A model generated the notes under the pieces. The model saw only the letters and a program-made list of their open reading frames with translations, ran no database searches and had not been told where the DNA came from. The position numbers were made by a program, and so were the translations under genes. A DNA stretch of 62,144 nt, filler included, from Acidimicrobiia bacterium (lineage in GTDB: Bacteria; Actinomycetota; Acidimicrobiia; Spongiisociales; JAHEDJ01), in assembly GCA_029210695.1 (NCBI GenBank). It is 3 parts of 3 records of this genome, joined end to end, with 100 filler letters (N's around TTAATTAATTAA, not from the genome) between each part and the next. Parts side by side here need not be neighbours in the genome. Positions count along the whole stretch, not along the records: positions 1 to 29,004 come from JARGFH010000006.1; 2 more parts are not named here. The stretch is one strand, 5' to 3'. Shown one piece after another: positions 1 through 62,144 of the stretch. Numbering within the stretch: the stretch's first letter is position 1; each line of letters starts with the position of its first letter.

Positions 1-529
1 CGACGTCGACGAGTTTCTCCTCGAAGTGGGGATCGTTCGAGAGCTTGAACGTGTCGATCAGCCACGGCTTGATGTTCCGTGCCCGCCAGATCCTCGCGAT
101 GGTGTCTTTGCCGACGTCGAACCGGTTTCCCATCGTGCGGGTCGACCAATGCGTCGACCCGTCTTCGGGGAGGGTATGGAGGGTGTCCTGAACGATCGCT
201 TCGATCGTCTCGTCGGAGATCTCGGGTGGCCGGCCACGCCCGGGCCGGATCCGGCCTACACACGCCACGCCCTCAGCAGCGAACCGGGTCCGCCATCGTC
301 GCACCGTCTTCGTTGACGCCTCCGAGCGGCGGGCGATCTCCTCGTTCGCGAAGCCGTCGCTCGCAAGGAGCAGGGCCCGAGCTTGACGAACCTGACGGTG
401 CGCCAACGTCTGAGACTTCGCCATCGACTCAAGTTCACTGCGCTGCTCGGGCGACATCCGCAACGCTTCAGCAGTAGCAACCATCCCCCAACACTACACC
501 GGTTCGCCATTTCAGCGACAGACCACTAG
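1..529 (-). mobile_element. IS630-family insertion sequence, left end (element continues beyond window start)
   Basis: Terminal sequence CTAGTGGTCTGTCGCTGAAAT (minus strand, 529-509) lies upstream of an IS630-like transposase ORF; the CTAG/TA boundary is typical of IS630. Confidence 0.85.
2..484 (-). CDS. IS630-family transposase, N-terminal part (3' truncated by window; not in ORF track)
   Basis: Manual translation from ATG 484: MVATAEALRMSPEQRSELESMAKSQTLAHRQVRQARALLLASDGFANEEIARRSEASTKTVRRWRTRF...GRGRPP...THWSTRTMG...IARIWRARNIKPWLIDTFKLSNDPHFEEKLVDV. The HTH plus WS-R and FKLSxDPxFxEK motifs are characteristic of IS630. Confidence 0.9.
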   Translation of the reverse strand, partial: MVATAEALRMSPEQRSELESMAKSQTLAHRQVRQARALLLASDGFANEEIARRSEASTKTVRRWRTRFAAEGVACVGRIRPGRGRPPEISDETIEAIVQDTLHTLPEDGSTHWSTRTMGNRFDVGKDTIARIWRARNIKPWLIDTFKLSNDPHFEEKLVDV

Positions 530-552
530 AACTGCGGCGGCTTTGCCGACGC

Positions 553-1419
553 TCAGAGGCCCATTGCGGCCCGCACCTGTGTGGCCGTCCGTTTCGGCAG
601 CTTCTTGAGCGGCTTGCGCGGCGAGCCTGGAGTGAGACCGGCGGCTTCGGCGGCCACCTTCACGCCGGGAATCCCATACTGCTCGACGGCGAGGCTGAGT
701 TTGGTGAGTTGTGCCTGGGCTTCTGTTGCCGAGGTGGCAGACCGTCGAGCTTTCCGCACCAGCCCTTGTACGAGTTCGGGCGCATAGTTGCCTGAGGCGG
801 TGATCGACCCGTAGGCGCCGGCGGTGACGGAGAGGGCGATGGCTTTCGATGAACCTGCGAAGAGCACGAAGTCGTCGCCGGTCGCCTCGATGATCTGAGC
901 CTTGCGGGCAGGATTCCCACCCGAATCCTTCATGCCGACGACGTTGTCGAGGGCGGCAATCCTGGCGAAGACCTGGATCGGCGGTTCGTAGGCGCTGTAG
1001 AGGGGCACCGAATAGATAAGCACCGGCAGCGCCGAAGCTTTGGCGACATCCTTGAAGAAGCCCTCTACGTACTCGTCGCGTCCGCGGGTCAGTGTGGTGG
1101 GGGTGAGGACGAGGACCGCGTCGGCGCCGCCGTCGGCAGCCTCATCGATCTGGCGCAGTGCGCCTCGCAGGGACTCCGACACGATGCCCGCGATGAGGAA
1201 CGGTGTGCTGCCCAGCGTCGTCCGGGCGGTCTCCAACAGGGTCCGGCGTTCGCCGTTCTCGAGATATGGTCCCTCGCCGGTCGAGCCACCGATGAGGAAC
1301 CCGGTGATTCCGCGTTCGCTGAGGGCCGTGAGGTTGGCGGCGTGAGCGTTGAGGTTGAGGTTGCCGTTGCCGGTGAACGGCGTGACGAGGGCGGGCATCA
1401 TTCTTGGTGGTGTACGCAT
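553..1419 (-). CDS. Dihydrodipicolinate synthase (DapA/NanA) family aldolase
   Basis: PALVTPF, GGSTGE, IYSVP and Schiff-base GMKDSGG motifs; start placed at MRTPPR (1425 is an alternative). Confidence 0.9.
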   Translation of the reverse strand: MRTPPRMMPALVTPFTGNGNLNLNAHAANLTALSERGITGFLIGGSTGEGPYLENGERRTLLETARTTLGSTPFLIAGIVSESLRGALRQIDEAADGGADAVLVLTPTTLTRGRDEYVEGFFKDVAKASALPVLIYSVPLYSAYEPPIQVFARIAALDNVVGMKDSGGNPARKAQIIEATGDDFVLFAGSSKAIALSVTAGAYGSITASGNYAPELVQGLVRKARRSATSATEAQAQLTKLSLAVEQYGIPGVKVAAEAAGLTPGSPRKPLKKLPKRTATQVRAAMGL

Positions 1420-1436
1420 CCGCATACGGTAGCGGG

Positions 1437-2582
1437 TCACCATATGGCGACGTAAGTCAGCACGGCCTCCTCTCCCTCGGCGGCCAGAGTGAGATCCCAC
1501 AGCTCAACGAGGAACACGACCCCGTCGTCGCCAGCGAATGTTCCCCTGTACCTGGGGAAGCCCTCGGCCGCTACGGATCCGAATGTGCCTGCGAGGCCAC
1601 GCTCCCCGAGCTGTTGCTGGATCTCACCGACAAGGGTTGGGCCGTCGGTGGGGGGCAAGACGAACGAGGCAGGCTCGATGTGTACGGCACCCATACTCTC
1701 GGCCAGGTCGGCGGCCAGCGATTCGTCGAAGAGGGGATTGGTCGGCAGAACCTCCTCCGAGCCGGCCGGTACCCACGGATTTCCCGCCGACAGATCCTCC
1801 TCGGACACTCCGAGCCAGTTGGTGATCCAGTCGAGGCGCGTCTGATCGATCCAGTTGCCTCGGCCGACGGTGACGAGTGCCACGGATTCGGCGAGGTCCT
1901 CGACCGGATTGGTCCCCGCATATGCGGTGGGGGCGGGTCCCCCGGTGGGTTGCCAGTCGGGTTGGTCTGCATCCTGGGACTCATCGATCCAGTCGACGGC
2001 GGTCGCGAAGTCGCGTACGACGCTCGATCCAGCGTCGAGCTGTATGTTCGATATCCGGCCGGCGGTGGCGCCGCGTACGTAGTCGTCGTCGAGGGAGAAC
2101 CACTGCGCAACGTGAGCAAGTTCGTGGGCAAGGGCATAGGTCAGGTCGAGGCGGGAGATGGGCCGGTCCCGGCCCGTGAACGTGCGATCCAGTAGGTAGA
2201 TATCGGGTCCGAGCGTCAGGGTCACGGCAGAAGTGAGAGTTTCGGCGCCGGCGATGTCTGCGACCCTCACCAGGAACCTGGGGGTGCCGTGCGCCAGCAG
2301 AGGTGCGGGGACGTCGGTCAGAGCGGTGGTCAGCAGGGTCATCTCCCCGGGGTCGGCGGCGGCGGTGAGTCCGAGGACGGTCAGGTCACCGACGGACCGT
2401 TCCCAGACGACCCCATCAGGTGGTGGTGAGCCCAGGGCCGCCTGGGTCGCCGGGTCGTTGAGGTCGACGGCTGCCGCCCCGGTTGTGGTCGTTTTCACCG
2501 GGATTGTCGTCGGGTTGGTCGCCGCGCAACCGGCGAGGAGGGCCAGCAGGAGCATCGAGGTGATCACAGAGGTGGGTCGCAC
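1437..2582 (-). CDS. Putative lipoprotein with zinc-metallopeptidase HExxH motif
   Basis: GTG start with GAAGGGGA RBS; lipobox LLAGC; LAHELAHV plus downstream YAGTNPVEDLAES. Confidence 0.7.
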   Translation of the reverse strand: MRPTSVITSMLLLALLAGCAATNPTTIPVKTTTTGAAAVDLNDPATQAALGSPPPDGVVWERSVGDLTVLGLTAAADPGEMTLLTTALTDVPAPLLAHGTPRFLVRVADIAGAETLTSAVTLTLGPDIYLLDRTFTGRDRPISRLDLTYALAHELAHVAQWFSLDDDYVRGATAGRISNIQLDAGSSVVRDFATAVDWIDESQDADQPDWQPTGGPAPTAYAGTNPVEDLAESVALVTVGRGNWIDQTRLDWITNWLGVSEEDLSAGNPWVPAGSEEVLPTNPLFDESLAADLAESMGAVHIEPASFVLPPTDGPTLVGEIQQQLGERGLAGTFGSVAAEGFPRYRGTFAGDDGVVFLVELWDLTLAAEGEEAVLTYVAIW

Positions 2583-2668
2583 GTCCCCTTCATAGCATCC
2601 GAAGGACCCGGGGCGGGGGAGTGGTTGATCACGTACGCTTGGGGGACCGACCCCATCGGAGGAGAAAC

Positions 2669-3607
2669 GTGCGCAAAACAACAGTTGTCGGCGCCGGGAA
2701 GTACGGGTCAACGACCGCGGAGAAGATCGCCAGAATGGACCTGGTTGATCAGGTGGTCATGACCGATATCCTCGAAGGTACCCCACAGGGCCTGGCGCTG
2801 GACATGAACCAGGCCCGCCCGGTCGAGAAGTACCGGACGCTGGTCGTGGGTACGAACGACTATGCGGATACAGCAGGTAGCGAGGTGGTCGTCATCACGG
2901 CCGGGTCGCCGCGCAAGCCCGGCATGAGCAGAATGGACCTCCTGACGGTCAACGCCAAAGTGGTGAAGAGCGTCACCGAACAGATCATGAAGTACTCCCC
3001 GGATGCCATCTTGGTAGTGGTGACCAACCCACTCGATCACATGACGACCCTGGCCGCCGAGGTCTCCGGCCTGCCGAAGAACAAGGTGATGGGTCAAGCC
3101 GGCATCCTCGACAGTTCGCGGCTTGCACACTTCATCAGCGAGATGGCAGACGTGGATATCTTTGATGTCGAAGCGTTGACGCTTGGTAGCCACGGACCGA
3201 CGATGGTCCCCGTGCCTTCGCAGTGCAAGGTGGGCGGCAAGTCGCTCGAAGAGGTGTTCTCGGAGGAGCAGATCGAGGCCTTGATCGACCGCACCCGCAA
3301 GGGCGGCGCCGAGATCGTTGGACTCCTGAAGACGGGCAGCGCCTACTACGCGCCGTCGTCGGCGGCGGCTGCGATGGTCGAGGCGATCCTGACGGACTCC
3401 GGTGCCGTGTTGCCGGTGTGCGCCTACACGAGCGGCGAATACGGCGTCGTCCACGGCTACCTGGGCGTTCCGGCCAAACTGGGCGCCAACGGCGTCGAAG
3501 AAATCGTCGAGTTGCCGCTGACCGAAACCGAAATGGCTGCCCTGCACGAGGCTGCAGACGCGGTAGCCGCTAACGTGGCCGAGTTGCACAACGTGGATTA
3601 CAGCTAG
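2669..3607 (+). CDS. mdh: Malate dehydrogenase (LDH-like type)
   Basis: GTG after GGAGGAG; VVGAGKYG Rossmann motif, TAGSPRKPGMSRMDL, VTNPLD, GSHG, TGSAYYAP. Confidence 0.95.
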   Translation: MRKTTVVGAGKYGSTTAEKIARMDLVDQVVMTDILEGTPQGLALDMNQARPVEKYRTLVVGTNDYADTAGSEVVVITAGSPRKPGMSRMDLLTVNAKVVKSVTEQIMKYSPDAILVVVTNPLDHMTTLAAEVSGLPKNKVMGQAGILDSSRLAHFISEMADVDIFDVEALTLGSHGPTMVPVPSQCKVGGKSLEEVFSEEQIEALIDRTRKGGAEIVGLLKTGSAYYAPSSAAAAMVEAILTDSGAVLPVCAYTSGEYGVVHGYLGVPAKLGANGVEEIVELPLTETEMAALHEAADAVAANVAELHNVDYS

Positions 3608-3630
3608 GAAACTGCTGCGCTGCCGCCGCC

Positions 3631-3660
3631 GTTCTGAGTTCTGGGTTGTGGGTTCTGAGG
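3631..3660 (+). repeat. Heptamer tandem array family A (GTTCTGA/GTTCTGG/GTTGTGG), left arm
   Basis: GTTCTGA GTTCTGG GTTGTGG GTTCTGA read directly; the inverted partner is at 3879-3906. Confidence 0.8.
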
Positions 3661-3706
3661 ACCTGTCTCCTGAGAAGATGCGCGAAGCATTGCTCAGGAG
3701 GCTGTT

Positions 3707-3902
3707 GTGCAGGACTATCGGAAACTCGACGTTTGGAAACTCGCTCATTATCCGACCCTCGAGGTGTGTTTACCCGTGATCTGGTTAACTGGGCGTGACC
3801 GCCCACCGGAGTTCGGCCGGCAAGGCCGACCGGCTGCGAAGAATGCTGACATCTCTCGAACGCAGCGTGGCAACAACAAAGAACCTGGAACCCAAAACGT
3901 AG
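3707..3902 (+). pseudogene. Internally deleted, frameshifted four-helix-bundle (TIGR02436-like) gene remnant
   Basis: AGGAGG RBS then MQDYRKLDVWKLAH..TLEV (family N-terminus). A second frame gives ADRLRRMLTSLERSV...KT* (C-terminus). The central SQIRRAAVSIPSNIAEG helix is absent; compare the intact copy at 25639-26016. Confidence 0.75.
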
Positions 3903-3906
3903 AACC
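3879..3906 (-). repeat. Heptamer tandem array family A, inverted right arm
   Basis: AAGAACC TGGAACC CAAAACG TAGAACC is the reverse complement of GGTTCTA-type units. Confidence 0.8.
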
Positions 3907-4005
3907 GCGGTGGCAGTCCGTGTCGGGGACCCGGGAACTCGCGACCAGCAACCCTGCTTATACTTACAAAGTTGTAGTTACCCCTCAATGTCTGGAGGCA
4001 GACAC

Positions 4006-4290
4006 ATGAACAAAGGTGAGTTGATCGACAAGGTGGCCAAAGAGGCAGATATCACGAAGGTCGCCGCCAAGGCGGCGGTCGACACGGTCTTCGGTGAGAT
4101 CACCGCTTCGATGAAGAAGGGTGATCGCGTCCAGATCGCCGGTTTCGGAAGTTTCTTCTCGGACAAACGTCCGGGACGCAAAGGCCTCAACCCGGCAACG
4201 GGCGAGTCGATCCGCATCAAGACCAAGTTCGTTCCGAAGTTCAAGGCCGGCACCGCGGTCAAAGAAGAGGTGGCCAAGCGCCGCAAGTAG
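4006..4290 (+). CDS. hup: HU family DNA-binding protein
   Basis: MNKGELIDKVA...VQIAGFGSF...RKGLNPATGESIRI...PKFKAG; GGAGG RBS. Confidence 0.95.
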   Translation: MNKGELIDKVAKEADITKVAAKAAVDTVFGEITASMKKGDRVQIAGFGSFFSDKRPGRKGLNPATGESIRIKTKFVPKFKAGTAVKEEVAKRRK

Positions 4291-4316
4291 GACCCGCAGG
4301 TTCTAGGTTTTGAGTT

Positions 4317-4427
4317 CTAGTGGTCCGTCGCGGATTTGGTGACTTGGTCTCCTGCCGGACGATCCCCGCTGTGGCAGGGTTCGTGGCACTGCCTACCCCG
4401 GTCATCAAATAGCAGACAGACCACTAG
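4317..4427. mobile_element. 111-bp MITE related to the IS630 element
   Basis: Ends CTAGTGGTCCGTCGCGGATTT and AAATAGCAGACAGACCACTAG are inverted repeats that match the IS630 end at 509-529 (13 identical terminal bases on the right end, 17/21 on the left). It interrupts a GTTCTAG heptamer array and has no coding capacity. Confidence 0.8.
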
Positions 4428-4434
4428 GTTCTGA

Positions 4435-4473
4435 GACGAACGGGGCGGTCCGCGCGGGCCGCCCCGTTTTGTC
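4435..4473 (+). terminator. Hairpin terminator between convergent hup and SCP2 genes
   Basis: AACGGGGCGGTCC GCGC GGGCCGCCCCGTT followed by TTGT. Confidence 0.65.
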
Positions 4474-4476
4474 CCT

Positions 4477-4608
4477 TCTCCCGGCGTCTCAGCGGAGGGG
4501 GCGGTGGGGGAGAAGTGCGGAAGTGGCGTGAGGTCTCTCCGCGCGTTCCTCTCCCGGCGTTTGAGCCGGGGAAGGTGGTGGTCGCCGGCAGGCGAGCAGC
4601 GGAGGGGG
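4477..4608. repeat. REP-like GC-rich palindromic elements
   Basis: Two degenerate units ending in CAGCGGAGGGGG; reverse complement of the CCCCCTCCG...CCACC..CCCC unit seen at 7295-7527. Confidence 0.55.
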
Positions 4609-4681
4609 CAATTGCATCGGGGGCGACCAGGCCGGCCCCAACGAACAACTCGCGACGAGAAACTCGCGACCCGCGACTCTC

Positions 4682-5071
4682 TTAATACTCGACTTCCATG
4701 GCGGCGGTGGCTGCGCCCCACTGCTGGATGACGTTCTGGTGCATCATGAGCTTGGCCAGGTTGCCGGTGACTTTGAGCTTGCCGGTCATAAACGCCGTCT
4801 GCGTGTTCAGCTCGCCTTTGGCGATTTCGGCGGAGGTCTCGTAGTTGCTCGTGATGCCAACGTCGGAGCCTTCGACCTCGCCCGAACTGGCTGTGGGTGC
4901 GCCGTTGTCGATCTTGAGGTAGTAGTTCTCGACGGCGCCTTCGGGCACGTCGGTCACATTGAACTGGAAAGCAAGACTGATGCCGGCGGCGGCGCTCTTG
5001 AACCCATCGTGGGCATTGAGGGCTGCGTTGAGGGCGGCGACCCAGTCTTCAGTGAGGAACTTGACGGCCAT
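4682..5071 (-). CDS. SCP2 sterol-binding domain protein
   Basis: KFLTEDW N-terminus and GELNTQTAFMTGKLKVTGNLAKLM. Confidence 0.9.
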   Translation of the reverse strand: MAVKFLTEDWVAALNAALNAHDGFKSAAAGISLAFQFNVTDVPEGAVENYYLKIDNGAPTASSGEVEGSDVGITSNYETSAEIAKGELNTQTAFMTGKLKVTGNLAKLMMHQNVIQQWGAATAAMEVEY

Positions 5072-5143
5072 ATCTGACTACTCCTTTTCGGCGAATCTAC
5101 CGAAGGGTAGCAAGGGTCCAGAAGTCGCGGGCGCCCGACTCGG

Positions 5144-6568
5144 TTAGCGCCAGAGCTTCGCTTCCGCCACATTGAGGCTTCCGCTCGGCCCGTTGTTTGG
5201 AAATGTCCCGGCAGGGATGTTGGCCGCTGGTATCAAGAAACTTGTGACCTGCGTGACACTTATTGTCTTGCAGTTGAACGGGCCTGCCCCTTCGCACAAT
5301 TCGGTCACATCTTCACCCGGATAGAATTCCACCCCACAAGTGGTGCCGTCGCAGTTGAAGTACAGCCCATGCAAGAAAACACCCTCGAACGTGAGGATGG
5401 TTCGGAGTCCTGTTCCGGTTGGCCACGTCGCTTCCTCGAATCTCGGAACCTGCACTAGACGAGGTGAGTACTTGATAGTGGAATCAAACGTGGGATTGCC
5501 GCTTTGAAGGCAGGTTGACATGTTCGCTTGTTTCTGAAGCGCAGTATTTGAGGCATTGAACTTGCTGGCATTGCACTCGGAACCGCCCCCCCTTAGGTAA
5601 TCCCACAGCGGCCGATTGTCGAGATTCAGGCTTACGGCACCGTCCCGGATACTTCTCTTGGGATTCGTGCCTTGCTGGAGCCGCGATGGGAGTCCAGCGT
5701 ATGTGCTGTTGCTGATGAGCCCGGGCTCGATAGCAAAGCCGTCACCTGGTTGAACCCAGAGTTGATTCGGGGGAAGGATCTCATCGCATTCGTCGGGTCG
5801 AAGTGGGTTAGTCCCATGGATCTCTACGAAGTGATCGAGTCCAAGCGCTAGGTTGGTGGAGTAGCGGCTTTGATTAAGACCGGAGCAGCGGCGAGTCGTG
5901 CCTATGTCGTCGATGCCCATCTCGTCGTTTCCGAAAAGCGGGCTATCGACTATGAAAAAGTTACCAGTTTGAGGAGGTGCAGTGTCGCAGGGCGGCACTA
6001 CGTTTCCCGGAGGCCCGGTCCGCAGACATTGCAGTCCGGCGGTCGATTCGCTGGTTAGGCCGAACGGAAGAATTCCCCCCCCTTCGGTTGGAGCAACGTC
6101 GGCGATGGCGAAAGCATCCGTTGTGAGTTGATTGATGCCCAGTATTCGACCGAACGTCGTGTCGATCGTCTGCACGGGGATCTTCACCTGCAGATACCCG
6201 TTGTTGGCGGCCGAAATGCATGGGTAGGAGTTACCGGAGGAATCCGTGAGTGCAGAGAAGTCCGGCCCGTAGCTGTCCATGAGCGGATTGGTGCATGCAA
6301 GCCAGTCGGCATTGCTGATAGTTGCCCTTACGTTCTTGTTGGCGATGTCCTTGACCTGGGCGATGATGTCGTCCTCGGTCCCGGCCAGTTCGAGGGCACC
6401 TGCCATCACTGCAACATCAGCTGCGGTCTGATCCTGGCGGCGCTCGTTGAGGCCGGCCCCGATGTCAATTACGAGAGCGGCAAAGCCCACCAGAACCACC
6501 ATCGAAGCCGCGACAAGAATGGCTGTGGCGCCTCGATCGTCTTGAGTTGCACGAGCTAGGGAGTGCAT
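5144..6568 (-). CDS. TadG-like / Flp pilus-associated protein
   Basis: DDRGATAILVAASMVVLVGFAALVIDIG...QTAADVAVMAGA Tad N-terminus; Cys-rich variable C-terminus; visibly lower GC than its neighbours. Confidence 0.85.
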   Translation of the reverse strand: MHSLARATQDDRGATAILVAASMVVLVGFAALVIDIGAGLNERRQDQTAADVAVMAGALELAGTEDDIIAQVKDIANKNVRATISNADWLACTNPLMDSYGPDFSALTDSSGNSYPCISAANNGYLQVKIPVQTIDTTFGRILGINQLTTDAFAIADVAPTEGGGILPFGLTSESTAGLQCLRTGPPGNVVPPCDTAPPQTGNFFIVDSPLFGNDEMGIDDIGTTRRCSGLNQSRYSTNLALGLDHFVEIHGTNPLRPDECDEILPPNQLWVQPGDGFAIEPGLISNSTYAGLPSRLQQGTNPKRSIRDGAVSLNLDNRPLWDYLRGGGSECNASKFNASNTALQKQANMSTCLQSGNPTFDSTIKYSPRLVQVPRFEEATWPTGTGLRTILTFEGVFLHGLYFNCDGTTCGVEFYPGEDVTELCEGAGPFNCKTISVTQVTSFLIPAANIPAGTFPNNGPSGSLNVAEAKLWR

Positions 6569-7002
6569 GTGTACGTTCCTCCAGACGCCCAGGTCGCCTT
6601 CTGTTCAAGGCGGATCTCCACCGTGGTTGATAAGGCAGCCGGCATCGCCCAATCGAGGAATCCTGAGAGGGAGGTATAGGGAGAGAGCACGACAGAGACA
6701 CGGGCGAGTTGTCCGACTTCGGCGGTTCCAAGCAGGCTGAAAGTGATGACCTGACCGTCCGAGAAGTCCATCGAGTCGCACGTCGATGCTCCCATCGCCG
6801 CGACGCTGCCGAAGTTGACCGCTGCCAGGCGCGCTGCCTCTCGGGCCCCGTGGCGGACATCGAGGTTGTTGCCGAATGCCCAGCCAAACTCAATCATTCC
6901 CATCAGCAGCAGCATGAGAAATGGGAGGACTATTGCGAATTCCACCAAGGCGGCACCGTCTTCACGGTCTTTCCTCAGGCGTCTGTTGAACCAACCGATC
7001 AT
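6556..7002 (-). CDS. TadE family pseudopilin
   Basis: EDGAALVEFAIVLPFLMLLLMGMIEFG...AREAAR prepilin motif; GGGGGAGG RBS. Confidence 0.9.
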   Translation of the reverse strand: MIGWFNRRLRKDREDGAALVEFAIVLPFLMLLLMGMIEFGWAFGNNLDVRHGAREAARLAAVNFGSVAAMGASTCDSMDFSDGQVITFSLLGTAEVGQLARVSVVLSPYTSLSGFLDWAMPAALSTTVEIRLEQKATWASGGTYTCTP

Positions 7003-7294
7003 GTCTACAGCCTCCCCCGGCAATCTTCGCTCGAGCGCGGCGCGCTTAAAAATCTCACTGAGTGCATTCTAGGCAAGTGTCGAGCGGAACCGGAATAGAG
7101 AAATCGACGGTCGTGCGTCCCCAGATGCGTTGTCGTCTCGGCCATATCATGCTCCGCTCGCGTTTGTAGCAACGCCCTCGCCGGCCTCGCCCCAGCCTAG
7201 CGCGTCTACCACGCCAGGTATTCAGGTTACCACTTAGAGTGGGATTATTCAATGGGAGATTGTTGCTCGTCGCGGGTAGCTAGTCGCGGGTTTG

Positions 7295-7527
7295 CCCCCT
7301 CCGTCCTGCCGCCCGGCGGCAGGCCACCTCCCCCGCACCTGCGGGGAGGAACGCAAAGAAGTGGGTTTGCCCTCTCCGTCCTGCCGCCCGGCGGCAGGCC
7401 ACCTCCCCCGCACCTGCGGGGAGGAACGCGAAAAGCGGGTTCTGCCCCCTCCGCTTTCGCCTTTCGGCGAAACCACCTCCCCCGCGTCTGCGGGGGAGGA
7501 ACGCGAAAAGCGAGTTTGCCCTCTCCC
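7295..7527. repeat. Three tandem ~77-bp REP-like double-hairpin units
   Basis: Unit CC(C/T)CTCCG-hairpin-CCACCTCCCCCGC-N4-GCGGGG(G)AGG-AACGC repeated three times; units 1 and 2 are nearly identical. Confidence 0.85.
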
Positions 7528-7647
7528 TTGTGTGCCCACGGCTCAATGCCTATGGCCCACCGCCGGTCGGCAAAGCAAGCCCCCCTACCCCAGCGGCAAT
7601 AGCCGCTGCGGTACCTTCCCCCCTCCGGGGGGACCGAGGGCGTTCGC

Positions 7648-8412
7648 CTATGCCTTCTGGCCGAGCAAGCGCCGGTTCTTGAACTTCGCTTTGATGTAGT
7701 CCTTGTTCATCATGGCGATGAAGTCGATCGTGATCGACTTCGGGCAGGCTGCTTCGCACTCTCCGTGGTTCGTGCAGGAGCCGAAGAACTCCTCCATCGT
7801 GTCCACCATGCTCACGACGCGGTCGTAGCGTTCCGGCTGACCTTGCGGGACCATGTTCAGTTGGGCCAGCTTGGCCGAGGTGAACAACTGGGCGGCGCTG
7901 TTCGGGCAGGCCGCCACGCAGGCGCCACAGCCGATGCAGGCCGCCGCGTCGAAGGCGATGTCGGCTACCGCTTTCGGTACCGGGACCATGTTGGCGTCCG
8001 GGGCCGATCCGGTCGGTACCGTGATGTAGCCGCCGGCTTCGATGATCCGGTCGAATGAACTGCGATCCACGACCAGGTCGCGAATGACCGGGAAGCCGGT
8101 GGCCTTCCACGGTTCGAGGACGATCTCGTCGCCGTCCTTGAACTTCCGCATGTGCAGCTGACACGTGGCCGTCCCCAGCTGATCACCGTGCGGGTGACCG
8201 TTGATCATGATTCCGCACATGCCGCATATTCCTTCGCGGCAGTCAGAGTCGATCGAGAACGGTTCAATGCCCCTCTCAACGAGCTTCTCGTTGACGATGT
8301 CGCACATCTCGAGGAACGACATGTGATCGCTGATGTCGGTTGCTTCGTAGGTTTCGAATCGTCCCGGCGCCTCTGGGCCGTCCTGGCGCCAAACTTTGAG
8401 TGTGACGTCCAT
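7648..8412 (-). CDS. sdhB: Succinate dehydrogenase/fumarate reductase iron-sulfur subunit
   Basis: DCREGICGMC, CIGCGACVAACP and CTNHGECEAACP Fe-S motifs. Confidence 0.95.
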   Translation of the reverse strand: MDVTLKVWRQDGPEAPGRFETYEATDISDHMSFLEMCDIVNEKLVERGIEPFSIDSDCREGICGMCGIMINGHPHGDQLGTATCQLHMRKFKDGDEIVLEPWKATGFPVIRDLVVDRSSFDRIIEAGGYITVPTGSAPDANMVPVPKAVADIAFDAAACIGCGACVAACPNSAAQLFTSAKLAQLNMVPQGQPERYDRVVSMVDTMEEFFGSCTNHGECEAACPKSITIDFIAMMNKDYIKAKFKNRRLLGQKA

Positions 8413-10337
8413 TACTTGTAGCTCCTTTGCGCCAGCTCAACGTTTTCGAACACGAGCTGCTCCTTGTGCAAGGTTGGTTCTTCGCCAACCCCGTTGAACT
8501 CCCACGCCGCTACATAGGCGTAGTTCTCATCGTCACGCAGCGCCTCGCCCTCCGGGGTCCGGCTCTCCTCCCGGAAGTGGCCACCGCAAGACTCACGACG
8601 ATTGAGGGCGTCGATCGCCATCAGCTCGGCGAGTTCCAGGAAGTCGGCGACCCGGCCGGCCTTTTCGAGTGTCTGATTGAACGACTCGTTGGTGCCGGTG
8701 ACCTTGACGTCCTTGTGAAACTCCGCCCGGAGCCTCCGGATCTCGGCGATGGCTCTCTTCAAGCCCTCCTCGTTCCTGGCCATGCCGACTTCGGCAATCA
8801 TCACCTTGCCCAGCTCCCGATGGAAGTAGTCGGGTGATCTAGTGCCGTTGATGGCGATCAACTCATCGATCTGATCCTTGACCGCCTTCTCGCCGGCCTT
8901 GAAAGCGGCGTGGTCGGTCGGAACCGGATCGGTACCCAACTGGTCGGACAGATAGTCGCCGATCGTGTTGGGCAACACGAAGTATCCGTCCGCCAAACCC
9001 TGCATCAGGGCGGAAGCACCCAGGCGGTTGCCGCCGTGGTCGGAGAAGTTTGCTTCGCCGATTGCATAGAGTCCCGGAATCGTCGTCATCAGGTTGTAGT
9101 CCACCCACAACCCCCCCATCGTGTAATGGGGGGCCGGGTAGATCCGCATCGGCACCTTGTACGGGTTCTCGTCTGTGATGCGCTCATACATCTCAAAGAG
9201 ATTGCCGTAGCGTTGCTCGATGACATCCTTGCCGAGGCGACCGATCGCTTCTGCGAAGTCGAGGTAGACGCCGTTCTTGAGTGGTCCAACTCCGTAGCCC
9301 TCGTCGAACATGACCTTGGCCGCCCGGCTGGCCACGTCGCGCGGGACGAGGTTGCCGAAGGCGGGATAGCGGCGCTCGAGGAAGTAGTCGCGGTCGGCTT
9401 CGGGGATCTGATCGGGGGAGCGGGCCTCGTTCTTGTCTTTCGGTACCCAGATGCGTCCGTCGTTGCGCAGCGACTCCGACATGAGGGTCAGCTTCGATTG
9501 GAACTCCTCCGAAGCCGGGATCGCCGTCGGATGGATCTGGGTGAACGACGGGTTGGCGAACAACGCCCCGTGCTTGTGAGCACGCCACACGGCGGTGCCG
9601 TTGCACATCATCGCCATCGTCGACAGGTAGTAAGCATTGGCGTAGCCACCGGTCGCCAGCACGACCGCGTGCCCGGAGAACGAACGGATCTCGCCCGTCA
9701 CCAGATCTCGAGCGACCACACCGACCGCTTTGCCCTCGTGGACAACGACGTCGAGCATCTCCATCCGGTTGTAGAGCTTGACCTTGCCCAACTCGATCTG
9801 GCGGGCCATCGCCTGGTAGGCGCCAAGCAGCAGTTGCTGACCGGTGGCCCCCCGGCTGTAGAACGTGCGTGAGACCTGCGCACCACCGAATGACCGGTTG
9901 TCCAGCAGTCCTCCGTACTCACGTCCGTAGGGAACGCCCTGCGCCGCCGTCTGGTCGATGATCTCGTTTGAGACCTCCGCCAGGCGGTACACATTGGCCT
10001 CACGGGAGCGGTAGTCACCACCCTTGATCGTGTCGTAGAAGAGGCGGAAGACTGAATCCCCGTCGTTGTGGTAGTTCTTGGCGGCGTTGATCCCACCCTG
10101 GGCGGCGATCGAGTGGGCTCGCCGGGGCGAGTCGTGGTACGTGATCATCGTCACGTTGTAGCCGAGTTCGCCGAGCGTGGCTGCGGCGCTGGCTCCGGCC
10201 AGGCCGGAGCCGATGATCACTACTTCGTACTTGCGTTTGTTGGCCGGGTTGACCAGCTTCAAATCGAAGCGGGCATTCGACCATTTCTCTTCGAGCGGCC
10301 CCTCGGGGACCTTTGCGTCGAGAACGATATTGCTCAT
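8412..10337 (-). CDS. sdhA: Succinate dehydrogenase/fumarate reductase flavoprotein subunit
   Basis: True start MSNIVLDAK with [22 protein letters not shown] (FAD His), [17 protein letters not shown]. Confidence 0.95.
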
Positions 10338-10351
10338 CTCTGCATCCCCTT

Positions 10352-11083
10352 CTAACCGACCCAGCCGGCCCAGATCGAAAGCGGGAAGCTCACGTTCCCG
10401 ATGATTACGACTCCGGCGAACGCCGCCGCGAACCATTTCCGCCACGGATTGAACCGCGGATTGTTCCACCCGAGGCTCTGGAACAAACTCCAGGCGCCGT
10501 GGAAGATGTGGACGCCGACCAGGATGTTGGCGACGATGTAGAAGATCGCCACTGCCGGTTGCGTGAAGCTTGCCAGCATGTTGTGGCGGATCTCTCCGGT
10601 GATGAAATCGGGGTTGGTCGAGCCGATCGTGAGATCGGCGAGGTGGAAGAGGATGAACGCCAGGATGATGACGCCCGACCAGCGCATCGTTCGAGACGCG
10701 TAGTTCGCCACGAGATACTCGCGGGGCGCCTGGTACTTCTGTGGTCGTGCTTTTCGATTGATGATCGTCAGTGCGTAGGCGGCATGGATGTGGAGAACGA
10801 TCGAGACCGTCATCACCGCCCGGAAGATCCACAGGAATGCGGTCTTCGGCAGCAATGGTTCTCCGAGTTCTCTGAGCCACTCGCCGTAATGGTCGATGGC
10901 GTACACGCCCAGATCATCTGCTCCGAGGTAGATCTTCAAGTTCCCGAACATGTGAACGAAGACGTACCCGAGGATGATGATCCCCGTGACGGCCATGACC
11001 CACTTCTTGCCGACGGCCGAGCTGTAGAACTCAACCAGGAAGGGACGCGGCCCCTTCTTGGTCGGCGTGCCGGTCGCAGTCAC
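10352..11083 (-). CDS. sdhC: Succinate dehydrogenase cytochrome b subunit (single-anchor b558 type)
   Basis: [42 protein letters not shown]; first gene of sdhCAB. Confidence 0.93.
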
Positions 11084-11212
11084 TGCGCCTCCTCGGTGGT
11101 TCTAGCTGATGGCATTACAGCCTAGAAGGGAAGGGCGGGGGCTGTGGCACGGGGCTGTGGGGCCATTGGTCACATTCGGGCGGCGGGCGGTCGCCCGCCG
11201 CCAGCAGCCAGA

Positions 11213-11303
11213 GGTTTTGGGTTTTAGGTTTTAGGTTGTGCGTGGATGAAGTGGGGCCGCGAGTGCCTGCGGCCCTGGGGCCAATTGCCAATCGCCAATT
11301 GCC
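11213..11303. repeat. Hybrid heptamer site: family A left arm plus family B inverted right arm
   Basis: GGTTTTG GGTTTTA GGTTTTA GGTTGTG ... GGGCCAATT GCCAATC GCCAATT GCC; preceded by the hairpin GGCGGCGGGCG-GT-CGCCCGCCGCC (11179-11202). Confidence 0.75.
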
Positions 11304-11374
11304 TCCGGGGCACGACGCCCCATCTACCCAACGACTCCCAAGTAGGAATAGTGCGTACGCCCCATAGATCCGTC

Positions 11375-11429
11375 TTGACAGCGCGCGCGCCGACAACGAT
11401 GATGACAAAGATGTAACTACACGGGTGTA
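11375..11429 (+). promoter_or_regulatory. Sigma70-type promoter of whiB plus TACAC-GG-GTGTA palindrome
   Basis: TTGACA-N17-GATGAT at 11375-11403; palindrome at 11418-11429 just before the start codon. Confidence 0.55.
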
Positions 11430-11437
11430 AGGGTTCA

Positions 11438-11722
11438 TTGTTGCAACGCACACTTATTGAAGCACTCGCGGTCGACGATCTCGCCTGGCAGGACTTCTCC
11501 AGTTGCCGCGGTGCCGATGCCGATCTGTTCTTTCCAGAACGCGGCGCATCGACGCGCAAAGCGAAATCCATATGCATGGCCTGCGAAGTCCGGGTTGAAT
11601 GCCTGGAGTTCGCCATTGTGAGCGGGGAGAAGTTCGGGATCTGGGGCGGTCTGTCGGAGCGTGAGCGGCGGAAGATCCGTAAAGAACGCTCGATAGCAGC
11701 CCGCCGTCGCGAAGCGGTCTAG
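11438..11722 (+). CDS. whiB: WhiB family transcriptional regulator (WhiB2/WhiB-like)
   Basis: Four Cys; DLFFPERGASTRKAKSIC; FGIWGGLSERERR. Confidence 0.93.
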   Translation: MLQRTLIEALAVDDLAWQDFSSCRGADADLFFPERGASTRKAKSICMACEVRVECLEFAIVSGEKFGIWGGLSERERRKIRKERSIAARRREAV

Positions 11723-11729
11723 GGCAACA

Positions 11730-11790
11730 GGTTCCGGGTTTTGAGGTTCTGGGTTTTACTTGGAACCTACCAACCCAAAACCTGGGACCT
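11730..11790. repeat. Empty inverted heptamer array (family A)
   Basis: GGTTCCG GGTTTTG AGGTTCT GGGTTTT abutting TGGAACC TACCAAC CCAAAAC CTGGGACC. Confidence 0.75.
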
Positions 11791-11860
11791 TGGGCTACAC
11801 CCGGTGGTTCCCTCGCCCTCTTCTAGTATCCAGGTCTAGATAGCTACAAGAAAGGTCGAC

Positions 11861-12805
11861 GTGAAGGCAGGTGGCATCTTCCTCATTGTCGTTGCGGTCG
11901 TGCTGGTCGTGGTGTCGATCATGTTGCGCAACCGTCGTGAACTCCTGAAAAAGGAATACGGGATAACCGGCGAGAACAAGGCGCCACAAGCCGAGATCGA
12001 CGTCGAGCACCCCCGCCCACACGTCGCCGAATTCCACGTTCGCGGCGAGGTCGCCACCGTGACCTTCGATGTTCCGCTTCCGGAGGGCGACGTCGACGAA
12101 GTACTGAAAGAACTGCTGCTCCACGAGTCGATTGAGGTCGTCCGTGAGAAGCGACACACGCTGCCGATCGACATGGTCACCAAGGTCGTGGCGATGGCAG
12201 GGCGCAACGGTGAGCCACGTCGGGTGGGGGCAATCAATCTCCCGGAACCGGGCGTCCTCCCGCCTCCCTCGGTCGCACCGCCGGCATTCTCATTCGGCCA
12301 CATTGCCTACGATCCGCTCGAAGAAGAGTTTTCAGGCGAGAAGCCCGAAAACATCCCGTCCCTGGCCGACACGAAGGCATCGGATCTCCTGGCTCCAATC
12401 GGATCGGAGCTTCGGCTCCCGAGGGCGGTCGATCTCGGCTTGCGCGCCCAGGGTATCGACCCGGCGACGATGCAGGCTGGAGACCTGGTGCGGGCCATGC
12501 TCACGATGTTCGGCTATCGCCTCTCTCCTGGCGTGAACGACGACACATTCATTGCCGAGAAGGCCGGGGTCCGGACGTTCATTCGCCAGGTCCCTCACGA
12601 AGAAGGCGGCTACCCCGAGCTCGAAGGCGGTGTCATCAGCCGGTTCGTCGCCGAAGTAGCTGGAGCCAAGACCGACCGGGCTCTTCTCGTTACGGACAAG
12701 TTCGGCCCCTTCGAGGTCTACGAACGGGAGCGCCGGGATCCCCGTTGCCGGTTCATCACCCGCGAGCGGCTGCAGAAGTTCGTTGATTCGATGGCGCTCG
12801 AGTAG
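11861..12805 (+). CDS. Membrane-anchored hypothetical protein, possibly a degenerate Mrr/restriction-endonuclease-like C-terminal fold
   Basis: N-terminal TM helix. The C-terminus (MLTMFGY...ALLVTDKF...RFITRERLQKF) resembles Mrr-cat topology but shows no clear catalytic motif. Confidence 0.6.
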   Translation: MKAGGIFLIVVAVVLVVVSIMLRNRRELLKKEYGITGENKAPQAEIDVEHPRPHVAEFHVRGEVATVTFDVPLPEGDVDEVLKELLLHESIEVVREKRHTLPIDMVTKVVAMAGRNGEPRRVGAINLPEPGVLPPPSVAPPAFSFGHIAYDPLEEEFSGEKPENIPSLADTKASDLLAPIGSELRLPRAVDLGLRAQGIDPATMQAGDLVRAMLTMFGYRLSPGVNDDTFIAEKAGVRTFIRQVPHEEGGYPELEGGVISRFVAEVAGAKTDRALLVTDKFGPFEVYERERRDPRCRFITRERLQKFVDSMALE

Positions 12806-12826
12806 CCAATCTCTGATTGGCTACTC
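12800..12826 (+). terminator. Perfect 12-bp hairpin over the stop codon
   Basis: GAGTAGCCAATC TCT GATTGGCTACTC followed by CCGTTTT. Confidence 0.65.
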
Positions 12827-12828
12827 CC

Positions 12829-12901
12829 GTTTTAGGTTCTACGTTCTGAGTTCTGAGTAGCTCCAGGCCGCGTTAGGACCTATAACCCAAAACCCAGAAC
12901 C
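12829..12901. repeat. Empty inverted heptamer array (family A) with short spacer
   Basis: GTTTTAG GTTCTAC GTTCTGA GTTCTGA ... TAGGACC TATAACC CAAAACC CAGAACC. Confidence 0.85.
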
Positions 12902-12933
12902 GACTCAGCGGCGATCGATCGAGGACTCACCAG

Positions 12934-12959
12934 GGAACCGCTCAAACGCTTTGTGCGTC
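12934..12959 (+). promoter_or_regulatory. ECF (SigE/SigH-type) promoter upstream of tatA
   Basis: GGAAC-N17-CGTC. Confidence 0.55.
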
Positions 12960-13017
12960 TCAACCTCGAAGGTTTGTTCGGCAACGAGGGTTATGATGCG
13001 GGTAAAGGGAGATATCC

Positions 13018-13194
13018 ATGTTTGGACTCAAGCCAACCGAGTTACTCATAATCTTGGCGATCGTCCTGCTCCTCTTCGGGGCTCGGAAGCTCCCCGACCT
13101 TGCCCGTTCGCTCGGTGCGTCGGCAAAGGAGTTCAGGAAGGGCCTCGAGGCGGGTGTCGATGAGAACTCGCCTGAAGAACACACTGATACCTAG
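13018..13194 (+). CDS. tatA: Twin-arginine translocase TatA/TatE subunit (58 aa; not in ORF track)
   Basis: Manual translation [68 protein letters not shown]. Confidence 0.93.
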
Positions 13195-13219
13195 GAACTC
13201 AATCTTGCCATCCGGCGTT
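13194..13219 (+). promoter_or_regulatory. ECF (SigE-type) autoregulatory promoter
   Basis: GGAAC-N17-CGTT ending 16 nt before the sigma factor start codon. Confidence 0.65.
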
Positions 13220-13235
13220 CTTCGGGTAGGCACAC

Positions 13236-13739
13236 GTGCCTGAAGACGTTCCTCTCAGCTGGGAAGAGGTGGCCCGGACTCATGGCCGGAAGATCTACAA
13301 CTTCGCATATCGGCTCACCGGAAACCCGGATGATGCTGCCGATCTCGCTCAGGAAGTGCTTCTGCGCGTCAGACGCGGACTTGCCGGCTATCAGCCCGGA
13401 TCCTTCGAGGGCTGGCTCTGGCGTATCACCCGCAACGCTTTCCTCGATGACGTTCGCCGCAAGAACCGGCGCCCAATCTCGGCTCTGCCGGACGAACTCG
13501 ATCGTTTCGCGGCAATCAGCACACCGTCGCCCGACGACGTGCTCGCCTCCCTTCGCCTTGGGGATGATATGCAGAAGGCCTTGCTCGGTCTGCCGTACGA
13601 CTTCCGGGAGGCCGTCGTGATGTGTGATGTAATCGGCCTCTCGTACGATGAGATCGCCCTCGCCTCCGCCGTGCCGGTCGGCACGGTGCGCAGCCGGATT
13701 CACAGGGGCCGGAAGATGCTGAGGGAGGCTCTGGGATGA
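13236..13739 (+). CDS. sigE: ECF RNA polymerase sigma factor, SigE-like
   Basis: SWEEVARTH..IYNFAYRLTGNPDDAADLAQEV..YQPGSFEGWLWRIT; GTVRSRIHRGR. Confidence 0.85.
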   Translation: MPEDVPLSWEEVARTHGRKIYNFAYRLTGNPDDAADLAQEVLLRVRRGLAGYQPGSFEGWLWRITRNAFLDDVRRKNRRPISALPDELDRFAAISTPSPDDVLASLRLGDDMQKALLGLPYDFREAVVMCDVIGLSYDEIALASAVPVGTVRSRIHRGRKMLREALG

Positions 13740-14161
13740 CCCATCTAGGCGAACTCCTCTCCGCCTACCTCGACGGTGAAGTCACGGAAAGCGAGCGAAA
13801 TCTCGTCACGTCGCATATCGGCGATTGCGCCACCTGCCAGACGGAACTCGCCGACCTCCACCTGGCGCGATCGGCACTCCGTTCGTTGCCGGTACTCGAT
13901 CTCCCCGCCGGACTCCTCAACGGCGGTGACGTTGACGTGGTGATTCCATTGGTTCGGCGGCCGCGGGTATGGATGGCGGCGGCAGCGGCCACCGTTGCGG
14001 TCTTCGTTGGTGTCGCCACCTTCGTGACGCCGGAACCGACGGTGCCGATCACCTTCAATGAGATCAGCCTCGAGCACAACAACCGGTCGCAACTCGATCC
14101 GCTGCTGACACCCGGCAAGGCCGTTCCGGCTGTTTCCCTGCCGATCGGAGGCGCCGAATGA
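13736..14161 (+). CDS. Zinc-binding anti-sigma factor (RseA/ZAS)
   Basis: HLGELLSAYLDGE...HIGDCATC (HxxxCxxC) plus TM helix; start overlaps the sigma stop codon. Confidence 0.9.
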   Translation: MTHLGELLSAYLDGEVTESERNLVTSHIGDCATCQTELADLHLARSALRSLPVLDLPAGLLNGGDVDVVIPLVRRPRVWMAAAAATVAVFVGVATFVTPEPTVPITFNEISLEHNNRSQLDPLLTPGKAVPAVSLPIGGAE

Positions 14162-15060
14162 GACGCGGCGCTTTTGTCTTCCTTCTCATCGTCGCCATGG
14201 TGATCGGAGCCGGGCCAGCCTTGGCGCTGGATGATCTCACCCCGTATCTCGAACAACAGTCGGCTGCCGAGTTCAGTGGTGAGGAAAGCGTTGTCTGCTA
14301 CACGCCCGACGGCGTTGTCTCGGAACTCACCGTTGTGCGTCAGGCCAATGGGGTGCGCGTGGTCGAGGACGGCGAAGGCGCAATAGGGGTCACCCGGGTC
14401 TACCACGGCGACAACTGGGTGCTCGGAGACCAATACCGCGTCGAAGTATCGGGTCGGGATCGATTCTTGAGCCGTCCGGTGACGGTGGTCGATGTAGTCG
14501 AGGACGACCTCGTGCGGGTTGGATTGTTCTTCGATCAATCGTCGGGGGCGTTGCTCGCCTCAGACGTTCACAACGCCGACGGCTCGACCTACTGCTCGAG
14601 TCGGTTCTTGAGCTTCGATCCGAAGACGCCCGTCATCCCGGACGACCTGCTCGCCGGCCTCACGACCCGACCTGGATCGAGCGAAGCGGGCGTAGTGGAC
14701 GCCGATGCCTTCCCGAAGGAAATCGCCGGGTTCTCCTTGACCGAGGTTTCCGAAGGTCCGGCCGCGGGCGTGACGAATGGCTACTACGCAGATGGGATCT
14801 TCTCGTTCACGGTGTTCGTGTCGGAGCGCGCCATCGAGGTTCCAGAACTCGCCGATGCACCGGTCGTGAAGATGCGGGGCGGCGAGTACCAGCGACAGTT
14901 CTATCCAGGACAGGTGATCCTCGCCTGGGAGACCAGGTCTGGTGGAATCGTTCTGGTCGGCGATCTTCCGCTCGATCTCCAGGAAGATGTGCTCGAAGCT
15001 CTGCCTGCCCCGGGCAAGCCGAACTTCTTCGTCAGGTTCTGGAGAGGTTTGTTCGGCTAG
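14158..15060 (+). CDS. Secreted MucB/RseB-like sigma-E regulatory protein
   Basis: Signal peptide; YADGIFSFTVFV and LVGDLP resemble the RseB C-terminus; third gene of the sigE operon. Confidence 0.65.
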   Translation: MRRGAFVFLLIVAMVIGAGPALALDDLTPYLEQQSAAEFSGEESVVCYTPDGVVSELTVVRQANGVRVVEDGEGAIGVTRVYHGDNWVLGDQYRVEVSGRDRFLSRPVTVVDVVEDDLVRVGLFFDQSSGALLASDVHNADGSTYCSSRFLSFDPKTPVIPDDLLAGLTTRPGSSEAGVVDADAFPKEIAGFSLTEVSEGPAAGVTNGYYADGIFSFTVFVSERAIEVPELADAPVVKMRGGEYQRQFYPGQVILAWETRSGGIVLVGDLPLDLQEDVLEALPAPGKPNFFVRFWRGLFG

Positions 15061-15067
15061 GAACTGC

Positions 15068-15532
15068 TCAGCCGTCGATCGCTTCCAGAGCCTTCGGGTA
15101 ATCGGCCACCGAGCGCCGGACGGTCAAAGAGTCCGTGGCGATGATGTCGCGCACGATTCCGTCTGCGTCGAGGACATAAGTAGCCCGCCAGGCGCTACCT
15201 GTCGTCTCATTGAAACACCCAAACGCCTGGGCGGTGGCGCCGTGTGGCCAGAAATCCGAGAGGATCGGGAACGTGAAGTTCTGAGAATCCGACCACGCCT
15301 TGTTGGCAGGACGGGTGTCGCACGTGATCGAGATTACATTGGCGTCGAAACGCTCGAGTTGGTGCAGGTTGTCGCGGATGTCGCACAACTCGCCTTCGCA
15401 GTTGCCGGTGAACGGGAACGGAATGAAGACGATCAGCGACTTGCGGCCCTTGAGGTCGCCGAGCGAGACCTCGTTACCGTCCTGATCCTTGAGCGTGAAA
15501 TCCGGGGCAGCATCGCCGATGGAGATTGGCAT
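15068..15532 (-). CDS. Peroxiredoxin (AhpE-like, AhpC/TSA)
   Basis: IGDAAPDFTLKDQ, FIPFPFTGNCEGELC, LSDFWPHG; GAGGAG RBS. Confidence 0.9.
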   Translation of the reverse strand: MPISIGDAAPDFTLKDQDGNEVSLGDLKGRKSLIVFIPFPFTGNCEGELCDIRDNLHQLERFDANVISITCDTRPANKAWSDSQNFTFPILSDFWPHGATAQAFGCFNETTGSAWRATYVLDADGIVRDIIATDSLTVRRSVADYPKALEAIDG

Positions 15533-15570
15533 CTGAACTCCTCTGTGGTGTCTGGAAAACGGTAGCAAGA

Positions 15571-15590
15571 GGCAATTGGCAATTGGCCCC
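15571..15590 (+). repeat. Heptamer array family B (GCAATTG), single arm
   Basis: GGCAATTGGCAATTGGCCCC; same sequence as the arm at 25605-25622. Confidence 0.75.
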
Positions 15591-15636
15591 GTGCGAAACC
15601 TGCGGGTGCTGAGATCGCCCGGCCCACACGGCTCGG

Positions 15637-16728
15637 CTAGATCCCATCTTCCAGCAGTACTCGCGCCGCCCAGCCGACCGGGTCCTCTAGTTCGGCAAGT
15701 GTCGGCAGGTGGTCCGGAGACTCCCAGACCTGGTGCAGCGCGTCGTCGCCCCAGCGTCGCTCGACCTCTGCGCAGAACCTCGCACCAAGCCGGTACTGCT
15801 CTTGCTTGAGCTCGAGTCCGAGCAGCTTGTTGAGCCCTTGCTCGCCATGCGCCGGTTCCGACCGCCTGGCGTCCATCGCCGCTCGCAGGCGGTCGAGATC
15901 GGGCAGGAGCTTGGTGGCGGCGCGGTCCATTATGTAGTCGCCGTATCCTTCGAGCATCGCCATCAGGGCTTGGGCATCCTCGAGAGCCGGTAGCTGGGCT
16001 TCGGTCGACAGGAGTCCGGCCAGGCCGGTCGGATCCTCCATCATCTTCTCGAGCTGCGACGGATCCTGCATCTGCTGCAGGCGGTCGGTGATCCCGGACA
16101 TGTCGACCTCGATGCTCCCGACGTACCGCTCGACCAGATCGAAGAAATGCTGCCGTACCCATGGCACTGAGAACTCGGCCTGGTGGGTCACCTCGTGCAT
16201 GGCCACCCACAGGCGCACATTCTGCGGCTCCAGCCCGTTGTCTCTGGCGAACGCCTCGATGTTGGGAACGACGTAGTAGACATCCTGGACGTCGGCGGTC
16301 GGAAGTCCGATATCGAATTGGCCGAGAACCCGGTGACTGAGGAACCCAACCATGACGCCCATCTGCATGCCGAGCAAGGCCGGTCCCAACGGTTTGAGTA
16401 TGGCGTCGAGTGGTCCTCCACCCGAGGAGGTGTCGAGCTTCTCCGCCAGTGGTTCGACGAGGTAGCGGAAGCTGCGAAGGTTCTCTGTTGCCCAGCTGAC
16501 CCGATCGACTGGCGACCCCGAGAGCGCCGACCGGACTTCGAGAGGAGTGGATTCGGCGATCTGTAGTTGGGCCAGGCGGGTGAGCTGCTGGTATTCGTCC
16601 GCCAACCACGGATCGATCGGCTCGGGCTCGCCCGTGAGATGGTTGGCCACCTCTCGGGCCAGGCGCCAATTGATGGGGCCGGGTTGGTTGAAGAGCTCGA
16701 AGAGCTGCGAGAAGAGGTCTTCGCTCAC
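15637..16728 (-). CDS. Zinc-dependent metalloprotease (DUF2342/zincin-like)
   Basis: LGQFD, LWVAMHEVTH, LEGYGD, LLGLELKQEQY, LPTLAELEDP. Confidence 0.88.
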   Translation of the reverse strand: MSEDLFSQLFELFNQPGPINWRLAREVANHLTGEPEPIDPWLADEYQQLTRLAQLQIAESTPLEVRSALSGSPVDRVSWATENLRSFRYLVEPLAEKLDTSSGGGPLDAILKPLGPALLGMQMGVMVGFLSHRVLGQFDIGLPTADVQDVYYVVPNIEAFARDNGLEPQNVRLWVAMHEVTHQAEFSVPWVRQHFFDLVERYVGSIEVDMSGITDRLQQMQDPSQLEKMMEDPTGLAGLLSTEAQLPALEDAQALMAMLEGYGDYIMDRAATKLLPDLDRLRAAMDARRSEPAHGEQGLNKLLGLELKQEQYRLGARFCAEVERRWGDDALHQVWESPDHLPTLAELEDPVGWAARVLLEDGI

Positions 16729-18023
16729 AGGTCTTCAGGGCGCTGGCCCAACTCCACGTTCAACTCCATTTCATTGCCGTCCCGGTTGACAACAACATCG
16801 ATTTCGTCGCCTGCCCGGTACGAGCGAAGAATCGACAGGAGATCGAACGTCGTTCTCACCGGTGTGCCGTTGATAGAGACGACGATGTCACCCACCTCTG
16901 CGCCGGCCACCTGGATGGCGGAACCCGTTGCGAAGCCGGTGACGGCAGCTCCGGATGGGATCTCTGCTCCCTCATCCGATTCGCTCAGCGCGTCGTCGAC
17001 ACCGATACCGAGATAGGCGTGATGAACGACTCCGTCGGCGATCAGGTCGGCCGCCAGACGTTTGACCATATCGACGGGCACCGCAAAGCCGAGCCCCTCC
17101 GCGCCGACATCGCTGACCCCGATTGCGGTGGTGATGCCGATCAGCTGGGCCTGGCCGTTGAGCAGTGCCCCGCCACTTGATCCAAGCGTGATGGGGGCAT
17201 CGGTCTGCAGCAGCCCGTACAGTGCATCGTTCTGCCCGGGTCCGGTCGATAGCTGACGATTGAATGCCGAGACCACCCCGGCAGTGACCGACGGGCCGCC
17301 TTCCAGACCGAGCGGGCTCCCCACGGCGATGGCTTCGTCGCCGATCGCCAGTTCGTCGATATCGGCGAACTCGATTGAGGCGAGACCGATGGCATCGATC
17401 TTGAGTACGGCGATGTCGGTCAACGGGTCGGTCCCCACGACTTCGGCAATGAATCTTCGTCCATCAGAGAAGACCACCTTCGTGATCACCGTGTCCTCGA
17501 CGACGTGGTTGTTGGTGAGGATGTATCCGTCCGACCTGAAGACGACTCCTGAGCCGGTGGCGAAGGCTCGGAAGACCAACTCGGTTTCGCCTTCAGACGG
17601 CACGCTGACGTTGTCGCCGACTTCCACGGTCACGATGGCCGGGATCGCTCTGGCGGCAACTGCTGCGACACGGGAGTTGCCGTCCAGTGGAGTGATGATC
17701 ACGGCACCGGGCGGATCGTCGCTCACCGCATCGAGGGCAGGCTCGGCTAACGGCTCGACCTGCGTGATGCCCGTCCCGGTCCCGGCCTGGACGTCGTCTT
17801 CGAACACCCCGCCTATCCACAATGCCCCGACGGTGAGGGCGCTTCCGATGAGGCCGCCGATGATGGCCAGCAGCACACTTCCCCGTCGACGGACTCTCGC
17901 CTTTTTGGCGGGCCGTTGGCCGGCGTCGGTTGGGGCCGGCGTCTCCGTCGGGGCAGGAGGTGGAGGCGGCGTCACCGGGGCCGTCCGGGGCCGATGGAAC
18001 GGAGGAAGCTCGGGCTGGCTCAT
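16725..18023 (-). CDS. HtrA/DegP-like serine protease with PDZ domain
   Basis: TM anchor; GSGV, TNNHVV, TDIAVL, QTDAPITLGSSGGAL; C-terminal PDZ. Confidence 0.9.
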   Translation of the reverse strand: MSQPELPPFHRPRTAPVTPPPPPAPTETPAPTDAGQRPAKKARVRRRGSVLLAIIGGLIGSALTVGALWIGGVFEDDVQAGTGTGITQVEPLAEPALDAVSDDPPGAVIITPLDGNSRVAAVAARAIPAIVTVEVGDNVSVPSEGETELVFRAFATGSGVVFRSDGYILTNNHVVEDTVITKVVFSDGRRFIAEVVGTDPLTDIAVLKIDAIGLASIEFADIDELAIGDEAIAVGSPLGLEGGPSVTAGVVSAFNRQLSTGPGQNDALYGLLQTDAPITLGSSGGALLNGQAQLIGITTAIGVSDVGAEGLGFAVPVDMVKRLAADLIADGVVHHAYLGIGVDDALSESDEGAEIPSGAAVTGFATGSAIQVAGAEVGDIVVSINGTPVRTTFDLLSILRSYRAGDEIDVVVNRDGNEMELNVELGQRPEDL

Positions 18024-18035
18024 AAACTGCATTGT

Positions 18036-18470
18036 ATGAATGAACCACGGGTAAGGACGAAGCTGCTCGTCAGCGCCGACCCACTCGACATCGCCCGGGT
18101 GGCCGAGAGCATCAGCTCGCCCGAGAGCGGAGCTTCGGTCATCTTCACCGGAACGGCGCGCAACTACTCGCCGGGCAAGACCGGAGTGACGCACCTCGAC
18201 TACGAGGCCTACCCGGAGCAGGTCGAAGCCAAGGTCGGAGCAATCGTCGTAGAAGCAAGGGAGAAGTGGTCGATCTTGCATGTGACGGTTGCCCATCGCG
18301 TCGGGCGCGTCGATGTCGGAGAGCCGTCGGTGGTGGTGGCCGTCTCATCCGCTCACCGGGCCGATGCGTTCGAAGCCGCCAGGTTCCTCATCGATGAACT
18401 CAAGGAGCGGGCGCCGATCTGGAAGAAGGAACACTGGAGCGGTGGCGCAGATTGGGTCGAGGGAGCCTAA
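18036..18470 (+). CDS. moaE: Molybdopterin synthase catalytic subunit
   Basis: GASVIFTGTARN, LDYEAY, HRVG, SSAHRADAF, LKERAPIWKKE. Confidence 0.93.
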   Translation: MNEPRVRTKLLVSADPLDIARVAESISSPESGASVIFTGTARNYSPGKTGVTHLDYEAYPEQVEAKVGAIVVEAREKWSILHVTVAHRVGRVDVGEPSVVVAVSSAHRADAFEAARFLIDELKERAPIWKKEHWSGGADWVEGA

Positions 18471-18475
18471 GAGCA

Positions 18476-18518
18476 GGTTCTCGGTTGTAGGTTCTACGTT
18501 CTGGGTCTTCGGTTCCGG
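18476..18518 (+). repeat. Heptamer array family A, single arm
   Basis: GGTTCTC GGTTGTA GGTTCTA CGTTCTG GGTCTTC GGTTCCG. Confidence 0.75.
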
Positions 18519-18612
18519 AGCTCTCGAGCGCGAAAAGTCCCGACATTCCGACGCGGAGGCGTGACCGTGAATAGAATGCCCCCACCCGGACGGACGGTGG
18601 AGGTAGGGGTCG

Positions 18613-19401
18613 TTGCTTGAAGTGGCCAACCTGGAAGTCGTATATCACGATGTGATCCTCGTGCTGCGGGGGATCTCGTTTCAGGTTCCCGAGGGGAAGA
18701 TCGTGGCCCTGCTGGGGGCAAACGGCGCCGGCAAGACCACCGTCTTGCGCGCCATCACTGGTTTGCTCGACGTCCACAACGGAGACATCACCAAAGGCGA
18801 GATCAGCGTCGACGGAAGCGTCATCACCAAGGCTCGCCCATCACAGATCGTCGGGCGGGGGGTAACGCAGGTTCTCGAGGGCAGGCGGGTGTTTGGAGAG
18901 TTCACCGTCGAAGAGAACCTCCGCGTTGGCGCCCATACCAGCAAGGGCGATGTGGAATCGCATACCTCTCGCGTCTTCGACCTCTTTCCGATTCTCAAAG
19001 AGCGACGCAAGTCGCTGGCCGGCTACCTCTCCGGCGGAGAGCAACAGATGCTCGCCATCGGCCGCGGGATGATGTCCGATCCCAAGTACCTGCTCCTCGA
19101 CGAGCCCAGCCTCGGGCTCGCCCCTCTCCTTGTTCAGCAGATACGCGACATCATCGTCGAGATCAATGAGCAGGGGACCGGGGTGCTCCTCGTCGAGCAG
19201 AACGCCAACATGGCCCTCTCGATCTCAGAACACGGATACATCATGGAGACCGGGAAGATCGTGATGGACAAGCCTTCTGATCAACTCATGCGGGACGAAG
19301 ACGTCCAGGAGTTCTACCTCGGTCTGCACGCAGCCGGCGGCGAACGGAAATCCTTTCGGGATGTCAAGCACTACAAGCGACGGAAGCGGTGGTTGTCGTG
19401 A
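18613..19401 (+). CDS. ABC transporter ATP-binding protein (LivF-like)
   Basis: GANGAGKT, LSGGEQQM, LLLDEPS, VEQN. Confidence 0.93.
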   Translation: MLEVANLEVVYHDVILVLRGISFQVPEGKIVALLGANGAGKTTVLRAITGLLDVHNGDITKGEISVDGSVITKARPSQIVGRGVTQVLEGRRVFGEFTVEENLRVGAHTSKGDVESHTSRVFDLFPILKERRKSLAGYLSGGEQQMLAIGRGMMSDPKYLLLDEPSLGLAPLLVQQIRDIIVEINEQGTGVLLVEQNANMALSISEHGYIMETGKIVMDKPSDQLMRDEDVQEFYLGLHAAGGERKSFRDVKHYKRRKRWLS

Positions 19402-20222
19402 GCGACCATCTGCTGGCCTTCAACGAAGTACGGCTCTCGTTCGCCGGCGTCACCGCCATCGATGGGGTCAGCTTCCACGTCGACGACGGGGAACTCTTCG
19501 CCATCATTGGTCCGAATGGCGCCGGCAAGACATCGATCTTCAACTGTCTGAATGGTGTTTATCATCCCCAGGAAGGCGCCATCCTCGTCGACGGAACCGG
19601 GATCGTCGGCATGAAGCCACACCGCATCGCCCAGTTGGGGGTTGCGCGAACCTTCCAAAACATCGAACTGTTCTCCAACCTGACCGTGCTCGACAACATC
19701 CTGCTCGGCCGCAATCTCCGCATGAAGTCCGGCGTGCTTGCTTCCGCCCTGTTCTGGGGATGGGCGAAGCGAGAAGAGACCGAGCACCGAAGACGGGCTG
19801 AGGAGATCATCGACTTTCTCGAGATCGAAGCCCACCGCAAGAGCCTGGTCGGGATGCTGCCCTACGGCATCCAGAAACGGGTCGAACTGGGTCGGGCGCT
19901 GGCGATGGACCCGCGCATCCTCTTGCTGGACGAACCGGCCGCCGGGATGAACCTCGAGGAGACCGAGGACATGGCTCGCTTCATCCTCGACATTCAGGAT
20001 GAGCTCGGCATCGCCATGATCCTCGTAGAGCACGATATGGGTCTCGTGATGGACATTGCCGATCGGGTAATGGTCCTCGACTTCGGTCGCAAGATCGCGG
20101 AGGGTCTGCCGGCGGCCGTTCAGCGAGATCCGGACGTGATCAAGGCGTACCTCGGCGAGGAGTTCGAACCACACGGCGATGAACCCATCGGTGTCGCCAA
20201 GGAAACAGGTGATCAACCATGA
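19398..20222 (+). CDS. ABC transporter ATP-binding protein (LivG-like)
   Basis: GPNGAGKT, RTFQN, LPYG, LLDEPAAG, VEHDM. Confidence 0.93.
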   Translation: MSDHLLAFNEVRLSFAGVTAIDGVSFHVDDGELFAIIGPNGAGKTSIFNCLNGVYHPQEGAILVDGTGIVGMKPHRIAQLGVARTFQNIELFSNLTVLDNILLGRNLRMKSGVLASALFWGWAKREETEHRRRAEEIIDFLEIEAHRKSLVGMLPYGIQKRVELGRALAMDPRILLLDEPAAGMNLEETEDMARFILDIQDELGIAMILVEHDMGLVMDIADRVMVLDFGRKIAEGLPAAVQRDPDVIKAYLGEEFEPHGDEPIGVAKETGDQP

Positions 20223-22072
20223 CGAGCACGCTCGAACGTTCAGGCACCGGCGCCTCCGCTCTGGGAGTCAACAGCATTCCTGCCCTCCTCCGGTCGATTG
20301 CCCGGGAGGAGCCGAATCGGGTAGCTCTCCGGGAGAAAGAGTTCGGGATCTGGCAGGAGACCACCTACGGCGGCTACTGGGACCTGGTGCAGGCAGCCGC
20401 GATGGCGATGTGGTCGCTCGGCGTCCGCCCGGGCGACAAGGTGGCCATCCAGTCGGAGAATCGGATCGCCTGGGTGGTGTCCGACATCGCCGCCGCTGCG
20501 ATTCAAGCCGCCTCGGTCGGTTTGTATGCCACCAATCCGGCCGCCGAGGTCGAGTACCTGCTGTGGCACAGTGAGGCGAAGGTGCTCATCGCCGAGGATC
20601 AGGAACAGGTCGACAAGGCGCTGGCGGTGAAGGACAGCCTGCCGAATCTCACCAAGATCATCTACGTGGAACCGCGCGGCGTTCGGTCGTACAACGATCC
20701 GATGCTCATGTCGTGGGAGGTGTTCCTCGGCCTGGGCAGGGCGGCACTCGAGGAGTCACCGCGCCGCGTCGATGAACTCGTCGACGGTATCGACCCGAAC
20801 GAGGTTGGGACGCTGGTGTACACATCGGGAACGACCGGTCCGCCTAAGGGCGCCATGCTCTCCCACAACAACATGATTTGGGTGGCGGAGAGCGGGCGAA
20901 AGCTCATTGCCGGTGAATCCGTGCCCCAATCGGTCCAATATCTTTCGTACCTGCCGCTGTGTCACGTCTTCGGACGCCTCTACGACCTGGCCGGCGCCCT
21001 GGCCATGCGGGCGACGGTCAACTTCGCCGAGTCCATCGAGACCGTTGTTTCGGACCTGACCGAGATCCAGCCGACCTACTTTCCCGCTCCGCCGCGGATC
21101 TGGGAAAAGATGCACGCCGGCGTGCAGATCCGCATGGCAGATGCCTCGCCGATCAAGAAGGTCCTCTACAAGATCTTTCTCAGCACCGGCATGAAGAACG
21201 CCGATCGGCTCCTTGGCAAGGGATCCCGGGGCTTGTGGGGAAGCATTACACACGCGGTCGGTGATGTGCTCGTGTACCGGGCACTCAAGAGGAAGATCGG
21301 GATGCAGAGGTGCCTGCAGGCCGTCAGCGGTTCGGCGCCCATCGCCCCGGAAGTACTCAAGTTCTTCATGGCTCTCGGCGTCCCCATCTACGAGGGATGG
21401 GGGATGACCGAGACAACGGCGGTCGGCACCGTGACCACCCGCGACGAGATCGAACTGGGCACGATCGGCAAGCCGATCGACGATGTGGAGATCGAACTGG
21501 CGGAAGACGGCGAGATGCTGGTCCGTTCACCCGGGATCTTCCTGGGCTATTTCAAGAATCCCGAGGCAACGGCCGAGACGATCGACTCCGAAGGATGGAT
21601 GCATACGGGTGACGTTGCCGAGTGGACGGAGCGGGGTTTCCTGCGCATCGTCGACCGCAAGAAGGACATCATCATCACCGCCGGTGGAAAGAACATCTCA
21701 CCCTCGGAGATCGAGAACAAGCTGAAGGTCTCTCCCTTCATCAAAGAGGCCATGGTCATCGGGGACCGTCGCAAGTTCCTGACCGCACTGATCGGAATCG
21801 AGTTCGACACGGTGGCCAACTGGGCTCTGCGGAAGAACATCACCTTCACGACCTATCGCGACCTGTCCGAGAAGCCGCAGGTCCGGGAGCTGATCCAGAA
21901 AGCAGTCGACACTGCCAACGAACACTTTGCCAGGGTCGAGACGATCAAGAAGTTCGCGCTCATCCCCAAAGAACTGGATCATGAGGAAGGCGAACTCACG
22001 GCTACGCAGAAGATCAAGCGCCGCGTGTTGACCGACCAATTCTCCGACATCATCGAGGAGATGTACGCGTGA
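20219..22072 (+). CDS. Long-chain-fatty-acid--CoA ligase (AMP-binding)
   Basis: YTSGTTGPPKG, YLPLCH, EGWGMTE, HTGD, DRKKDIIITAGGKNISP. Confidence 0.92.
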   Translation: MTSTLERSGTGASALGVNSIPALLRSIAREEPNRVALREKEFGIWQETTYGGYWDLVQAAAMAMWSLGVRPGDKVAIQSENRIAWVVSDIAAAAIQAASVGLYATNPAAEVEYLLWHSEAKVLIAEDQEQVDKALAVKDSLPNLTKIIYVEPRGVRSYNDPMLMSWEVFLGLGRAALEESPRRVDELVDGIDPNEVGTLVYTSGTTGPPKGAMLSHNNMIWVAESGRKLIAGESVPQSVQYLSYLPLCHVFGRLYDLAGALAMRATVNFAESIETVVSDLTEIQPTYFPAPPRIWEKMHAGVQIRMADASPIKKVLYKIFLSTGMKNADRLLGKGSRGLWGSITHAVGDVLVYRALKRKIGMQRCLQAVSGSAPIAPEVLKFFMALGVPIYEGWGMTETTAVGTVTTRDEIELGTIGKPIDDVEIELAEDGEMLVRSPGIFLGYFKNPEATAETIDSEGWMHTGDVAEWTERGFLRIVDRKKDIIITAGGKNISPSEIENKLKVSPFIKEAMVIGDRRKFLTALIGIEFDTVANWALRKNITFTTYRDLSEKPQVRELIQKAVDTANEHFARVETIKKFALIPKELDHEEGELTATQKIKRRVLTDQFSDIIEEMYA

Positions 22073-22965
22073 CGACGTTCCTGCAGGCCACGGTCGCCGG
22101 GCTTTCGCTGGCCTCGATCTACATGCTGCTGGCGCTCGGGTTCGTCATCATCTACAAGTCGATGCAGGTGCTCAGCTTCGCCCATCCAGCCATCATGTTG
22201 TTCGCTGCCTACATGGTGTCCTGGTTCTCGGTCGACAAGGATCTGAACTTCTGGCTGGCGCTGGCGCTCGGGGTCGTAGCCGCCGGCGCCATGGGGTGGC
22301 TGGCGGAGCGGATCGCGGTGCGCCCGATGATCGGGAAGCCGCTGTTCGCCATTGCCATCCTGACGATCGGTCTCGACATCGCCATCCGCACGCCGATCAA
22401 CAACCTGATCGGAATCAATATTCGTTCGGTCGGAGATCCCTGGGGGTTCGGAACCTGGCAGATCGGTGGGGTGGTCGTCCAGCACCGTGCGGTCGCCATG
22501 ATCGTTACCGCCTTCATCGTGGGCAGCTTGCTGTTCGCCTTCTTCCGATATTCGAGAGTTGGCCTGGCCATGCGAGCGACGGCCATCGACCAGGAAGTCG
22601 CTCTGGCACAGGGGATTTCGGTTGGACGGATCTTCTCGCTGGCCTGGATCATGGCGGGCGCCATGGCGGCTCTAGCCGGAACGTTCGCTTCGTCCGATCT
22701 GAGCGGCCTTTCACAGAGCACCTATATCGTGGCTCTGAAGGCCCTTCCGGCCATCGTCGTAGGCGGCCTCGATTCGATCGGCGGGGCAGTGGTGGGGGCG
22801 CTGATCATCGGCCTCGCAGAGGCATACACCGCCACGTATCAGAGTCAGCACCTGAGTTTCCTGGGTGGCAACTTCAGTCAGGTAGTCCCGTACCTCGTGC
22901 TGCTGATCGTGTTGCTGATCAAACCGTACGGGTTGTTCGGGACCGAGGAGGTTGAGCGGGTATGA
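22069..22965 (+). CDS. ABC transporter permease (LivH-like)
   Basis: Multiple TM helices; GLAMRA, GGLDS, KPYGLFG. Confidence 0.92.
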   Translation: MTTFLQATVAGLSLASIYMLLALGFVIIYKSMQVLSFAHPAIMLFAAYMVSWFSVDKDLNFWLALALGVVAAGAMGWLAERIAVRPMIGKPLFAIAILTIGLDIAIRTPINNLIGINIRSVGDPWGFGTWQIGGVVVQHRAVAMIVTAFIVGSLLFAFFRYSRVGLAMRATAIDQEVALAQGISVGRIFSLAWIMAGAMAALAGTFASSDLSGLSQSTYIVALKALPAIVVGGLDSIGGAVVGALIIGLAEAYTATYQSQHLSFLGGNFSQVVPYLVLLIVLLIKPYGLFGTEEVERV

Positions 22966-24071
22966 GAGGCCGTCCGAACCTCTTCACCCGGTACGAGGCG
23001 GATGCCGGCATCTTCCCCAGCAACACCCAGCGGGTCTGGTTCGTCATCGGTTTGATCGCGGTTGCTGTACTCCCCATCTGGCTGCCGCGCGACTGGATGA
23101 TCTTGATTGCCACGGCGTTCATCGCGTCGGTGGGAGTGATCGGCCTGAACCTCATCACCGGATATGCCGGCCAGGTCTCGCTGGGTCACGCCTTCTTTCT
23201 GGGTATCGGCGCCTATGCAGGAGCTGCACTGGGCGGGGCGGCGACGGATCGCGTAACGGGACTCGGCATCGACATCCTCATCTGGCTGCCGGCGGCCGGC
23301 CTGGCCGCCGGGTTGGTCGGAGCGATCATTGCCCCCGTCGCAGTACGCCTCAGAGGTCTCTACCTGGCGTTCCTAACGCTCGGCCTCGTGTTTCTCGGCG
23401 AGCACATCTTCCGCGAGTGGGACTCCGTGACTGGTGGGCCCGGGATCGGGCGAGAGCCTGCGGAACTCAGTTTGCTCGGGTGGAGGTTCGACCTCGATGG
23501 CACCATCGGTGGTTTCAATGTCACCCGCGAACAGCAGATCTACTGGCTCGGGCTGGTGGTGCTGATCTTCATGGGGTTCATGGCGAAGAATCTGGTCCGC
23601 TCCCGGATCGGGCGGGCCTTCGCGGCGATCCGCGATCGGGACATCGCCGCAGAGGTGATGGGTATCGACCTGACCCGGTACAAGGTACTCGCCTTTGCGG
23701 TGTCGTCGTTCTATGCGGGGGTAGCGGGAGCGTTGTTGTTCACGGTGACGGGATTTGTGAACACAGCCTCCTTCAACCTGCTGCTCTCGATAAACTACAT
23801 CGCGATGGTGGTGATCGGCGGGGCAGCCAGCATTGCCGGTTCGATCATGGGGGCGGCGTTTCTCACCTTGTTGCCGCGCATGATCGACGCCGCCGGTGAT
23901 GTGCTGCCCTTTCTGGAGGTGGGTTCGCAAGGCATACTGAGCACGTCGCAACTCGAGCGGGTCATTTTTGGTGTTCTGATCATCGCCTTTCTGATCTTCG
24001 AGCCGATGGGGCTCTACGGCATTTGGATTCGGATTCGAAACTACTGGAAGGCCTGGCCTTTCTCGTACTGA
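22962..24071 (+). CDS. ABC transporter permease (LivM-like)
   Basis: GLNLITGYAGQVSLGH, RLRGLYLA, GRAFAAIRD. Confidence 0.92.
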   Translation: MRGRPNLFTRYEADAGIFPSNTQRVWFVIGLIAVAVLPIWLPRDWMILIATAFIASVGVIGLNLITGYAGQVSLGHAFFLGIGAYAGAALGGAATDRVTGLGIDILIWLPAAGLAAGLVGAIIAPVAVRLRGLYLAFLTLGLVFLGEHIFREWDSVTGGPGIGREPAELSLLGWRFDLDGTIGGFNVTREQQIYWLGLVVLIFMGFMAKNLVRSRIGRAFAAIRDRDIAAEVMGIDLTRYKVLAFAVSSFYAGVAGALLFTVTGFVNTASFNLLLSINYIAMVVIGGAASIAGSIMGAAFLTLLPRMIDAAGDVLPFLEVGSQGILSTSQLERVIFGVLIIAFLIFEPMGLYGIWIRIRNYWKAWPFSY

Positions 24072-24095
24072 GGCTTCCGGGGTAGCCCGGATGAC

Positions 24096-25532
24096 ATGAG
24101 GAGGAAAGAAGACGTGAGACGACTACGAAGATGGAATGTCCTGGCGCTGCTGGCCGCGTTTGCACTGGTGCTGGCGGCCTGCGCGCAGGATTCGACCGAC
24201 ACCACGGTGGCGGATACGGCACCAGATACAACGGTGGCGGATACGGCACCAGACACAACCGTGGCGGATACGACACCCACCGAAACGACGGTGGCCGACA
24301 TGATGATCACCACCGGTCCGGGTGTAACTGAGGAGCCGTGCCCGGGTGGTAACCCCGATCGCGGATGCATCTACCTCGGTGTCCTGACCGACGAATCCGG
24401 TCCGTTCGCCGGCGCCTCGGCCGGTCTGTACGGCGGCCAGAGCCTGTTCTGGGCGACGGTCAATGCCGGAGACGGCATCAGCGGCGCCTACGACGTGGCC
24501 ATCCCCGAGAACCTCAAGAAAGACACCGCCTACCAGCCTGAGAAGCTCGTCGCCGACTACAACACGATCGCCGAAGATGTGGCCGCCATCGCGCAGTCGC
24601 TCGGCACCCCGCAGACATTGGCGGCGCTCCCCGACTACACCAGGGACAGCACGATTGCCGCTCCAATGTCGTGGTGGTCCGGCTGGGCCTTCGAAGACCT
24701 CGTCATCGAGTTCGGCACCGGCTACTGCTTCGAGGCCATGAACGCGATCGACTGGGCGGTGCAGGCTGTGCCTGCGGCCGGCCGGACGTTCGCCACCATC
24801 GGCATTCTCGAGTTCCCGAGCGACTACGGCTTCGACTACGCGGCCGGTGTGAAGACCGCGGCCGAAGCCAACGGTCTCACCGTGGCATGGGAAGAGACGG
24901 TCATTCCGGTCTCGGCCGGCGGTGACCCTGCTCAGACTGAGGCGGTCGCCAAGATCGTCGCCGATCCGGCCGATGTCATCATTCTGGTGACGGGTCCGTC
25001 GGAGACGGCCGCCATCGTTGGTGGCGCCGCTCAGCAACTGGGCGCCAGCGTCCCGCTGTTCATCGGTGCGGCTCCTTCATGGAACTCGGCGCTGCTGGCC
25101 TCGGCCGCTGCTCCCGCCTTTGAGCTGGGTATCTACTACCAGTCCTCATTCGTGGGTGGTTGGGACTACGACTCCGCCGGTCACGAGAAGATGCGGCAAG
25201 CGGTGACGGCAGCCGGATTCCCGGCCAACGACTTCTTCATCTCCGGATGGGTGTCGCAGTACGGCCTGAAGGCGGCGCTCGAGGGAGCCTATGCCTCAGG
25301 TGATCTGTCACATGAGGGGATCATGAATGCTGCCTTTGCGCTGACCGATGTCGACTATGAGGGCATGATGCCGTCGCGATCGTTCGCCGGTGACCCCAAC
25401 GACGTATTCCCCAGGGAAGGCGTCATTGGTGGGTACTCGGCCGATGCGACGACCGGTATCGCAACGGTTCAGGACTTCTTCGTCGGTCCGACCGCGGAGA
25501 GCTACGAGTTCACTGAAGCCTGCGCCGGGTAG
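24096..25532 (+). CDS. ABC transporter substrate-binding lipoprotein (PBP type 1)
   Basis: Lipobox LVLAAC; Thr-rich linker; IYLGVLTDESGPFA; start could be GTG 24114. Confidence 0.88.
   Translation: MRRKEDVRRLRRWNVLALLAAFALVLAACAQDSTDTTVADTAPDTTVADTAPDTTVADTTPTETTVADMMITTGPGVTEEPCPGGNPDRGCIYLGVLTDESGPFAGASAGLYGGQSLFWATVNAGDGISGAYDVAIPENLKKDTAYQPEKLVADYNTIAEDVAAIAQSLGTPQTLAALPDYTRDSTIAAPMSWWSGWAFEDLVIEFGTGYCFEAMNAIDWAVQAVPAAGRTFATIGILEFPSDYGFDYAAGVKTAAEANGLTVAWEETVIPVSAGGDPAQTEAVAKIVADPADVIILVTGPSETAAIVGGAAQQLGASVPLFIGAAPSWNSALLASAAAPAFELGIYYQSSFVGGWDYDSAGHEKMRQAVTAAGFPANDFFISGWVSQYGLKAALEGAYASGDLSHEGIMNAAFALTDVDYEGMMPSRSFAGDPNDVFPREGVIGGYSADATTGIATVQDFFVGPTAESYEFTEACAG
24198..24278 (+). repeat. 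Intragenic 27-bp tandem repeat x3 (DTTVADTAP linker)
   Basis: GACACCACGGTGGCGGATACGGCACCA-like unit repeated three times in frame. Confidence 0.9.
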
Positions 25533-25554
25533 CAAGAAGCGTTACGAGCAATCT

Positions 25555-25586
25555 GTTTGGGGGGCCGCTGATGCGGCCCCCCAAAC
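25555..25586. terminator. Perfect 14-bp hairpin, probable terminator
   Basis: GTTTGGGGGGCCGC TGAT GCGGCCCCCCAAAC between convergent genes. Confidence 0.75.
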
Positions 25587-25604
25587 GCGTGGTGGGGCAA
25601 AAGA

Positions 25605-25622
25605 GCAATTGGCAATTGGCCC
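25605..25622 (+). repeat. Heptamer array family B arm downstream of four-helix-bundle gene
   Basis: GCAATTGGCAATTGGCCC; 17/18 inverted match to 26066-26083. Confidence 0.85.
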
Positions 25623-25638
25623 AGCTCCGTGGGCGCGG

Positions 25639-26016
25639 TCAGGCGGGGGTCGTCTTCGTTGCCTCGACTCGGAGCTTGCGGATCAGTGAACTGAGCATTC
25701 TCTGAGCCCGTTGAGTTTCAGCTAGAAGTGGTCCGAGGTGGCCTTCCTCTAGAAACCCGAGGCGATGTGCGATGACTAACTGGCACTCGACCTCAGCGCT
25801 AGAACCTCGGGCGTATCCAAGAAAACGGGCAAGATCACGTTGCGAGTCGCGGCCGGAACCTTCCGCGATATTCGATGGAATCGACACGGCTGCACGCCGG
25901 ATCTGGCTCGTCAGGCCAAATCTCTCGGAACCGGGGAACCTGCTCGATGCTTCGTAGATATTTGTCACGAGTCGGATCGAGAGATGCCATACATCTAGGC
26001 GACGGAAGTCTTTCAC
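25639..26016 (-). CDS. Four helix bundle protein (TIGR02436 / 23S-IVS-protein / bAvd-like family)
   Basis: MKDFRRLDVW...FPGSERFGLTSQIRRAAVSIPSNIAEGSGR...RFLGYARGSSAEVECQL...RMLSSL. Confidence 0.93.
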   Translation of the reverse strand: MKDFRRLDVWHLSIRLVTNIYEASSRFPGSERFGLTSQIRRAAVSIPSNIAEGSGRDSQRDLARFLGYARGSSAEVECQLVIAHRLGFLEEGHLGPLLAETQRAQRMLSSLIRKLRVEATKTTPA

Positions 26017-26065
26017 TCATGTGTTGTACATCAGCCGAGGGACAAGAACGGAGACACTGAGCCGG

Positions 26066-26107
26066 GGGCCAATTGCCAACTGCCAATTGCCAGCGGCCAT
26101 CGGCCGC
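26066..26107 (-). repeat. Heptamer array family B inverted arm upstream of four-helix-bundle gene
   Basis: GG GCCAATT GCCAACT GCCAATT GCCAGCG GCCATCG GCC. Confidence 0.85.
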
Positions 26108-26108
26108 T

Positions 26109-26684
26109 CTACCGTTCGCCCGCGACCCGCCACAGCACTGGGAGCAGCATGCCGGCCGCCATGATCTTCAGAAGATCGCCGACCACGAACGGCGCGAACC
26201 CGGCGGTCAATCCACCGGCGAGGTCCGTGCCGAGCACGTGCATCAGCCACGGGACACCGCAGAGGTAGATCACGGCGTTGCCGGCCAGCAGGGCGGGGAC
26301 GGCCGTCACAACTCTGCGGTCTTGTCGCTGCTCTGCGAGGTAGCCGACGATTGCCGCTGAGATGACGAAGCCGGCCAGGTATCCGGCGGTGGCGCCGGAG
26401 GCGTAGGTCCATCCGCCCTCGCCGCCCTGAAAAACCGGAAACCCGGCGAGACCGATTGCCACATACAGGGCTTGCGCGGCCGCACCAGCCCGGAATCCGA
26501 GGGCCGCCCCACTCAACAAAACCGCGAAGGTCTGGCCCGTCAGTGGCACCGGGGTGATGCCGAGCGGAATCCGGATTTGGGCGGCGAGCGCGGTCAGTGC
26601 GGCAAAGGTGACGACCAGAACCGCGGTCGAGACCCGGGTGCGTGGCAGGATGCGGGTTGACAGTACGGGGGCGTTGGCTTGCAA
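26109..26684 (-). CDS. bioY: Biotin transporter BioY
   Basis: TPVPLTGQTFAVLL, GLAGFPVF, GATAGYLAGF, PFVVGDLLK. Confidence 0.93.
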   Translation of the reverse strand: MQANAPVLSTRILPRTRVSTAVLVVTFAALTALAAQIRIPLGITPVPLTGQTFAVLLSGAALGFRAGAAAQALYVAIGLAGFPVFQGGEGGWTYASGATAGYLAGFVISAAIVGYLAEQRQDRRVVTAVPALLAGNAVIYLCGVPWLMHVLGTDLAGGLTAGFAPFVVGDLLKIMAAGMLLPVLWRVAGER

Positions 26685-26719
26685 GAATGTCTCCTCTCGA
26701 CCGATCTGAGGGTATCGAC

Positions 26720-28000
26720 TTGAACGGCAGAATGTTGGTTACTTCGCTGGCGTTGATCATCGTGACAACCGCCTGCACATCCGGGTCCGAGTCGACCGTC
26801 ACGACTGCTAGTGGGTTCCCGACGGGTTCAGTGGGAAGCACCGTGACGTCCGCGGCCCCGGCCGGCACCGGTATCGAAGACGGCATGATCGGCGTGGGCG
26901 TGATGGTGCCGCGCACGGGACCGGTGGCGGCGTTCGGGGAAGCCGCACTGGATGGACAGAATGCCTACTGGGCCTACGTCAACGACGTGCTCGGCGGTGT
27001 CGGTGGGCAGTTCCCCGTCGTCGTGCGGGTGTTCGACACTGCGTACGATCCGGACACAGCCGAGGACGGGTTCCGTGAACTGAGCGGAAGCGTCGTCGGA
27101 ATCAGCGGCTCGCTCGGAACCTTGATCGACGAGCGGCTCGGCCCCCTCGCTCTGAACGAGGGAATGTTGACGATGGCAGGCAGTCTCTCCTCGGAGTGGC
27201 TCGGCCATGGGGCAGTTGTGCCGAATCTCCTCCTTCCGACCGACCGAGATCAGGTGGCGGCCGGGCTCGTCTGGGCGACTGAGTCTGAGATCACCGGCCA
27301 GACCGCCATCCTCTACCAGGAGGGGAGTTACGGCGAAGACTGCGTCGGCGGCTACGACGGGGCCGTATCGGATCTCGGCCTCTCCAATGTCGGCAGAGTC
27401 GCTCACGCTCTGACGGCCACCGATTTCGGCGAAGTGGTTGGTCAACTGTCGTCGTCGGGAGCGGCAATCGTGGTGGCATGCACGACACCGGACGCGCTGG
27501 TTCGCATTCTGGCTACCGCCGGTTCCCTGGACTTCCAACCGACCTGGCTCGTGTCTCCGCAATCGTTCGACTCGAGTGTGCCCTCAGCCCTGGGAGGGGA
27601 TGCCGGGCTGGACGCCGGTCTGGCCGCACTCGAGCGAACCTGGGTGCTGGGGGCCCGACCACCGGCCGATTCGCCGGCCGGCCAACTGCTCGATGATGTG
27701 TTCGGCGACACCGCGGCGGCGAGCTGGTACACCCTGCTCGGGTACAGCCAGGCGGCAACTTTCCATCTCATTCTCGAGGAGGCGCTCGAAGCCTCTGATC
27801 TCACGCGTCCCGGCCTCCGCGCCGCCACAGGCCGACTGGACGGGATCGATCTCGGCCTCGACGGTCCTTTGTCCTCGCTCGTCGGGCCGGTCCCTGTTTC
27901 GGCTGCGGCAGTTGGGGCGATCACGGCCGATTCGTACGGCCTGCCGTTCGGGGTCCCGGCGAGCGAAGAGTACGTGGCCTCACCCTTCCTCGATCCCTAA
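26720..28000 (+). CDS. ABC-type substrate-binding lipoprotein (PBP type 1), orphan paralogue
   Basis: Lipobox VTTAC; IGVGVMVPRTGPVA, DTAYDP; start is TTG 26720 or ATG 26732. Confidence 0.75.
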   Translation: MNGRMLVTSLALIIVTTACTSGSESTVTTASGFPTGSVGSTVTSAAPAGTGIEDGMIGVGVMVPRTGPVAAFGEAALDGQNAYWAYVNDVLGGVGGQFPVVVRVFDTAYDPDTAEDGFRELSGSVVGISGSLGTLIDERLGPLALNEGMLTMAGSLSSEWLGHGAVVPNLLLPTDRDQVAAGLVWATESEITGQTAILYQEGSYGEDCVGGYDGAVSDLGLSNVGRVAHALTATDFGEVVGQLSSSGAAIVVACTTPDALVRILATAGSLDFQPTWLVSPQSFDSSVPSALGGDAGLDAGLAALERTWVLGARPPADSPAGQLLDDVFGDTAAASWYTLLGYSQAATFHLILEEALEASDLTRPGLRAATGRLDGIDLGLDGPLSSLVGPVPVSAAAVGAITADSYGLPFGVPASEEYVASPFLDP

Positions 28001-28063
28001 AACCCCGTTCTCGCGCGTGATTCGCTCCCTATACGGTGGGAATCCCGCGCGAAAACGGGGTTT
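28000..28063. repeat. Long imperfect intergenic hairpin
   Basis: AAACCCCGTTCTCGCGCG...CGCGCGAAAACGGGGTTT. Confidence 0.65.
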
Positions 28064-28072
28064 GTGGATCCC

Positions 28073-28100
28073 TCAAGGAGGTCGTTGAGGGGGCCGATGG
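28073..28100 (+). promoter_or_regulatory. Sigma-28 (FliA/WhiG)-like promoter, sortase
   Basis: TCAAG-N15-GCCGATGG, 6 nt before ATG 28107. Confidence 0.7.
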
Positions 28101-28106
28101 GTTCGT

Positions 28107-28652
28107 ATGCGCCGGCTCGTCATCGTCCTTGTCGCCCTCTTCGCTTCCGTGGTGACCTCGATCCCTGCCCCCGCCGCCGCGGAGAACACGGCTCTCCTAC
28201 AGGAACGGGCGGCGGTCGATTCGTTCACTCAGAGCCTCGGTGTCCACGTCGGGCGCCTCGAGGTTCCGGCGATCGGCCTCGACGAAGTGATCAGAGAAGG
28301 CGTCGACCTATCAGTCATCGACAAGGGCGTCGCTCATTGGTCCGGGACGGCCGGCCCCGGCGCGCCGGGCAACATGGTGCTCGCCGGTCATCGGACCACC
28401 CACAGCGCCCCCTTCTACGACCTCGACGAATTGGTGGAGGGCGACATCGTCTATGTGACCGGGATGGACGGCCGGGTTGCCACATATGAGATCGTCGAGT
28501 CGATGATCGTCACTCCAACCGATACCTGGATCGTTGACCAAACAGACACTCCAATGGTGACTTTGTTCGCCTGTCATCCGAAAGGCTCGGCCACCCACCG
28601 GATCGTGATCAGGGCCGAGCTGCGGGAACAACCGGTGGTGCAGTTCCCGTAG
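28107..28652 (+). CDS. Sortase (class E-like)
   Basis: GRLEVPAIGL, GNMVLAGHRTT (His), TLFACHP (Cys), HRIVIRA (Arg). Confidence 0.92.
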   Translation: MRRLVIVLVALFASVVTSIPAPAAAENTALLQERAAVDSFTQSLGVHVGRLEVPAIGLDEVIREGVDLSVIDKGVAHWSGTAGPGAPGNMVLAGHRTTHSAPFYDLDELVEGDIVYVTGMDGRVATYEIVESMIVTPTDTWIVDQTDTPMVTLFACHPKGSATHRIVIRAELREQPVVQFP

Positions 28653-28671
28653 CGATGAGGTTCGGAAGGCG

Positions 28672-28699
28672 TCAAGGGGCCGGCCGGGCCTGCCGAAGT
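28672..28699 (+). promoter_or_regulatory. Sigma-28-like promoter, next lipoprotein gene
   Basis: TCAAG-N15-GCCGAAGT, 6 nt before ATG 28706. Confidence 0.7.
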
Positions 28700-28705
28700 A
28701 CTGAT

Positions 28706-29004
28706 ATGGCGTCGAGATACATCGCTTGCTTTGTTGTGCTCTTGTTGATGGCGACTGCATGCGGTGCCGGAACCTCACCGTCGTCCAGGCAGACAGAGCA
28801 GATCTCATTGACCACCCCTACCGGGGGGCCGAGCCGGGCACCGGCACCGGTGGAGGTCAACGGATTGTCACTGGTGGCCAGCGCCGATGCATCGGGTTTC
28901 ACTCTGCTGACCGAGGGTGGAGAGATTCCGTTTCTCACCGGAGTCAATGTTGGGTCGTCCATTCCCGGTCGCCTCCCGGCAGAGCTGAAGGTTGACGCAG
29001 AGAC
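28706..29004 (+). CDS. Lipoprotein, partial (cut by contig end); possible glycoside-hydrolase-like domain
   Basis: Lipobox MATAC; FLTGVNVGSSIPG resembles the start of a TIM-barrel glycosidase. Confidence 0.55.
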
Positions 29005-29104
29005 NNNNNNNNNNNNNNNNNNNNNNNNNNNNNNNNNNNNNNNNNNNNTTAATTAATTAANNNNNNNNNNNNNNNNNNNNNNNNNNNNNNNNNNNNNNNN
29101 NNNN
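29005..29104. other. Artificial contig linker
   Basis: 44 N + TTAATTAATTAA (stops in all six frames) + 44 N. Confidence 0.98.
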
Positions 29105-29226
29105 ACCGCCTGGGCCCACCGCCAGACAACACGAGACAAAGCCGCCGCTTGACAAGATACAACCCTGGGGTGTCTAGCCGGGATCTGAGACCCGAGAACG
29201 CGGGCACCACGAAGCAGGCCAACGAG

Positions 29227-29257
29227 AAGCGGGGCTGCCGTCCGGCAGCCCCGCTTT
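29227..29257. terminator. Terminator hairpin downstream of cytochrome gene
   Basis: AAGCGGGGCTGCCG TC CGGCAGCCCCGCTTT. Confidence 0.75.
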
Positions 29258-29284
29258 GGTATTGCTTCGGTTTCGCTTCGGGAA

Positions 29285-30340
29285 CTATCCGCCCAGGGTG
29301 GCGATTCCTTCTTCGAGCAGCAGCTTGGTGTATCCAGGGTTGTGGACACCCAGGCTCTTGTCTTCGTGGGCGACATAGATCCAGTTCCACAGTGCGGCGG
29401 CTTCCCCCGCTGGGATGGCCGCGACCGTCGGATGCCCTTCATCGTCGAGCCAGCCCTTGGCGATCAGGGCTGCTTCGAGAGTGTCGAGCAACTCTTGCAC
29501 CTCGGTCTGGACGCCGTTGATATCGAAGTTCTCGGCACCGGAGTGGCATTCCTGGCAGACCGCAACGTCCGGCTCGAAGCCGTGGTTGGCGCTGTCGCCA
29601 ACGTGGCAGGTCACGCAGGTGTCGGCCACCAGGGTGGCGTGCCCGGCGGCGCTTCCCACGAGCGTCAGCCCATCGGAGTCCGCTCCGGCAAGACCAAGCA
29701 ACATTGCGCTCTGTGGCCCGTGGTGGGGTCCCCAGTGCGTGCTGGTTACTTCGATCATCCCGTCGACTGCTTCGTCGATCTGGCGACGCGGCTGGTGGCA
29801 GTTGACACACAAGTTGCCCTGACCACCGTCAAACGTGACACCTTCAAAGGCATAGAGTTCAATGGGATCCGTCGTCCTCAGCGCCCAGTCGGCACCCGTG
29901 TAGCTGGTGTGGATCTCGTGGCAGGTGCGGCAATCCTGACGGGTCGGGTTGGCGTCGCCAACCTCAACCGTTGAAGGATTCTGGCCCGCCGCCACCATGG
30001 CGATGAAAGCTCCACCGGAGTGACATCCGGCGCAGCTGGCGCTGGTGCCGCGCACGTACGCCTCACCGGTTCCGTGCAGTGAGTCTGCCCAGGCAGTCTG
30101 CTTGCCGGTGAGCAACGTGGTGTCGTTGTGGCACTCCGTACAGGTCAAATCGGTCGCACTGGCCGCGGTACCATCGGCGCCGTCGGCACCGGCAGGACCG
30201 GCAGGACCAGCAGGACCGGCAGGACCAGCAGGACCGGCTTCACCGGCTGCACCAGCACAGGCGGCCAGGATCATGCCCATCACGAGCACAATCACGGTCA
30301 ATCTCGGGCTTATTGCGGGATACCCGCTTGTTAGGCGCAT
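29285..30340 (-). CDS. Hexaheme c-type cytochrome lipoprotein with collagen-like linker
   Basis: Lipobox ILAAC; GPA repeats; six CxxCH motifs (CTECH, CAGCH, CRTCH, CVNCH, CVTCH, CQECH); C-terminal EDKSLGVHNPGY. Confidence 0.92.
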   Translation of the reverse strand: MRLTSGYPAISPRLTVIVLVMGMILAACAGAAGEAGPAGPAGPAGPAGPAGADGADGTAASATDLTCTECHNDTTLLTGKQTAWADSLHGTGEAYVRGTSASCAGCHSGGAFIAMVAAGQNPSTVEVGDANPTRQDCRTCHEIHTSYTGADWALRTTDPIELYAFEGVTFDGGQGNLCVNCHQPRRQIDEAVDGMIEVTSTHWGPHHGPQSAMLLGLAGADSDGLTLVGSAAGHATLVADTCVTCHVGDSANHGFEPDVAVCQECHSGAENFDINGVQTEVQELLDTLEAALIAKGWLDDEGHPTVAAIPAGEAAALWNWIYVAHEDKSLGVHNPGYTKLLLEEGIATLGG

Positions 30341-30649
30341 TTGTATCTTCTCCCCTGCGCGTCATATATCCGAAGTCATCATTGATTCTCGACTATGACC
30401 GCGCTCGCCGCGTAGGGCCATTCGACCCTTTGTCGGAAAAGGAAGAAACCACCTCTGACATGCGGTTTTGTGAATATTCATGGGTCCGGCCGCCAGTACC
30501 TGGAAGGCCGGCGAAGGGGCAGGTCGACACCATGTCGGAGAAACCCCAGCAAGCACCCCATTTCTGCCGCAGGCGTGAAACCGGTCATCGCCTGACGAAC
30601 GACGCTGGAAGCATGAACCGGCCGCCACCGGATCTGCGATGATCGAAGG

Positions 30650-31792
30650 ATGCTGACTCGCACGATCTTCACCGAAGAGCACGACCTCTACCGATCTGCC
30701 GCCAGGGAATTCTTCGAGAAAGAGGTAGCGCCGTTCCACGACGCCTGGGAAGAGGCCGGTGTCGTACCGCGAGCGCTGTGGGAGAAGGCCGGCGCCCAGG
30801 GCCATCTCGCCCACTCTGTGCCCGAGGAGTTCGGAGGACCGGGGGTCAACGATTTTCGCTTCCCGGCCATCCTCATCGAGGAGCAGACCCGGGTCCGGGC
30901 CAGCGGCCCGGGCTTCAGCGTGCACAGCGACATCGTCGTGCCGTACCTGACCGCGCTCGGCACCGACGAGCAGAAGCAGCGCTGGCTGCCCTCCATGGTG
31001 GCCGGAACCACCATCGGGGCCATCGCCATGACGGAGCCGGGCACCGGCAGCGACCTGGCCGCCATCCGCACCAGGGCGGTCAAGGAGGGTGACGGCTATC
31101 TCCTGAACGGGGCGAAGACGTTCATCACCAACGGCCAGCTGGCCGATCTGGTGATCGTGGTGGCCCGCACGTCGGACGACCCGCATCGCGGGCTCAGTCT
31201 GCTGGTGGTCGAGCGCGCTATGGACGGCTTAGAGCGGGGTCGCAACCTCGACAAGCTCGGCCTCAAGGCCCAGGACACCTCCGAGCTCTTCTTCAGCGAC
31301 GTCCGGGTGCCGGCCGGCAATCTGCTGGGAATGGAAGGATCGGCCTTCTTCTCCCTCGTGCAGAATCTGCCGCAGGAGCGGCTGGTCATCGCCGTCATGG
31401 CTGCCGCTGCGGTGCGCCGGGCGTTCGAAGTGACCATGGACTACGTCAAGGAACGGACCGCCTTCGGCCGGCCGATCGGGACGTTCCAGCACAACCGGTT
31501 CACGATGGCCGAGATCGCCACGGAAGCCGAGATCGCCCAGGTATTCGTCGACCGCTGCATCACCGAACTCAACGCCGGTACCCTCTCGCCGGATGTGGCG
31601 GCAATGGCGAAGTGGTGGACCACAGAACTCCAGGTCAAGGTGATGGATCGCTGCCTGCAGCTCCACGGCGGCTACGGCTACATGAAGGAGTATCCGATCT
31701 CCGGGATGTTCGCAGACAGCCGGGTGCAAACGATCTACGGCGGAACCACCGAGATCATGAAAGAGCTCATCGGCCGCTCGCTGGGTTTGTAG
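30650..31792 (+). CDS. Acyl-CoA dehydrogenase (LCAD-like)
   Basis: AIAMTEPGTGSDL, NGAKTFITNG, QDTSELFF, QLHGGYGYM, IYGGTTEIMK. Confidence 0.95.
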   Translation: MLTRTIFTEEHDLYRSAAREFFEKEVAPFHDAWEEAGVVPRALWEKAGAQGHLAHSVPEEFGGPGVNDFRFPAILIEEQTRVRASGPGFSVHSDIVVPYLTALGTDEQKQRWLPSMVAGTTIGAIAMTEPGTGSDLAAIRTRAVKEGDGYLLNGAKTFITNGQLADLVIVVARTSDDPHRGLSLLVVERAMDGLERGRNLDKLGLKAQDTSELFFSDVRVPAGNLLGMEGSAFFSLVQNLPQERLVIAVMAAAAVRRAFEVTMDYVKERTAFGRPIGTFQHNRFTMAEIATEAEIAQVFVDRCITELNAGTLSPDVAAMAKWWTTELQVKVMDRCLQLHGGYGYMKEYPISGMFADSRVQTIYGGTTEIMKELIGRSLGL

Positions 31793-31894
31793 GTCCCGGC
31801 CGGACGGCAGGTGAATCGACGCTCCGCAGCCGGCTTTGGCGGTAGTTTGGCGGCCCACCGGACTATGAGACCATCGAGGATGGAGGAGCTCATC

Positions 31895-34654
31895 GTGAAA
31901 TCGAACCGCGTCGTGATCTGTTTGGTGCTGGCTCTGGCGGCGTCTGCCTGCACCGGCGGATCCCAGTCGTCACCAACTACGGTCGACCGCGGTACACCCG
32001 CCGGCACCTCCGTCGACAATCCTCCGCAGACAGGTGAGGACCCCCCGCCGGACCCCGAAGGCTCTGGGGGCGAGATCCCCGTGCTCCCCATCCTGAGCTC
32101 TACAACAGAGTTGGCAGAGTCGGGAAACAGCGTGGCCGTCACCGGCGATGCCCGTCTGAATGGCGACGTCTTCCTCATCGGCCCGGATGGCGATCTGTCG
32201 ACGGCCCGGATGGAGGCGGGGTCGGCCTCGCTTGCGATTCCGGCCGGATCGAATCCCGGGCGATACGGAATGCGTCTTGGTGACGGGGAGGCCTGGGGGT
32301 CGATAACCGTTATGGATGCTCCCGGCCTGGCCGTGCTGGGTGCAGGGTACGTGCGGCCGGGCGAGTCTCCCGAGATCGAGGTACTCGTCCACGGGATCGA
32401 CACCGGCATGGTGGCTGCCATCGAACTCCGGTCGGGTGATGGCTCGGTGCAGCGGCTCATCCCACACTTGCTGCTGGGGCTGGCTCCGGTGCCGGCGGGA
32501 TCCGGGGCAACCGGACTGGCCGAGGGACGACATGTTCTCAGCCTTCCCGCCGGGTTCGAGGGGTCGGTGCGGGTAGTGGCCGATCGCCCGGACATCCTGG
32601 CCGATCAGTACGCCGAGGAGGAGCCCCGGGTGGCGTCCGGCGACCTCCGCATACGGAGCTGCGACGAGCCGAGCGGAATCACCGGTGACCTCGGCGTCCC
32701 GGGCGTGGTGACCGTCCACACCGCCGGATCTCCATACCCGCTGAGAACTCGCACCGACGACGGCCGTTTCCAGCTCGACCTTCTACCCGGTTCGGCCTTC
32801 ATCTCGGCGATCCTCGACGACGGCACCGTCCCGGCCGGCTCGCCCCAGCTGGTCAAAGCGGCGTGCGGCGCCTACGTCGACGTCTCCGACCTCACAGCTG
32901 CGGTGGATTCAGGACCCGACACCGGCGACTATCTCGGCGGCCTTACGGCCGACGACTTGTGGACATACTCGACGACGGCCACCGGTGACCTCTCTTTCGA
33001 GCAGGAGGGGTACACCGACTGCTCGGTATCGGACGGGGCGCTCGAGGTCACCTTCGGTGCCAGTTCGGCCGATCCGTGGTACTACACCCTGACGCTCGGT
33101 CCGCCGGTCGACACGGGGCTGCACGAAGGTGCGCTGCTACTCAACGACATCTTCGCCGACGACGTATCCGAAGGAACTGTGTCGGGTGAAATCGAGGTGG
33201 GTCGCATCGACGGACTAGATGCTATCGGAGGGGCGTTCACAGGCACTATCGAAGGTTCGCTGGGCACCATCAACCTCGACATTCAGTTCACTTGCGCGGT
33301 GTTCTCGCTCACCGGGGCGCTGCCCATCCCGCCCATGATGGCCACATCGGGAGGCCTGCTCTCGGCTCCGATCCACGTGGCGGCCGGCGCCATGCAGGTC
33401 GGTGGAGGAATCCGGTCCGGGGAGGAGTGTCAGAAACTCTTCATCAACAGTCCGGTAGGAGAAGACGTAGGGAACATTGAGCTTCTCATGGGGCATTGGG
33501 CGACAATGCTCATGCCTGAACTACCGCGGCTGGGAATCATCACCGCCGATGACATCCGGGTCATGATGGACCTGGAAGCAGCCCGACAGCTCTTCGGCTC
33601 CGATGAGGATTTGTCGATCGACATAGGCGGAGCTCTGGGCACTGAGTTTCTGCTGGAACTAGACAACGTTCAGGCTGGCGAGTCCTGGTTCTTCACTGCC
33701 ACCCTGTACGACATAGAAAACGGCCGCCGTCTGGCCGGCCTGGAAGCGACTGGAGAATCCGCCGGCGCCGCAGCCCAAGCAGCCGTCGACCGATGGTCCG
33801 AGATGGTCGAGCCGCTGGCCAAGGCCGGCATCTGCGCCGAGTTCGACCCAGAACGGGCCGTGGTCGACGTCGGCGCTTCTCAGGACTTCACGATTGAGAT
33901 CACCGATCTAGCCGGCGGGCCGGCCGAGTCACCTGAAGTTATCGAGGTCAAGAACGAGTGCGGAACCTGGGAACCGCCCACCGGTCAGGTTGAGGGGACC
34001 ATCTGGGCCACAACTTTCACCGCAGGAGACAAGGCCTGTCGAGCAACCATCTGGGCCAAAGTGGAAGCCAAGGGCACGGTCGGCACAGTGAAGGCATCCG
34101 CGGAGACGTCGATCGCCACTGAGGCCATGTGGCAGTTCGCGACCACCATCACGTTCGACGACGGCCACAGCCTCGTCACGGCCGAATCCTCCGGCGAATT
34201 CTTCGTCGAGCCCGATTTCGATGCGTTGATCGGAGCAGGCACGGGGAGGGTCGAGGGGGGCGGCGAGGCGCGCTGCGAGGTGAACGACGCCGTCTATTGG
34301 CCGCCGTATTCTGTGCTAGCCGACTATCAGGTGATGGTCACCGGAGCAGTGACCGAGCGTCCCAACATCAACGCCCCGTGGACGGTGGAGTTCGCTCCGG
34401 TCGGGTTCGACCTGAGCGTCCAGACGACCTATCCCAGCTCATATCCGTGCGTCGAGGCTGGCACCTACACGGATGACTTTCTTGGATCCACCGCCGTGGC
34501 TGCGTTGGTGTGGTTGCCGCACTGGATGGCTAGCCAGCCGAACGGGTTCGTCACCCACATGAACCCCACTGGTGATGGGATCGGTTTCGAGGAGCAGTTG
34601 ATCGGGATTCCCGGCGCCACCATTCGCGGGCGAATCTGGAGGCCCCAACCGTGA
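31895..34654 (+). CDS. Large multidomain surface lipoprotein (919 aa)
   Basis: GTG after GGAGGAG; lipobox AASAC; beta-rich modules with paired Cys; internal segment ITADDIRVMMDLEAARQLFG...IGGALGTEFLL resembles CsgG/TolB-N/DUF2380-type domains. Confidence 0.75.
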   Translation: MKSNRVVICLVLALAASACTGGSQSSPTTVDRGTPAGTSVDNPPQTGEDPPPDPEGSGGEIPVLPILSSTTELAESGNSVAVTGDARLNGDVFLIGPDGDLSTARMEAGSASLAIPAGSNPGRYGMRLGDGEAWGSITVMDAPGLAVLGAGYVRPGESPEIEVLVHGIDTGMVAAIELRSGDGSVQRLIPHLLLGLAPVPAGSGATGLAEGRHVLSLPAGFEGSVRVVADRPDILADQYAEEEPRVASGDLRIRSCDEPSGITGDLGVPGVVTVHTAGSPYPLRTRTDDGRFQLDLLPGSAFISAILDDGTVPAGSPQLVKAACGAYVDVSDLTAAVDSGPDTGDYLGGLTADDLWTYSTTATGDLSFEQEGYTDCSVSDGALEVTFGASSADPWYYTLTLGPPVDTGLHEGALLLNDIFADDVSEGTVSGEIEVGRIDGLDAIGGAFTGTIEGSLGTINLDIQFTCAVFSLTGALPIPPMMATSGGLLSAPIHVAAGAMQVGGGIRSGEECQKLFINSPVGEDVGNIELLMGHWATMLMPELPRLGIITADDIRVMMDLEAARQLFGSDEDLSIDIGGALGTEFLLELDNVQAGESWFFTATLYDIENGRRLAGLEATGESAGAAAQAAVDRWSEMVEPLAKAGICAEFDPERAVVDVGASQDFTIEITDLAGGPAESPEVIEVKNECGTWEPPTGQVEGTIWATTFTAGDKACRATIWAKVEAKGTVGTVKASAETSIATEAMWQFATTITFDDGHSLVTAESSGEFFVEPDFDALIGAGTGRVEGGGEARCEVNDAVYWPPYSVLADYQVMVTGAVTERPNINAPWTVEFAPVGFDLSVQTTYPSSYPCVEAGTYTDDFLGSTAVAALVWLPHWMASQPNGFVTHMNPTGDGIGFEEQLIGIPGATIRGRIWRPQP

Positions 34655-34765
34655 GCCCGACCTAGTCACCCGCCTCCCTCACTATGCACTCCGTCGCAGA
34701 CCCGGCCGGGCCGGCTACACGAGAAGGCGGCCCGGCGTGCAGATGTTCGCGCCGTCAGTGGGTGT

Positions 34766-35308
34766 CTAGGAGTTCGGAGTCCAGGTCATGACCACCTCCG
34801 AGTAGTCCCCGTACTCGGCGACCTGCACGATGGCGGTAGCTTCTTCGCCTTCGCCGATCACCATCTCATTCGAAGAGGTCATCGACATCGACTCTCCCTC
34901 GATCCAGTCCTTGTAGAAGGCGATGGCATCCGCCGCGTCGCCGGGATCGATCTCGAGGGTGACGCTGTACGACGATCCGCTTGCCATCTCGAACGATGAG
35001 ACGTTTGTCACCTCGCTCGGGTTGAAGATCGGCATCGGGAAGTCGTCCGGGACTTGGGTGCCGCCCATCTGAATAGTGATGTCCTCGCCGGATTCGTCGG
35101 TGCCGATGATCGAGACGCCTTCATCGTCGCCGGTGACCGTCATGGTCGCATCGCCGTCGTCGGACTGGAAGACGATCGAATCGTCGCTGATCTCGATGTC
35201 GCCGCCGGATTCGCTCTCCACGATCCGTTCGGTGAGATTCTCAGCCGCGTTGCCACACGCTGAGAGCATCAGGGCCGCCGAGGCGATAGCAATCACGATT
35301 CTGCGCAT
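34766..35308 (-). CDS. Acidic hypothetical lipoprotein
   Basis: MRRIVIAIASAALMLSAC lipobox; AGGAG RBS; VPDDFPMP motif. Confidence 0.75.
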   Translation of the reverse strand: MRRIVIAIASAALMLSACGNAAENLTERIVESESGGDIEISDDSIVFQSDDGDATMTVTGDDEGVSIIGTDESGEDITIQMGGTQVPDDFPMPIFNPSEVTNVSSFEMASGSSYSVTLEIDPGDAADAIAFYKDWIEGESMSMTSSNEMVIGEGEEATAIVQVAEYGDYSEVVMTWTPNS

Positions 35309-35470
35309 CTTGCGTCTCCTTCTAGGGATGTCACCCACAGTGTCCGACGGAGCACCAAAGCGCCACCAAAGTTCATTACCAGGCCAGCGGACGGATGCTA
35401 TCCGATCCAGTCCCCCAGAGTGAGGAAAGAGGCTGAAGATGTCGGCCGCATCGGCATTCTCCAGAACCGT

Positions 35471-36574
35471 TCAGATCGATCCTTCGTCTACTTCGAACTC
35501 GACAACGAGTCCCGGTTGGCCGGCCGGCGGGTAGACCGCTTCGTAGCCGAGCTCGCTCTTCCAGTTGGGCCGGTCCCAATCCTCGTTGTCGGAGGATCGG
35601 TAGTTGAAATGGAGGGTCGGGTGGTCGCTGTGGAAGATGAGCCTGGCCACCGCGTCGTCGTCGGGATGATGAAAGCGGTTGCCACTGGAGGAAATCAGGA
35701 AATGCCGGCAGTCGAGCCTCTGCATCAACTCGTTGGAGACGTTGTGCTTGCTGCCGTGGTGGGGCACCTTCAAGGCGTCGATCTCGAGCTTCTGGAGCGC
35801 CCGTTCCTCTATCAGCCGGTCGAGTCCTTCGACCAGTGAATTACTCCGGGCGTCACCCGTGAACAGCACGCGGCGGTTGCCGTATTCGGCCAGGAAGCTG
35901 ATGCTGCTGGCGTTGGGCTTGCTGCCGTCCTCAGCAAACGCCCGGTTGGCCCACCGCTCGAGGTTCGGGGGGCGGCTCCCGAGCCTGTCCTTCTGGTACT
36001 TGGGAGATTCCTGGGCGAGTTTCGCCCCGGTGAACTCGCCGCCGGGCTCGAGGCCGGCGTCTTCGATCGTCTGCTTCCACGCCTTGCGAAGCGCAGTCAG
36101 ATCGGCACGGGTCGGCCCGAGGACCGTGATTCTCATCCCGCCGGGCAGGGCGAAAGCGGGCAGCCGCTCGTGTTCGTCAGAAGGAATGCCGATGGGCCCT
36201 CCCTTCGTCTTGCGATTGTGGCGAAAGCCTTGCTCGGCGATTCGATCGGACAGCATCTCTCCCTGTTTCGCACCGAGGGTGTCCTCCCGGATCTGGTCCC
36301 AGGCGTTGAACCAGAAGTCGCCGACCTGGATCCCGAGATCTCCACCCAGAAGCTTCACCATGGCGTCGATATGGTCGTTGTCGATGTGTGTCACCACCAT
36401 CAGCTCGATACGCCGCCTGCCGTCGATTGCATCGATCCTGGCTTTGACGGCATCGTACGTTCCGAACACACCTGCATCGATCAGCATCCGCCGGGGTTTG
36501 CCCGGGTCGCCGTATTCGATCCAGAGGGCGTCGCCCTCCTCAGCAGGCAGCATCTCGATCCGGAACAAGTTCAT
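35471..36574 (-). CDS. Cytoplasmic MBL-fold metallo-hydrolase (ComEC/Rec2-, Avs1a-like)
   Basis: EMLPAEEGDAL, LIDAG, VTHIDNDH, NASSI, LFTGDA, KVPHHGS, HHP; ATG overlaps the upstream TGA (ATGA); GGAGG RBS. Confidence 0.88.
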   Translation of the reverse strand: MNLFRIEMLPAEEGDALWIEYGDPGKPRRMLIDAGVFGTYDAVKARIDAIDGRRRIELMVVTHIDNDHIDAMVKLLGGDLGIQVGDFWFNAWDQIREDTLGAKQGEMLSDRIAEQGFRHNRKTKGGPIGIPSDEHERLPAFALPGGMRITVLGPTRADLTALRKAWKQTIEDAGLEPGGEFTGAKLAQESPKYQKDRLGSRPPNLERWANRAFAEDGSKPNASSISFLAEYGNRRVLFTGDARSNSLVEGLDRLIEERALQKLEIDALKVPHHGSKHNVSNELMQRLDCRHFLISSSGNRFHHPDDDAVARLIFHSDHPTLHFNYRSSDNEDWDRPNWKSELGYEAVYPPAGQPGLVVEFEVDEGSI

Positions 36575-39309
36575 CGGGCAATCCTCCAATCGGCGTCCCC
36601 GAACGCCACTACCGACAGCACCATCGGGTAACCGTCGGCAAGCGCCTTCCTGCGCAATTGGCGCAACACGTCTCCCACACCCTCGGTCGGCGCCTCGACC
36701 CCGGCGGCCAGGAGATCGAGGAGCTCAACGGCCACGGGGACGGCATGCCGTCCGAGGATGGTGGTGATGGTGCTCACGACTACGGAAACCCCGGCGCGCC
36801 TGAAGCGGGGCACCAATCCCTGGAACGGTATGTCCGGCCGGGCGGTCTCACAACCCAGCAAGACCGCCAGCTTGGGCTCCTCACCCGCACCCAGCCGGTT
36901 GCCCACCTGATTGACCCGCTCGAGTTCGTCGCCGCCGATCTCCATGGCGGCCGCCACACCCAGCCGATCCGTGTGGGGGAGCAAGAAGATCATCGATCGT
37001 TCTTCGGCGCCGGCGAGGTCCTGGAACTCGTCCCAGCCGGCCGCCCGGGCGACCGGGAATCCTCCCCCGGCCAGTCTGGCGGCGAGCGTGTCCTGGTCGG
37101 CTTGGCTGACGTTGGCGCTCATGCCCCACAGCACCGATGCGAACGGGTTCAACTGATCACGCCCGCTGGTCGGTTCGGCCTGGAGCCGGTAGTCGCCGGG
37201 CAGCTCGGTGAAGCCTGGATCATGAGCGTGCCGCTCGACGATGAAGCGGACCCCCCAGAATCCGGTGAGGCACACGGGGAGGTCGTCCTCTTCGCCCAAG
37301 GCGTCGCACGAGGCACAGTTGCCGCTCAGGACGGATACCTTCCAGTCGGGACACAGTTCCACGACGGTCGGGGCCGGCCGTGAGTAGAACACTTCCACCG
37401 GGAGGTAGGAGTCGGGGGCGGCGGAGATGATCTGGAGGCGGCCCTGCTCGAAGAATTCGGCAGGAATTCCGTGGTCGGTGACGAACGTCTGGTGCATGCC
37501 TTCGCCGATGGTGGCCAGGTCGAACACAAGTTGCAGTGTGTCCTCCGCTTCCATCGAAGCGAAGGCGTCGGGATCATCAGCGACCGCGGTGAGCAGACCG
37601 ATCAGCTGGTCTCGCTCCGCCGTGAGACCGTCGACTGAGCGCAGCGTGACGCCCGTATCGCGGATCACCGTGGCTGCCTTGGATCCCCGGTCGTTCTGGT
37701 TGACGACGACGCTGAGATCGAAGGGCTCCTGCTGGACCAATGTGGCGAAGCTGGCCCGCACGATGGCCTCGACCTCGATGACCGGACGCCCGATACGGGA
37801 CGGATTGGCCGCCACCACCGCCGCCCGGAACACGGCCGTTTGCAGGACCCGCCCCTGATACACGAGTGCGATTCGGCCGAAGGCCTCGCCGGTTTCGGCG
37901 AACTCGAGAGAGAACTCAACCGGCTCGGAGTCGCCGTGTTCGGCCAGTGCAATCGTCGCTCGCTGGGTCTCCCGGCGGTTCCCTTCGCACACGAACACGA
38001 CCCCGATGTCTTTGGGCCAGGTGAGATCGTCGGCCGGAACCGGAACGGGCGGTGCACCGTCGGCGGTGATCGAACGTTCGGTCGGCTCGCCGATCCATAC
38101 CGCCAGGGTGTACGTTTCACCGCGGCTGAGTGCCAGCCGGTGATCGCCTGTTCCGCGCCTGACGGCCCCGTTGAGGATGCGCGTCGAGCTGCCTTCGTCT
38201 GACGGCCTACCCCGTGAAGCAGTGGCCATCGGTTCGAGTTCCGGGAGTTCACCGGCCGCCGACATCAGCAACGCCAGCCCGGTGGCCTCATGGGTCTCTC
38301 CGACGTAGCCGAACCCTCCGAACAGCGCCCCGAGCTGCTCTCCGATGTCCCCGGCCCGAGCAGGTCCGCCCAACGTGAAGCCGCCGAGAAACTGGCCGAC
38401 CTCGACCGGTACCTCGATCTCGAAACCCTCGAGCTGTTGGAGATGCCGGACGAACTGTTCGACAACCCGCGACAGGCGGCTCTCCCGGATCAGTCGATCG
38501 GACATGGTCGTAAATCCGGCCCGGCCCGTCCGCATGAGATTCACTCTGCCCAGCACCCGGTCGAGCGGTTCGTCGTGGGAGAGTCCCTCGATCAACCAGT
38601 TGACCCATTCAGCCGCCGACGGCGGTCCGTCGGCCAGGTGGCACCCCCAGGCTCCGGTCCTGAGGGCGAGCCGGTCGGCAACGCGCGACACCTCTGCAGT
38701 CTCGACGTCGATTGGCCCAAGGGCGACCACGAGCCCTGGCGCGGTCGGTTCTGCCACATCGGTCAGGTCGGCTTCCGTCGCAGACCAGGGCAGTAACAGC
38801 ACGTCGCATCCGTCGACGGCGTCCCCCAGCGTCCACAGTTCCGGCCACCAGAGGTTGACCTCGAGGTCTGCCCGCAGCCCTATCGAGGCCGGATCCTCCA
38901 TGAATCCGATGCGCAGCGGCCACCGCCAGTCCAAAGGGCCGCGGCCGGGCGGGGCACCGAGGAACCCCGTGTAGCCCCGTTCCGGTTCGACGATCGCCCG
39001 CAGCCAGTCGTAGGCACAGCCGGCTGTAAAGCGGTCGCTGCTCAGCTCGATCCGGCCCGAAGCGCCGGTCGCCATCTGCGCCGCTCCGACGGGATCGACC
39101 CATTCGAAGCTCCGCTGAGGAGCCCTCCAGTCGACGGTGTCGGGGGCATCCTCGATTCGCCGGCGGACCGCGGCCGCCACATCCGGATCGTCGAGCAGCG
39201 TCGGGTCGTGTTCGAGAATGCCGAGGGTGACCACAGCATCGGCGGTCTGCCCGGAGGTCAGGCCGGCTCCGGCCAGCCACTCGAAGATCTGTTGCGTGGG
39301 ATTGGGCAT
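36571..39309 (-). CDS. CHAT (caspase-like) domain protein, 912 aa
   Basis: C-terminal LPVEVFY, FWGVRFIVERH, FLLPH (His), VLLGCETA (Cys), FRRAGVSVVVST, VGDVLRQLRR, VVAFGDAD; GAGGAG RBS before MPNPT. Confidence 0.8.
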   Translation of the reverse strand: MPNPTQQIFEWLAGAGLTSGQTADAVVTLGILEHDPTLLDDPDVAAAVRRRIEDAPDTVDWRAPQRSFEWVDPVGAAQMATGASGRIELSSDRFTAGCAYDWLRAIVEPERGYTGFLGAPPGRGPLDWRWPLRIGFMEDPASIGLRADLEVNLWWPELWTLGDAVDGCDVLLLPWSATEADLTDVAEPTAPGLVVALGPIDVETAEVSRVADRLALRTGAWGCHLADGPPSAAEWVNWLIEGLSHDEPLDRVLGRVNLMRTGRAGFTTMSDRLIRESRLSRVVEQFVRHLQQLEGFEIEVPVEVGQFLGGFTLGGPARAGDIGEQLGALFGGFGYVGETHEATGLALLMSAAGELPELEPMATASRGRPSDEGSSTRILNGAVRRGTGDHRLALSRGETYTLAVWIGEPTERSITADGAPPVPVPADDLTWPKDIGVVFVCEGNRRETQRATIALAEHGDSEPVEFSLEFAETGEAFGRIALVYQGRVLQTAVFRAAVVAANPSRIGRPVIEVEAIVRASFATLVQQEPFDLSVVVNQNDRGSKAATVIRDTGVTLRSVDGLTAERDQLIGLLTAVADDPDAFASMEAEDTLQLVFDLATIGEGMHQTFVTDHGIPAEFFEQGRLQIISAAPDSYLPVEVFYSRPAPTVVELCPDWKVSVLSGNCASCDALGEEDDLPVCLTGFWGVRFIVERHAHDPGFTELPGDYRLQAEPTSGRDQLNPFASVLWGMSANVSQADQDTLAARLAGGGFPVARAAGWDEFQDLAGAEERSMIFLLPHTDRLGVAAAMEIGGDELERVNQVGNRLGAGEEPKLAVLLGCETARPDIPFQGLVPRFRRAGVSVVVSTITTILGRHAVPVAVELLDLLAAGVEAPTEGVGDVLRQLRRKALADGYPMVLSVVAFGDADWRIAR

Positions 39310-39351
39310 GGCACTCCTCGATGTCACATGCGAGCGTTTTGTTCGCCCCGT

Positions 39352-40407
39352 TCAGGGGGCCAGGGGATGCGGAGCCGTCCAGTCGGCATCTTCCCATTGC
39401 ACTTTGGTGAGGTCGGCGCCGATCGTGTAGGCGGGCATGGCAGCCATGCGGTCTTTGACGCTCTGGTGGATGCGTGCGTCGACGGGAGTGATGGGTCGGG
39501 TCCTGAACGTGAGCAGAGCCCAGACCTTCCCCATCTCGTGCACGGTGCCCTCGGCGTCGCTCTTCGACACTGAGCACGCCTTCTTGTAGGCGCCCGGCCG
39601 CAGCAGGAGGCCCTGATCGAGGGCGCCGTCGGTCATCCATTTGAGGGCGATGGTGGCCAGTTCCCTGTCGAAAGAGAAGCCGCCACCGACATCGGAATGC
39701 ACCCCGGCGAACCACGCCTCCCGCAGGTCGGTCTTTCCCTTGGGATGCACGAGGTATTCCTCATAGGGGCGGCGCCGCTCGTTGATGGACACGGCGTGCC
39801 GGATGGTGCGCGCGTTGGGGAGTTGCCGCGTGTAGGGCCATTTGGGGTCGAACCGCAGGTAGCCGAGGGCTTTGACCGAATCCCACAGGCCGAGGTAGTG
39901 GATCGGCAGCGAGTGGCTGCCGCCGATCTCGTGGGAGAAGGTCGCCGCGAACCGGTCGACCTTGTCCCAGTCGTCGTCCGACCAGCGGTCGCCCTTCGTA
40001 TACGACCTGACCAGATAGGGCACCAGGTTCTCGGCGCCCGGACGCATCACGCCGGCACGGTGGGTGAGGCCGGCCAGGCCGCGGGCGGTAAATGCTCCCC
40101 TGCTGAATCCGAAGATGGACACGGAATCACCCGGCTGGTAGTTGCGGATCAGATACGTGTACGCCTCTTCGAGGTTGGTCTTGATGCCGGTGCCGAAGGC
40201 CAGGCCCATCAGCTTGGTGAATCGGCTGGAGAGCGGCGTCCACGCTCCGGGAGTACTGAACGTCCCTACTCCCGGGTCGTAGAAAGCGACCTGTCGGGTG
40301 GGGTCGGACAGGTCGAGCATCTCGTAGAGACCGAGAACGTTCGTGTTTCCCTTGGCTTTGACCTGATTTCCGGTGCCGTCGAGACACAGAACGATGTTCC
40401 TGCCCAT
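39352..40407 (-). CDS. DUF2235 / Tle1-like alpha/beta-hydrolase (phospholipase-like)
   Basis: RNIVLCLDGTGN, TNV, YDPGVGT, GFSRGA nucleophile elbow, GLWDSV, HAVSINERR, WFAGVHSDVGG. Confidence 0.92.
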   Translation of the reverse strand: MGRNIVLCLDGTGNQVKAKGNTNVLGLYEMLDLSDPTRQVAFYDPGVGTFSTPGAWTPLSSRFTKLMGLAFGTGIKTNLEEAYTYLIRNYQPGDSVSIFGFSRGAFTARGLAGLTHRAGVMRPGAENLVPYLVRSYTKGDRWSDDDWDKVDRFAATFSHEIGGSHSLPIHYLGLWDSVKALGYLRFDPKWPYTRQLPNARTIRHAVSINERRRPYEEYLVHPKGKTDLREAWFAGVHSDVGGGFSFDRELATIALKWMTDGALDQGLLLRPGAYKKACSVSKSDAEGTVHEMGKVWALLTFRTRPITPVDARIHQSVKDRMAAMPAYTIGADLTKVQWEDADWTAPHPLAP

Positions 40408-40930
40408 TGAATCCCCTTTTTCTCCTACGTCCGATGGCAGCGGTGCGATATCCGCCGCCACTCATCGATGACGCGACGCGGACGATCCCTTCTCATAATG
40501 CTTTGTGGCCGGCGCGGCAGTTCGCCCGGGCAAATCACGATGCTTTGGTGCAGACGGCACCCGACCCGTTCTACGGCGTTGTCCGTGGGATCACCGATCC
40601 TCACCGCGCGTTCGACCAGCACGATGGCGTGTCGTGTCCCCCGGCCGACCGACCCACGACGGACGGCGCTATCCCTGTCGATCATGCAGACTCCTATTCG
40701 GACCCTGCCCCTTGCGCGGTAACTTACGCAACGGACACCCACCATGCGTGAGGTCGCGAAAAAAGACCTTACCGGCGCGCCGGTTTCGAGGGATCCGACG
40801 GTAGCGCCCGGCAGGTCTCGCCGGCCGGCACCGCCAGGTCGAATCCGGCGATGCGTCCTGAGGCGCGGCAATCCCGGTTGCTCCGGGGACGCTGCGATCG
40901 ACAGGAGTAGGTTTCGGGTCGGAGGTCACT

Positions 40931-42418
40931 ATGAGAACCGATGAGTACATCCGTCACGACGCTGTCGGGCTGGCGGCGCTGGTCCGCGCCGGTGAGGTCC
41001 AGCCCAAAGAGCTGATCACGGCCGCCATCACCCGGATCGAGAGCCTCAATCCGCAGCTCAATGCGGTGATCACCAAGATCTACGATCGGGCGTTGGAGGC
41101 GACCGAGGCCGGTCTCCCGGACGGCCCGTTGCGCGGGGTTCCGTTCTTGCTCAAGGATCTTCTCGCTCACTACGCAGGAGTGCCGACCACCGCCGCCAGC
41201 CGCTATCTGCGCAACTTCACGCCCGACCACGACTCCGAACTCGTGACACGTTTTCGCGCCGCCGGGCTGGTCGTCCTGGGCAAGACCAACCTCCCCGAGT
41301 TCGGGCTGCTGGGTATCACCGAACCGGAGTTGTGGGGCCCGACCCGTAATCCATGGGCCCTCGATCACACCCCCGGTGGTTCGAGCGGCGGAGCCGCCGC
41401 CGCGGTCGCTGCCCGTTTCGTACCGGCCGCCCACGCAGCCGACGGCGGCGGCTCGATCCGCATCCCCTCTTCGGCCTGCGGGCTGTTCGGCCTCAAGCCC
41501 AGCCGCGGCCGGGTCCCGCTCGGCCCGGACCTGGGCGATTCGTGGATGGGCCTGGTCCAGGAGCATGCCGTCACCCGTTCGGTGCGCGACTCGGCGGTGC
41601 TGCTCGATGCCGTCGACGGCGTCGACCCGGGCGCCCCGTATGCCGCCCCACCGAAAGAGCGGCCATTCGCAGATGAAGTCGGCCGGGATCCCGACCGGCT
41701 GCGGGTGGCCTACACCGACGTCGCCCTCTTCGGCACGGACACTCATCCGGACTGCCGGGCGGCGGTTCGCGACGCGGCGGACTTGTTCGAAGAACTCGGT
41801 CACGACGTGACCCAGTCCACCATCGAGTACGACAAGGAAGGGCTGACCCTCGCCTATCTCCGGGTGGTGGCCGCCTCGCTGGCCGGAGACCTCGCCTATT
41901 ACAGGGCGTTGACCGGCAGAAAGCCCACCCCCGACCTGTTCGAAACCGAAACCTGGCTCCTGGCCACCATCGGCCGAAAGACACCGGCGTCGGTGCTGGC
42001 CGCCGATCTGGCCCTCATCGGACGCGAGACGCGCCGTGTCGCCCGGTTCTTCGAGCAATTCGACCTGTTGCTCACGCCGACCCTGGCCAAACCCCCGGTC
42101 CTGATCGGAGAGCTGGCGCCGAAGCCCGTGGAACGCAACGCGATGAAGGCGCTCCAGAAGCTCCCGGCCAGGAAGCTCCTCAATGTGGTGCTCGATCAAC
42201 TCGCCGCCGAGGCGCTAGCTGCCACGCCGAACACGATGCTCTTCAACCAGACGGGGCAACCTGCCATGTCCGTTCCGCTCTTCTGGAACGAGGCCGGCCT
42301 CCCCATCGGCGTGCAAGCCGTCGCCCGGTTCGGCGAAGAGGACCTTCTGTTCCGGGTGGCCGGCCAGCTCGAGCGAGCCCGCCCGTGGGCCGACCGCATC
42401 CCGGAACTCACACCGTAG
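40931..42418 (+). CDS. Amidase signature family protein
   Basis: [42 protein letters not shown]. Confidence 0.95.
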
Positions 42419-42427
42419 AGGGCTGCC

Positions 42428-42780
42428 CCGCTCCCCTTTGCTTCGCTCCGGGACTCCCCCACTCCGTGGGGGGAGAACGCGAAAACCAGCCCTGGACCCG
42501 GCTCCAACCGCAAGACCCGAACCCCCCTCGCCCCTCCGGGGCACTCCCCCCACTCCGTGGGGGGAGAACGCAGAATGGCGCCGCTCAGCTGCCACACACC
42601 ACTCGCAACGCGGCGTTCCTTCCTCGCTGAAGGCGGGGTAGGTGCCGAGTCCACGAGGCGGAAGGCGGAAGGGCACTACTAAACCGAGTCCACGAGGCGG
42701 AGAGGGCGCATTCGCACACCAGCAGCCCCCCTCGCCCCTCCGGGGCACTCCCCCCACTCCGTGGGGGGAGAACGCGAAAC
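42428..42780. repeat. Cluster of REP-like double-hairpin units between convergent genes
   Basis: ACTCCCCC(C)ACTCCGTGGGGGGAGAACGC occurs three times; CCCCCTCGCCCCTCCGGGGC twice; CCGAGTCCACGAGGCGGA twice (42645, 42684). Confidence 0.85.
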
Positions 42781-42821
42781 TCAGCCTCCGTCGCCCAACC
42801 GCGTGGGGGCTCACACCAGGA

Positions 42822-43577
42822 CTACCCGTCGGACCGGTATACCAATCCGTCGCCGCCCATCGAGGTGAGTGTCAGTTGGTCGCCTTCTACCTCGGCGCGG
42901 AATTCGTCTCCGACCACGGTGACGACGAGCGAGTCCTGTTTCCAGAGGTCGTCCGGGCAATCGCCTTCTGCCGACAGTTCGGGGACGACGATGACGGCAC
43001 CGTTGGCGAGCCAGCTTCCGGTGAGCGCGCGGCAGCCCGTGGAGGCGGTCAGGGTGCCGTCGGCTGCCAGCAGCAGGGTGGCCGGTTCGCCCGCGACGCT
43101 GGAGGCTGTCTCGCCTTCGATCAGTGTCTCGAGCACCCAGGGGGTGCCGATCAATTCTGAGGTCGGAACCGGCTGAACCGGCCTGAACACCAGATCGGTG
43201 GAGGTACCGGTCAGAACCAGCCGCTCACCGTCGAAGCGGAAGTTCTGCACCGCCTGCAATGCCGATAGGAATGCGGCTTCGGCCTCCATAACCGCCGGCT
43301 CACAGCCCATCGCGGTCTGGCTCAGCTCGCCAAGTGAGACCGCCGAACCGTTGACCACGGCGACGCCGCCGTATGAATTACATGCTGCCCGCCCCGACAC
43401 CCCGGTGCCGTCGATCGACAACGTGATCGGATAGCCGTCGACTGTCGCTGCGCCCTCAGCCAGCTCCCAGTCGCCATCGGGACGGGGCCACGACGAAACG
43501 TCGAGATCCTCGCCGCCGTCCCCGCAAGCCGTCAGCGCAAGCGCCAATGTGATGAGTGTCACAAAAACGGTCTTCAT
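42822..43577 (-). CDS. META domain lipoprotein (two META/HslJ domains)
   Basis: Lipobox LTAC; SGRAACNSYGG...TAMGC and second copy ASTGCRALTG. Confidence 0.88.
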   Translation of the reverse strand: MKTVFVTLITLALALTACGDGGEDLDVSSWPRPDGDWELAEGAATVDGYPITLSIDGTGVSGRAACNSYGGVAVVNGSAVSLGELSQTAMGCEPAVMEAEAAFLSALQAVQNFRFDGERLVLTGTSTDLVFRPVQPVPTSELIGTPWVLETLIEGETASSVAGEPATLLLAADGTLTASTGCRALTGSWLANGAVIVVPELSAEGDCPDDLWKQDSLVVTVVGDEFRAEVEGDQLTLTSMGGDGLVYRSDG

Positions 43578-43645
43578 GCCCCTCCGACGCAGGGTCGCCG
43601 CCTCCGGTTCCCGTTCATCCGACGAACCGATGACCCCCGGGTGCG

Positions 43646-44182
43646 CTACTCCCCGGTCAGCACCGACAGTACTTCGTCGATGTCGGCGTGGTCGCCGGCG
43701 AAGTCCTCAAAGTCGGCGTAGCGGATCTCATTGCCGGGGCCGATGACCAGTGTCGCGCCGAGTTGGAACGGGCGCCTTCCCGAGCGGCTCTGGCGGTGGC
43801 CGCCCTTCAGGCTCTTGGCTGCGGCGGCCCAGGCTGAAGGGGAGACGATCGATCCAACTCCTAGCTTCTTCGTCCCGGCGATCTCAGCGGCCGTTCCTTC
43901 TTCGTCGAGCAGAACCGGGAACGGAACCCGTTCATCTTCGATGAAGGCCTGGGCGTAGCGCCGACCACCGGTGCCGATGGCGGTCACGCCCGCACCGGCG
44001 GCGAGGATCTCTTCGTATCTGTCGCGGACCTGACCGGCCCGCTCGCGGCAGGTCAGTCAGCCGAAGTGGCGGAGGAACAGGATCACTTGCGGTTGGGTTG
44101 CCCACCGGTCGCCGAGGCGATGCTCGTCGCCTTCGGGTCCGACGAGCACCTGATCGGCTAGGGCATCGACGTCAAATCTCAT
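43646..44182 (-). CDS. Peroxiredoxin-like AhpC/TSA_2 (SelU/SelL-related) protein with in-frame UGA, probable selenoprotein
   Basis: Continuous frame MRFDVD...ILFLRHFG-TGA-LTCRERAGQV...PFPVLLD...FQLGATLVI...DHAD. TGA at 44059-44057 occupies the first Cys of the family CxxC; the ORF track splits the gene in two. Confidence 0.85.
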
Positions 44183-44240
44183 GGGCAGAGTCTGGCGTCG
44201 AGGCGTCGCTATCGGGAATCGAGAGAGACGGACCCCTAAC

Positions 44241-44264
44241 ATGCACATGCTACAGTATGTGCAT
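44241..44264 (+). promoter_or_regulatory. Palindromic operator over extended -10 of the TA operon
   Basis: ATGCACAT-GCTACAGT-ATGTGCAT inverted repeat containing TGnTACAGT. Confidence 0.65.
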
Positions 44265-44505
44265 GCCGCTCTCACGCCGGGTCCAACTCTTGCTCGATCC
44301 GACTCGCTATGAACGGCTTGAACGAGCAGCAGCCCGGTCCGGGTCGTCCGTGGCGTCCGTGATCCGCAACGCCATCGATCGACTGCTCCCCGAGGACGCC
44401 ATCGACCCGGTGTCGGCGGGCAAGCTGTTGCTCGATGCGCCGGCGATGCCGGTCGAGGACTGGGACGAGATGAAGAAGTCGTTCCTGGACGAGATGACAC
44501 CGTGA
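44263..44505 (+). CDS. Ribbon-helix-helix (CopG/VapB-like) antitoxin
   Basis: RRVQLLLD...LERAAARSGSSVASVIRNAID; stop overlaps the toxin start (GTGA); alternative start at 44257. Confidence 0.85.
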   Translation: MPLSRRVQLLLDPTRYERLERAAARSGSSVASVIRNAIDRLLPEDAIDPVSAGKLLLDAPAMPVEDWDEMKKSFLDEMTP

Positions 44506-44930
44506 GGCTCCTAGTCGACACGGCCGTTTTCATCTACGCGGTCGGACGGGAGCATCCCCATCGTGAGCCCTGCCGCGAGCTCGTTCGCCTCCTCGCGCAC
44601 GAGGCCATCACTGCCGACATCAGCGCAGAGGCGGTCCAGGAGTATGTGCACGTTCGTACACGCAAAGGCATCGACCGATCGCAGGCGGTGGATGAAGCCC
44701 GTTCCATCGTCGCACTCTGCCGGGTGCACGATGTGACGATGACTGAACTCCAGGTCGGGCTTCAGTTGTTCCGCACCCACTCGGACCTCCACATGCGGGA
44801 TGCCATTCATGCCGCCACCGCTCTGGCTTGTCAGGCGTCGGTGTTGGTGAGCCCGGACCGCGCCTTCGATGATGTCCCCGGCATCGAGCGACTCGAGCCG
44901 GCCGAAGCACTCGCCCGCCTCACCGCCTGA
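44502..44930 (+). CDS. vapC: VapC PIN-domain toxin
   Basis: LLVDTAVFIY, VQE, RDAIHAATA, SPDRAFD. Confidence 0.9.
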   Translation: MRLLVDTAVFIYAVGREHPHREPCRELVRLLAHEAITADISAEAVQEYVHVRTRKGIDRSQAVDEARSIVALCRVHDVTMTELQVGLQLFRTHSDLHMRDAIHAATALACQASVLVSPDRAFDDVPGIERLEPAEALARLTA

Positions 44931-45065
44931 TCTGCTTCCGATCATTCCTGGAGCTGTAACCGATTGGTTACTTCGATGTGACGGTGTCGAGACGCGGCTG
45001 CGAGACGATCAGGTGGAAGCAGAAGCTCGACAAGGAGAACGCCCATGCGGACGCGGAGAACGCAC

Positions 45066-45716
45066 ATGAAGAAGAACAGCATCGCTGTCCTGGTTGGCAC
45101 AGCCCTGATGCTGGCCGCCTGCGGTACGGCGCTCGTCGAATCCCCGGAGGCCACCGTGGTGCCAACGACGGCCCAGCCCGAGACCACCACACCGACCACG
45201 ATCCCCGACACGACGGTCCCCGAGGTCGTGGAGACGACACTGCCCCCGACCACCTCGACCACTTCGCCGCCGGCTCCCACGACCACAGCCGCTCCAGATG
45301 CCGATCCCGCCCTGGTGGAGGTGCTGGTGTATCTGGTCGGCGGGCCCGATGCCGATCCGAACAACTACGACTGCTCGCTCGTCTCACCCGTGGTGCGCCT
45401 CGTAGAGCCGCCGGCGACGCTGGCCGGAGCCATGGAGGCTCTCCTGGCCGGAGCGACGCCCGATGAACTGGCCCTCGGCTACGACAGCTGGTTCTCAGAC
45501 GAAGTTGGCTGGACGCTCGAATCGGCGATCATCTCCGATGGGGTTGCCCGCATCGACTTCAGCGAAGATTCGCCGTTCATCAACAATGCGTCGACGTCGT
45601 GCGGAAGCTTCAGCTTCCTGGGTCAGCTCGACATGACGGCCACCCAGTTCCCGACGGTCGACCGGGCCGTTTACTGGCGCTTCGGAATTGAGCGGGGTGT
45701 AGGGGTTCCCGGTTGA
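45066..45716 (+). CDS. GerMN-domain lipoprotein, C-terminus possibly disrupted
   Basis: Lipobox MLAAC; Thr/Pro linker; AMEALLAG, GVARIDF, QLDMTATQFPTVDRAVY. Confidence 0.8.
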   Translation: MKKNSIAVLVGTALMLAACGTALVESPEATVVPTTAQPETTTPTTIPDTTVPEVVETTLPPTTSTTSPPAPTTTAAPDADPALVEVLVYLVGGPDADPNNYDCSLVSPVVRLVEPPATLAGAMEALLAGATPDELALGYDSWFSDEVGWTLESAIISDGVARIDFSEDSPFINNASTSCGSFSFLGQLDMTATQFPTVDRAVYWRFGIERGVGVPG

Positions 45717-45750
45717 TTAGGAGGGCTCTGCCAATCTGATGGTTACTACG

Positions 45751-45850
45751 NNNNNNNNNNNNNNNNNNNNNNNNNNNNNNNNNNNNNNNNNNNNTTAATT
45801 AATTAANNNNNNNNNNNNNNNNNNNNNNNNNNNNNNNNNNNNNNNNNNNN
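45751..45850. other. Artificial contig linker
   Basis: 44 N + TTAATTAATTAA + 44 N. Confidence 0.98.
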
Positions 45851-45973
45851 TCCAGTGTGACCGAAAACGACCTCGAACGCGAGCACCCCCGACCCACAAC
45901 CACCAACTTTTTCGGCAGCCACCTAGTCCGTGGCGAAGGGTCCCGAGGCCCCGGCCGCTAGCCTGCCTCCTCC

Positions 45974-46615
45974 ATGCTCCTGGAATCTCGCTCGCTGTGG
46001 GTCGCCGAGACCAACACCTATGTGATTGCCGCCGACTCCGGCGGTCCGGCACTGATCATCGATGCTCCACCCGATCCGGACGGCATCGGGCGGTTGCTCG
46101 CCGACCATGATCTCTTCCCGGTAGCCGTGCTCCTCACCCACGGCCATATCGATCACATGGGAGGAGCCGGACCCTTGGCCCACGAGCGGGAGCTGGCGGT
46201 GTACGTTCATCCAGACGATGATTTCTTGACCCTGCATCCCGAGCAGCAATTGAGGATGCTGTTCGGGATGGCCCCACCCGGCGACTTCGCCCCTCCCGAA
46301 CGCCGCCTCGATCTCGTCGATGGTCAAGATTTGGAGATCGCGGGGCTGACGCTCCAGGTTCTCCACACTCCCGGTCATACGCCGGGCCACTGCTGTTTCC
46401 TGCTCGCCGAGGAGGGGATTCTCTTCTCCGGCGATCAGCTCTTCGCCGGGTCGATCGGACGGACCGACCTGCCGGGCGGAGATTTCGACACGCTCATGGA
46501 CAGTATGGCCAGGAAGGTCCTGCCCCTCGGTGACGATGTAATCGTGCATCCGGGTCACGGACCGGCGACTACCCTTTCCCGCGAACGCCGCTTGAACCCC
46601 TTCCTTCAGATCTGA
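45974..46615 (+). CDS. MBL-fold hydrolase (glyoxalase II / YcbL-like)
   Basis: LTHGHIDH, HTPGHTPG, FSGDQLFAGSIGRTDLPGG, PGHG; usual position upstream of hisS. Confidence 0.92.
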   Translation: MLLESRSLWVAETNTYVIAADSGGPALIIDAPPDPDGIGRLLADHDLFPVAVLLTHGHIDHMGGAGPLAHERELAVYVHPDDDFLTLHPEQQLRMLFGMAPPGDFAPPERRLDLVDGQDLEIAGLTLQVLHTPGHTPGHCCFLLAEEGILFSGDQLFAGSIGRTDLPGGDFDTLMDSMARKVLPLGDDVIVHPGHGPATTLSRERRLNPFLQI

Positions 46616-46621
46616 ACCGCT

Positions 46622-47857
46622 ATGAACTTCAGCCCGCCGAAAGGCACCGACGACATCTTCCCGCCTGCGTCCCGCGCCTGGCGCAGAGTTCTCATGGTCT
46701 GGGAGGGCCTCGCCGAACGCTACGGCTACGACCTGGTGATCGGCCCTATATTCGAATCGACCGAGGTCTTTGCCCGTGGGGTCGGAGAATCGACTGAAGT
46801 GGTGCAGAAACAGATGTACACATTCGAGGACAAGGGGGGACGTTCGCTCACGCTTCGACCTGAGGGCACTGCCTCCGTCGTACGCGCCTACCTCGGCTCG
46901 GGCGCCCGGGGCGAAGTGAAGCTCGCCTATTCAGGCCCCATGTTTCGCTACGAGCGACCACAGGCGGGACGTCGTCGCCAGTTCTATCAGACAGGTGTCG
47001 AGTATCTGGCGACGGCCGCGCCCGATGCCGATGCCGAAGTGATAGAGATCGGGTACCGGTTCCTCGAGGAAGTCGGATTCGACGAGGTGGAGGTGGCGCT
47101 GAACTCGATCGGTGACGCAGAGTGCCGGCCGGCTTACCTCGACGTGTTGCGCGCCTACCTCAACAGCAAACGAGATGCCCTCTGCGATGACAGCCTGCGA
47201 ACGCTTGACACAAATCCCCTCCGCGTTCTCGACTGCAAGATTTGTGCGCCTCAACTCACCGATGCGCCCAACGCAGTGGACTTTCTGTGCGATCCGTGCC
47301 GGAAGCACTTCGACGCCGTTCAGGTTCGGCTCGGTGGCACCGGGATTCCCTTCCGCCTCGAGTCGCGCCTCGTGCGCGGCCTCGACTATTACACGCGCAC
47401 TGCGTTCGAGTACATCGCCACCGGCTTTGATGCCGCCCAGAACGCGGTGGGAGGCGGAGGTCGCTATGACGGTCTCGCCGAGACTCTCGGAGGTTCGCCG
47501 GTGCCCGGCGTCGGCCTGGCAATGGGTATCGACCGGATTCTGCTGGCCGCAGGAGAGGATGGATCAGATATCGTTCCACTCGACCTCTTCGTGGTCGTTG
47601 CTTCCCCCGAACGGCGTGAAACCGCGGCGCGGTTCGTCTCTGATCTGCGCCGCGCCGGGGTCCGGGTCGACATGGCACCCGAACAACGATCGGTTAAGGC
47701 GCAATTCCGGGCCGCCGACCGCAGGAAGTCGGCAGGAGTTGCCGTCGTCGGTGACGAGTGGGGTCAAGGTCGGGTCATCGTGAGGAACCTGGCAACCAGT
47801 ACGCAAACAGAAGTCAGTGTCGAGGAGGTCGCCGCATGGGCGAAGAGCAACCGTTGA
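46622..47857 (+). CDS. hisS: Histidine--tRNA ligase
   Basis: LRPEGTA, FRYERPQAGRRRQF, LVRGLDYY, GGGRYDGL. Confidence 0.97.
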   Translation: MNFSPPKGTDDIFPPASRAWRRVLMVWEGLAERYGYDLVIGPIFESTEVFARGVGESTEVVQKQMYTFEDKGGRSLTLRPEGTASVVRAYLGSGARGEVKLAYSGPMFRYERPQAGRRRQFYQTGVEYLATAAPDADAEVIEIGYRFLEEVGFDEVEVALNSIGDAECRPAYLDVLRAYLNSKRDALCDDSLRTLDTNPLRVLDCKICAPQLTDAPNAVDFLCDPCRKHFDAVQVRLGGTGIPFRLESRLVRGLDYYTRTAFEYIATGFDAAQNAVGGGGRYDGLAETLGGSPVPGVGLAMGIDRILLAAGEDGSDIVPLDLFVVVASPERRETAARFVSDLRRAGVRVDMAPEQRSVKAQFRAADRRKSAGVAVVGDEWGQGRVIVRNLATSTQTEVSVEEVAAWAKSNR

Positions 47858-49614
47858 GAAGCGACTACGCCGGCACGCTGACGTCCGAGCGCATCGGCGA
47901 TCATGTTCGATTGGCCGGGTGGGTGGATCGGCGACGTGACCACGGCGGGATCATCTTCTTCGATCTTCGTGACGCATCGGGTCTGGTGCAGGTCGTCGTT
48001 GATCCCGAGCAACTACATGCTGCCGGCGACCTCAAGATGGAGTACACCGTTTCCGTGGCCGGTGAGGTTCGGGTCCGCCCGGAAGGAACCAAGAACTCCG
48101 AGATGGCAACCGGTGAGGTTGAAGTCGTTGCCGGCGACATACGGGTGCTCAGCACCGCGGATGCCTTGCCGTTCATGATCAACGACCGGATCGAGATCGA
48201 CGAGCGGATCCGACTCCAATATCGCTACCTCGACCTGCGCCGGCCGCGTATGGCTGCGAACCTCCGTGCCCGGTCGAGCGCGGTCCGGGCCATGCGGCAA
48301 ACCCTCGATGAACTGGGTTTCCTCGAAATCGAGACCCCGACGCTGATTCGCTCGACGCCCGAAGGTGCCCGCGACATGCTGGTTCCGAGCCGCCTCAGCA
48401 AAGGAACGTTCTACGCGCTCCCGCAATCGCCGCAGCTGTTCAAGCAACTCCTGATGGTCGGCGGTGTCGATCGTTATTACCAGATCGCCCGCTGCTATCG
48501 CGATGAAGACCTTCGCAGTGACCGGCAACTGGAGTTCACCCAACTCGACATCGAGGGAGCCTTCTGGGGACAGGAGGGGGTTCTCGACACGCTCGAACAG
48601 GTAATCGTTTCCGTTGTGGCGCAGGCACGGGGTGTGCAATTGTCGCGCCCATTCCCGCGCCTGACCTATGCGGACTCGATGGCCCGCTACGGCACCGACA
48701 AGCCTGATCTGCGGTTCGGAATGGAGATCATCGACCTCGGTGACGCCGTTGCCAAGAGCGGGTTTCGTGCATTCGGCGGCGCCCTCGAGGCCGGCGGTGT
48801 CGTGCGCGGTATCAACGCCGGCCCACTGGGGTTGTCTCGGTCCGGCCTCGACGGCCTTGTGGCTCGGGCACAGGAACTCGGTGCCGGGGGACTGGTGTGG
48901 ATGGTGGTCGAGGACGATGGTGCGCTTCGCTCGCCCGTTGCGAAATTCCTGACAGACCTCGAAATGGGCGATATTTCCTCCTGCCTGGCGGCCTCACCCG
49001 GCGACACGCTGCTCATCGCGGCGGATCAAGCGAAGATTGTCGGTCGGGTGCTCGGGCAGTTGCGACTCGATCTGGGCCGTCCCAAAGGACACGACGATCT
49101 CAGTTTCCTCTGGGTCGTTGATTTCCCGGTGTTCGAAGAGACCGAGGGTGGGGACCTGGCGCCCGCCCATCATCCGTTCACGTCGCCGGTCAGCGTTTCG
49201 GAAATGCGCGACAACCCCAGGGAGGCAGTCTCGAAGGCCTACGACCTGGTACTCAACGGAAGCGAACTGGGGTCCGGCAGCGTCAGGATCCACGACCCCG
49301 AGGTCCAGAAGCAGGTTTTCGAGGTCCTGGGGATATCAGCTCGGGAGGCGGAGAGCCGCTTCGGCTGGTTCATCAAGGCGCTGCGTTATGGGACGCCTCC
49401 TCATGCCGGATTCGCCGTCGGCATCGATCGTCTGCTGGCAATACTTCAGGGAGAACAGAGCATCCGCGACGTCATCCCGTTCCCGAAAACGCAGACGGGT
49501 ACCGATCCTCTCACCGAGTCACCAACGCAGGTCGATGACTTCCAGCTGATAGAGCTCGGTATCGACCTCCGCCCGGACGTGCGTGCGGAGCTATCCGGCG
49601 AGGAGGACGACTGA
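47836..49614 (+). CDS. aspS: Aspartate--tRNA ligase (likely non-discriminating)
   Basis: ATG after GAGGAGG; GWVDRRRDHGG, LPQSPQLFKQ, CYRDEDLR, PPHAG, VIPFPKT. Confidence 0.97.
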   Translation: MGEEQPLRSDYAGTLTSERIGDHVRLAGWVDRRRDHGGIIFFDLRDASGLVQVVVDPEQLHAAGDLKMEYTVSVAGEVRVRPEGTKNSEMATGEVEVVAGDIRVLSTADALPFMINDRIEIDERIRLQYRYLDLRRPRMAANLRARSSAVRAMRQTLDELGFLEIETPTLIRSTPEGARDMLVPSRLSKGTFYALPQSPQLFKQLLMVGGVDRYYQIARCYRDEDLRSDRQLEFTQLDIEGAFWGQEGVLDTLEQVIVSVVAQARGVQLSRPFPRLTYADSMARYGTDKPDLRFGMEIIDLGDAVAKSGFRAFGGALEAGGVVRGINAGPLGLSRSGLDGLVARAQELGAGGLVWMVVEDDGALRSPVAKFLTDLEMGDISSCLAASPGDTLLIAADQAKIVGRVLGQLRLDLGRPKGHDDLSFLWVVDFPVFEETEGGDLAPAHHPFTSPVSVSEMRDNPREAVSKAYDLVLNGSELGSGSVRIHDPEVQKQVFEVLGISAREAESRFGWFIKALRYGTPPHAGFAVGIDRLLAILQGEQSIRDVIPFPKTQTGTDPLTESPTQVDDFQLIELGIDLRPDVRAELSGEEDD

Positions 49615-49626
49615 CTGATGGGCATC

Positions 49627-49656
49627 GGGTACCAGGTGCCGGGTACCCGGTACGCG
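49627..49656 (+). repeat. Heptamer array family C (GGTACCN)
   Basis: GGTACCA GGTGCCG GGTACCC GGTACGC between aspS and rarA. Confidence 0.65.
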
Positions 49657-49685
49657 AACCTGTCGACGAGCGATCGGACGGTCTG

Positions 49686-51032
49686 ATGCAAGACGATCTC
49701 TTCGCCCCACAGCGGGCCGCGCGTCTTTCAGCCGTCGCTCCGCTTCCGGCGCGGATGCGGCCGGCGACGCTCGATGAAGTAGTCGGTCAGCAGCACCTGC
49801 TCGAACGCGGGGCAGCCTTCCGCTCGATGGTCGAGGAAGGTCGGCCGGTTTCGATGATCCTGTGGGGTCCGCCGGGCACCGGAAAAACGACGCTCGCCCG
49901 TCTCGTCGCCAGCGAGACCTCGGCGGCCTTCGAGCAGCTCTCGGCGGTCTCAGCCGGAGTGAAAGACGTTCGTGAGGTCCTCCAGCGGGCACGACACCGT
50001 CTCGAGACCGATGAGCGGCGCACGGTGCTGTTCCTCGATGAGATTCACCGGTTCACCAAATCCCAACAGGACGCGCTCTTGCCGGGGGTTGAAGACGGGA
50101 CGGTCATCCTCATTGGGGCAACAACCGAGAACCCGTTCTTCGAAGTCAACTCACCGCTGATCAGCCGGTGCACGCTGTTCCGCTTGGAAGCGCTCACGCC
50201 GGGCGATCTGACCGAACTGATTCGACGGGCAGTCGCCGATCCGACGCGTGGACTCGGAACCAGCGGACAAGACATCTCCGATCAGGCAGCATCAGCGCTC
50301 GCCGAGCGAACCGGCGGAGACGCCCGTCTCGCACTCAACGCACTCGAGATGGCGCGACACGTTGCCTCGGCGCGCGACTCGACCGTCATCGAGGATTCCG
50401 ACATCGAGGAATCTCTGCAACGCCGGATCATCCGGTACGACAAATCGGGTGATCAGCACTACGACATCATCTCCGCCTTCATCAAGTCGATGCGAGGATC
50501 GGATCCCGATGCGGCAATGTACTGGTTACACATGATGCTGGGCGCAGGAGAGGATCCTGAGTTCATTGCCCGCCGGATGATCATCTTCGCCTCTGAGGAC
50601 GTCGGCCTCGCCGACCCGTCGGCTCTGGCGCTGGCGGTGGCGGGCTTCGACGCACTTCAGGTCGTCGGTCTCCCGGAGGCCTCGTACGCACTCAGCCAGA
50701 CGGCGGTCTACCTGGCGACCGCACCGAAATCCAACTCGGTCACGCAGGCGATGGGGCGCGCCAGACAGGCAGTCGAAGACCATCCGGGTGCGCAGGTGCC
50801 CGCCCATTTGAGAGACGCCCACTACGCAGGAGCACAGCGACTCGGCCATGGTGCCGGCTACCGCTATCCCCACGACTATCCGGGACACATCGTCGCCCAG
50901 CAGTATCTCCCGGATGTGCTGGCCGGCGATCTGATCTACCTTCCGGAGATCGAAGGCCGCGAACAGGAAATCGCCGACCGCCTGGCCGCCTGGGATCGAC
51001 AACTCGGACGCCTCAACCGGCAGAATCGTTAG
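49686..51032 (+). CDS. rarA: Replication-associated recombination protein A (MgsA)
   Basis: GPPGTGKT, DEIHRF, GATTENP, SAFIKSMRGSDPD, ASEDVG, PKSNS. Confidence 0.95.
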   Translation: MQDDLFAPQRAARLSAVAPLPARMRPATLDEVVGQQHLLERGAAFRSMVEEGRPVSMILWGPPGTGKTTLARLVASETSAAFEQLSAVSAGVKDVREVLQRARHRLETDERRTVLFLDEIHRFTKSQQDALLPGVEDGTVILIGATTENPFFEVNSPLISRCTLFRLEALTPGDLTELIRRAVADPTRGLGTSGQDISDQAASALAERTGGDARLALNALEMARHVASARDSTVIEDSDIEESLQRRIIRYDKSGDQHYDIISAFIKSMRGSDPDAAMYWLHMMLGAGEDPEFIARRMIIFASEDVGLADPSALALAVAGFDALQVVGLPEASYALSQTAVYLATAPKSNSVTQAMGRARQAVEDHPGAQVPAHLRDAHYAGAQRLGHGAGYRYPHDYPGHIVAQQYLPDVLAGDLIYLPEIEGREQEIADRLAAWDRQLGRLNRQNR

Positions 51033-51042
51033 GCTGCCGGCC

Positions 51043-51222
51043 ATGCTGCGTCGCACCCGCTGGTTCTCGCTGGGTATAGCTGCCGGAGTCGGTGGTTCCG
51101 CCTGGGTCGTCACCAGGCTGCGCAGGGCGCGCCAACGTCTCACGCCGGCCAACCTGGCTAGAGCGGCGGCCGGGAGCGTTGCGGACCTACTGGAGGCGGG
51201 ATCTCGTAGTTTGCGGCCGTGA
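51043..51222 (+). CDS. Small membrane protein upstream of alaS (DUF6167-like, 59 aa; not in ORF track)
   Basis: Manual translation MLRRTRWFSLGIAAGVGGSAWVVTRLRRARQRLTPANL...; similar small genes precede alaS in actinobacteria. Confidence 0.7.
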   Translation: MLRRTRWFSLGIAAGVGGSAWVVTRLRRARQRLTPANLARAAAGSVADLLEAGSRSLRP

Positions 51223-51312
51223 GATGTGATCGGCGACCGTTTCAGCGTGGTCGGCTGCTGCGGGAGAATGGCTGAGGGCCGTTGATCCGACAGGGGCTAA
51301 CCTGTAGCTCCC

Positions 51313-53937
51313 ATGAACAGCAATGAGATTCGCCGGTCGTTCCTGTCGTTCTTTGAAGAGCGGGACCATGTCGTTCGTCCGTCGGCCTCGCTCATTCCGG
51401 TCGACCCGACTCTGCTGCTGACCAGCGCCGGCATGGTTCCTTTCAAGCCGTATTTCCTCGGCGAGGAAACTCCGCCGTATTTGCGTGCAGCCTCGATTCA
51501 GAAATGTGCACGCACGACCGACATCGACATCATCGGGACGACCACGCGTCACTTCTCGTTTTTCGAGATGCTGGGCAACTTCAGCTTCGGTGACTACTTC
51601 AAGGAACGGGCTATTCCGTGGAGCTATGAACTCGTCACGGAGGTCTTCGGCATTGATCCGGAGCGGCTCTGGTTCACCGTATACGACACGGACGACGAAG
51701 CGGCCCGCATCTGGATCGATCAGGTTGGCGTCCCCTCCGACCGGGTTCAGAGAGGCGGCAAAGACAACTTCTGGCAAATGGGCGTTCCGGGACCGTGCGG
51801 TCCGAGTTCAGAGATCTTCGTGGACCGTGGTGAACGCTGGGGCGAACCGGGTGGCCCGATCGGCGGTGGAGAGGAACGCTTCGTTGAAATCTGGAACCTC
51901 GTCTTCATGCAGAACGTCCAGGATGAGCCGTATCACGTTATCGGCGATCTGCCGGCCAAGAGCATCGACACCGGCATGGGACTCGACCGCATGGCGATGG
52001 TCCTCCAAGGGGCGGATACGGTCTTCGACACGGACATCGTTCGCCCACTCCTCGGCGCCGGGGCGGCGGCCTGCCGGGCGACCTATGGTACGGACGAACT
52101 GACCGACGTCTCCCTACGGGTGCTGGCCGACCATGGGCGAGCCGTCACCTTCCTGATCGCCGATGGCGTAGTGCCCTCAAACGAGGGGCGCGGTTATGTG
52201 CTGAGGCGCCTCCTCAGGCGTGCCGTACGGCATGCCTGGCAACTCGGCAGCGAGAATCTGGTCACACCGCAGCTCGTGTCTACCACGGTCGAGATCATGG
52301 GCGAGGCCTATCCCACCCTCGTCGATCAGCAGGACTTCATTCTCGACATCGTCTCGCGCGAGGAAGGCAGGTTCCGCAAAACGTTGGAGAGCGGTCATAA
52401 CCTCCTGGACACCGAGCTGGCGGGTCTGGGCGAAGGAAGCGAACTCGAAGGTGGTGTGGCCTTCAAGCTGCACGATACATACGGGTTCCCGATCGAATTG
52501 ACGAAGGAAATAGCCGCCGAGCGAGGATACGCGGTCGACGAGAGCGGATTCGATGCGGCGATGAAACAGCAGAGAGAGCGTGCCAGGGCAGCCTGGAAGG
52601 GTGGAGAAGAGGCAGCCGCCGAAGACCTCTACCGGCGAATCCTCGACGATGTTGGCCTCACCGCCTTCCTGGGGTATGAGCTCGAAGCCGCCGACGGCCG
52701 GATTCTTGCCATCCTTCGACACGGTGAACCGGTGGATCGTGCCGACCAGGGCGATGAGGTGGAGTTGTTTCTCGATCGCACGCCGTTCTATGCCGAGGCC
52801 GGTGGGCAAGTGGGCGACGTCGGCCGTGTCGGGACGGAGACCGGAGTCCTGTCAGTCGGCGATGTCCAGCACGCGGTACAGGGCCTCTACGCTCATCGCG
52901 GCAAGATCGCCTCCGGGTTCCTCCAGGTCGGCCAGGATGTCGAGACAGCCATCGATTCGCCCCGTCGAGAGAAGATACGAAAGAGCCACACCGGAACTCA
53001 TATTCTCCACTGGGCTCTGCGTGACGTCGTCGGCGATCACGTCAAGCAGGCCGGTTCGCTAGTGGAAGCCGGGCGGCTGCGCTTTGACGTCAACCATTTC
53101 GCCGCGCTCACCGAAGAACAGCTCACAGAAGTCGAGCGACTTGCCAACGAGAAGATCATCGCCAACTCTGCGGTTCAGACGGTCGAATCAACCAAGGACG
53201 AGGCGCAGGCGATGGGTGCGATCGCTTTCTTCGGCGACAAGTACGGTGACACCGTCCGCGTGGTCAAGGTAGGCGAATTCTCCACAGAATTCTGTGGTGG
53301 CACTCACACTCGGGCCGCCGGGCAGGTTGGGCCGCTCATCGTTACCGGTGAATCCTCGATAGGTTCGAACATGCGGCGGGTCGAGGCGCTCACCGGCACC
53401 AGTGCCTATGCGCATCTGGTCGGCGTCCGTGACTCCCTCACCACCTCCGGTCGCCTGTTGCGCTCGACTCCATCCGAGGTGCCCGTCAGGGTGCAACAGC
53501 TGATTGAGCGGAACAAGGAACTCGAGTCAGAGGTTGCGCGGATGGCCGACCGAGTTCGGTCCGACCTGGCCGGCGACGCCGCCGCCGCAGCCGAGAAGGT
53601 CGGTGATGCCGCTTTTGTCGTGCTCGACCATCGGGATATGCCGCCTGACGCCATGCGAGCGCTGGCCATCCAGGCGCGCGACCGCTTGGGGTCCGGGGTC
53701 GTGATCGTCGGTTCGGTCAATGAAGGCAAAGGTGCTCTGGTGGCCGCCGTGTCGAGCGACCTCGTCGCCCGCGGGCTGTCGGCTGCAGAGCTGATTGCTC
53801 CGGCCGCCCGGCTTCTCGGAGGCGGAGGGAGTCGGGATCCGGAACTCGCCCAGGCGGGCGGTCCGGCCGGGAAGTCCATGCCCGCCTCACTCGACCTCGT
53901 CCGGGAAACCGTGGGCAAGGCGCTCAGGGGGCTCTGA
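51313..53937 (+). CDS. alaS: Alanine--tRNA ligase
   Basis: FFEMLGNFSFGDYFK, EIWNLVFMQ, DTYGFP, HTGTH, EFCGGTH. Confidence 0.97.
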   Translation: MNSNEIRRSFLSFFEERDHVVRPSASLIPVDPTLLLTSAGMVPFKPYFLGEETPPYLRAASIQKCARTTDIDIIGTTTRHFSFFEMLGNFSFGDYFKERAIPWSYELVTEVFGIDPERLWFTVYDTDDEAARIWIDQVGVPSDRVQRGGKDNFWQMGVPGPCGPSSEIFVDRGERWGEPGGPIGGGEERFVEIWNLVFMQNVQDEPYHVIGDLPAKSIDTGMGLDRMAMVLQGADTVFDTDIVRPLLGAGAAACRATYGTDELTDVSLRVLADHGRAVTFLIADGVVPSNEGRGYVLRRLLRRAVRHAWQLGSENLVTPQLVSTTVEIMGEAYPTLVDQQDFILDIVSREEGRFRKTLESGHNLLDTELAGLGEGSELEGGVAFKLHDTYGFPIELTKEIAAERGYAVDESGFDAAMKQQRERARAAWKGGEEAAAEDLYRRILDDVGLTAFLGYELEAADGRILAILRHGEPVDRADQGDEVELFLDRTPFYAEAGGQVGDVGRVGTETGVLSVGDVQHAVQGLYAHRGKIASGFLQVGQDVETAIDSPRREKIRKSHTGTHILHWALRDVVGDHVKQAGSLVEAGRLRFDVNHFAALTEEQLTEVERLANEKIIANSAVQTVESTKDEAQAMGAIAFFGDKYGDTVRVVKVGEFSTEFCGGTHTRAAGQVGPLIVTGESSIGSNMRRVEALTGTSAYAHLVGVRDSLTTSGRLLRSTPSEVPVRVQQLIERNKELESEVARMADRVRSDLAGDAAAAAEKVGDAAFVVLDHRDMPPDAMRALAIQARDRLGSGVVIVGSVNEGKGALVAAVSSDLVARGLSAAELIAPAARLLGGGGSRDPELAQAGGPAGKSMPASLDLVRETVGKALRGL

Positions 53938-53938
53938 C

Positions 53939-54346
53939 CTGTCGCGCATCATGGGAGTCGACTATGGAACGCGCCGGGTGGGAGTGGCCCTGTCCGATCC
54001 GCTGCACATAACTGCCCGAGGTCACAGCGTGCTCGACGCGGCGGCAGTCGACGTCGTCGCCGCTATCGCCGAGATTGCCAGGGAGCGCGAAGTCGAAAGG
54101 GTCGTCGTCGGGTTACCTGTGTCCCTGTCGGGCTATGAGGGGCCGTCGGCGGAAGCGGCCCGTGATTTGGCCGGACGAATCGCAGCGGCGACCGGACTGC
54201 CCGTCGAGCTCTCCGACGAGCGATTCACGACTCGCACGGCTGAGTCGTCGCTCATAGAGGCTAACGTGCGACGTCGCCGGCGCCGGCAGCTCATAGATCA
54301 AGTGGCGGCGGCGGTAATGCTTCAGCACTACCTGGACAGAACATGA
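53939..54346 (+). CDS. ruvX: YqgF/RuvX pre-16S rRNA nuclease
   Basis: GVDYGTRRVGVALSDP, VVGLP, DERFTT, IDQVAA; start is CTG 53939 or ATG 53951. Confidence 0.92.
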   Translation: MSRIMGVDYGTRRVGVALSDPLHITARGHSVLDAAAVDVVAAIAEIAREREVERVVVGLPVSLSGYEGPSAEAARDLAGRIAAATGLPVELSDERFTTRTAESSLIEANVRRRRRRQLIDQVAAAVMLQHYLDRT

Positions 54347-55458
54347 CGCACGAATCGTATGATCCCGATCCGGACCTGGATGAGCCGCGTCGTTCCAACC
54401 GGTCAATCAGTGTCGTTGTCACGATTCTGATTATCGCCGCAGCGGCCGTGTTCGGTGCAAAAGCCGCAGCCGATTGGGTGAGCGGGATCACGGGTGGGGG
54501 AGGGGATGAGGTCACCGCTCCGCCGGTTGACGCCGGCGAGCCGATCGCAATCGAAATTCCCGAAGGGGCGTCGGCCCGCACGATCGGTGAACTCCTTGCC
54601 TCGCGCGGAGTCGTTGAATCATCTTTGCAGTTCGAAGCCGCCGTCCGCCTGGCAGGAGCCGGAGCCGAACTCAGAGCGGGTGAATATGAGCTGGTCACCG
54701 GCATGACCAACGACGACGTGATCACAGCGCTGAGACGGGGGCCGATTGTGGACACCTACTGGATCACCGTTCAGGAAGGTCTCCGGATCGACGAAATACT
54801 GGATCGGATCGCAGAACAGACCCGCTTCACCAGTGCTGAGCTCGCAGAAGTGCTGCTCGACGGGTCGGTTACCACGTCTCTCTATCCGGACGGCCAACCA
54901 GGGAACCTCCAGCAGTGGGAGGGTCTACTCTTCCCCGACACCTACGAATTCCTGGCGGAATCCGGGCCGGAAGTGATCCTCGGACTGCTGGCTAGCACCA
55001 TGGAACGGCGAGTGGCGGACATCGACTGGTCGGCCCTCGAAGCAGCCGGCTCCACCACGTACGAGGGCATCATCATTGCCTCGTTGGTCGAAGCGGAGAC
55101 CCGCGTCAACGATGAACGCCCCCTCGTGTCTGCCGTGGTGAGGAACCGGATGGCCATCGGAATGGCGCTCCAGATCGACGCGACGGTTCTGTATGCGCTG
55201 GGTGAGCGCCGGACCGGGCTGACGCTTGCCGATCTCGAAGTTGCCTCTCCATACAACACGTACGGTCAGCCGGGATTGCCCCCGACCCCGATCGGCGGAC
55301 CGGGTCGGGCGTCGTTGGCGGCTGCTGCGGCTCCCGCCGCGGTCGACTATCTCTATTACGTACTGACCAGCCTCGACGGCACGCACTCGTTCACAGCCGA
55401 CTACGACGAGTTCCTCAACCACAAGAATCAGGCCAAGGAGGACGGAGTCCTCCCATGA
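54343..55458 (+). CDS. mltG: Endolytic transglycosylase MltG
   Basis: TM helix; EGLLFPDTY, IASLVEAE, LQIDAT, SPYNTY, GLPPTPI. Confidence 0.95.
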   Translation: MTHESYDPDPDLDEPRRSNRSISVVVTILIIAAAAVFGAKAAADWVSGITGGGGDEVTAPPVDAGEPIAIEIPEGASARTIGELLASRGVVESSLQFEAAVRLAGAGAELRAGEYELVTGMTNDDVITALRRGPIVDTYWITVQEGLRIDEILDRIAEQTRFTSAELAEVLLDGSVTTSLYPDGQPGNLQQWEGLLFPDTYEFLAESGPEVILGLLASTMERRVADIDWSALEAAGSTTYEGIIIASLVEAETRVNDERPLVSAVVRNRMAIGMALQIDATVLYALGERRTGLTLADLEVASPYNTYGQPGLPPTPIGGPGRASLAAAAAPAAVDYLYYVLTSLDGTHSFTADYDEFLNHKNQAKEDGVLP

Positions 55459-56240
55459 CGGCCGCCTACGCGGTCATCGGCGATCCGGTTGCCCACTCGC
55501 TCTCCCCGGCGATTCATCAGGCGGCTTTTGATGAGCTCGGCATCGATGCCGGCTACACGGCAATCCGGGTCGACGCAGCAGGTCTGCCGGCGATTCTGGA
55601 CGACCTCCGGACCGGACGCTTCTCCGGCGTCAATGTGACGATGCCGCACAAGCACCGGGCATTCGAACTGGCGGATCGAGTCGAGGGTGACGCAATGCGA
55701 GCGGAAGCGGTAAACACCCTGGTTCATGTTGACGGGGCGGTGGTCGGGCTGTCCACCGACATTCCGGCAATTCGTCAGGTATGGAGTCGGCGAAATCTGC
55801 CGACCGGATCCGTGCTGATCCTCGGCGCGGGCGGCGCAGCCGCCGCGGCACTCGTGGCCCTGGGTGAGAGGGAGATCTTCATCTCTGCCCGGTCGAAATC
55901 CCGACTGGCCGGACTACTCGATCGTCTCGCCGTACCCGCCACGATTGTTCCATGGGCAACGTCCGTGCCCGGAGCGGTCGTGGTGAACGCCACGCCGCTA
56001 GGCATGCACAATGAGACCCTTCCAACCGGTCTCGTAGCACAGTCAGATGGTGTCTTCGACATGGCATACGGACTGCTGCCGACTCCGGCTGTGATTGCAG
56101 CCCGAACTCTGGGTTTACCGGCTGCCGACGGACTCGACATGCTCGTTGCTCAGGCGGCCCTGTCCTTTGAGGCGTGGTCGGGGCGACCGGCCCCCTTCGA
56201 TGTCATGCTCCGGGCCGCGCAAATCGCTCAAGGGTGGTGA
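55455..56240 (+). CDS. aroE: Shikimate dehydrogenase
   Basis: GDPVAHSLSP, NVTMPHK, AVNT, GAGGAA, NATPLG, DGLDMLVAQA. Confidence 0.93.
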   Translation: MTAAYAVIGDPVAHSLSPAIHQAAFDELGIDAGYTAIRVDAAGLPAILDDLRTGRFSGVNVTMPHKHRAFELADRVEGDAMRAEAVNTLVHVDGAVVGLSTDIPAIRQVWSRRNLPTGSVLILGAGGAAAAALVALGEREIFISARSKSRLAGLLDRLAVPATIVPWATSVPGAVVVNATPLGMHNETLPTGLVAQSDGVFDMAYGLLPTPAVIAARTLGLPAADGLDMLVAQAALSFEAWSGRPAPFDVMLRAAQIAQGW

Positions 56241-56255
56241 TCCTGACGCCGAAGT
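56228..56255 (+). promoter_or_regulatory. Sigma-28-like promoter, DUF4388-pilB
   Basis: TCAAG-N15-GCCGAAGT. Confidence 0.7.
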
Positions 56256-56289
56256 TTCGGGGGATGGGGTCAACTCGAGGAGTAGAACT

Positions 56290-57282
56290 ATGGCGTTGAC
56301 AGGGACGCTCGAATCAATCCCTCTGCCCGAGGTACTTCGAATGCTGGCACGGTCGCGCAAGTCGGGCTGCCTCCGGATCGATGCAGGAGGGCTACAGGGC
56401 AAGGTGTATCTGACTGAGGGTTGGATGACCTATGCAACTACCCGCCGCGACCAGGATCTTCGAGCCGATCTCATGTCGGCCGGCATGGTCGACGAGGCCG
56501 GATGGAAACACGTCGAGCGACGTGAACGCGGGATCGCCGAGGTGCTCACCGACGGCTTCGCTCGGGAGGATTTGACCCGGTTCATCTCCGAACAGATCAC
56601 TGATGTACTGTTCCGGCTCAGCCGTCCGGGCCATGGAACTTTCGACTTCGGAGAAGATGTCGGGCCGCATTACCCGACCGAACAGCAGATCAATATCGAG
56701 GTGTGCCTCGACGAGGCCGAGAAGCGGATCGCACAATGGCGCCTGATTGAAGAGGTCATCCCCGGAGTCAACTTCAGACTGCGGATGGTCCACGTCCTCC
56801 CGGAGGAGGCCAGGGAGGTCACGATCACCGTCGATACCTGGCGGCTCCTCTCGGCGCTCAATGGCCAGGGGACGGTCGAAGAGGTCGCCGCCCGGTTGGG
56901 TTCCACCGACTTCCAAATAGCTCAGGTCATGGCCCAAATGGTTCGCCAGGGCCTCCTCGAGGTCGTAGACCAACTTGCTCCTGCCCGGTACTCGTACGGA
57001 GAGGGTGAAGCCGCTGTTGAGGAAGCAGAGTCCTCGCACCCCTCCGACGAAGAGACACCCGATGAGATCACGATCCTTCGACCCGGCGACGACTCGGCAG
57101 CCGCCGAAGAGGAAGTCGACGCGGACCCCGACGTAGACGACGACGCCGAGTTGCTGCAAAGCGTGTTGAGCGGGTTCAGCGGCGAGACCGAAAACGAGAG
57201 CTCAGAAGGAACCGAGCGGACGCTCGGTCGGCGCCGCGGTCTCGGTGCACTTGCTCGTGAGCTCAGCGATCTGACGGAGTAG
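56290..57282 (+). CDS. DUF4388 (PATAN-like) domain protein
   Basis: MALTGTLESIPLPEVLRMLARSRKSGCL...GTFDF; wHTH-like segment; acidic tail; GAGGAG RBS. Confidence 0.85.
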   Translation: MALTGTLESIPLPEVLRMLARSRKSGCLRIDAGGLQGKVYLTEGWMTYATTRRDQDLRADLMSAGMVDEAGWKHVERRERGIAEVLTDGFAREDLTRFISEQITDVLFRLSRPGHGTFDFGEDVGPHYPTEQQINIEVCLDEAEKRIAQWRLIEEVIPGVNFRLRMVHVLPEEAREVTITVDTWRLLSALNGQGTVEEVAARLGSTDFQIAQVMAQMVRQGLLEVVDQLAPARYSYGEGEAAVEEAESSHPSDEETPDEITILRPGDDSAAAEEEVDADPDVDDDAELLQSVLSGFSGETENESSEGTERTLGRRRGLGALARELSDLTE

Positions 57283-57290
57283 GAGTATCT

Positions 57291-58973
57291 GTGAGCCGGG
57301 ACACGGGGCACCTGGGAACCCTTCTTCTTGACGAAGGTCTGGTAACTCCCGAAACCCTGGAGACGGGTATGGCTCTCCAGGAGGAGACCGGGCGTCCGCT
57401 CGGTCGCGTCCTGGTCGAGGAAGGTCTCGTTGAGGAGTCCGATCTCGTTCGTGCCCTCGCCAAGCACATCGGAATCGAGTTCGTCGACCTCAATGCGGTA
57501 ACCGTTGACCCCGCGGCCGCCGCCCTGATTCCCGAGACCCTGGCCAGGCGCTACGCCGCCCTGCCCATCGCCTTTGAGGGTGATGCCCTCATCGTGGCGA
57601 TGGCGGATCCGGCCAACGTGCTCGCCATCGACGACATCCGTGCGCTCACCGGCCGAGACGTCTTGCCGCGGGTCGCCACTCGTTCCGATGTGGAGCGCGC
57701 GATCGGCGGTGTCGCCGGCCTGGAGGATTCGGTTTCCGATCTGGCCGATTTCGCCGGACAGGACGACATCGAAGCGCAGGACCTTGCCTCCGTCGAGGCG
57801 GCCACCGAAGACGCGCCCGTCGTCAAACTCGTCAATATGCTGATTTCCAAGGCCGCCGCTGATCGAGCCTCGGACATCCACATTGAGCCGACCGAACGTG
57901 ATCTGCGGGTGCGCTACCGGATCGATGGTGTGCTGCACGAGATCATGCGTACCCCGCGCTCCATCATGAACGCAGTGGTCAGCCGTCTGAAGATCATGGC
58001 AGATATCGACATCTCTGAACGCAGACGTCCCCAGGATGGCCGCATCAGCTTGAAGGTCGGGCGACGTTCGATCGACTTGCGTGTTTCGACCCTGCCGACC
58101 ATCTACGGCGAGAAGGTCGTCATGCGTATCCTCGATACGTCCCAGGCGTTGCTCCAACTCGACGATCTCGGCTTCCTGCCGGATACTGAAGCTCGCTACG
58201 CGGAAGCCTTTTCGAAGCCGTACGGGACGATCCTGGTGACCGGCCCGACCGGTTCCGGAAAATCGACGACGCTGTATGCCACGCTCAATGTGTTGAACAA
58301 GCCCGAGGTGAACATTGTCACCGTTGAGGATCCAGTCGAGTACCGGCTCAGCGGCATCAGCCAGGTGCAGGTCAACCGCAAAGCCGGACTCAACTTCGCG
58401 TCCGCGCTTCGGTCCTTCCTCCGACAGGATCCCGACATCATGCTGGTCGGTGAGATCCGCGACAAGGAAACGGCCACGATCGCGATCGAGTCGGCTCTCA
58501 CCGGCCACCTCGTGCTGTCGACACTGCATACCAACGATGCGCCGTCGGCCGTGACCCGCCTCACAGAGATGGGTGTCGAGCCCTTCCTGGTCGGATCGGC
58601 GATCGACGCAGTACTCGGACAACGACTGGCCCGGCGGCTGTGCAAGCAATGCAAGGAACCGTACGAACCGACGCTCGATGCTCTTCGTGACGTTGGGTGG
58701 CCATTCGAGGATCTCGGCGAAGACATCCCCGAGCTCTACCGGGCCAAAGGCTGCGCGGCGTGCAGCAACACCGGTTATCGCGGCCGGCTGGCGATCCACG
58801 AACTCATGCTGATGTCTGAGGAGATCGAGAGGATGACGGTTGAGCGTGGCTCGACCGAAGATCTGGCGAAGATTGCCATTGCCCAGGGAATGCGACCACT
58901 TCGCCAGGACGGCTTGATCAAGGTCAGCACGGGTCAGACCTCGATTGAAGAGATCTTGCGGGTGGTTGTTTAG
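57291..58973 (+). CDS. pilB: Type IV pilus assembly ATPase PilB (GspE family) with MshEN-like N-terminus
   Basis: LGTLLLDEGLV..PLGRVLVEEGLV; ASDIHIEP, PQDGR, GPTGSGKSTT, LRQDPD, CxxC...CxxC zinc motif. Confidence 0.95.
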   Translation: MSRDTGHLGTLLLDEGLVTPETLETGMALQEETGRPLGRVLVEEGLVEESDLVRALAKHIGIEFVDLNAVTVDPAAAALIPETLARRYAALPIAFEGDALIVAMADPANVLAIDDIRALTGRDVLPRVATRSDVERAIGGVAGLEDSVSDLADFAGQDDIEAQDLASVEAATEDAPVVKLVNMLISKAAADRASDIHIEPTERDLRVRYRIDGVLHEIMRTPRSIMNAVVSRLKIMADIDISERRRPQDGRISLKVGRRSIDLRVSTLPTIYGEKVVMRILDTSQALLQLDDLGFLPDTEARYAEAFSKPYGTILVTGPTGSGKSTTLYATLNVLNKPEVNIVTVEDPVEYRLSGISQVQVNRKAGLNFASALRSFLRQDPDIMLVGEIRDKETATIAIESALTGHLVLSTLHTNDAPSAVTRLTEMGVEPFLVGSAIDAVLGQRLARRLCKQCKEPYEPTLDALRDVGWPFEDLGEDIPELYRAKGCAACSNTGYRGRLAIHELMLMSEEIERMTVERGSTEDLAKIAIAQGMRPLRQDGLIKVSTGQTSIEEILRVVV

Positions 58974-58980
58974 GCGATCC

Positions 58981-59075
58981 GCAATTGGCAATTGGCAATT
59001 GGCCCCCGGTTGAAGCCGGGGGCGGGTAACCCTGACCATCGGCCATCGGCCATACAGCTGCCTACCGCCTACCGC
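58981..59075. repeat. Empty inverted heptamer array (family B) with internal hairpin
   Basis: GCAATTG x3 GCCCCC ... CCATCGG CCATCGG CCATACA...GCCTACC GCCTACC; hairpin GCCCCCGG/CCGGGGGC. Confidence 0.8.
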
Positions 59076-59095
59076 CGATTACGCCGCGTTATTCC

Positions 59096-59123
59096 TCAAG
59101 ACCGACCTATTGCATGCCGACAT
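59096..59123 (+). promoter_or_regulatory. Sigma-28-like promoter, pilT-pilC
   Basis: TCAAG-N15-GCCGACAT. Confidence 0.7.
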
Positions 59124-59146
59124 ACTTGTGACACACAGAGGTGGGA

Positions 59147-60718
59147 ATGACTTCGGCATCACGAAAACTTGGAGAGCTGCTGGTCGACCAGCGCCTGCTA
59201 TCGAGGGACGATCTCGAGTTCCTCCTCCCGCGCGAGGAGGAGTCCGGCATACCGCTTGCCAAGCTCCTCGTCGACGAGAAGTTCGTCCGCGAGGAAGACT
59301 TGCTGCGTACGGTCGCTGAACGCGTCGGTATGGAGTACGTCGAGATCGATGACGAACTCCTCGACCCGGAAGCCGTCAAGAGACTCGAAGCGTCGGACGC
59401 CCGGTCGCTCATCGCGATGCCGGTCCGATTCGCCGACAATGTCATCGTCATCGCCGTAGCCGATCCCTTCGACCCCGACCGTCACACTCGCCTCGAGCAG
59501 TTGGTGGGATCGAAAGTGAAGCTGGCGCTGGCGACCAAAGATGGGATCGGACGTTCGATCGATTTTGTGCACGGACCCGAGGTCATCCCGGTGCTCCGGC
59601 ACCCGGGTGATGGGGGATTGGTCGCCCAGGTGACCGAAGACCCGGAACCGGAACTTCATGTCAACCCGTTGCTGAGCTACCTCCTCGAGGTCGGTGGATC
59701 GGACCTCCATCTGACTGCCGGCTCGCCTCCTCAGGTCCGGGTGCACGGGCAACTTCGCCGTCTCGAGGAGCACGGCATCATGCGACCGGCAGAACTGCGC
59801 CGCATGCTGTACGGCATCCTGACGGTGAAGCAGCGCGAGAAACTCGAGGAGACGCTCGAGCTCGATGCCTCCCACCCGCTGCCAGGCCAAGGGCGCTTTC
59901 GTCTCAACGTCTTCTTCCAGAGGGACGCGATCGGAGCAGTATTCCGCGCGATTCCAGAACAGATCAAGAGTCTCACCGACCTGGGCATCCCACCGATTGT
60001 CGGTGAGTTCGCGGAGATGCCGCGCGGCCTCGTGCTCGTGACCGGGCCGACAGGTTCCGGGAAGTCAACGACGCTGGCGGCGATCATCGACATGATCAAC
60101 ACGCGCCGGGCCTGTCACATCCTCACCGTCGAGGATCCGATCGAGTTCCTTCACACCCACAAGAAGGCAATCGTCAATCAGCGCGAGGTCGGAGCCGACA
60201 CGATGGGATTTCAGTTCGCGTTGCGGCACGCCCTTCGCCAGGATCCGGACGTGATACTGGTCGGTGAGCTTCGTGACCTCGAGACGATCTCGACGGCTCT
60301 GACGGCGGCGGAGACCGGGCACCTGGTGTTTGCCACGCTGCACACCCAGGACGCCCCCCAGACGATCGACCGGATCGTCGACGTCTTTCCTTCACATCAG
60401 CAGGAGCAGGTTCGTGTGCAGCTGGCGTCGACGCTCCAGGCGGTCGTCACCCAGCAGCTGGTGCCGACCCGCAATCGTGACGGCCGGGTGCCGGCGGTCG
60501 AGGTGATGGTCGCCACACCTGCCATCCGCAACCTGATTCGTGAAGCAAAGATTCACCAGATCACCACGGCGATGCAGGCCGGCGGACGATATGGCATGCA
60601 GACGATGGATCAATCACTGGCCGACCTCGTGAAACGTCATTTGATCGCCTTTGAGACCGCCTCAGAGCTGTGCACAGACATCGAGGACCTGCAGCGGCTG
60701 GTCGGCAGGGTTGCGTAG
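59147..60718 (+). CDS. pilT: Type IV pilus retraction ATPase PilT with extra N-terminal MshEN/GspE-N domain
   Basis: SDLHL, GPTGSGKSTT, EDPIEF, LRQDPD, TGHLVFATLHT, AIRNLIRE, GMQT; about 170 extra N-terminal residues starting RKLGELLV. Confidence 0.93.
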   Translation: MTSASRKLGELLVDQRLLSRDDLEFLLPREEESGIPLAKLLVDEKFVREEDLLRTVAERVGMEYVEIDDELLDPEAVKRLEASDARSLIAMPVRFADNVIVIAVADPFDPDRHTRLEQLVGSKVKLALATKDGIGRSIDFVHGPEVIPVLRHPGDGGLVAQVTEDPEPELHVNPLLSYLLEVGGSDLHLTAGSPPQVRVHGQLRRLEEHGIMRPAELRRMLYGILTVKQREKLEETLELDASHPLPGQGRFRLNVFFQRDAIGAVFRAIPEQIKSLTDLGIPPIVGEFAEMPRGLVLVTGPTGSGKSTTLAAIIDMINTRRACHILTVEDPIEFLHTHKKAIVNQREVGADTMGFQFALRHALRQDPDVILVGELRDLETISTALTAAETGHLVFATLHTQDAPQTIDRIVDVFPSHQQEQVRVQLASTLQAVVTQQLVPTRNRDGRVPAVEVMVATPAIRNLIREAKIHQITTAMQAGGRYGMQTMDQSLADLVKRHLIAFETASELCTDIEDLQRLVGRVA

Positions 60719-60727
60719 GGAGGAACC

Positions 60728-61948
60728 ATGGCAACGACATTCGCATACAAGGTCAAAGATCGTGAGGGTCAGGTCCACTCGGGGGAGATGGAGGGGTCCT
60801 CCCAATCGGCCGTCACCAAGGCGTTGCGCGATCGAGGCTTTCAGCCGCTGGCGGTAGACGAGAAGAAGGACTCGGCACTCCAGAAGGAGATCCGGATTCC
60901 GGGCCTGACCGACCGGATCAAGCTGAAAGAGGTCGCCATCTTCTCCCGGCAGTTCGCCACGATGATCAACGCCGGCCTTTCTTTGCTACGCGCGTTGAAT
61001 ATCCTCGCCGAACAGACGCCCAACAAGGCCTTTGCCAGGACGATCATCGAGGTGAAGAACGACGTCGAACGAGGGACCAGTCTCTCGGCGGCGATGGAGA
61101 AACACCCGAAAGCCTTCAACCGCCTTTACACCTCGATGGTGAAGGCCGGTGAGGTCGGCGGTGTGTTGGATGACACACTGGTCCGTCTCGCAGACACACT
61201 CGAGTCGCAGGTCGAGCTGAGGGCGAAGATCAAATCGGCAATGATGTACCCGATCGCGGTGTTCGGTCTCGTGATCATGATCGTAGCCGCCATGTTGATG
61301 TTCATCGTGCCGATGTTCGAGGATCTGTATGCCGATCTCGGCGGTGAGTTGCCGGTGCCGACCAAGATGTTGCTGGCCGTCTCGAAAGTCGTCACTTCCT
61401 ACTGGTGGGCGCTCATGATCGTGACCGTCGGGTCACTGTTCATGTTCCGAAGGTGGATCGCGACCGACTCCGGACGGACCACTTTCGACAAGATCAAACT
61501 GAAGTTGCCGATCTTCGGCAATCTGGTCCACAAGACGGCGATCGCCCGATTTGCTCATACGCTGGCATCGCTCACCAAGACCGGCGTTCCGATCCTCCAG
61601 GCGATGGACATCGTGGCCGAGACGAGCGGCAACGCCGTTGTGTCGGCCGCGGTTCTCGACGTCAAAGCGTCCGTTCGTGAGGGTGAGTCGATCGCCAAGC
61701 CACTCGAATCGCACAAGATCTTCCCGCCGATGGTGGTCCAGATGATCGCCGTCGGTGAGGAGACGGGTGCATTGGACACGATGCTGGAGAAGATCGGCTC
61801 CTTCTACGACCAGGAAGTGCAGACGATGGTCGACGGCCTTACCAGTCTCATCGAGCCGTTGCTTATCGTCGTGCTGGGTGCGACGGTAGGTGGAATGCTC
61901 ATCTCGCTCTACATGCCGATGTTCAACGTCATCAACCTGATCGACTGA
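60728..61948 (+). CDS. pilC: Type IV pilus platform protein PilC (GspF family)
   Basis: FSRQFATMINAGL, AGEVGGVLD, KSAMMYP, GEETGALD, SLIEP, LYMPMF. Confidence 0.95.
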   Translation: MATTFAYKVKDREGQVHSGEMEGSSQSAVTKALRDRGFQPLAVDEKKDSALQKEIRIPGLTDRIKLKEVAIFSRQFATMINAGLSLLRALNILAEQTPNKAFARTIIEVKNDVERGTSLSAAMEKHPKAFNRLYTSMVKAGEVGGVLDDTLVRLADTLESQVELRAKIKSAMMYPIAVFGLVIMIVAAMLMFIVPMFEDLYADLGGELPVPTKMLLAVSKVVTSYWWALMIVTVGSLFMFRRWIATDSGRTTFDKIKLKLPIFGNLVHKTAIARFAHTLASLTKTGVPILQAMDIVAETSGNAVVSAAVLDVKASVREGESIAKPLESHKIFPPMVVQMIAVGEETGALDTMLEKIGSFYDQEVQTMVDGLTSLIEPLLIVVLGATVGGMLISLYMPMFNVINLID

Positions 61949-61974
61949 TCCCAGCGCATCATCGTGCCTCGTAC

Positions 61975-62001
61975 GGGCCCTCGGATTCGTTCCGAGGGCC
62001 C
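61975..62001 (+). terminator. 11-bp hairpin after pilC
   Basis: GGGCCCTCGGA TTCGT TCCGAGGGCCC. Confidence 0.65.
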
Positions 62002-62002
62002 C

Positions 62003-62068
62003 GGCAATTGGCAATTGGCTCCGCATCATCGGGGCCGAACGTCTGGGCCAATTGCCTACTGCCTACCG
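62003..62068. repeat. Empty inverted heptamer array (family B)
   Basis: GGCAATTGGCAATTGGCTC ... GGGCCAATT GCCTACT GCCTACC G. Confidence 0.8.
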
Positions 62069-62073
62069 GGGAA

Positions 62074-62130
62074 GGTCCAGGACATCGTTGGCGGTTTGTA
62101 GACCGTCTATGGGGTTCAGGACATCGTTGG
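62074..62130 (+). repeat. 18-bp direct repeat pair, possible IS481-like element end
   Basis: GGTCCAGGACATCGTTGG (62074) and GGTTCAGGACATCGTTGG (62113), period 39 bp. Confidence 0.5.
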
Positions 62131-62144
62131 TAGTGGGCCGGGGA

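Follow-up and report, generated by a model that had tools for sequence, protein, structure and literature searches.

In REPIN-RAYT systems, a single-copy gene carries inverted flanking repeats that are the same as those dispersed in intergenic DNA, the repeat families are lineage specific, and inheritance is vertical at fixed sites. The heptamer repeats of heterocystous cyanobacteria are known as STRR. Further published heptamers are TAACTGA of Beggiatoaceae and GGGAATC of Xanthomonas, and the available text of the two reports describes repeats much like those analyzed here, being mostly intergenic, present as several related units per genome, hypervariable from one close relative to the next, and presented with no mechanism (PMC4679880, PMC4692102). 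The terms "intervening sequence," "four helix," and "S23" are absent from the available text of both reports, whereas the arrays described below are tied to a gene.

The 23S rRNA intervening sequences (IVSs) of Coxiella burnetii and Leptospira encode a protein of the same family (PF05635/S23p) as that of the cassette studied here. As far as the available part of the Coxiella report goes (PMC4990558), the two share an ORF that occupies the loop formed by a terminal inverted repeat and a proneness of that ORF to decay; the IVS measures 428 nt and the cassette 488 bp, and three copies of GACAGAT, variable in number, adjoin the ORF of the Coxiella IVS. They differ in location, as IVSs occur in helix 25 or 45 of the 23S rRNA whereas our cassette lies between BioY and a binding-protein gene, and in composition, as both arms of the cassette consist wholly of heptamers whose unit occurs at approximately 46 further places in the genome. 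In the main texts covered by our literature search, the heptamer-armed PF05635 design was found in rRNA intervening sequences only.

Here, we analyze a stretch of 62,144 nucleotides, filler included (hereafter, the window), joined from three parts of the genome of an Acidimicrobiia bacterium (GCA_029210695.1; G000 in our genome set). We consider it an even bet that the window cassette is a selfish DNA-level element built like the ORF-bearing 23S rRNA IVS, with a protein that would bind its own heptamers.

The window cassette and its protein

The original prediction was of an intact gene bracketed by inverted heptamer arrays and forming a unit of about 480 bp between unrelated genes, and this layout is borne out (Table 1). 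The left arm and the reverse complement of positions 26067 to 26084 share 17 of 18 bases, the right arm has one unit more than the left, and the cassette measures 488 bp from arm to arm (25605 to 26092), with 16 nt separating its right end from the stop codon of BioY. Judged from the neighboring genes, this site is not within an rRNA gene. A GC-rich hairpin just outside it occurs in a related form in all six genomes of the genus and in identical form only in the closest genome, G001, and is probably a terminator common to the convergent binding-protein and BioY units; we infer this role, since a simple terminator scan made no call at the hairpin.

Table 1. Features of the window, in order of position
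Feature	Position	Strand	Remarks
Upstream arm of deleted cassette, GTTCTGA/GTTCTGG/GTTGTGG units	3631-3659	.	
Remnant of second four-helix-bundle gene	3707-3902	+	N- and C-terminal parts retained
Downstream arm of deleted cassette, AGAACCT-type units, inverted	3880-3906	.	Stop codon TAG inside arm
Gene-less cluster: GGTTTTA-type array, GC-rich hairpin, GCCAATT-type array	11177-11304	.	Common to G001
Gene-less inverted pair ("empty" hairpin), AGGTTCT-type arrays, 18-nt spacer	12833-12904	.	G001 assembly has N there
Single GGCAATT array	15564-15588	.	Orthologous site of G001 has another segment, with GCCTATT arrays
Single GGTTCTN array	18476-18503	.	G001 has array too
Peripla_BP_6 gene	24096-25532	+	Neighbor, unrelated to cassette gene
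GC-rich hairpin GGGGGGCCGC-TGAT-GCGGCCCCCC, T and A runs alongside	25559-25582	.	Just outside cassette
Left arm GCAATTGGCAATTGGCCC (GCAATTG x2 + GCCC)	25605-25622	.	Gene's 3' arm
Four-helix-bundle protein gene, 125 aa	25639-26016	-	PF05635/TIGR02436
Right arm GGGCCAATTGCCAACTGCCAATTGCC (GGGCC, then AATTGCC-type units x3)	26067-26092	.	Inverted copy, gene's 5' arm
BioY gene	26109-26684	-	Neighbor, unrelated to cassette gene
Composite cluster: GCAATTG x3, then CATCGGC and CTACCGC arrays	58974-59080	.	
GGCAATT x2 array and nearby GCCAATTGCCTACTGCCTAC array	62003-62068	.	Opposite polarity

A sigma-70 and terminator scan of positions 25450 to 26250 found nothing. Across 24 loci, a TANNNT -10 box 4 to 9 nt before the start codon was seen at none and Shine-Dalgarno-like motifs at three, and a conserved TG(R)TA lies approximately 13 to 14 nt upstream, a pattern from which a leaderless promoter may be suspected.

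With the BioY stop codon on one side of the cassette and the shared hairpin on the other, a read-through transcript would contain both arms and the gene between them. In the MFE and centroid folds alike, the arms pair as a 19-bp stem that closes the whole cassette. These observations would suit an RNA-level element, in which the arms serve as a double-stranded RNA stem in a cotranscript (the BioY 3' region), a putative RNase III cut frees or insulates the cassette RNA, and the 7-base period is a by-product. The Coxiella IVS provides a parallel, with RNase III excision shown at its 28-bp terminal stem and, likewise, tandem heptamers before its S23p ORF, according to the available part of PMC4990558. 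We nevertheless consider this reading rather unlikely. Mismatches between the arms of 61 cassettes, scored on the sense strand, comprise 50 of the G-U type, 67 of the A-C type, and 111 others, and this lack of a G-U excess, and thus of an RNA wobble signature, suggests that selection acts on the arms as DNA and not as an RNA hairpin. Further, a 7-base period is not required for a stem, and lineage-specific, dispersed units are left unexplained; most arrays are single and so unable to form a stem; and arrays show no preferred orientation relative to flanking genes (14 versus 18, 20 versus 15, and 13 versus 11).

The protein itself belongs clearly to the family, scoring above the cutoffs of both PF05635 (E value, 1.3e-35; 122.3 bits against 33.8) and TIGR02436 (E value, 4e-35; 120.3 bits against 24), while its score of 129.7 for subfamily NF008911 is below the cutoff of 137 and places it outside that subfamily. 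It carries the conserved motif RRxxxSxxxNIAEGxGR, in which R40/R41, S45, N49, and E52 show no or almost no variation among 23 aligned sequences, and it contains the family motif given elsewhere as GxxRxxxSxxxNxxE (PMC3936711). With a pI of 10.4 (median, 9.0), it is basic, and dN/dS values of 0.12 to 0.28 indicate purifying selection. Its homologue in the PDB is 2gsc (E value, 1.5e-24); 2gsc and a second homologue, 2rld, have five chains each, and a Xanthomonas homologue is termed a homopentameric toroid in the available part of PMC4990558. The cassette protein is probably ring forming.

Avd, the accessory protein of the diversity-generating retroelement (DGR) of Bordetella phage BPP-1, has a related four-helix-bundle fold and is a pentamer according to CDD and structure comparison, and PF05635 is reported to be Avd-like and to be the Pfam family that occurs most often near DGRs (PMC10053308, from the part available). 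Avd, like the cassette protein, is basic. A role as an Avd-type accessory protein of a DGR or of another reverse transcriptase system is, however, extremely improbable here. Avd comes with a reverse transcriptase and with template and variable repeats, whereas the cassette is without such a partner: RVT_1 was found in none of the 40 relatives, 16 of which carry PF05635, and the three RVT_1 matches of the window genome (frames of 301 to 539 aa) are on other contigs or beyond the window. Further, a search of PDB sequences with a profile of the family did not recover Avd at E values up to 1. The RAYT-type Y1 HUH transposase (PF01797) was likewise found in none of the 41 genomes, although six of 14 control genomes matched. 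An Avd-type role tied to a reverse transcriptase therefore fails in these genomes.

The family had also been described as multicopy, which does not hold for the window genome, where there is one PF05635 match plus the deleted copy. The latter was correctly recognized as a deleted cassette with different heptamer arms: relative to the intact orthologue in the sister genome G001 (locus L005), it lacks 181 bp of internal sequence, and its inverted arms are of the GTTCTGA type, unlike the GCAATTG arms of the window cassette.

Layout across the PF05635 family

Gene and inverted arrays recur as a unit. At 27 PF05635 loci from 40 relatives in the Acidimicrobiia order of the window genome, period-7 arrays were present on both flanks of 20, and the units were inverted within two mismatches at 18; at the same loci, arrays of periods 5, 6, 8, and 9 occupied both flanks in one, zero, zero, and zero cases. 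Control ORFs of the window genome (n = 2,684) had arrays on both flanks in 14 cases, inverted units within two mismatches in two, and inverted period-7 arms within one mismatch per unit in none. The layout extends well beyond the order, as arrays on both flanks were found at 32, and inverted units at 29, of 74 loci with full flanks from approximately 10 phyla (collected with a seven-sequence alignment), compared with inverted arms at one of 116 neighboring ORFs. Named examples from cyanobacteria are Anabaena sp. 90, whose cassette separates cas6 from cas4, and Calothrix PCC 7716. Loci without any arrays amount to three of the 27 and 22 of the 74, and one of these, L027, encodes the closest relative of the window protein.

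The arms are true inverted copies, since the order of variant units is mirrored between them at three loci (L046, L111, and L065). The commonest arm has four units rather than five, and we have accordingly rejected a match between a pentameric ring and five units. A protein-to-unit "code" is likewise not established, the relation being loose: protein identity and unit similarity are weakly correlated (r = -0.20), and the most similar pair of proteins (77% identity) has units that differ at three of seven positions.

As a separate observation, the 5' arm is richer in G than in C in 45 of 57 cassettes, a bias that follows the polarity of the palindrome and not the orientation of the gene.

Dispersed arrays and resident cassettes

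The period-7 pattern of the window genome is beyond chance, with 170 exact tandem stretches of at least 16 nt at period 7, compared with three at period 8, one at period 10, and two at period 11. The many empty or single arms predicted for the window were found, at six further sites with single or paired arrays (Table 1). Genome-wide, dispersed arrays are mostly intergenic and mostly single rather than paired, with approximately five clean gene-less inverted pairs among 265 arrays, and they favor neither promoter-side nor terminator-side spacers.

Each lineage has its own unit, and dispersed arrays match the arms of resident cassettes, if loosely. Matches to GCAATTG number 46 in the window genome, 34 in G004, 18 in G014, 7 in G006, one in each of three genomes, and zero in the other 34. 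AGACGGA has 200, 178, and 86 matches in the three genomes of one genus, in which CTTAGTA has 24, 21, and 1; both units are absent from the other 38 genomes. GGTTCTA has 101, 114, and 50 matches within the clade that holds the GGTTCTA cassette, and GGGGACC has 111 in the Pseudoxanthomonas genome with a GGGGACC cassette, compared with 0, 7, 0, and 0 in four others. These lineage-specific counts agree with the expectation that scattered arrays have the unit of cassette arms. The match is loose in that G014 has its 18 GCAATTG matches without a GCAATTG-armed cassette, the common array units of G018 are unlike the arms of both its cassettes, and G034 has a PF05635 gene at background array density. 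The likeness to REPIN-RAYT systems lies here, in a gene flanked by an inverted repeat that is itself dispersed. The differences are that RAYT is a Y1 transposase, whereas the cassette product is a small bundle of helices that has no known catalytic site, that the repeats here are tandem 7-mers instead of palindromes of approximately 25 nt, and that the dispersed copies in the window genome are mostly single arrays instead of doublets.

Array density also tracks the gene. In a small sample of related, and hence not independent, genomes, seven PF05635-positive genomes had 61 arrays in 634 kb (9.6 per 100 kb) and eight PF05635-negative genomes had 9 arrays in 602 kb (1.5 per 100 kb), with each unit in the latter occurring once only. 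Within families, positive and negative genomes compared as 15 versus 1.1 (f2), 7.9 and 4.8 versus 2.8 (f6), and 10 versus 1.0 (f11); in f9, G014 had 19 versus 0, and G034 had 1.0 versus 0 arrays in only 32 kb of G025.

These distributions bear on whether the repeats need the protein at all. Slippage and recombination might spread arrays by themselves, with genes landing or surviving in the loops of preexisting hairpins that act as landing pads. Arrays outnumber genes by approximately 100 to 1, and for several of the abundant unit families there is no cognate gene, as with AGTCGCG (30 arrays) and GGTCGCG (22 arrays), for which the window-genome assembly has no cassette with such arms. G002 and G023 are rich in arrays while holding only remnant or weak genes. 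In the available text of the heptamer reports, abundant arrays are described with no mechanism evident (PMC4679880), and an earlier slippage hypothesis is relayed with no mention of the cassette protein (PMC4692102). Even so, we judge such independence from the protein decidedly unlikely, since relatives lacking PF05635 are at background density and repeat no unit, the within-family contrasts all run in one direction (the G034/G025 pair being uninformative), a gene landing in a direct array would acquire direct rather than inverted flanks, and arm unit and gene change together at the same site.

Exchange at orthologous sites and a proposed mechanism

Within the genus, gene cassettes keep fixed intergenic sites and are exchanged there, being swapped, flipped, truncated, or absent. 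In G001, flanks that are 92 to 93% identical to those of the window enclose, at the cassette site, a nonorthologous, decayed gene; homology to the window stops at 25612 and picks up again at 26093, both points falling within or at the arms, and arm unit and gene have changed together. Between G012 and G032, the cassette is cleanly inverted, with breakpoints within the arms. Some orthologous positions are filled in one genome and empty or hold a remnant in another. Environmental contigs differ from the window in having a right arm shortened by 7-nt and 16-nt deletions. Ten sequencing runs were listed as containing parts of the window, each a small share and none from RNA, and contigs from four runs contained no joints that skip the window cassette.

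The full, deleted, empty, and hybrid forms in the original prediction are all found at orthologous sites, along with truncated and flipped ones. Its proposal of a dispersing cassette stands in part: gene and arms do form a recurrent unit, but gene sites are fixed within the genus, and it is gene-less arrays that are dispersed, their copies numbering from dozens to hundreds. Similarly, the presence/absence polymorphism that it anticipated is seen as filled and empty orthologous sites, whereas the anticipated target duplication was not seen at the one filled/empty pair examined. Compared with a terminal-inverted-repeat transposon or MITE, the cassette has the inverted ends, with no duplication at that pair and no transposase identified.

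Such turnover also speaks to the idea of a domesticated regulator, a host DNA- or RNA-binding factor that would be autoregulated through its flanking sites, the dispersed arrays being its regulon or structural sites. A basic protein under purifying selection, repeats on either side of its own gene, a common arrangement for operators, and mainly intergenic arrays would all fit. We find this highly unlikely, however, given that array sites are hypervariable between genomes with 92% identical flanks, that the unit differs from genus to genus, that deletion or decay of the gene is common, with the arrays remaining, and that arrays favor neither a promoter or terminator side nor an orientation.

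Returning to a DNA-level selfish element, since arms surround relatives in many phyla and dispersed runs match them, the protein likely binds its heptamers and helps to spread them. In the mechanism that we propose, the basic protein, whose solved homologues have five chains, would attach to the heptamer arrays on both sides of its gene, with approximately one subunit per unit, and the bound protein would promote the recombination, copying, or retention of arrays with its own unit. Gene-less arrays would then be nonautonomous offspring, as REPINs are to RAYT but without a known catalytic enzyme, and the chemistry would come from host recombination and replication slippage. More tentatively, PF05635 proteins in general may be the missing factor behind the bacterial excess of heptamers, with a ring that recognizes its own word, keeps its arms, and seeds or amplifies arrays with neither transposase nor reverse transcriptase; we regard this generalization as possible but doubtful.

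If true, this reading would connect three old puzzles, namely what a very large family of "unknown" proteins (23S rRNA IVS proteins, S23p, Avd-like) does, what rRNA intervening sequences are and how they move, and where the abundant, hypervariable tandem heptamers come from that are reported, with no stated mechanism, in cyanobacteria, Beggiatoaceae, Xanthomonas, and others. Intervening sequences of 23S rRNA would then be only the earliest example noticed of a new class of protein-guided repeat propagation. A single purified protein, together with its own array, would suffice for a direct test. Arrays also matter in practice, as they make hot spots between housekeeping genes at which inversion, deletion, and gene replacement occur, and they break short-read assemblies, many of the contigs analyzed here ending in arrays.

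Cassette layout in the window and across the PF05635 family

The assembly behind the window (G000) comprises 3.9 Mb at 63% G+C, and three of its contigs are joined in the window. Its only PF05635 match is the window gene, which lies between arms (runs of tandem 7-base units) that are complementary at 17/18 positions and give a cassette of 488 bp from arm to arm. In the predicted RNA fold of the cassette, a 19-bp arm stem encloses everything, in the minimum-energy and centroid structures alike.

Coordinates of features in the window and, where a contig is named, elsewhere in the G000 assembly
Feature	Position	Strand	Evidence or remark
Contig C148	1-29004
GTTCTGA-type inverted arms of deleted copy	3631-3659 and 3880-3906		sequence
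mdh-site AGGAGG hairpin	3663-3706
Deleted four-helix-bundle gene	3707-3902		orthologous to L005
Stop codon in/at array, deleted copy	3900-3902		sequence
Binding-protein gene	24096-25532	convergent with BioY	precedes the GC-rich hairpin
GC-rich hairpin	25559-25582		bounds cassette on other side from BioY; 3' of binding-protein gene
Left arm GCAATTGGCAATTGGCCC	25605-25622		sequence
PF05635/TIGR02436 ORF, 125 aa	25639-26016	minus	PF05635 E 1.3e-35, TIGR02436 E 4e-35
TG(R)TA	about 26029-26033
Right arm GGGCCAATTGCCAACTGCCAATTGCC	26067-26092		sequence; one unit more than left arm
BioY	26109-26684	minus	stop codon 16 nt from cassette
Composite drifting arrays	C104:25951-26007; C115:116957-117012; C41:2346-2383		sequence
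Reverse-transcriptase frames	C148:42133-42834; C149:2181-2816; C159:52367-52816		RVT_1

The original prediction singled out four-helix-bundle genes as preferentially flanked by inverted heptamer arrays, and flank scoring bore this out. A PF05635 search of 40 relatives from the same genus and order gave 27 loci, the window locus included, of which 20 had period-7 arrays on both flanks; inverted units were present at 18 loci with at most two mismatches and at 12 with at most one, versus 2/2684 and 0/2684 control ORFs of G000 at the same per-unit thresholds. Both-flank arrays of period 5 occurred at one of these loci, and those of periods 6, 8, and 9 at none. The arm unit varies by locus (ATTCGCA, AGACGGA, CTTAGTA, GCGATTC, GACGGCG, GGCTTTC, CCAGTCT, and others). 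A wider scan of one genome per species for the motif [VA]SIPSNIAE returned 80 loci from Acidobacteriota, Planctomycetota, Bacteroidota, Desulfobacterota, Firmicutes, Gemmatimonadota, Verrucomicrobiota, Nitrospirota, Proteobacteria, and one archaeon. After the removal of six without 220-nt flanks, the remaining 74 comprised 32 with both-flank arrays (29 with inverted units at no more than two mismatches), 20 with a one-sided array, and 22 with none; period 8 took the place of period 7 at three loci, and 1/116 neighboring ORFs passed the inverted-arm test.

Smith-Waterman comparison of flank with flank scored at least 30 in 61/99 cassettes, and in several (L046, L111, and L065) variant units follow exactly mirrored orders in the two arms; therefore, the arms are inverted copies of each other rather than two arrays grown independently. 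Read 5' to 3' toward the gene, arms contain more G than C in 45/57 cassettes (from 61 cassettes, with the 5' arm on either strand), an excess that is the polarity of the palindrome itself.

In many four-helix-bundle genes (L002, L005, L007, L008, L010, L012, L019, L020, L022, and L023), the stop codon falls within or next to the opening unit of the array that follows the gene, a unit containing TAG, TGA, or TAA, so that the array supplies the codons for the C-terminal tail as well as the stop. Among 24 order-level loci, TG(R)TA is conserved 13 to 14 nt 5' of most start codons, SD-like motifs are present upstream of 3/24, and TANNNT is present upstream of 0/24. Plasmid-borne members of the family are concentrated in Nostocales. 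The Anabaena sp. 90 copy on pANA02 lies between cas6 and cas4 with AGGTGAC/CTGTCAC arms, the plasmid copy of Calothrix PCC 7716 has TTAGCTG/AAAAGCT arms, and the two arms of the copy on Nostoc PCC 7120 pGamma do not match each other. The association of the family with cas loci noted in PMC3936711 may just reflect cassette insertion into operons.

The second, deleted copy that had been proposed for the window is real: its intact orthologue, L005, lies in a sister genome and retains 181 bp that are missing from the interior of the window copy. The mdh-site cassettes (L005, L007, and the window copy) carry an AGGAGG Shine-Dalgarno sequence that is sequestered by a conserved hairpin, CCTCCTGAG...CTCAGGAGG, which in L005 and L007 lies 5 to 45 nt 5' of the start, immediately ahead of GTG.

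Dispersed arrays and resident cassettes

Exact tandem repeats of 16 nt or longer in G000 are overwhelmingly of period 7 (n = 170, versus 3, 1, and 2 for periods 8, 10, and 11), as are arrays found with a tolerant detector (265, versus 17 of period 8 and 2 of period 10). A few unit families dominate, namely, GCAATTG (31 exact, 36 tolerant), AGTCGCG (31 and 30), GGTCGCG (24 and 22), and AGGTTCT (23 and 27). Composite arrays drift stepwise from GGCAGTA through GGCAATA or GGCCATA to GGCAATT, and the main "families" are thus joined by single substitutions. In many contigs (e.g., C3, C4, C5, C25, C100, C109, C113, C120, C156, and C163), a heptamer array lies no more than about 150 nt from the start or end; the arrays evidently break short-read assembly of this genome, and contig ends stopping in arrays may hide further cassettes.

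Searching all 41 genomes with 2.5 to 3 units of several arm sequences, we found that dispersed arrays match the arms of resident cassettes. GCAATTG was found 46 times in G000, 34 in G004 (whose cassette L008 has GCAATTC arms), 18 in G014, 7 in G006, once in each of three genomes, and in none of the other 34, and the reversed-pattern control gave no match. AGACGGA, the arm unit of L013, gave 200, 178, and 86 matches in three genomes of one genus and none in the other 38, and matches to CTTAGTA (L012 and L022) were confined to that genus (24, 21, and 1). GGTTCTA, from the arms of the mdh-site cassette, was found 101, 114, and 50 times in G000, G001, and G002 and 4 to 15 times in the remaining four genus members. 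Outside the phylum, a Pseudoxanthomonas genome with a GGGGACC-armed cassette contained 111 GGGGACC matches, many of them inverted pairs about 100 bp apart, whereas four genomes from other phyla contained 0, 7, 0, and 0.

Array density also depends on the gene within a lineage. When 16 relatives were sampled at no more than 100 kb each, eight PF05635-negative genomes had 9 arrays in 602 kb (1.5 per 100 kb), each unit found once only, versus 61 in 634 kb (9.6 per 100 kb) in seven positive genomes. Within families, positive genomes mostly exceeded negative ones (15 versus 1.1, 7.9 and 4.8 versus 2.8, 10 versus 1.0, and 19 versus 0); G034 departs from this, having the gene and a density of just 1.0. 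G002, which has remnants only, reached 7.7 per 100 kb. The correspondence is incomplete in several places: the G000 assembly has no cassette with AGTCGCG or GGTCGCG arms, G014 has GCAATTG arrays and no cassette so armed, the common units of G018 differ from those of its two cassettes, G023 (78% complete) combines 178 AGACGGA matches with a weak gene match only, and L027, the nearest relative of the window protein (63% identity), is without arms. We conjecture that some of these mismatches are due to gene loss after array expansion or to cassettes hidden at contig ends.

Rearrangement of cassettes at their arms

The spacer between BioY and the binding-protein gene is occupied in all six readable genus genomes, in six different states: an intact gene with GCAATTG arms (G000), an intact gene with GCTCTAG/CCTATGG arms (G004), an intact gene on the opposite strand without arms (G003), a decayed gene (G001), a gene cut down to its N-terminal part (G002), and 425 bp of unrecognized sequence (G005). 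The encoded proteins form two lineages (G000/G003 and G004/G001, each pair 63% identical, with less than 50% identity between lineages) that cut across genome kinship; G001 is closest to G000 (flanks 92 to 93% identical) and yet carries the other lineage. Homology between these two genomes ends at 25612, within the left arm, and restarts at 26093, the first base past the right arm; therefore, the exchanged unit is arm, gene, and arm. Comparison of G012 with G032 shows flanks in reverse alignment around a forward-aligning central 438 bp, which marks a clean inversion whose breakpoints fall within the arms; two environmental contigs about 91 to 93% identical to the window have 7-nt and 16-nt deletions in the right arm.

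Elsewhere, where G003 has cassette L018, G000 has a short spacer free of arrays; L008 of G004 is matched in G000 by a degenerate GCCAA-type remnant, and an ACGTATG-armed cassette of G006 by a gene-less AGAACCT array. Some arrays are common to G000 and G001, and the spacer at 15564-15588 is swapped for a segment with a different unit.

The protein, candidate partners, and a DNA or RNA element

The protein is under purifying selection, with dN/dS of 0.12 to 0.28 in intact orthologue pairs and an invariant or nearly invariant RRxxxSxxxNIAEGxGR motif, and it is basic (pI 10.4; median of 104 relatives, 9.0). The proposed test for co-occurrence with reverse transcriptases came out negative: RVT_1 was found in 0/40 relatives, 16 of them gene carriers. 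Among the 41 genomes, only G000 has RVT_1 matches, in three frames of 301 to 539 aa, none within the cassette and possibly group II introns; this genome exceeds its genus relatives by about 1 Mb. Y1 transposases, the enzymes of REPIN systems, were found in 0/41 genomes, and control genomes did give matches. The family profile reaches PDB entries 2gsc and 2rld and not Avd, the accessory protein of diversity-generating retroelements, and we dropped that link.

The family is described as uncharacterized and has been noted near diversity-generating retroelements (PMC10053308) and in rRNA insertions (10.1101/2024.02.27.582315), and abundant heptamer repeats have been described without a mechanism (PMC4679880 and PMC4692102); the portions of the literature searched contained no link between the family and heptamer repeats outside rRNA. 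Five points are established: the gene lies between inverted heptamer arms, this arrangement is widespread in the family, dispersed arrays share their units with cassette arms, array density varies with the presence of the gene in a lineage, and cassettes are exchanged, inverted, and deleted at their arms. We further hypothesize that the protein, as an oligomer, would bind the heptamers of its own arms, that binding would promote copying, recombination, or retention of arrays, and that host recombination and slippage would supply the chemistry. We give this mechanism as a whole an even chance of being right.

The main rival is that the cassette acts as RNA, its stem being processed by RNase III as in rRNA intervening sequences, which fits the Coxiella data, including the tandem heptamers of the Coxiella element itself. 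Arm mismatches show no G-U enrichment (50 G-U compatible, 67 of the reverse type, and 111 other). Most arrays of the main families lie between genes and show no orientation bias relative to the flanking ones, and GGCAATT arrays end sharply at GGC(C/T)C on one side (next unit a near copy in 0/28) and fade on the opposite side (9/28). The mismatch pattern, the intergenic and unoriented arrays, and their one-sided ends favor, short of proof, a DNA-level element with polar arrays, and the RNA reading may hold alongside it, not in its place.

As deposited, 2gsc and 2rld have five chains each, and the Xanthomonas homologue is described as a homopentameric toroid (PMC4990558). The source of 2gsc (XCC0516) is Xanthomonas campestris (PMC4990558), by its XCC locus-tag prefix probably strain ATCC 33913, which is reported to be highly enriched in GGGAATC heptamer repeats (PMC4692102). 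GGGAATC is the arm unit of an alphaproteobacterial cassette, L117.

Follow-up and report, generated by a model that had tools for sequence, protein, structure and literature searches.

It is proposed here that a three-gene operon of an Acidimicrobiia bacterium (GCA_029210695.1) is probably an anti-phage cassette of the abortive-infection kind, similar to the recently described Canu (caspase-nuclease) loci, in which a trigger would set a caspase-like protease to cut two loops that obstruct the active site of a nuclease. This proposal is based on homology of the MBL and on analogy with Canu, a defence against phage in which nucleases of the same MBL family are unlocked by proteolysis, with KaeCanABC of Klebsiella aerogenes as the prototype (Tuck et al., Science 2025, PMC12799240, main text). 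Among the readings considered below, a protease-gated design is the best one.

The window that we analysed is the whole stretch of 62,144 nucleotides, filler included, in which several contigs are joined by runs of N, with only positions 29105-45750 (contig JARGFH010000072.1, 16.6 kb) belonging with the operon. The operon itself (35471-40407) consists of three co-oriented genes on the minus strand, which encode in order a DUF2235 lipase, a protein of 912 aa and an MBL hydrolase. Residue numbers of the large protein count from the GTG at 39327 (P0002, 918 aa). The features are as follows.

39352..40407, minus strand: DUF2235 (Tle1-like fold) serine lipase/phospholipase gene, 351 aa, first in the cassette and facultative, with its ATG at 40407
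39310..39351, minus strand: 42-nt spacer ahead of the protease gene, containing the ribosome-binding motif GGAG, read directly
36571..39309, minus strand: large putative protease gene ("BIG"), 912 aa from the ATG, the longest ORF starting from the GTG at 39327
38248..39309, minus strand: N-terminal alpha/beta region, residues 7-360, candidate sensor/regulatory part, with alternating strands and helices in the model
37636..38184, minus strand: beta-sandwich region, residues 382-564 (382-508 Ig-like), all-beta in the model
36574..37632, minus strand: helical linker and separase/CHAT-like clan-CD protease domain, residues 566-918, assigned from structure matches
36973..36975, minus strand: codon of the predicted catalytic His785 (LLPH), invariant (223/223) and aligned to the CHAT His
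36850..36852, minus strand: codon of the predicted catalytic Cys826 (LLGCE), invariant (223/223) and aligned to the CHAT Cys
35471..36574, minus strand: ComEC-like MBL-fold hydrolase gene, 367 aa, predicted gated pro-nuclease, its start overlapping the protease stop
36371..36388, minus strand: MBL metal-binding motif H63-x-D65-x-D67-H68, invariant (29/29)
36272..36289, minus strand: predicted gating loop 1, MBL residues 96-101 (...DTLG), pLDDT <50, with Gly101 in 29/29
35969..36016, minus strand: predicted gating loop 2, MBL residues 187-202 (...KYQKDRLGSRP), pLDDT <50

By direct reading, the TGA of the lipase gene is followed by the 42 nt including GGAG and then by the ATG of the large gene, and the stop of the large gene and the start of the MBL gene overlap in ATGA. 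The co-orientation, the 42-bp gap and the ATGA overlap that a first-pass annotation of this DNA had described are thus all confirmed from the ORFs and the direct reading, and every catalytic motif that it had named as intact is present in the lipase, the large protein and the MBL; its statement that the genes lack signal peptides stands as a judgement by eye only. The lipase, protease and MBL genes form one cassette, their order and translational coupling being established. Elsewhere the operon's own contig carries metabolic genes and one VapBC-like (PIN/RHH) pair at 44098-44930, the VapBC noted before. The flanking genes for lipoprotein-like proteins of 947 aa and 190 aa and an upstream ORF of 148 aa, which were considered as further members, are not conserved in related loci and are therefore placed outside the system. 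A promoter/terminator scan of 35000-41000 gave one terminator-like site (40771-40784) and no promoter-like site; since this is fewer than in shuffles, the scan is uninformative.

The large protein has no match in Pfam, PADLOC or NCBIfam, six large proteins from other clades have no match save one faint match to BovA, and a sequence search of the PDB with the profile of the protease family gave only a chance match (E 0.55). The family is nevertheless very large, with 3888 representative clusters at E<=1e-3. In the AF2 model (pLDDT 84.6, pTM 0.81) three regions can be distinguished. Residues 7-360 are the least conserved part of the protein in the family alignment; in the atlas their features are similar to those at the N-termini of other CHAT proteins, none of them a named domain, and VIA and Foldseek gave no informative structural match for the N-terminal 360 residues, the matches barely covering the region. 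The beta-sandwich region is matched in VIA by transglutaminase, complement and invasin domains with Z of 8-9 over about 100 aligned residues. For the protease region, the VIA matches are separase (Z 19.5), the TPR-CHAT protein Csx29 (Z 19.0), gingipain (Z 16.9) and MALT1 (Z 8.0-8.3), Foldseek also finds Csx29 (E 2.6e-9), and the comparison with CHAT models in the atlas gives TM of 0.66-0.78. In hhalign against 12 bona fide CHAT domains the His and the Cys are aligned, the probability being only 68% (E 4.7e-5). The Pfam CHAT model PF12770 has no match in the large protein at E<=0.01, gives weak matches in 3 of 23 of its relatives (best 0.0038) and finds nothing in the operon's own genome; CHAT proteins are present in 14 of 41 related genomes. 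By the fold in the model, the C-terminus is thus a clan-CD Cys protease of the separase/CHAT type with an invariant His-Cys dyad. The assignment as a CHAT-type protease made in the first-pass annotation is borne out by VIA, Foldseek, the atlas and hhalign, though the Pfam CHAT model misses the protein.

It could also be supposed that the large protein acts only as a scaffold or is a pseudo-protease, the MBL being opened by some other protease such as the trypsin-like enzyme encoded in the Dokdonella operons, where a Trypsin_2 gene lies in the same operon in 4 loci; trypsin-like proteases do open members of the MBL nuclease family in the published systems, as the available text describes (PMC12799240; bioRxiv 10.1101/2025.09.03.673762). 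We consider this very improbable, because His785 and Cys826 are invariant in all 223 cases, and because the trypsin gene occurs in the Dokdonella clade only and none is present in the window.

We turn to the putative substrate of the protease. The MBL protein is matched weakly by Pfam Lactamase_B (9.6e-07) and is also matched by the PADLOC models LmuA (PDLC03854, 2.1e-64), Avs1a (7.9e-43) and RTasMBL (5.6e-36), while its match to the NCBIfam Avs1a model (194 bits) is under the cut-off of 420. The best Foldseek match is the ComEC MBL domain (9ic4, E 1.3e-12), and in hhalign the MBL of a Peptidase_C14-linked plasmid locus is related to it with a probability of 100% (E 1.8e-86). The motifs HIDNDH, GD and HHGS are present, H272 and H273 being invariant in 29 of 29 together with H63, D65, D67 and H68. 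On these sequence matches, the MBL is assigned to the LmuA/Avs1a family of "gated pro-nucleases" (Avs1, Lamassu, DRT), and its earlier likening to the Avs1 hydrolase is upheld as a match of family in PADLOC and NCBIfam.

In the MBL model, which was predicted from 29 sequences and is otherwise confident, the two loops listed above have low confidence, and each carries a conserved Leu-Gly. The loop that had been put forward earlier as a candidate cleavage site (...KDRLG) is one of the two, and its Leu198-Gly199 is kept in 80% or more of the 69 MBLs. The Leu-Gly positions of both loops align with the MBL of the plasmid locus with the order Peptidase_C14, hypothetical gene, MBL. They also match, by eye only, G104 and G189 of KaeCanC, the predicted cut sites at which mutation of either residue ablated defence (PMC12799240, Table S1).

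The linkage of the protease and MBL genes is conserved widely. The MBL gene lies directly downstream of the protease gene in 76 of the 77 related loci with downstream sequence, and the related protease-MBL loci span about ten phyla. The pairwise distances of the two proteins are correlated (rho 0.90, 51 loci), and those of the protease and the patatin that precedes it in many loci are correlated as well (rho 0.83, 30 loci); both correlations are without a species-tree control, so that shared descent alone could produce them. Among 79 loci, no gene families recur around the cassette beyond the protease, the MBL and the lipase. The protease-MBL pair is a conserved core of the cassette. The co-occurrence of the genes in other genomes, on which the first-pass annotation had made its proposal depend, is observed both for the MBL (76/77) and for the DUF2235 lipase (11/70).

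The distribution of the cassette is patchy. Among 41 related genomes the protease is found in one, the operon's own, and in none of the six of the same genus; in two same-genus genomes the flanking cytochrome and amidase genes lie 1.7 kb apart, without the operon. Relatives of the MBL occur on 74 plasmids, 50 of which are conjugative, and protease-MBL pairs occur on plasmids of Mycobacterium and Cupriavidus, with the Cupriavidus pair adjoining an IS3 transposase. Defence islands are scarcely indicated by the flanks: in a sample of 118 ORFs flanking 39 loci, from which ORFs >650 aa were excluded, Pfam identified mostly metabolic and regulatory genes, the only hints of defence or mobility being ThsB_TIR (1), Peptidase_C14 (2), integrase (1), transposase (1) and phage sheath (1).

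These flanks bear on the proposal that the cassette is not directed against phage, and serves instead for regulated self-destruction or the scavenging of nutrients from DNA and lipid in development, stress or kin conflict, or as an intercellular toxin. This would be in line with the mostly metabolic neighbours, with the commonness of CHAT proteins, without known defence role, in the related genomes, and with the lipase, DUF2235 being the fold of the Tle1 lipase toxins of type VI secretion, as the Pfam name tells. On the other hand, no secretion signal is seen by eye, and neither the T6SS genes VgrG and Hcp nor an immunity gene was found by Pfam in 24 ORFs over 20219-55458 (13 of them in the operon contig, with no export gene among these either), just as no T6SS, immunity or export gene is among the recurrent neighbours in the 79 loci; the narrower reading as a type VI Tle1 effector was rejected for this reason. 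Moreover, the MBL matches models that were built on proven anti-phage systems, it retains both of the loop glycines on which Canu defence depends in the published account, and the patchy distribution and the presence of the protease-MBL pair on plasmids argue in the same direction. A role outside phage defence is thus improbable, and we retain the reading as an anti-phage cassette.

We now consider the lipase. It belongs to the DUF2235/T6SS_Tle1-like_cat family by its match to Pfam PF09994 (5.1e-71, 239.8 bits, cut-off 27) and has no match in PADLOC or NCBIfam. The motifs GFSRG...WD...GVHS are present, and Ser102, Asp176 and His237 are shared without exception by the 12 partner lipases compared. 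Residues 21-278 align with profile positions 1-286 without large insertion, and therefore the lipase has no obvious gating loop.

In the 70 related loci with upstream sequence, the upstream gene is a patatin in 44, a DUF2235 lipase in 11 and neither in 15. The patatin gene adjoins the protease gene in 42 loci and is farther off in 2, while the DUF2235 gene adjoins it in 5 and lies on the same strand 3.4-5.1 kb upstream in 6. A lipase thus accompanies the protease in 55 of 70 loci, on the same strand in every case, with a spacing to the protease gene that is usually tens of bases or an overlap; in L001 and L002 the lipase is about 5 kb off, and in the Dokdonella group other genes intervene. DUF2235 partners appear at no fewer than three places on the protease tree (FastTree). 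Both lipase types retain their catalytic residues, and no docking domain shared by the DUF2235 and patatin partners was found (hhalign 0.4%). Operons with a Peptidase_C14-type protease have such neighbours too: on a Bradyrhizobium plasmid a DUF2235 gene precedes the operon, and on a Sinorhizobium plasmid a patatin gene lies beside it, divergent and without co-transcription. Across related loci the lipase is thus facultative and swappable, and from its absence in 15 of 70 loci it is not essential to the core.

Two ways of understanding this lipase are to be weighed. The first is that the protease and the MBL make up a Canu-like defence of which the lipase is neither substrate nor effector, being an independent gene that travels with the pair, for instance one of a separate defence or of membrane maintenance, or else acting upstream as a sensor or regulator that reports changes of membrane or lipid. 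The loci with no lipase at all, the distance of about 5 kb in L001 and L002, the intervening genes in the Dokdonella group, the divergent Sinorhizobium patatin gene and the lack of an obvious gating loop would all be expected from it. We regard it as rather unlikely, since the lipase accompanies the protease in most loci on the same strand and at short spacing or with overlap, since two unrelated lipase folds occupy one slot, since the protease-patatin distances are correlated (with the reservation about shared descent given above), and since the unrelated Peptidase_C14-type operons have both lipase types as neighbours too. The second, which we put forward tentatively as a possible extension, is a two-effector "executioner" cascade, in which one separase/CHAT-type protease would unlock a DNase as well as a membrane phospholipase, the slot for the latter having been filled independently by patatin and DUF2235 in CHAT-type and in MALT1-type systems.

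The protease-gated mechanism that we prefer would proceed in the following way. The large protein would sense the infection through its N-terminal 600 residues and would then cut the MBL at Gly101 and Gly199 or close to them. The MBL DNase, freed in this manner, would degrade DNA and stop the infected cell. The lipase may act as an optional second effector on the membrane, whether the same protease activates it or the two work side by side; this is the weakest step of the mechanism.

Nucleases unlocked by proteases were recognised only in 2025 as a shared effector of bacterial immunity. What is added here is that a very large unnamed family, the 3888 clusters noted above, pairs a predicted nuclease of the Canu type with the separase/CRISPR-CHAT branch of the caspase-like proteases, and that the repeated occurrence of two interchangeable, unrelated phospholipases beside both types of protease points to a second, membrane-directed arm, which the main text of the published work does not discuss. 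If the two-effector cascade is true, the lipase would be a general third part of caspase-nuclease immunity that has so far gone undescribed, and the N-terminal region of 600 residues would serve, in place of CanB, as an infection sensor of a new kind. The family offers a compact test case of three genes for the choice of a caspase-like protease among several substrates, for its trigger and for the question whether bacteria destroy DNA and membrane in combination, in the manner of the cell-death pathways of animals.

Finally, the operon is compared with the known systems. In the trypsin-MBL modules of Hachiman (HamMAB), AVAST (Avs1/Avs2), Lamassu and DRT, the MBL is held in an auto-inhibited state by a pair of inserted loops, which a genetically linked and co-evolving protease removes, as described in the available text (PMC12799240; bioRxiv 10.1101/2025.09.03.673762). 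The operon has an MBL of the same family by the PADLOC matches to LmuA, Avs1a and RTasMBL. By contrast, those modules, as described there, have a trypsin-like protease that is joined in one protein to a known sensor (helicase, STAND NTPase or SMC), usually with the MBL gene upstream, whereas in the operon the protease is a Cys protease by prediction and the MBL gene is downstream. Pfam and PADLOC found no NTPase, helicase or trypsin domain in the proteins of the operon, and the STAND NTPase, T6SS and immunity genes that the earlier annotation did not see are likewise not found in the Pfam scans of operon and contig. Identity with AVAST type 1 (Avs1abc) is rejected, as the Avs1a score lies under the NCBIfam cut-off and the operon has no NTPase or trypsin domain; so is identity with Lamassu of the LmuA-MBL type, as the large protein has no PADLOC match and no SMC gene is nearby.

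Craspase (Csx29 TPR-CHAT of type III-E CRISPR) and separase are the best structural matches to the protease region, with the His/Cys dyad at equivalent places. The operon differs in having no CRISPR, TPR or SAVED part and a sequence similarity under the Pfam CHAT threshold, and its predicted substrate is a nuclease, while that of Craspase is Csx30 and that of separase is cohesin. The partner lipases have the same folds as CapV patatin of CBASS and Tle1 (DUF2235), which are membrane-attacking effectors elsewhere; unlike in CBASS and T6SS, neither a cyclase, a sensor of cyclic nucleotides nor a T6SS context is present, and the lipase is an optional neighbour of a protease and a nuclease.

The closest likeness is to Canu. 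In both, as far as the available text of PMC12799240 allows the comparison, a gene for a gated, ComEC-like MBL pro-nuclease lies immediately downstream of a gene for a clan-CD Cys protease, two disordered insertions (here predicted), each with a conserved glycine, interrupt the nuclease, the protease protein contains an Ig-like fold, for which Tuck et al. cite Burroughs and Aravind 2020 on Ig-like/caspase systems, and the cassette is small, patchily distributed and sometimes on plasmids. The statement in the first-pass annotation that the operon can be matched to no named system therefore no longer holds, protease-activated MBL pro-nucleases, and Canu loci in particular, having been published in 2025 (PMC12799240; bioRxiv 10.1101/2025.09.03.673762). 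Of its concern that the system might already be catalogued, it is true that the kind of system is described, while the protease family and the lipase differ.

The differences are as follows. CanA is a protein of 390 aa with an N-terminal MALT1-like caspase domain and a C-terminal Ig-like fold, and it requires CanB of 347 aa (PMC12799240, main text). The large protein is not built on this plan (about 390 aa, first a MALT1-like caspase domain, then the Ig-like fold): the operon has one protein of 912 aa with a C-terminal separase/CHAT-like domain, which is matched with Z of 19 by separase and Csx29 and of 8 by MALT1. It has no detectable sequence relation to the Peptidase_C14 protein of a CanABC-like plasmid locus (hhalign 0.06%), KaeCanA itself being compared by description, and the HMM of the protease family finds no CanA-like protein at E<=10. 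The operon has no separate middle gene in the position of CanB, and with the middle protein of the CanABC-like locus hhalign gives 0.2%, so that no CanB-like partner was found; the N-terminal 600 residues of the large protein could hold a structural equivalent of CanB. As the protease has no detectable relation in sequence to CanA-like caspases and a CanB-like partner is not found, the Canu mechanism is transferred here by analogy and by homology of the MBL. The operon further adds a lipase gene, and the words "patatin", "lipase", "phospholipase" and "CHAT" do not occur in the main text of PMC12799240, though the "other diverse protease families" that Tuck et al. mention there may already include the operon's clade. 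A literature search, with most subscription papers outside its reach, returned no description of a CHAT-MBL-lipase system beyond the papers cited. What is new relative to Canu is thus a separase/CHAT-like protease in place of the MALT1-like CanA and CanB, together with an added lipase.

The window is made up of several contigs, with N runs between them at 29005-29104 and 45751-45850. Only the 16,646 bp at 29105-45750 make up the operon's contig; the tRNA-synthetase and other housekeeping genes past 45850 are uninformative on the context of the operon. On this contig, 35471-40407 is occupied by three minus-strand ORFs:

39352-40407, minus strand, first gene: DUF2235/Tle1-like lipase (Pfam PF09994, 5.1e-71)
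36571-39309, minus strand, second gene: large protein of 912 aa, ATG start
35471-36574, minus strand, third gene: MBL

The TGA of the lipase gene is followed by 42 nt containing GGAG and then by the ATG of the large protein, the stop of which overlaps the MBL start in an ATGA; with both junctions read in the sequence, the three-gene operon of the first-pass annotation stands as described. In Pfam the rest of the contig carries metabolic and envelope genes (cytochrome c, acyl-CoA dehydrogenase, amidase, META and AhpC-like). The VapBC noted there earlier was also recovered, as a VapBC-like pair at 44098-44930 (plus strand), about 4 kb from the operon, in which a weak ribbon-helix-helix ORF overlaps by 4 nt the PIN-domain gene that follows it (44502-44930, Pfam 2.7e-14). 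Convergent with or adjoining the operon are genes of a 947-aa protein (31811-34654, plus strand) and a 190-aa protein (34766-35338, minus strand) with lipoprotein-like N-termini; neither has a Pfam family, and neither is conserved beside the cassette in the related loci.

The large protein, the residues of which are numbered here from the GTG at 39327, has no match in Pfam, PADLOC or NCBIfam. Based on structural models and sequence together, it is predicted to be a separase/CHAT-type protease. In an alignment of 23 relatives His785 (LLPH) and Cys826 (LLGC) are invariant and a C-terminal GDADW is conserved, and His785, Cys826, Cys659 and Cys686 are invariant in 223/223 aligned family members, with Cys671 at 94% and His700 at 88%. 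It is noted that Cys659, Cys671, Cys686 and His700 (residues 659-700) directly precede the protease core and are candidates for a metal or disulfide site. Weak Pfam matches to CHAT (best 0.0038) and to Peptidase_C25 (best 0.003) are each seen in 3/23 relatives; with the CHAT model there is no match in the window's own genome, although 14/41 related genomes yield CHAT proteins. For residues 620-918, superposing the ESM Atlas model on models of CHAT domains gives TM 0.66-0.78, and a profile of 30 C-terminal regions of the family aligns with 12 bona fide CHAT domains drawn from the relatives' genomes with probability 68% and E 4.7e-5 (hhalign), His falling on His and Cys on Cys. With the confident AlphaFold2 model (pLDDT 84.6, pTM 0.81), the top Foldseek matches are Csx29 TPR-CHAT (E 2.6e-9) and separase (9e-9), and in VIA, a structure search independent of Foldseek, separase scores Z 19.5 over 307 residues (rmsd 4.2), followed by Csx29 (19.0), gingipain (16.9) and SAVED-CHAT (15.3), with caspases at Z about 9-11 and MALT1 at only 8.0-8.3. 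The AlphaFold2 model places the following regions in the large protein:

residues 1-360: alpha/beta region
residues 366-380: disordered linker
residues 384-564: beta-sandwich region, the first part of which resembles Ig-like domains (VIA, Z 8-9)

By profile search against 1.84 billion representatives, the family comprises 3888 clusters at E<=1e-3, of which 1496 remain at E<=1e-30.

The MBL, which in Pfam has a weak Lactamase_B match, is matched strongly in PADLOC by LmuA (2.1e-64), Avs1a (7.9e-43) and RTasMBL (5.6e-36), while NCBIfam Avs1a scores it at 194 bits, below the model cut-off of 420. Among solved structures, 9ic4, the beta-lactamase-like domain of ComEC, is the closest (Foldseek E 1.3e-12, TM 0.73 by target), and ComEC is also found, weakly, by sequence search of the PDB. 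Its model (pLDDT 83.7, pTM 0.86) is confident except at residues 96-101, which end in Leu100-Gly101 with Gly101 invariant in 29/29, and at residues 187-202, which hold Leu198-Gly199, conserved to at least 80% across 69 MBLs. The loop singled out earlier as a candidate cleavage site coincides with this second segment and contains the conserved Leu-Gly. The MBL is thus predicted to be a gated ComEC-like nuclease.

With one genome per species scanned, relatives of the large protein numbered 178; the 79 loci that we retained belong to Actinomycetota, Acidobacteriota, Chloroflexota, Pseudomonadota, Bacteroidota, Myxococcota, Thermodesulfobacteriota, Chrysiogenota, Gemmatimonadota and Verrucomicrobiota. 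Of the 77 loci with sequence downstream, 76 have an MBL homologue as the next gene, the exception being L072; L052 and L078, which both stop at a contig edge, are not counted. Upstream (n=70, nine loci having no upstream sequence), a patatin-like phospholipase is adjacent in 42 loci and more distant, next to a broken large gene, in 2, with PF01734 found in 4/4 patatin-like representatives checked; DUF2235 is adjacent in 5 and on the same strand 3.4-5.1 kb upstream in 6, and neither lipase is present in 15. No further gene family recurs in the neighbourhood of the 79 loci. On a FastTree tree of 60 large-protein sequences (local support values, two long-branch joins flagged), DUF2235 partners occur at at least three places, namely an Acidimicrobiia clade of seven including the window, the long-branch locus L076, and four Dokdonella sequences that form a clade within patatin-linked ones. 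No common domain is detectable between the DUF2235 and patatin partners, and the catalytic residues are kept in both. Pairwise distances correlate with rho 0.90 between protease and MBL (51 loci) and with rho 0.83 between protease and patatin (30 loci); these correlations carry no species-tree control and are therefore read as joint inheritance, not co-adaptation.

Several loci depart from the common layout. Four in Dokdonella/Lysobacterales (L056:2270-10949, L064:3179-11598, L039 and L063) have five genes in the order DUF2235 - Trypsin_2 protease - SH3-domain protein - large protease - MBL, and therefore two protease classes in one operon. In L030:6288-11147 (Chloroflexota) the order is MBL - protease - MBL, the place of the lipase being taken by another MBL of this family (PADLOC LmuA 4.8e-16). 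Two Accumulibacter loci (L038:2-5765 and L073:3-6334) have, divergent from and upstream of a patatin - protease - MBL cassette, a gene for a Peptidase_C14 caspase next to a very long ORF of 1589-1778 aa; these may be a second caspase-based system. In L004:8307-12158 (Actinomycetes MAG), which has no lipase, the MBL stop is overlapped by a 1283-aa gene that neither Pfam nor PADLOC matches.

The large protein was found in 1/41 related genomes, the window's own, with 0/6 in the same genus (completeness 56-97%) and 0/34 in the same order, and the distance between the flanking cytochrome c and amidase genes is 1.7 kb in two same-genus genomes versus about 10.6 kb here. MBL homologues are carried by 74 plasmid records (50 typed as conjugative), and protease-MBL pairs are found with the family HMM on plasmids of Mycobacterium (5.6e-98) and Cupriavidus (1.1e-74), the latter adjoined by an IS3 transposase. 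The flanks (118 ORFs from 39 loci, ORFs >650 aa excluded) are mostly metabolic or regulatory in Pfam, the only defence or mobile hints being ThsB_TIR (1), Peptidase_C14 (2), and an integrase, an ISL3 transposase and a phage sheath (1 each); this gene content counts against a defence-island picture.

We note that the operon is most likely a Canu-like cassette. As described by Tuck et al. (Science 2025, PMC12799240), the Avs1a/LmuA-type MBL is a pro-nuclease, opened in Hachiman and AVAST by a linked trypsin-like protease, and the 'canu' loci are a further radiation of the nuclease downstream of caspase-family proteases, of varying organisation and with TPR and Ig-like folds occurring. The prototype KaeCanABC protects E. 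coli from T4, which requires the caspase and nuclease active sites and is ablated by mutating either loop glycine, G104 or G189, and in vitro the CanAB complex turns CanC into a nuclease (PMC12799240). An independent preprint describes the same mechanism for trypsin-HamAB and MBL (bioRxiv 10.1101/2025.09.03.673762). Compared by eye, G104 and G189 of KaeCanC share short motifs with Gly101 and Gly199 here.

The architecture, fold, conserved residues, MBL family membership, linkage and distribution are observed. For sensing, cleavage, DNase activity, a defence role and any lipase control, we infer a model in which the large protein would hold its protease in check until it senses a trigger, presumably via its N-terminal 600 residues; once activated, it would cut both MBL loops, and the released DNase would degrade DNA. 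The lipase, where encoded, would be a second, membrane-directed effector or an accessory.

As a computed stand-in for KaeCanABC we used plasmid loci of CanABC layout, with a Peptidase_C14 caspase of ~395 aa, a hypothetical protein of 404-503 aa and then an MBL. Their MBL matches the window's MBL family with probability 100% and E 1.8e-86 (hhalign), both Leu-Gly motifs being aligned, while neither their caspase (0.06%) nor their middle protein (0.2%) is similar to the large protein; therefore the nuclease family is shared, whereas the protease here belongs to another clan-CD branch with another architecture. On the Bradyrhizobium barranii plasmid pBb38S5b (L105, 1241-6083, co-oriented DUF2235 - Peptidase_C14 caspase - 503-aa hypothetical - MBL, flanked by IS5 and IS1380 transposases, with S8 peptidase and AAA ATPase genes adjoining), the first gene, ahead of the Peptidase_C14 operon, is a DUF2235 gene with 38% identity to that of the window, and on a Sinorhizobium plasmid a divergent patatin gene lies beside such an operon; the lipase theme is common to both protease types. 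The words 'patatin', 'lipase', 'phospholipase' and 'CHAT' are absent from the main text of Tuck et al., the tree of which may already include the large-protein clade. The cassette is a variant of this recently published system type rather than categorically new, to which the locus adds the DUF2235 form, evidence of repeated lipase swapping, and the occurrence of the two lipase types alongside each of the two protease types.
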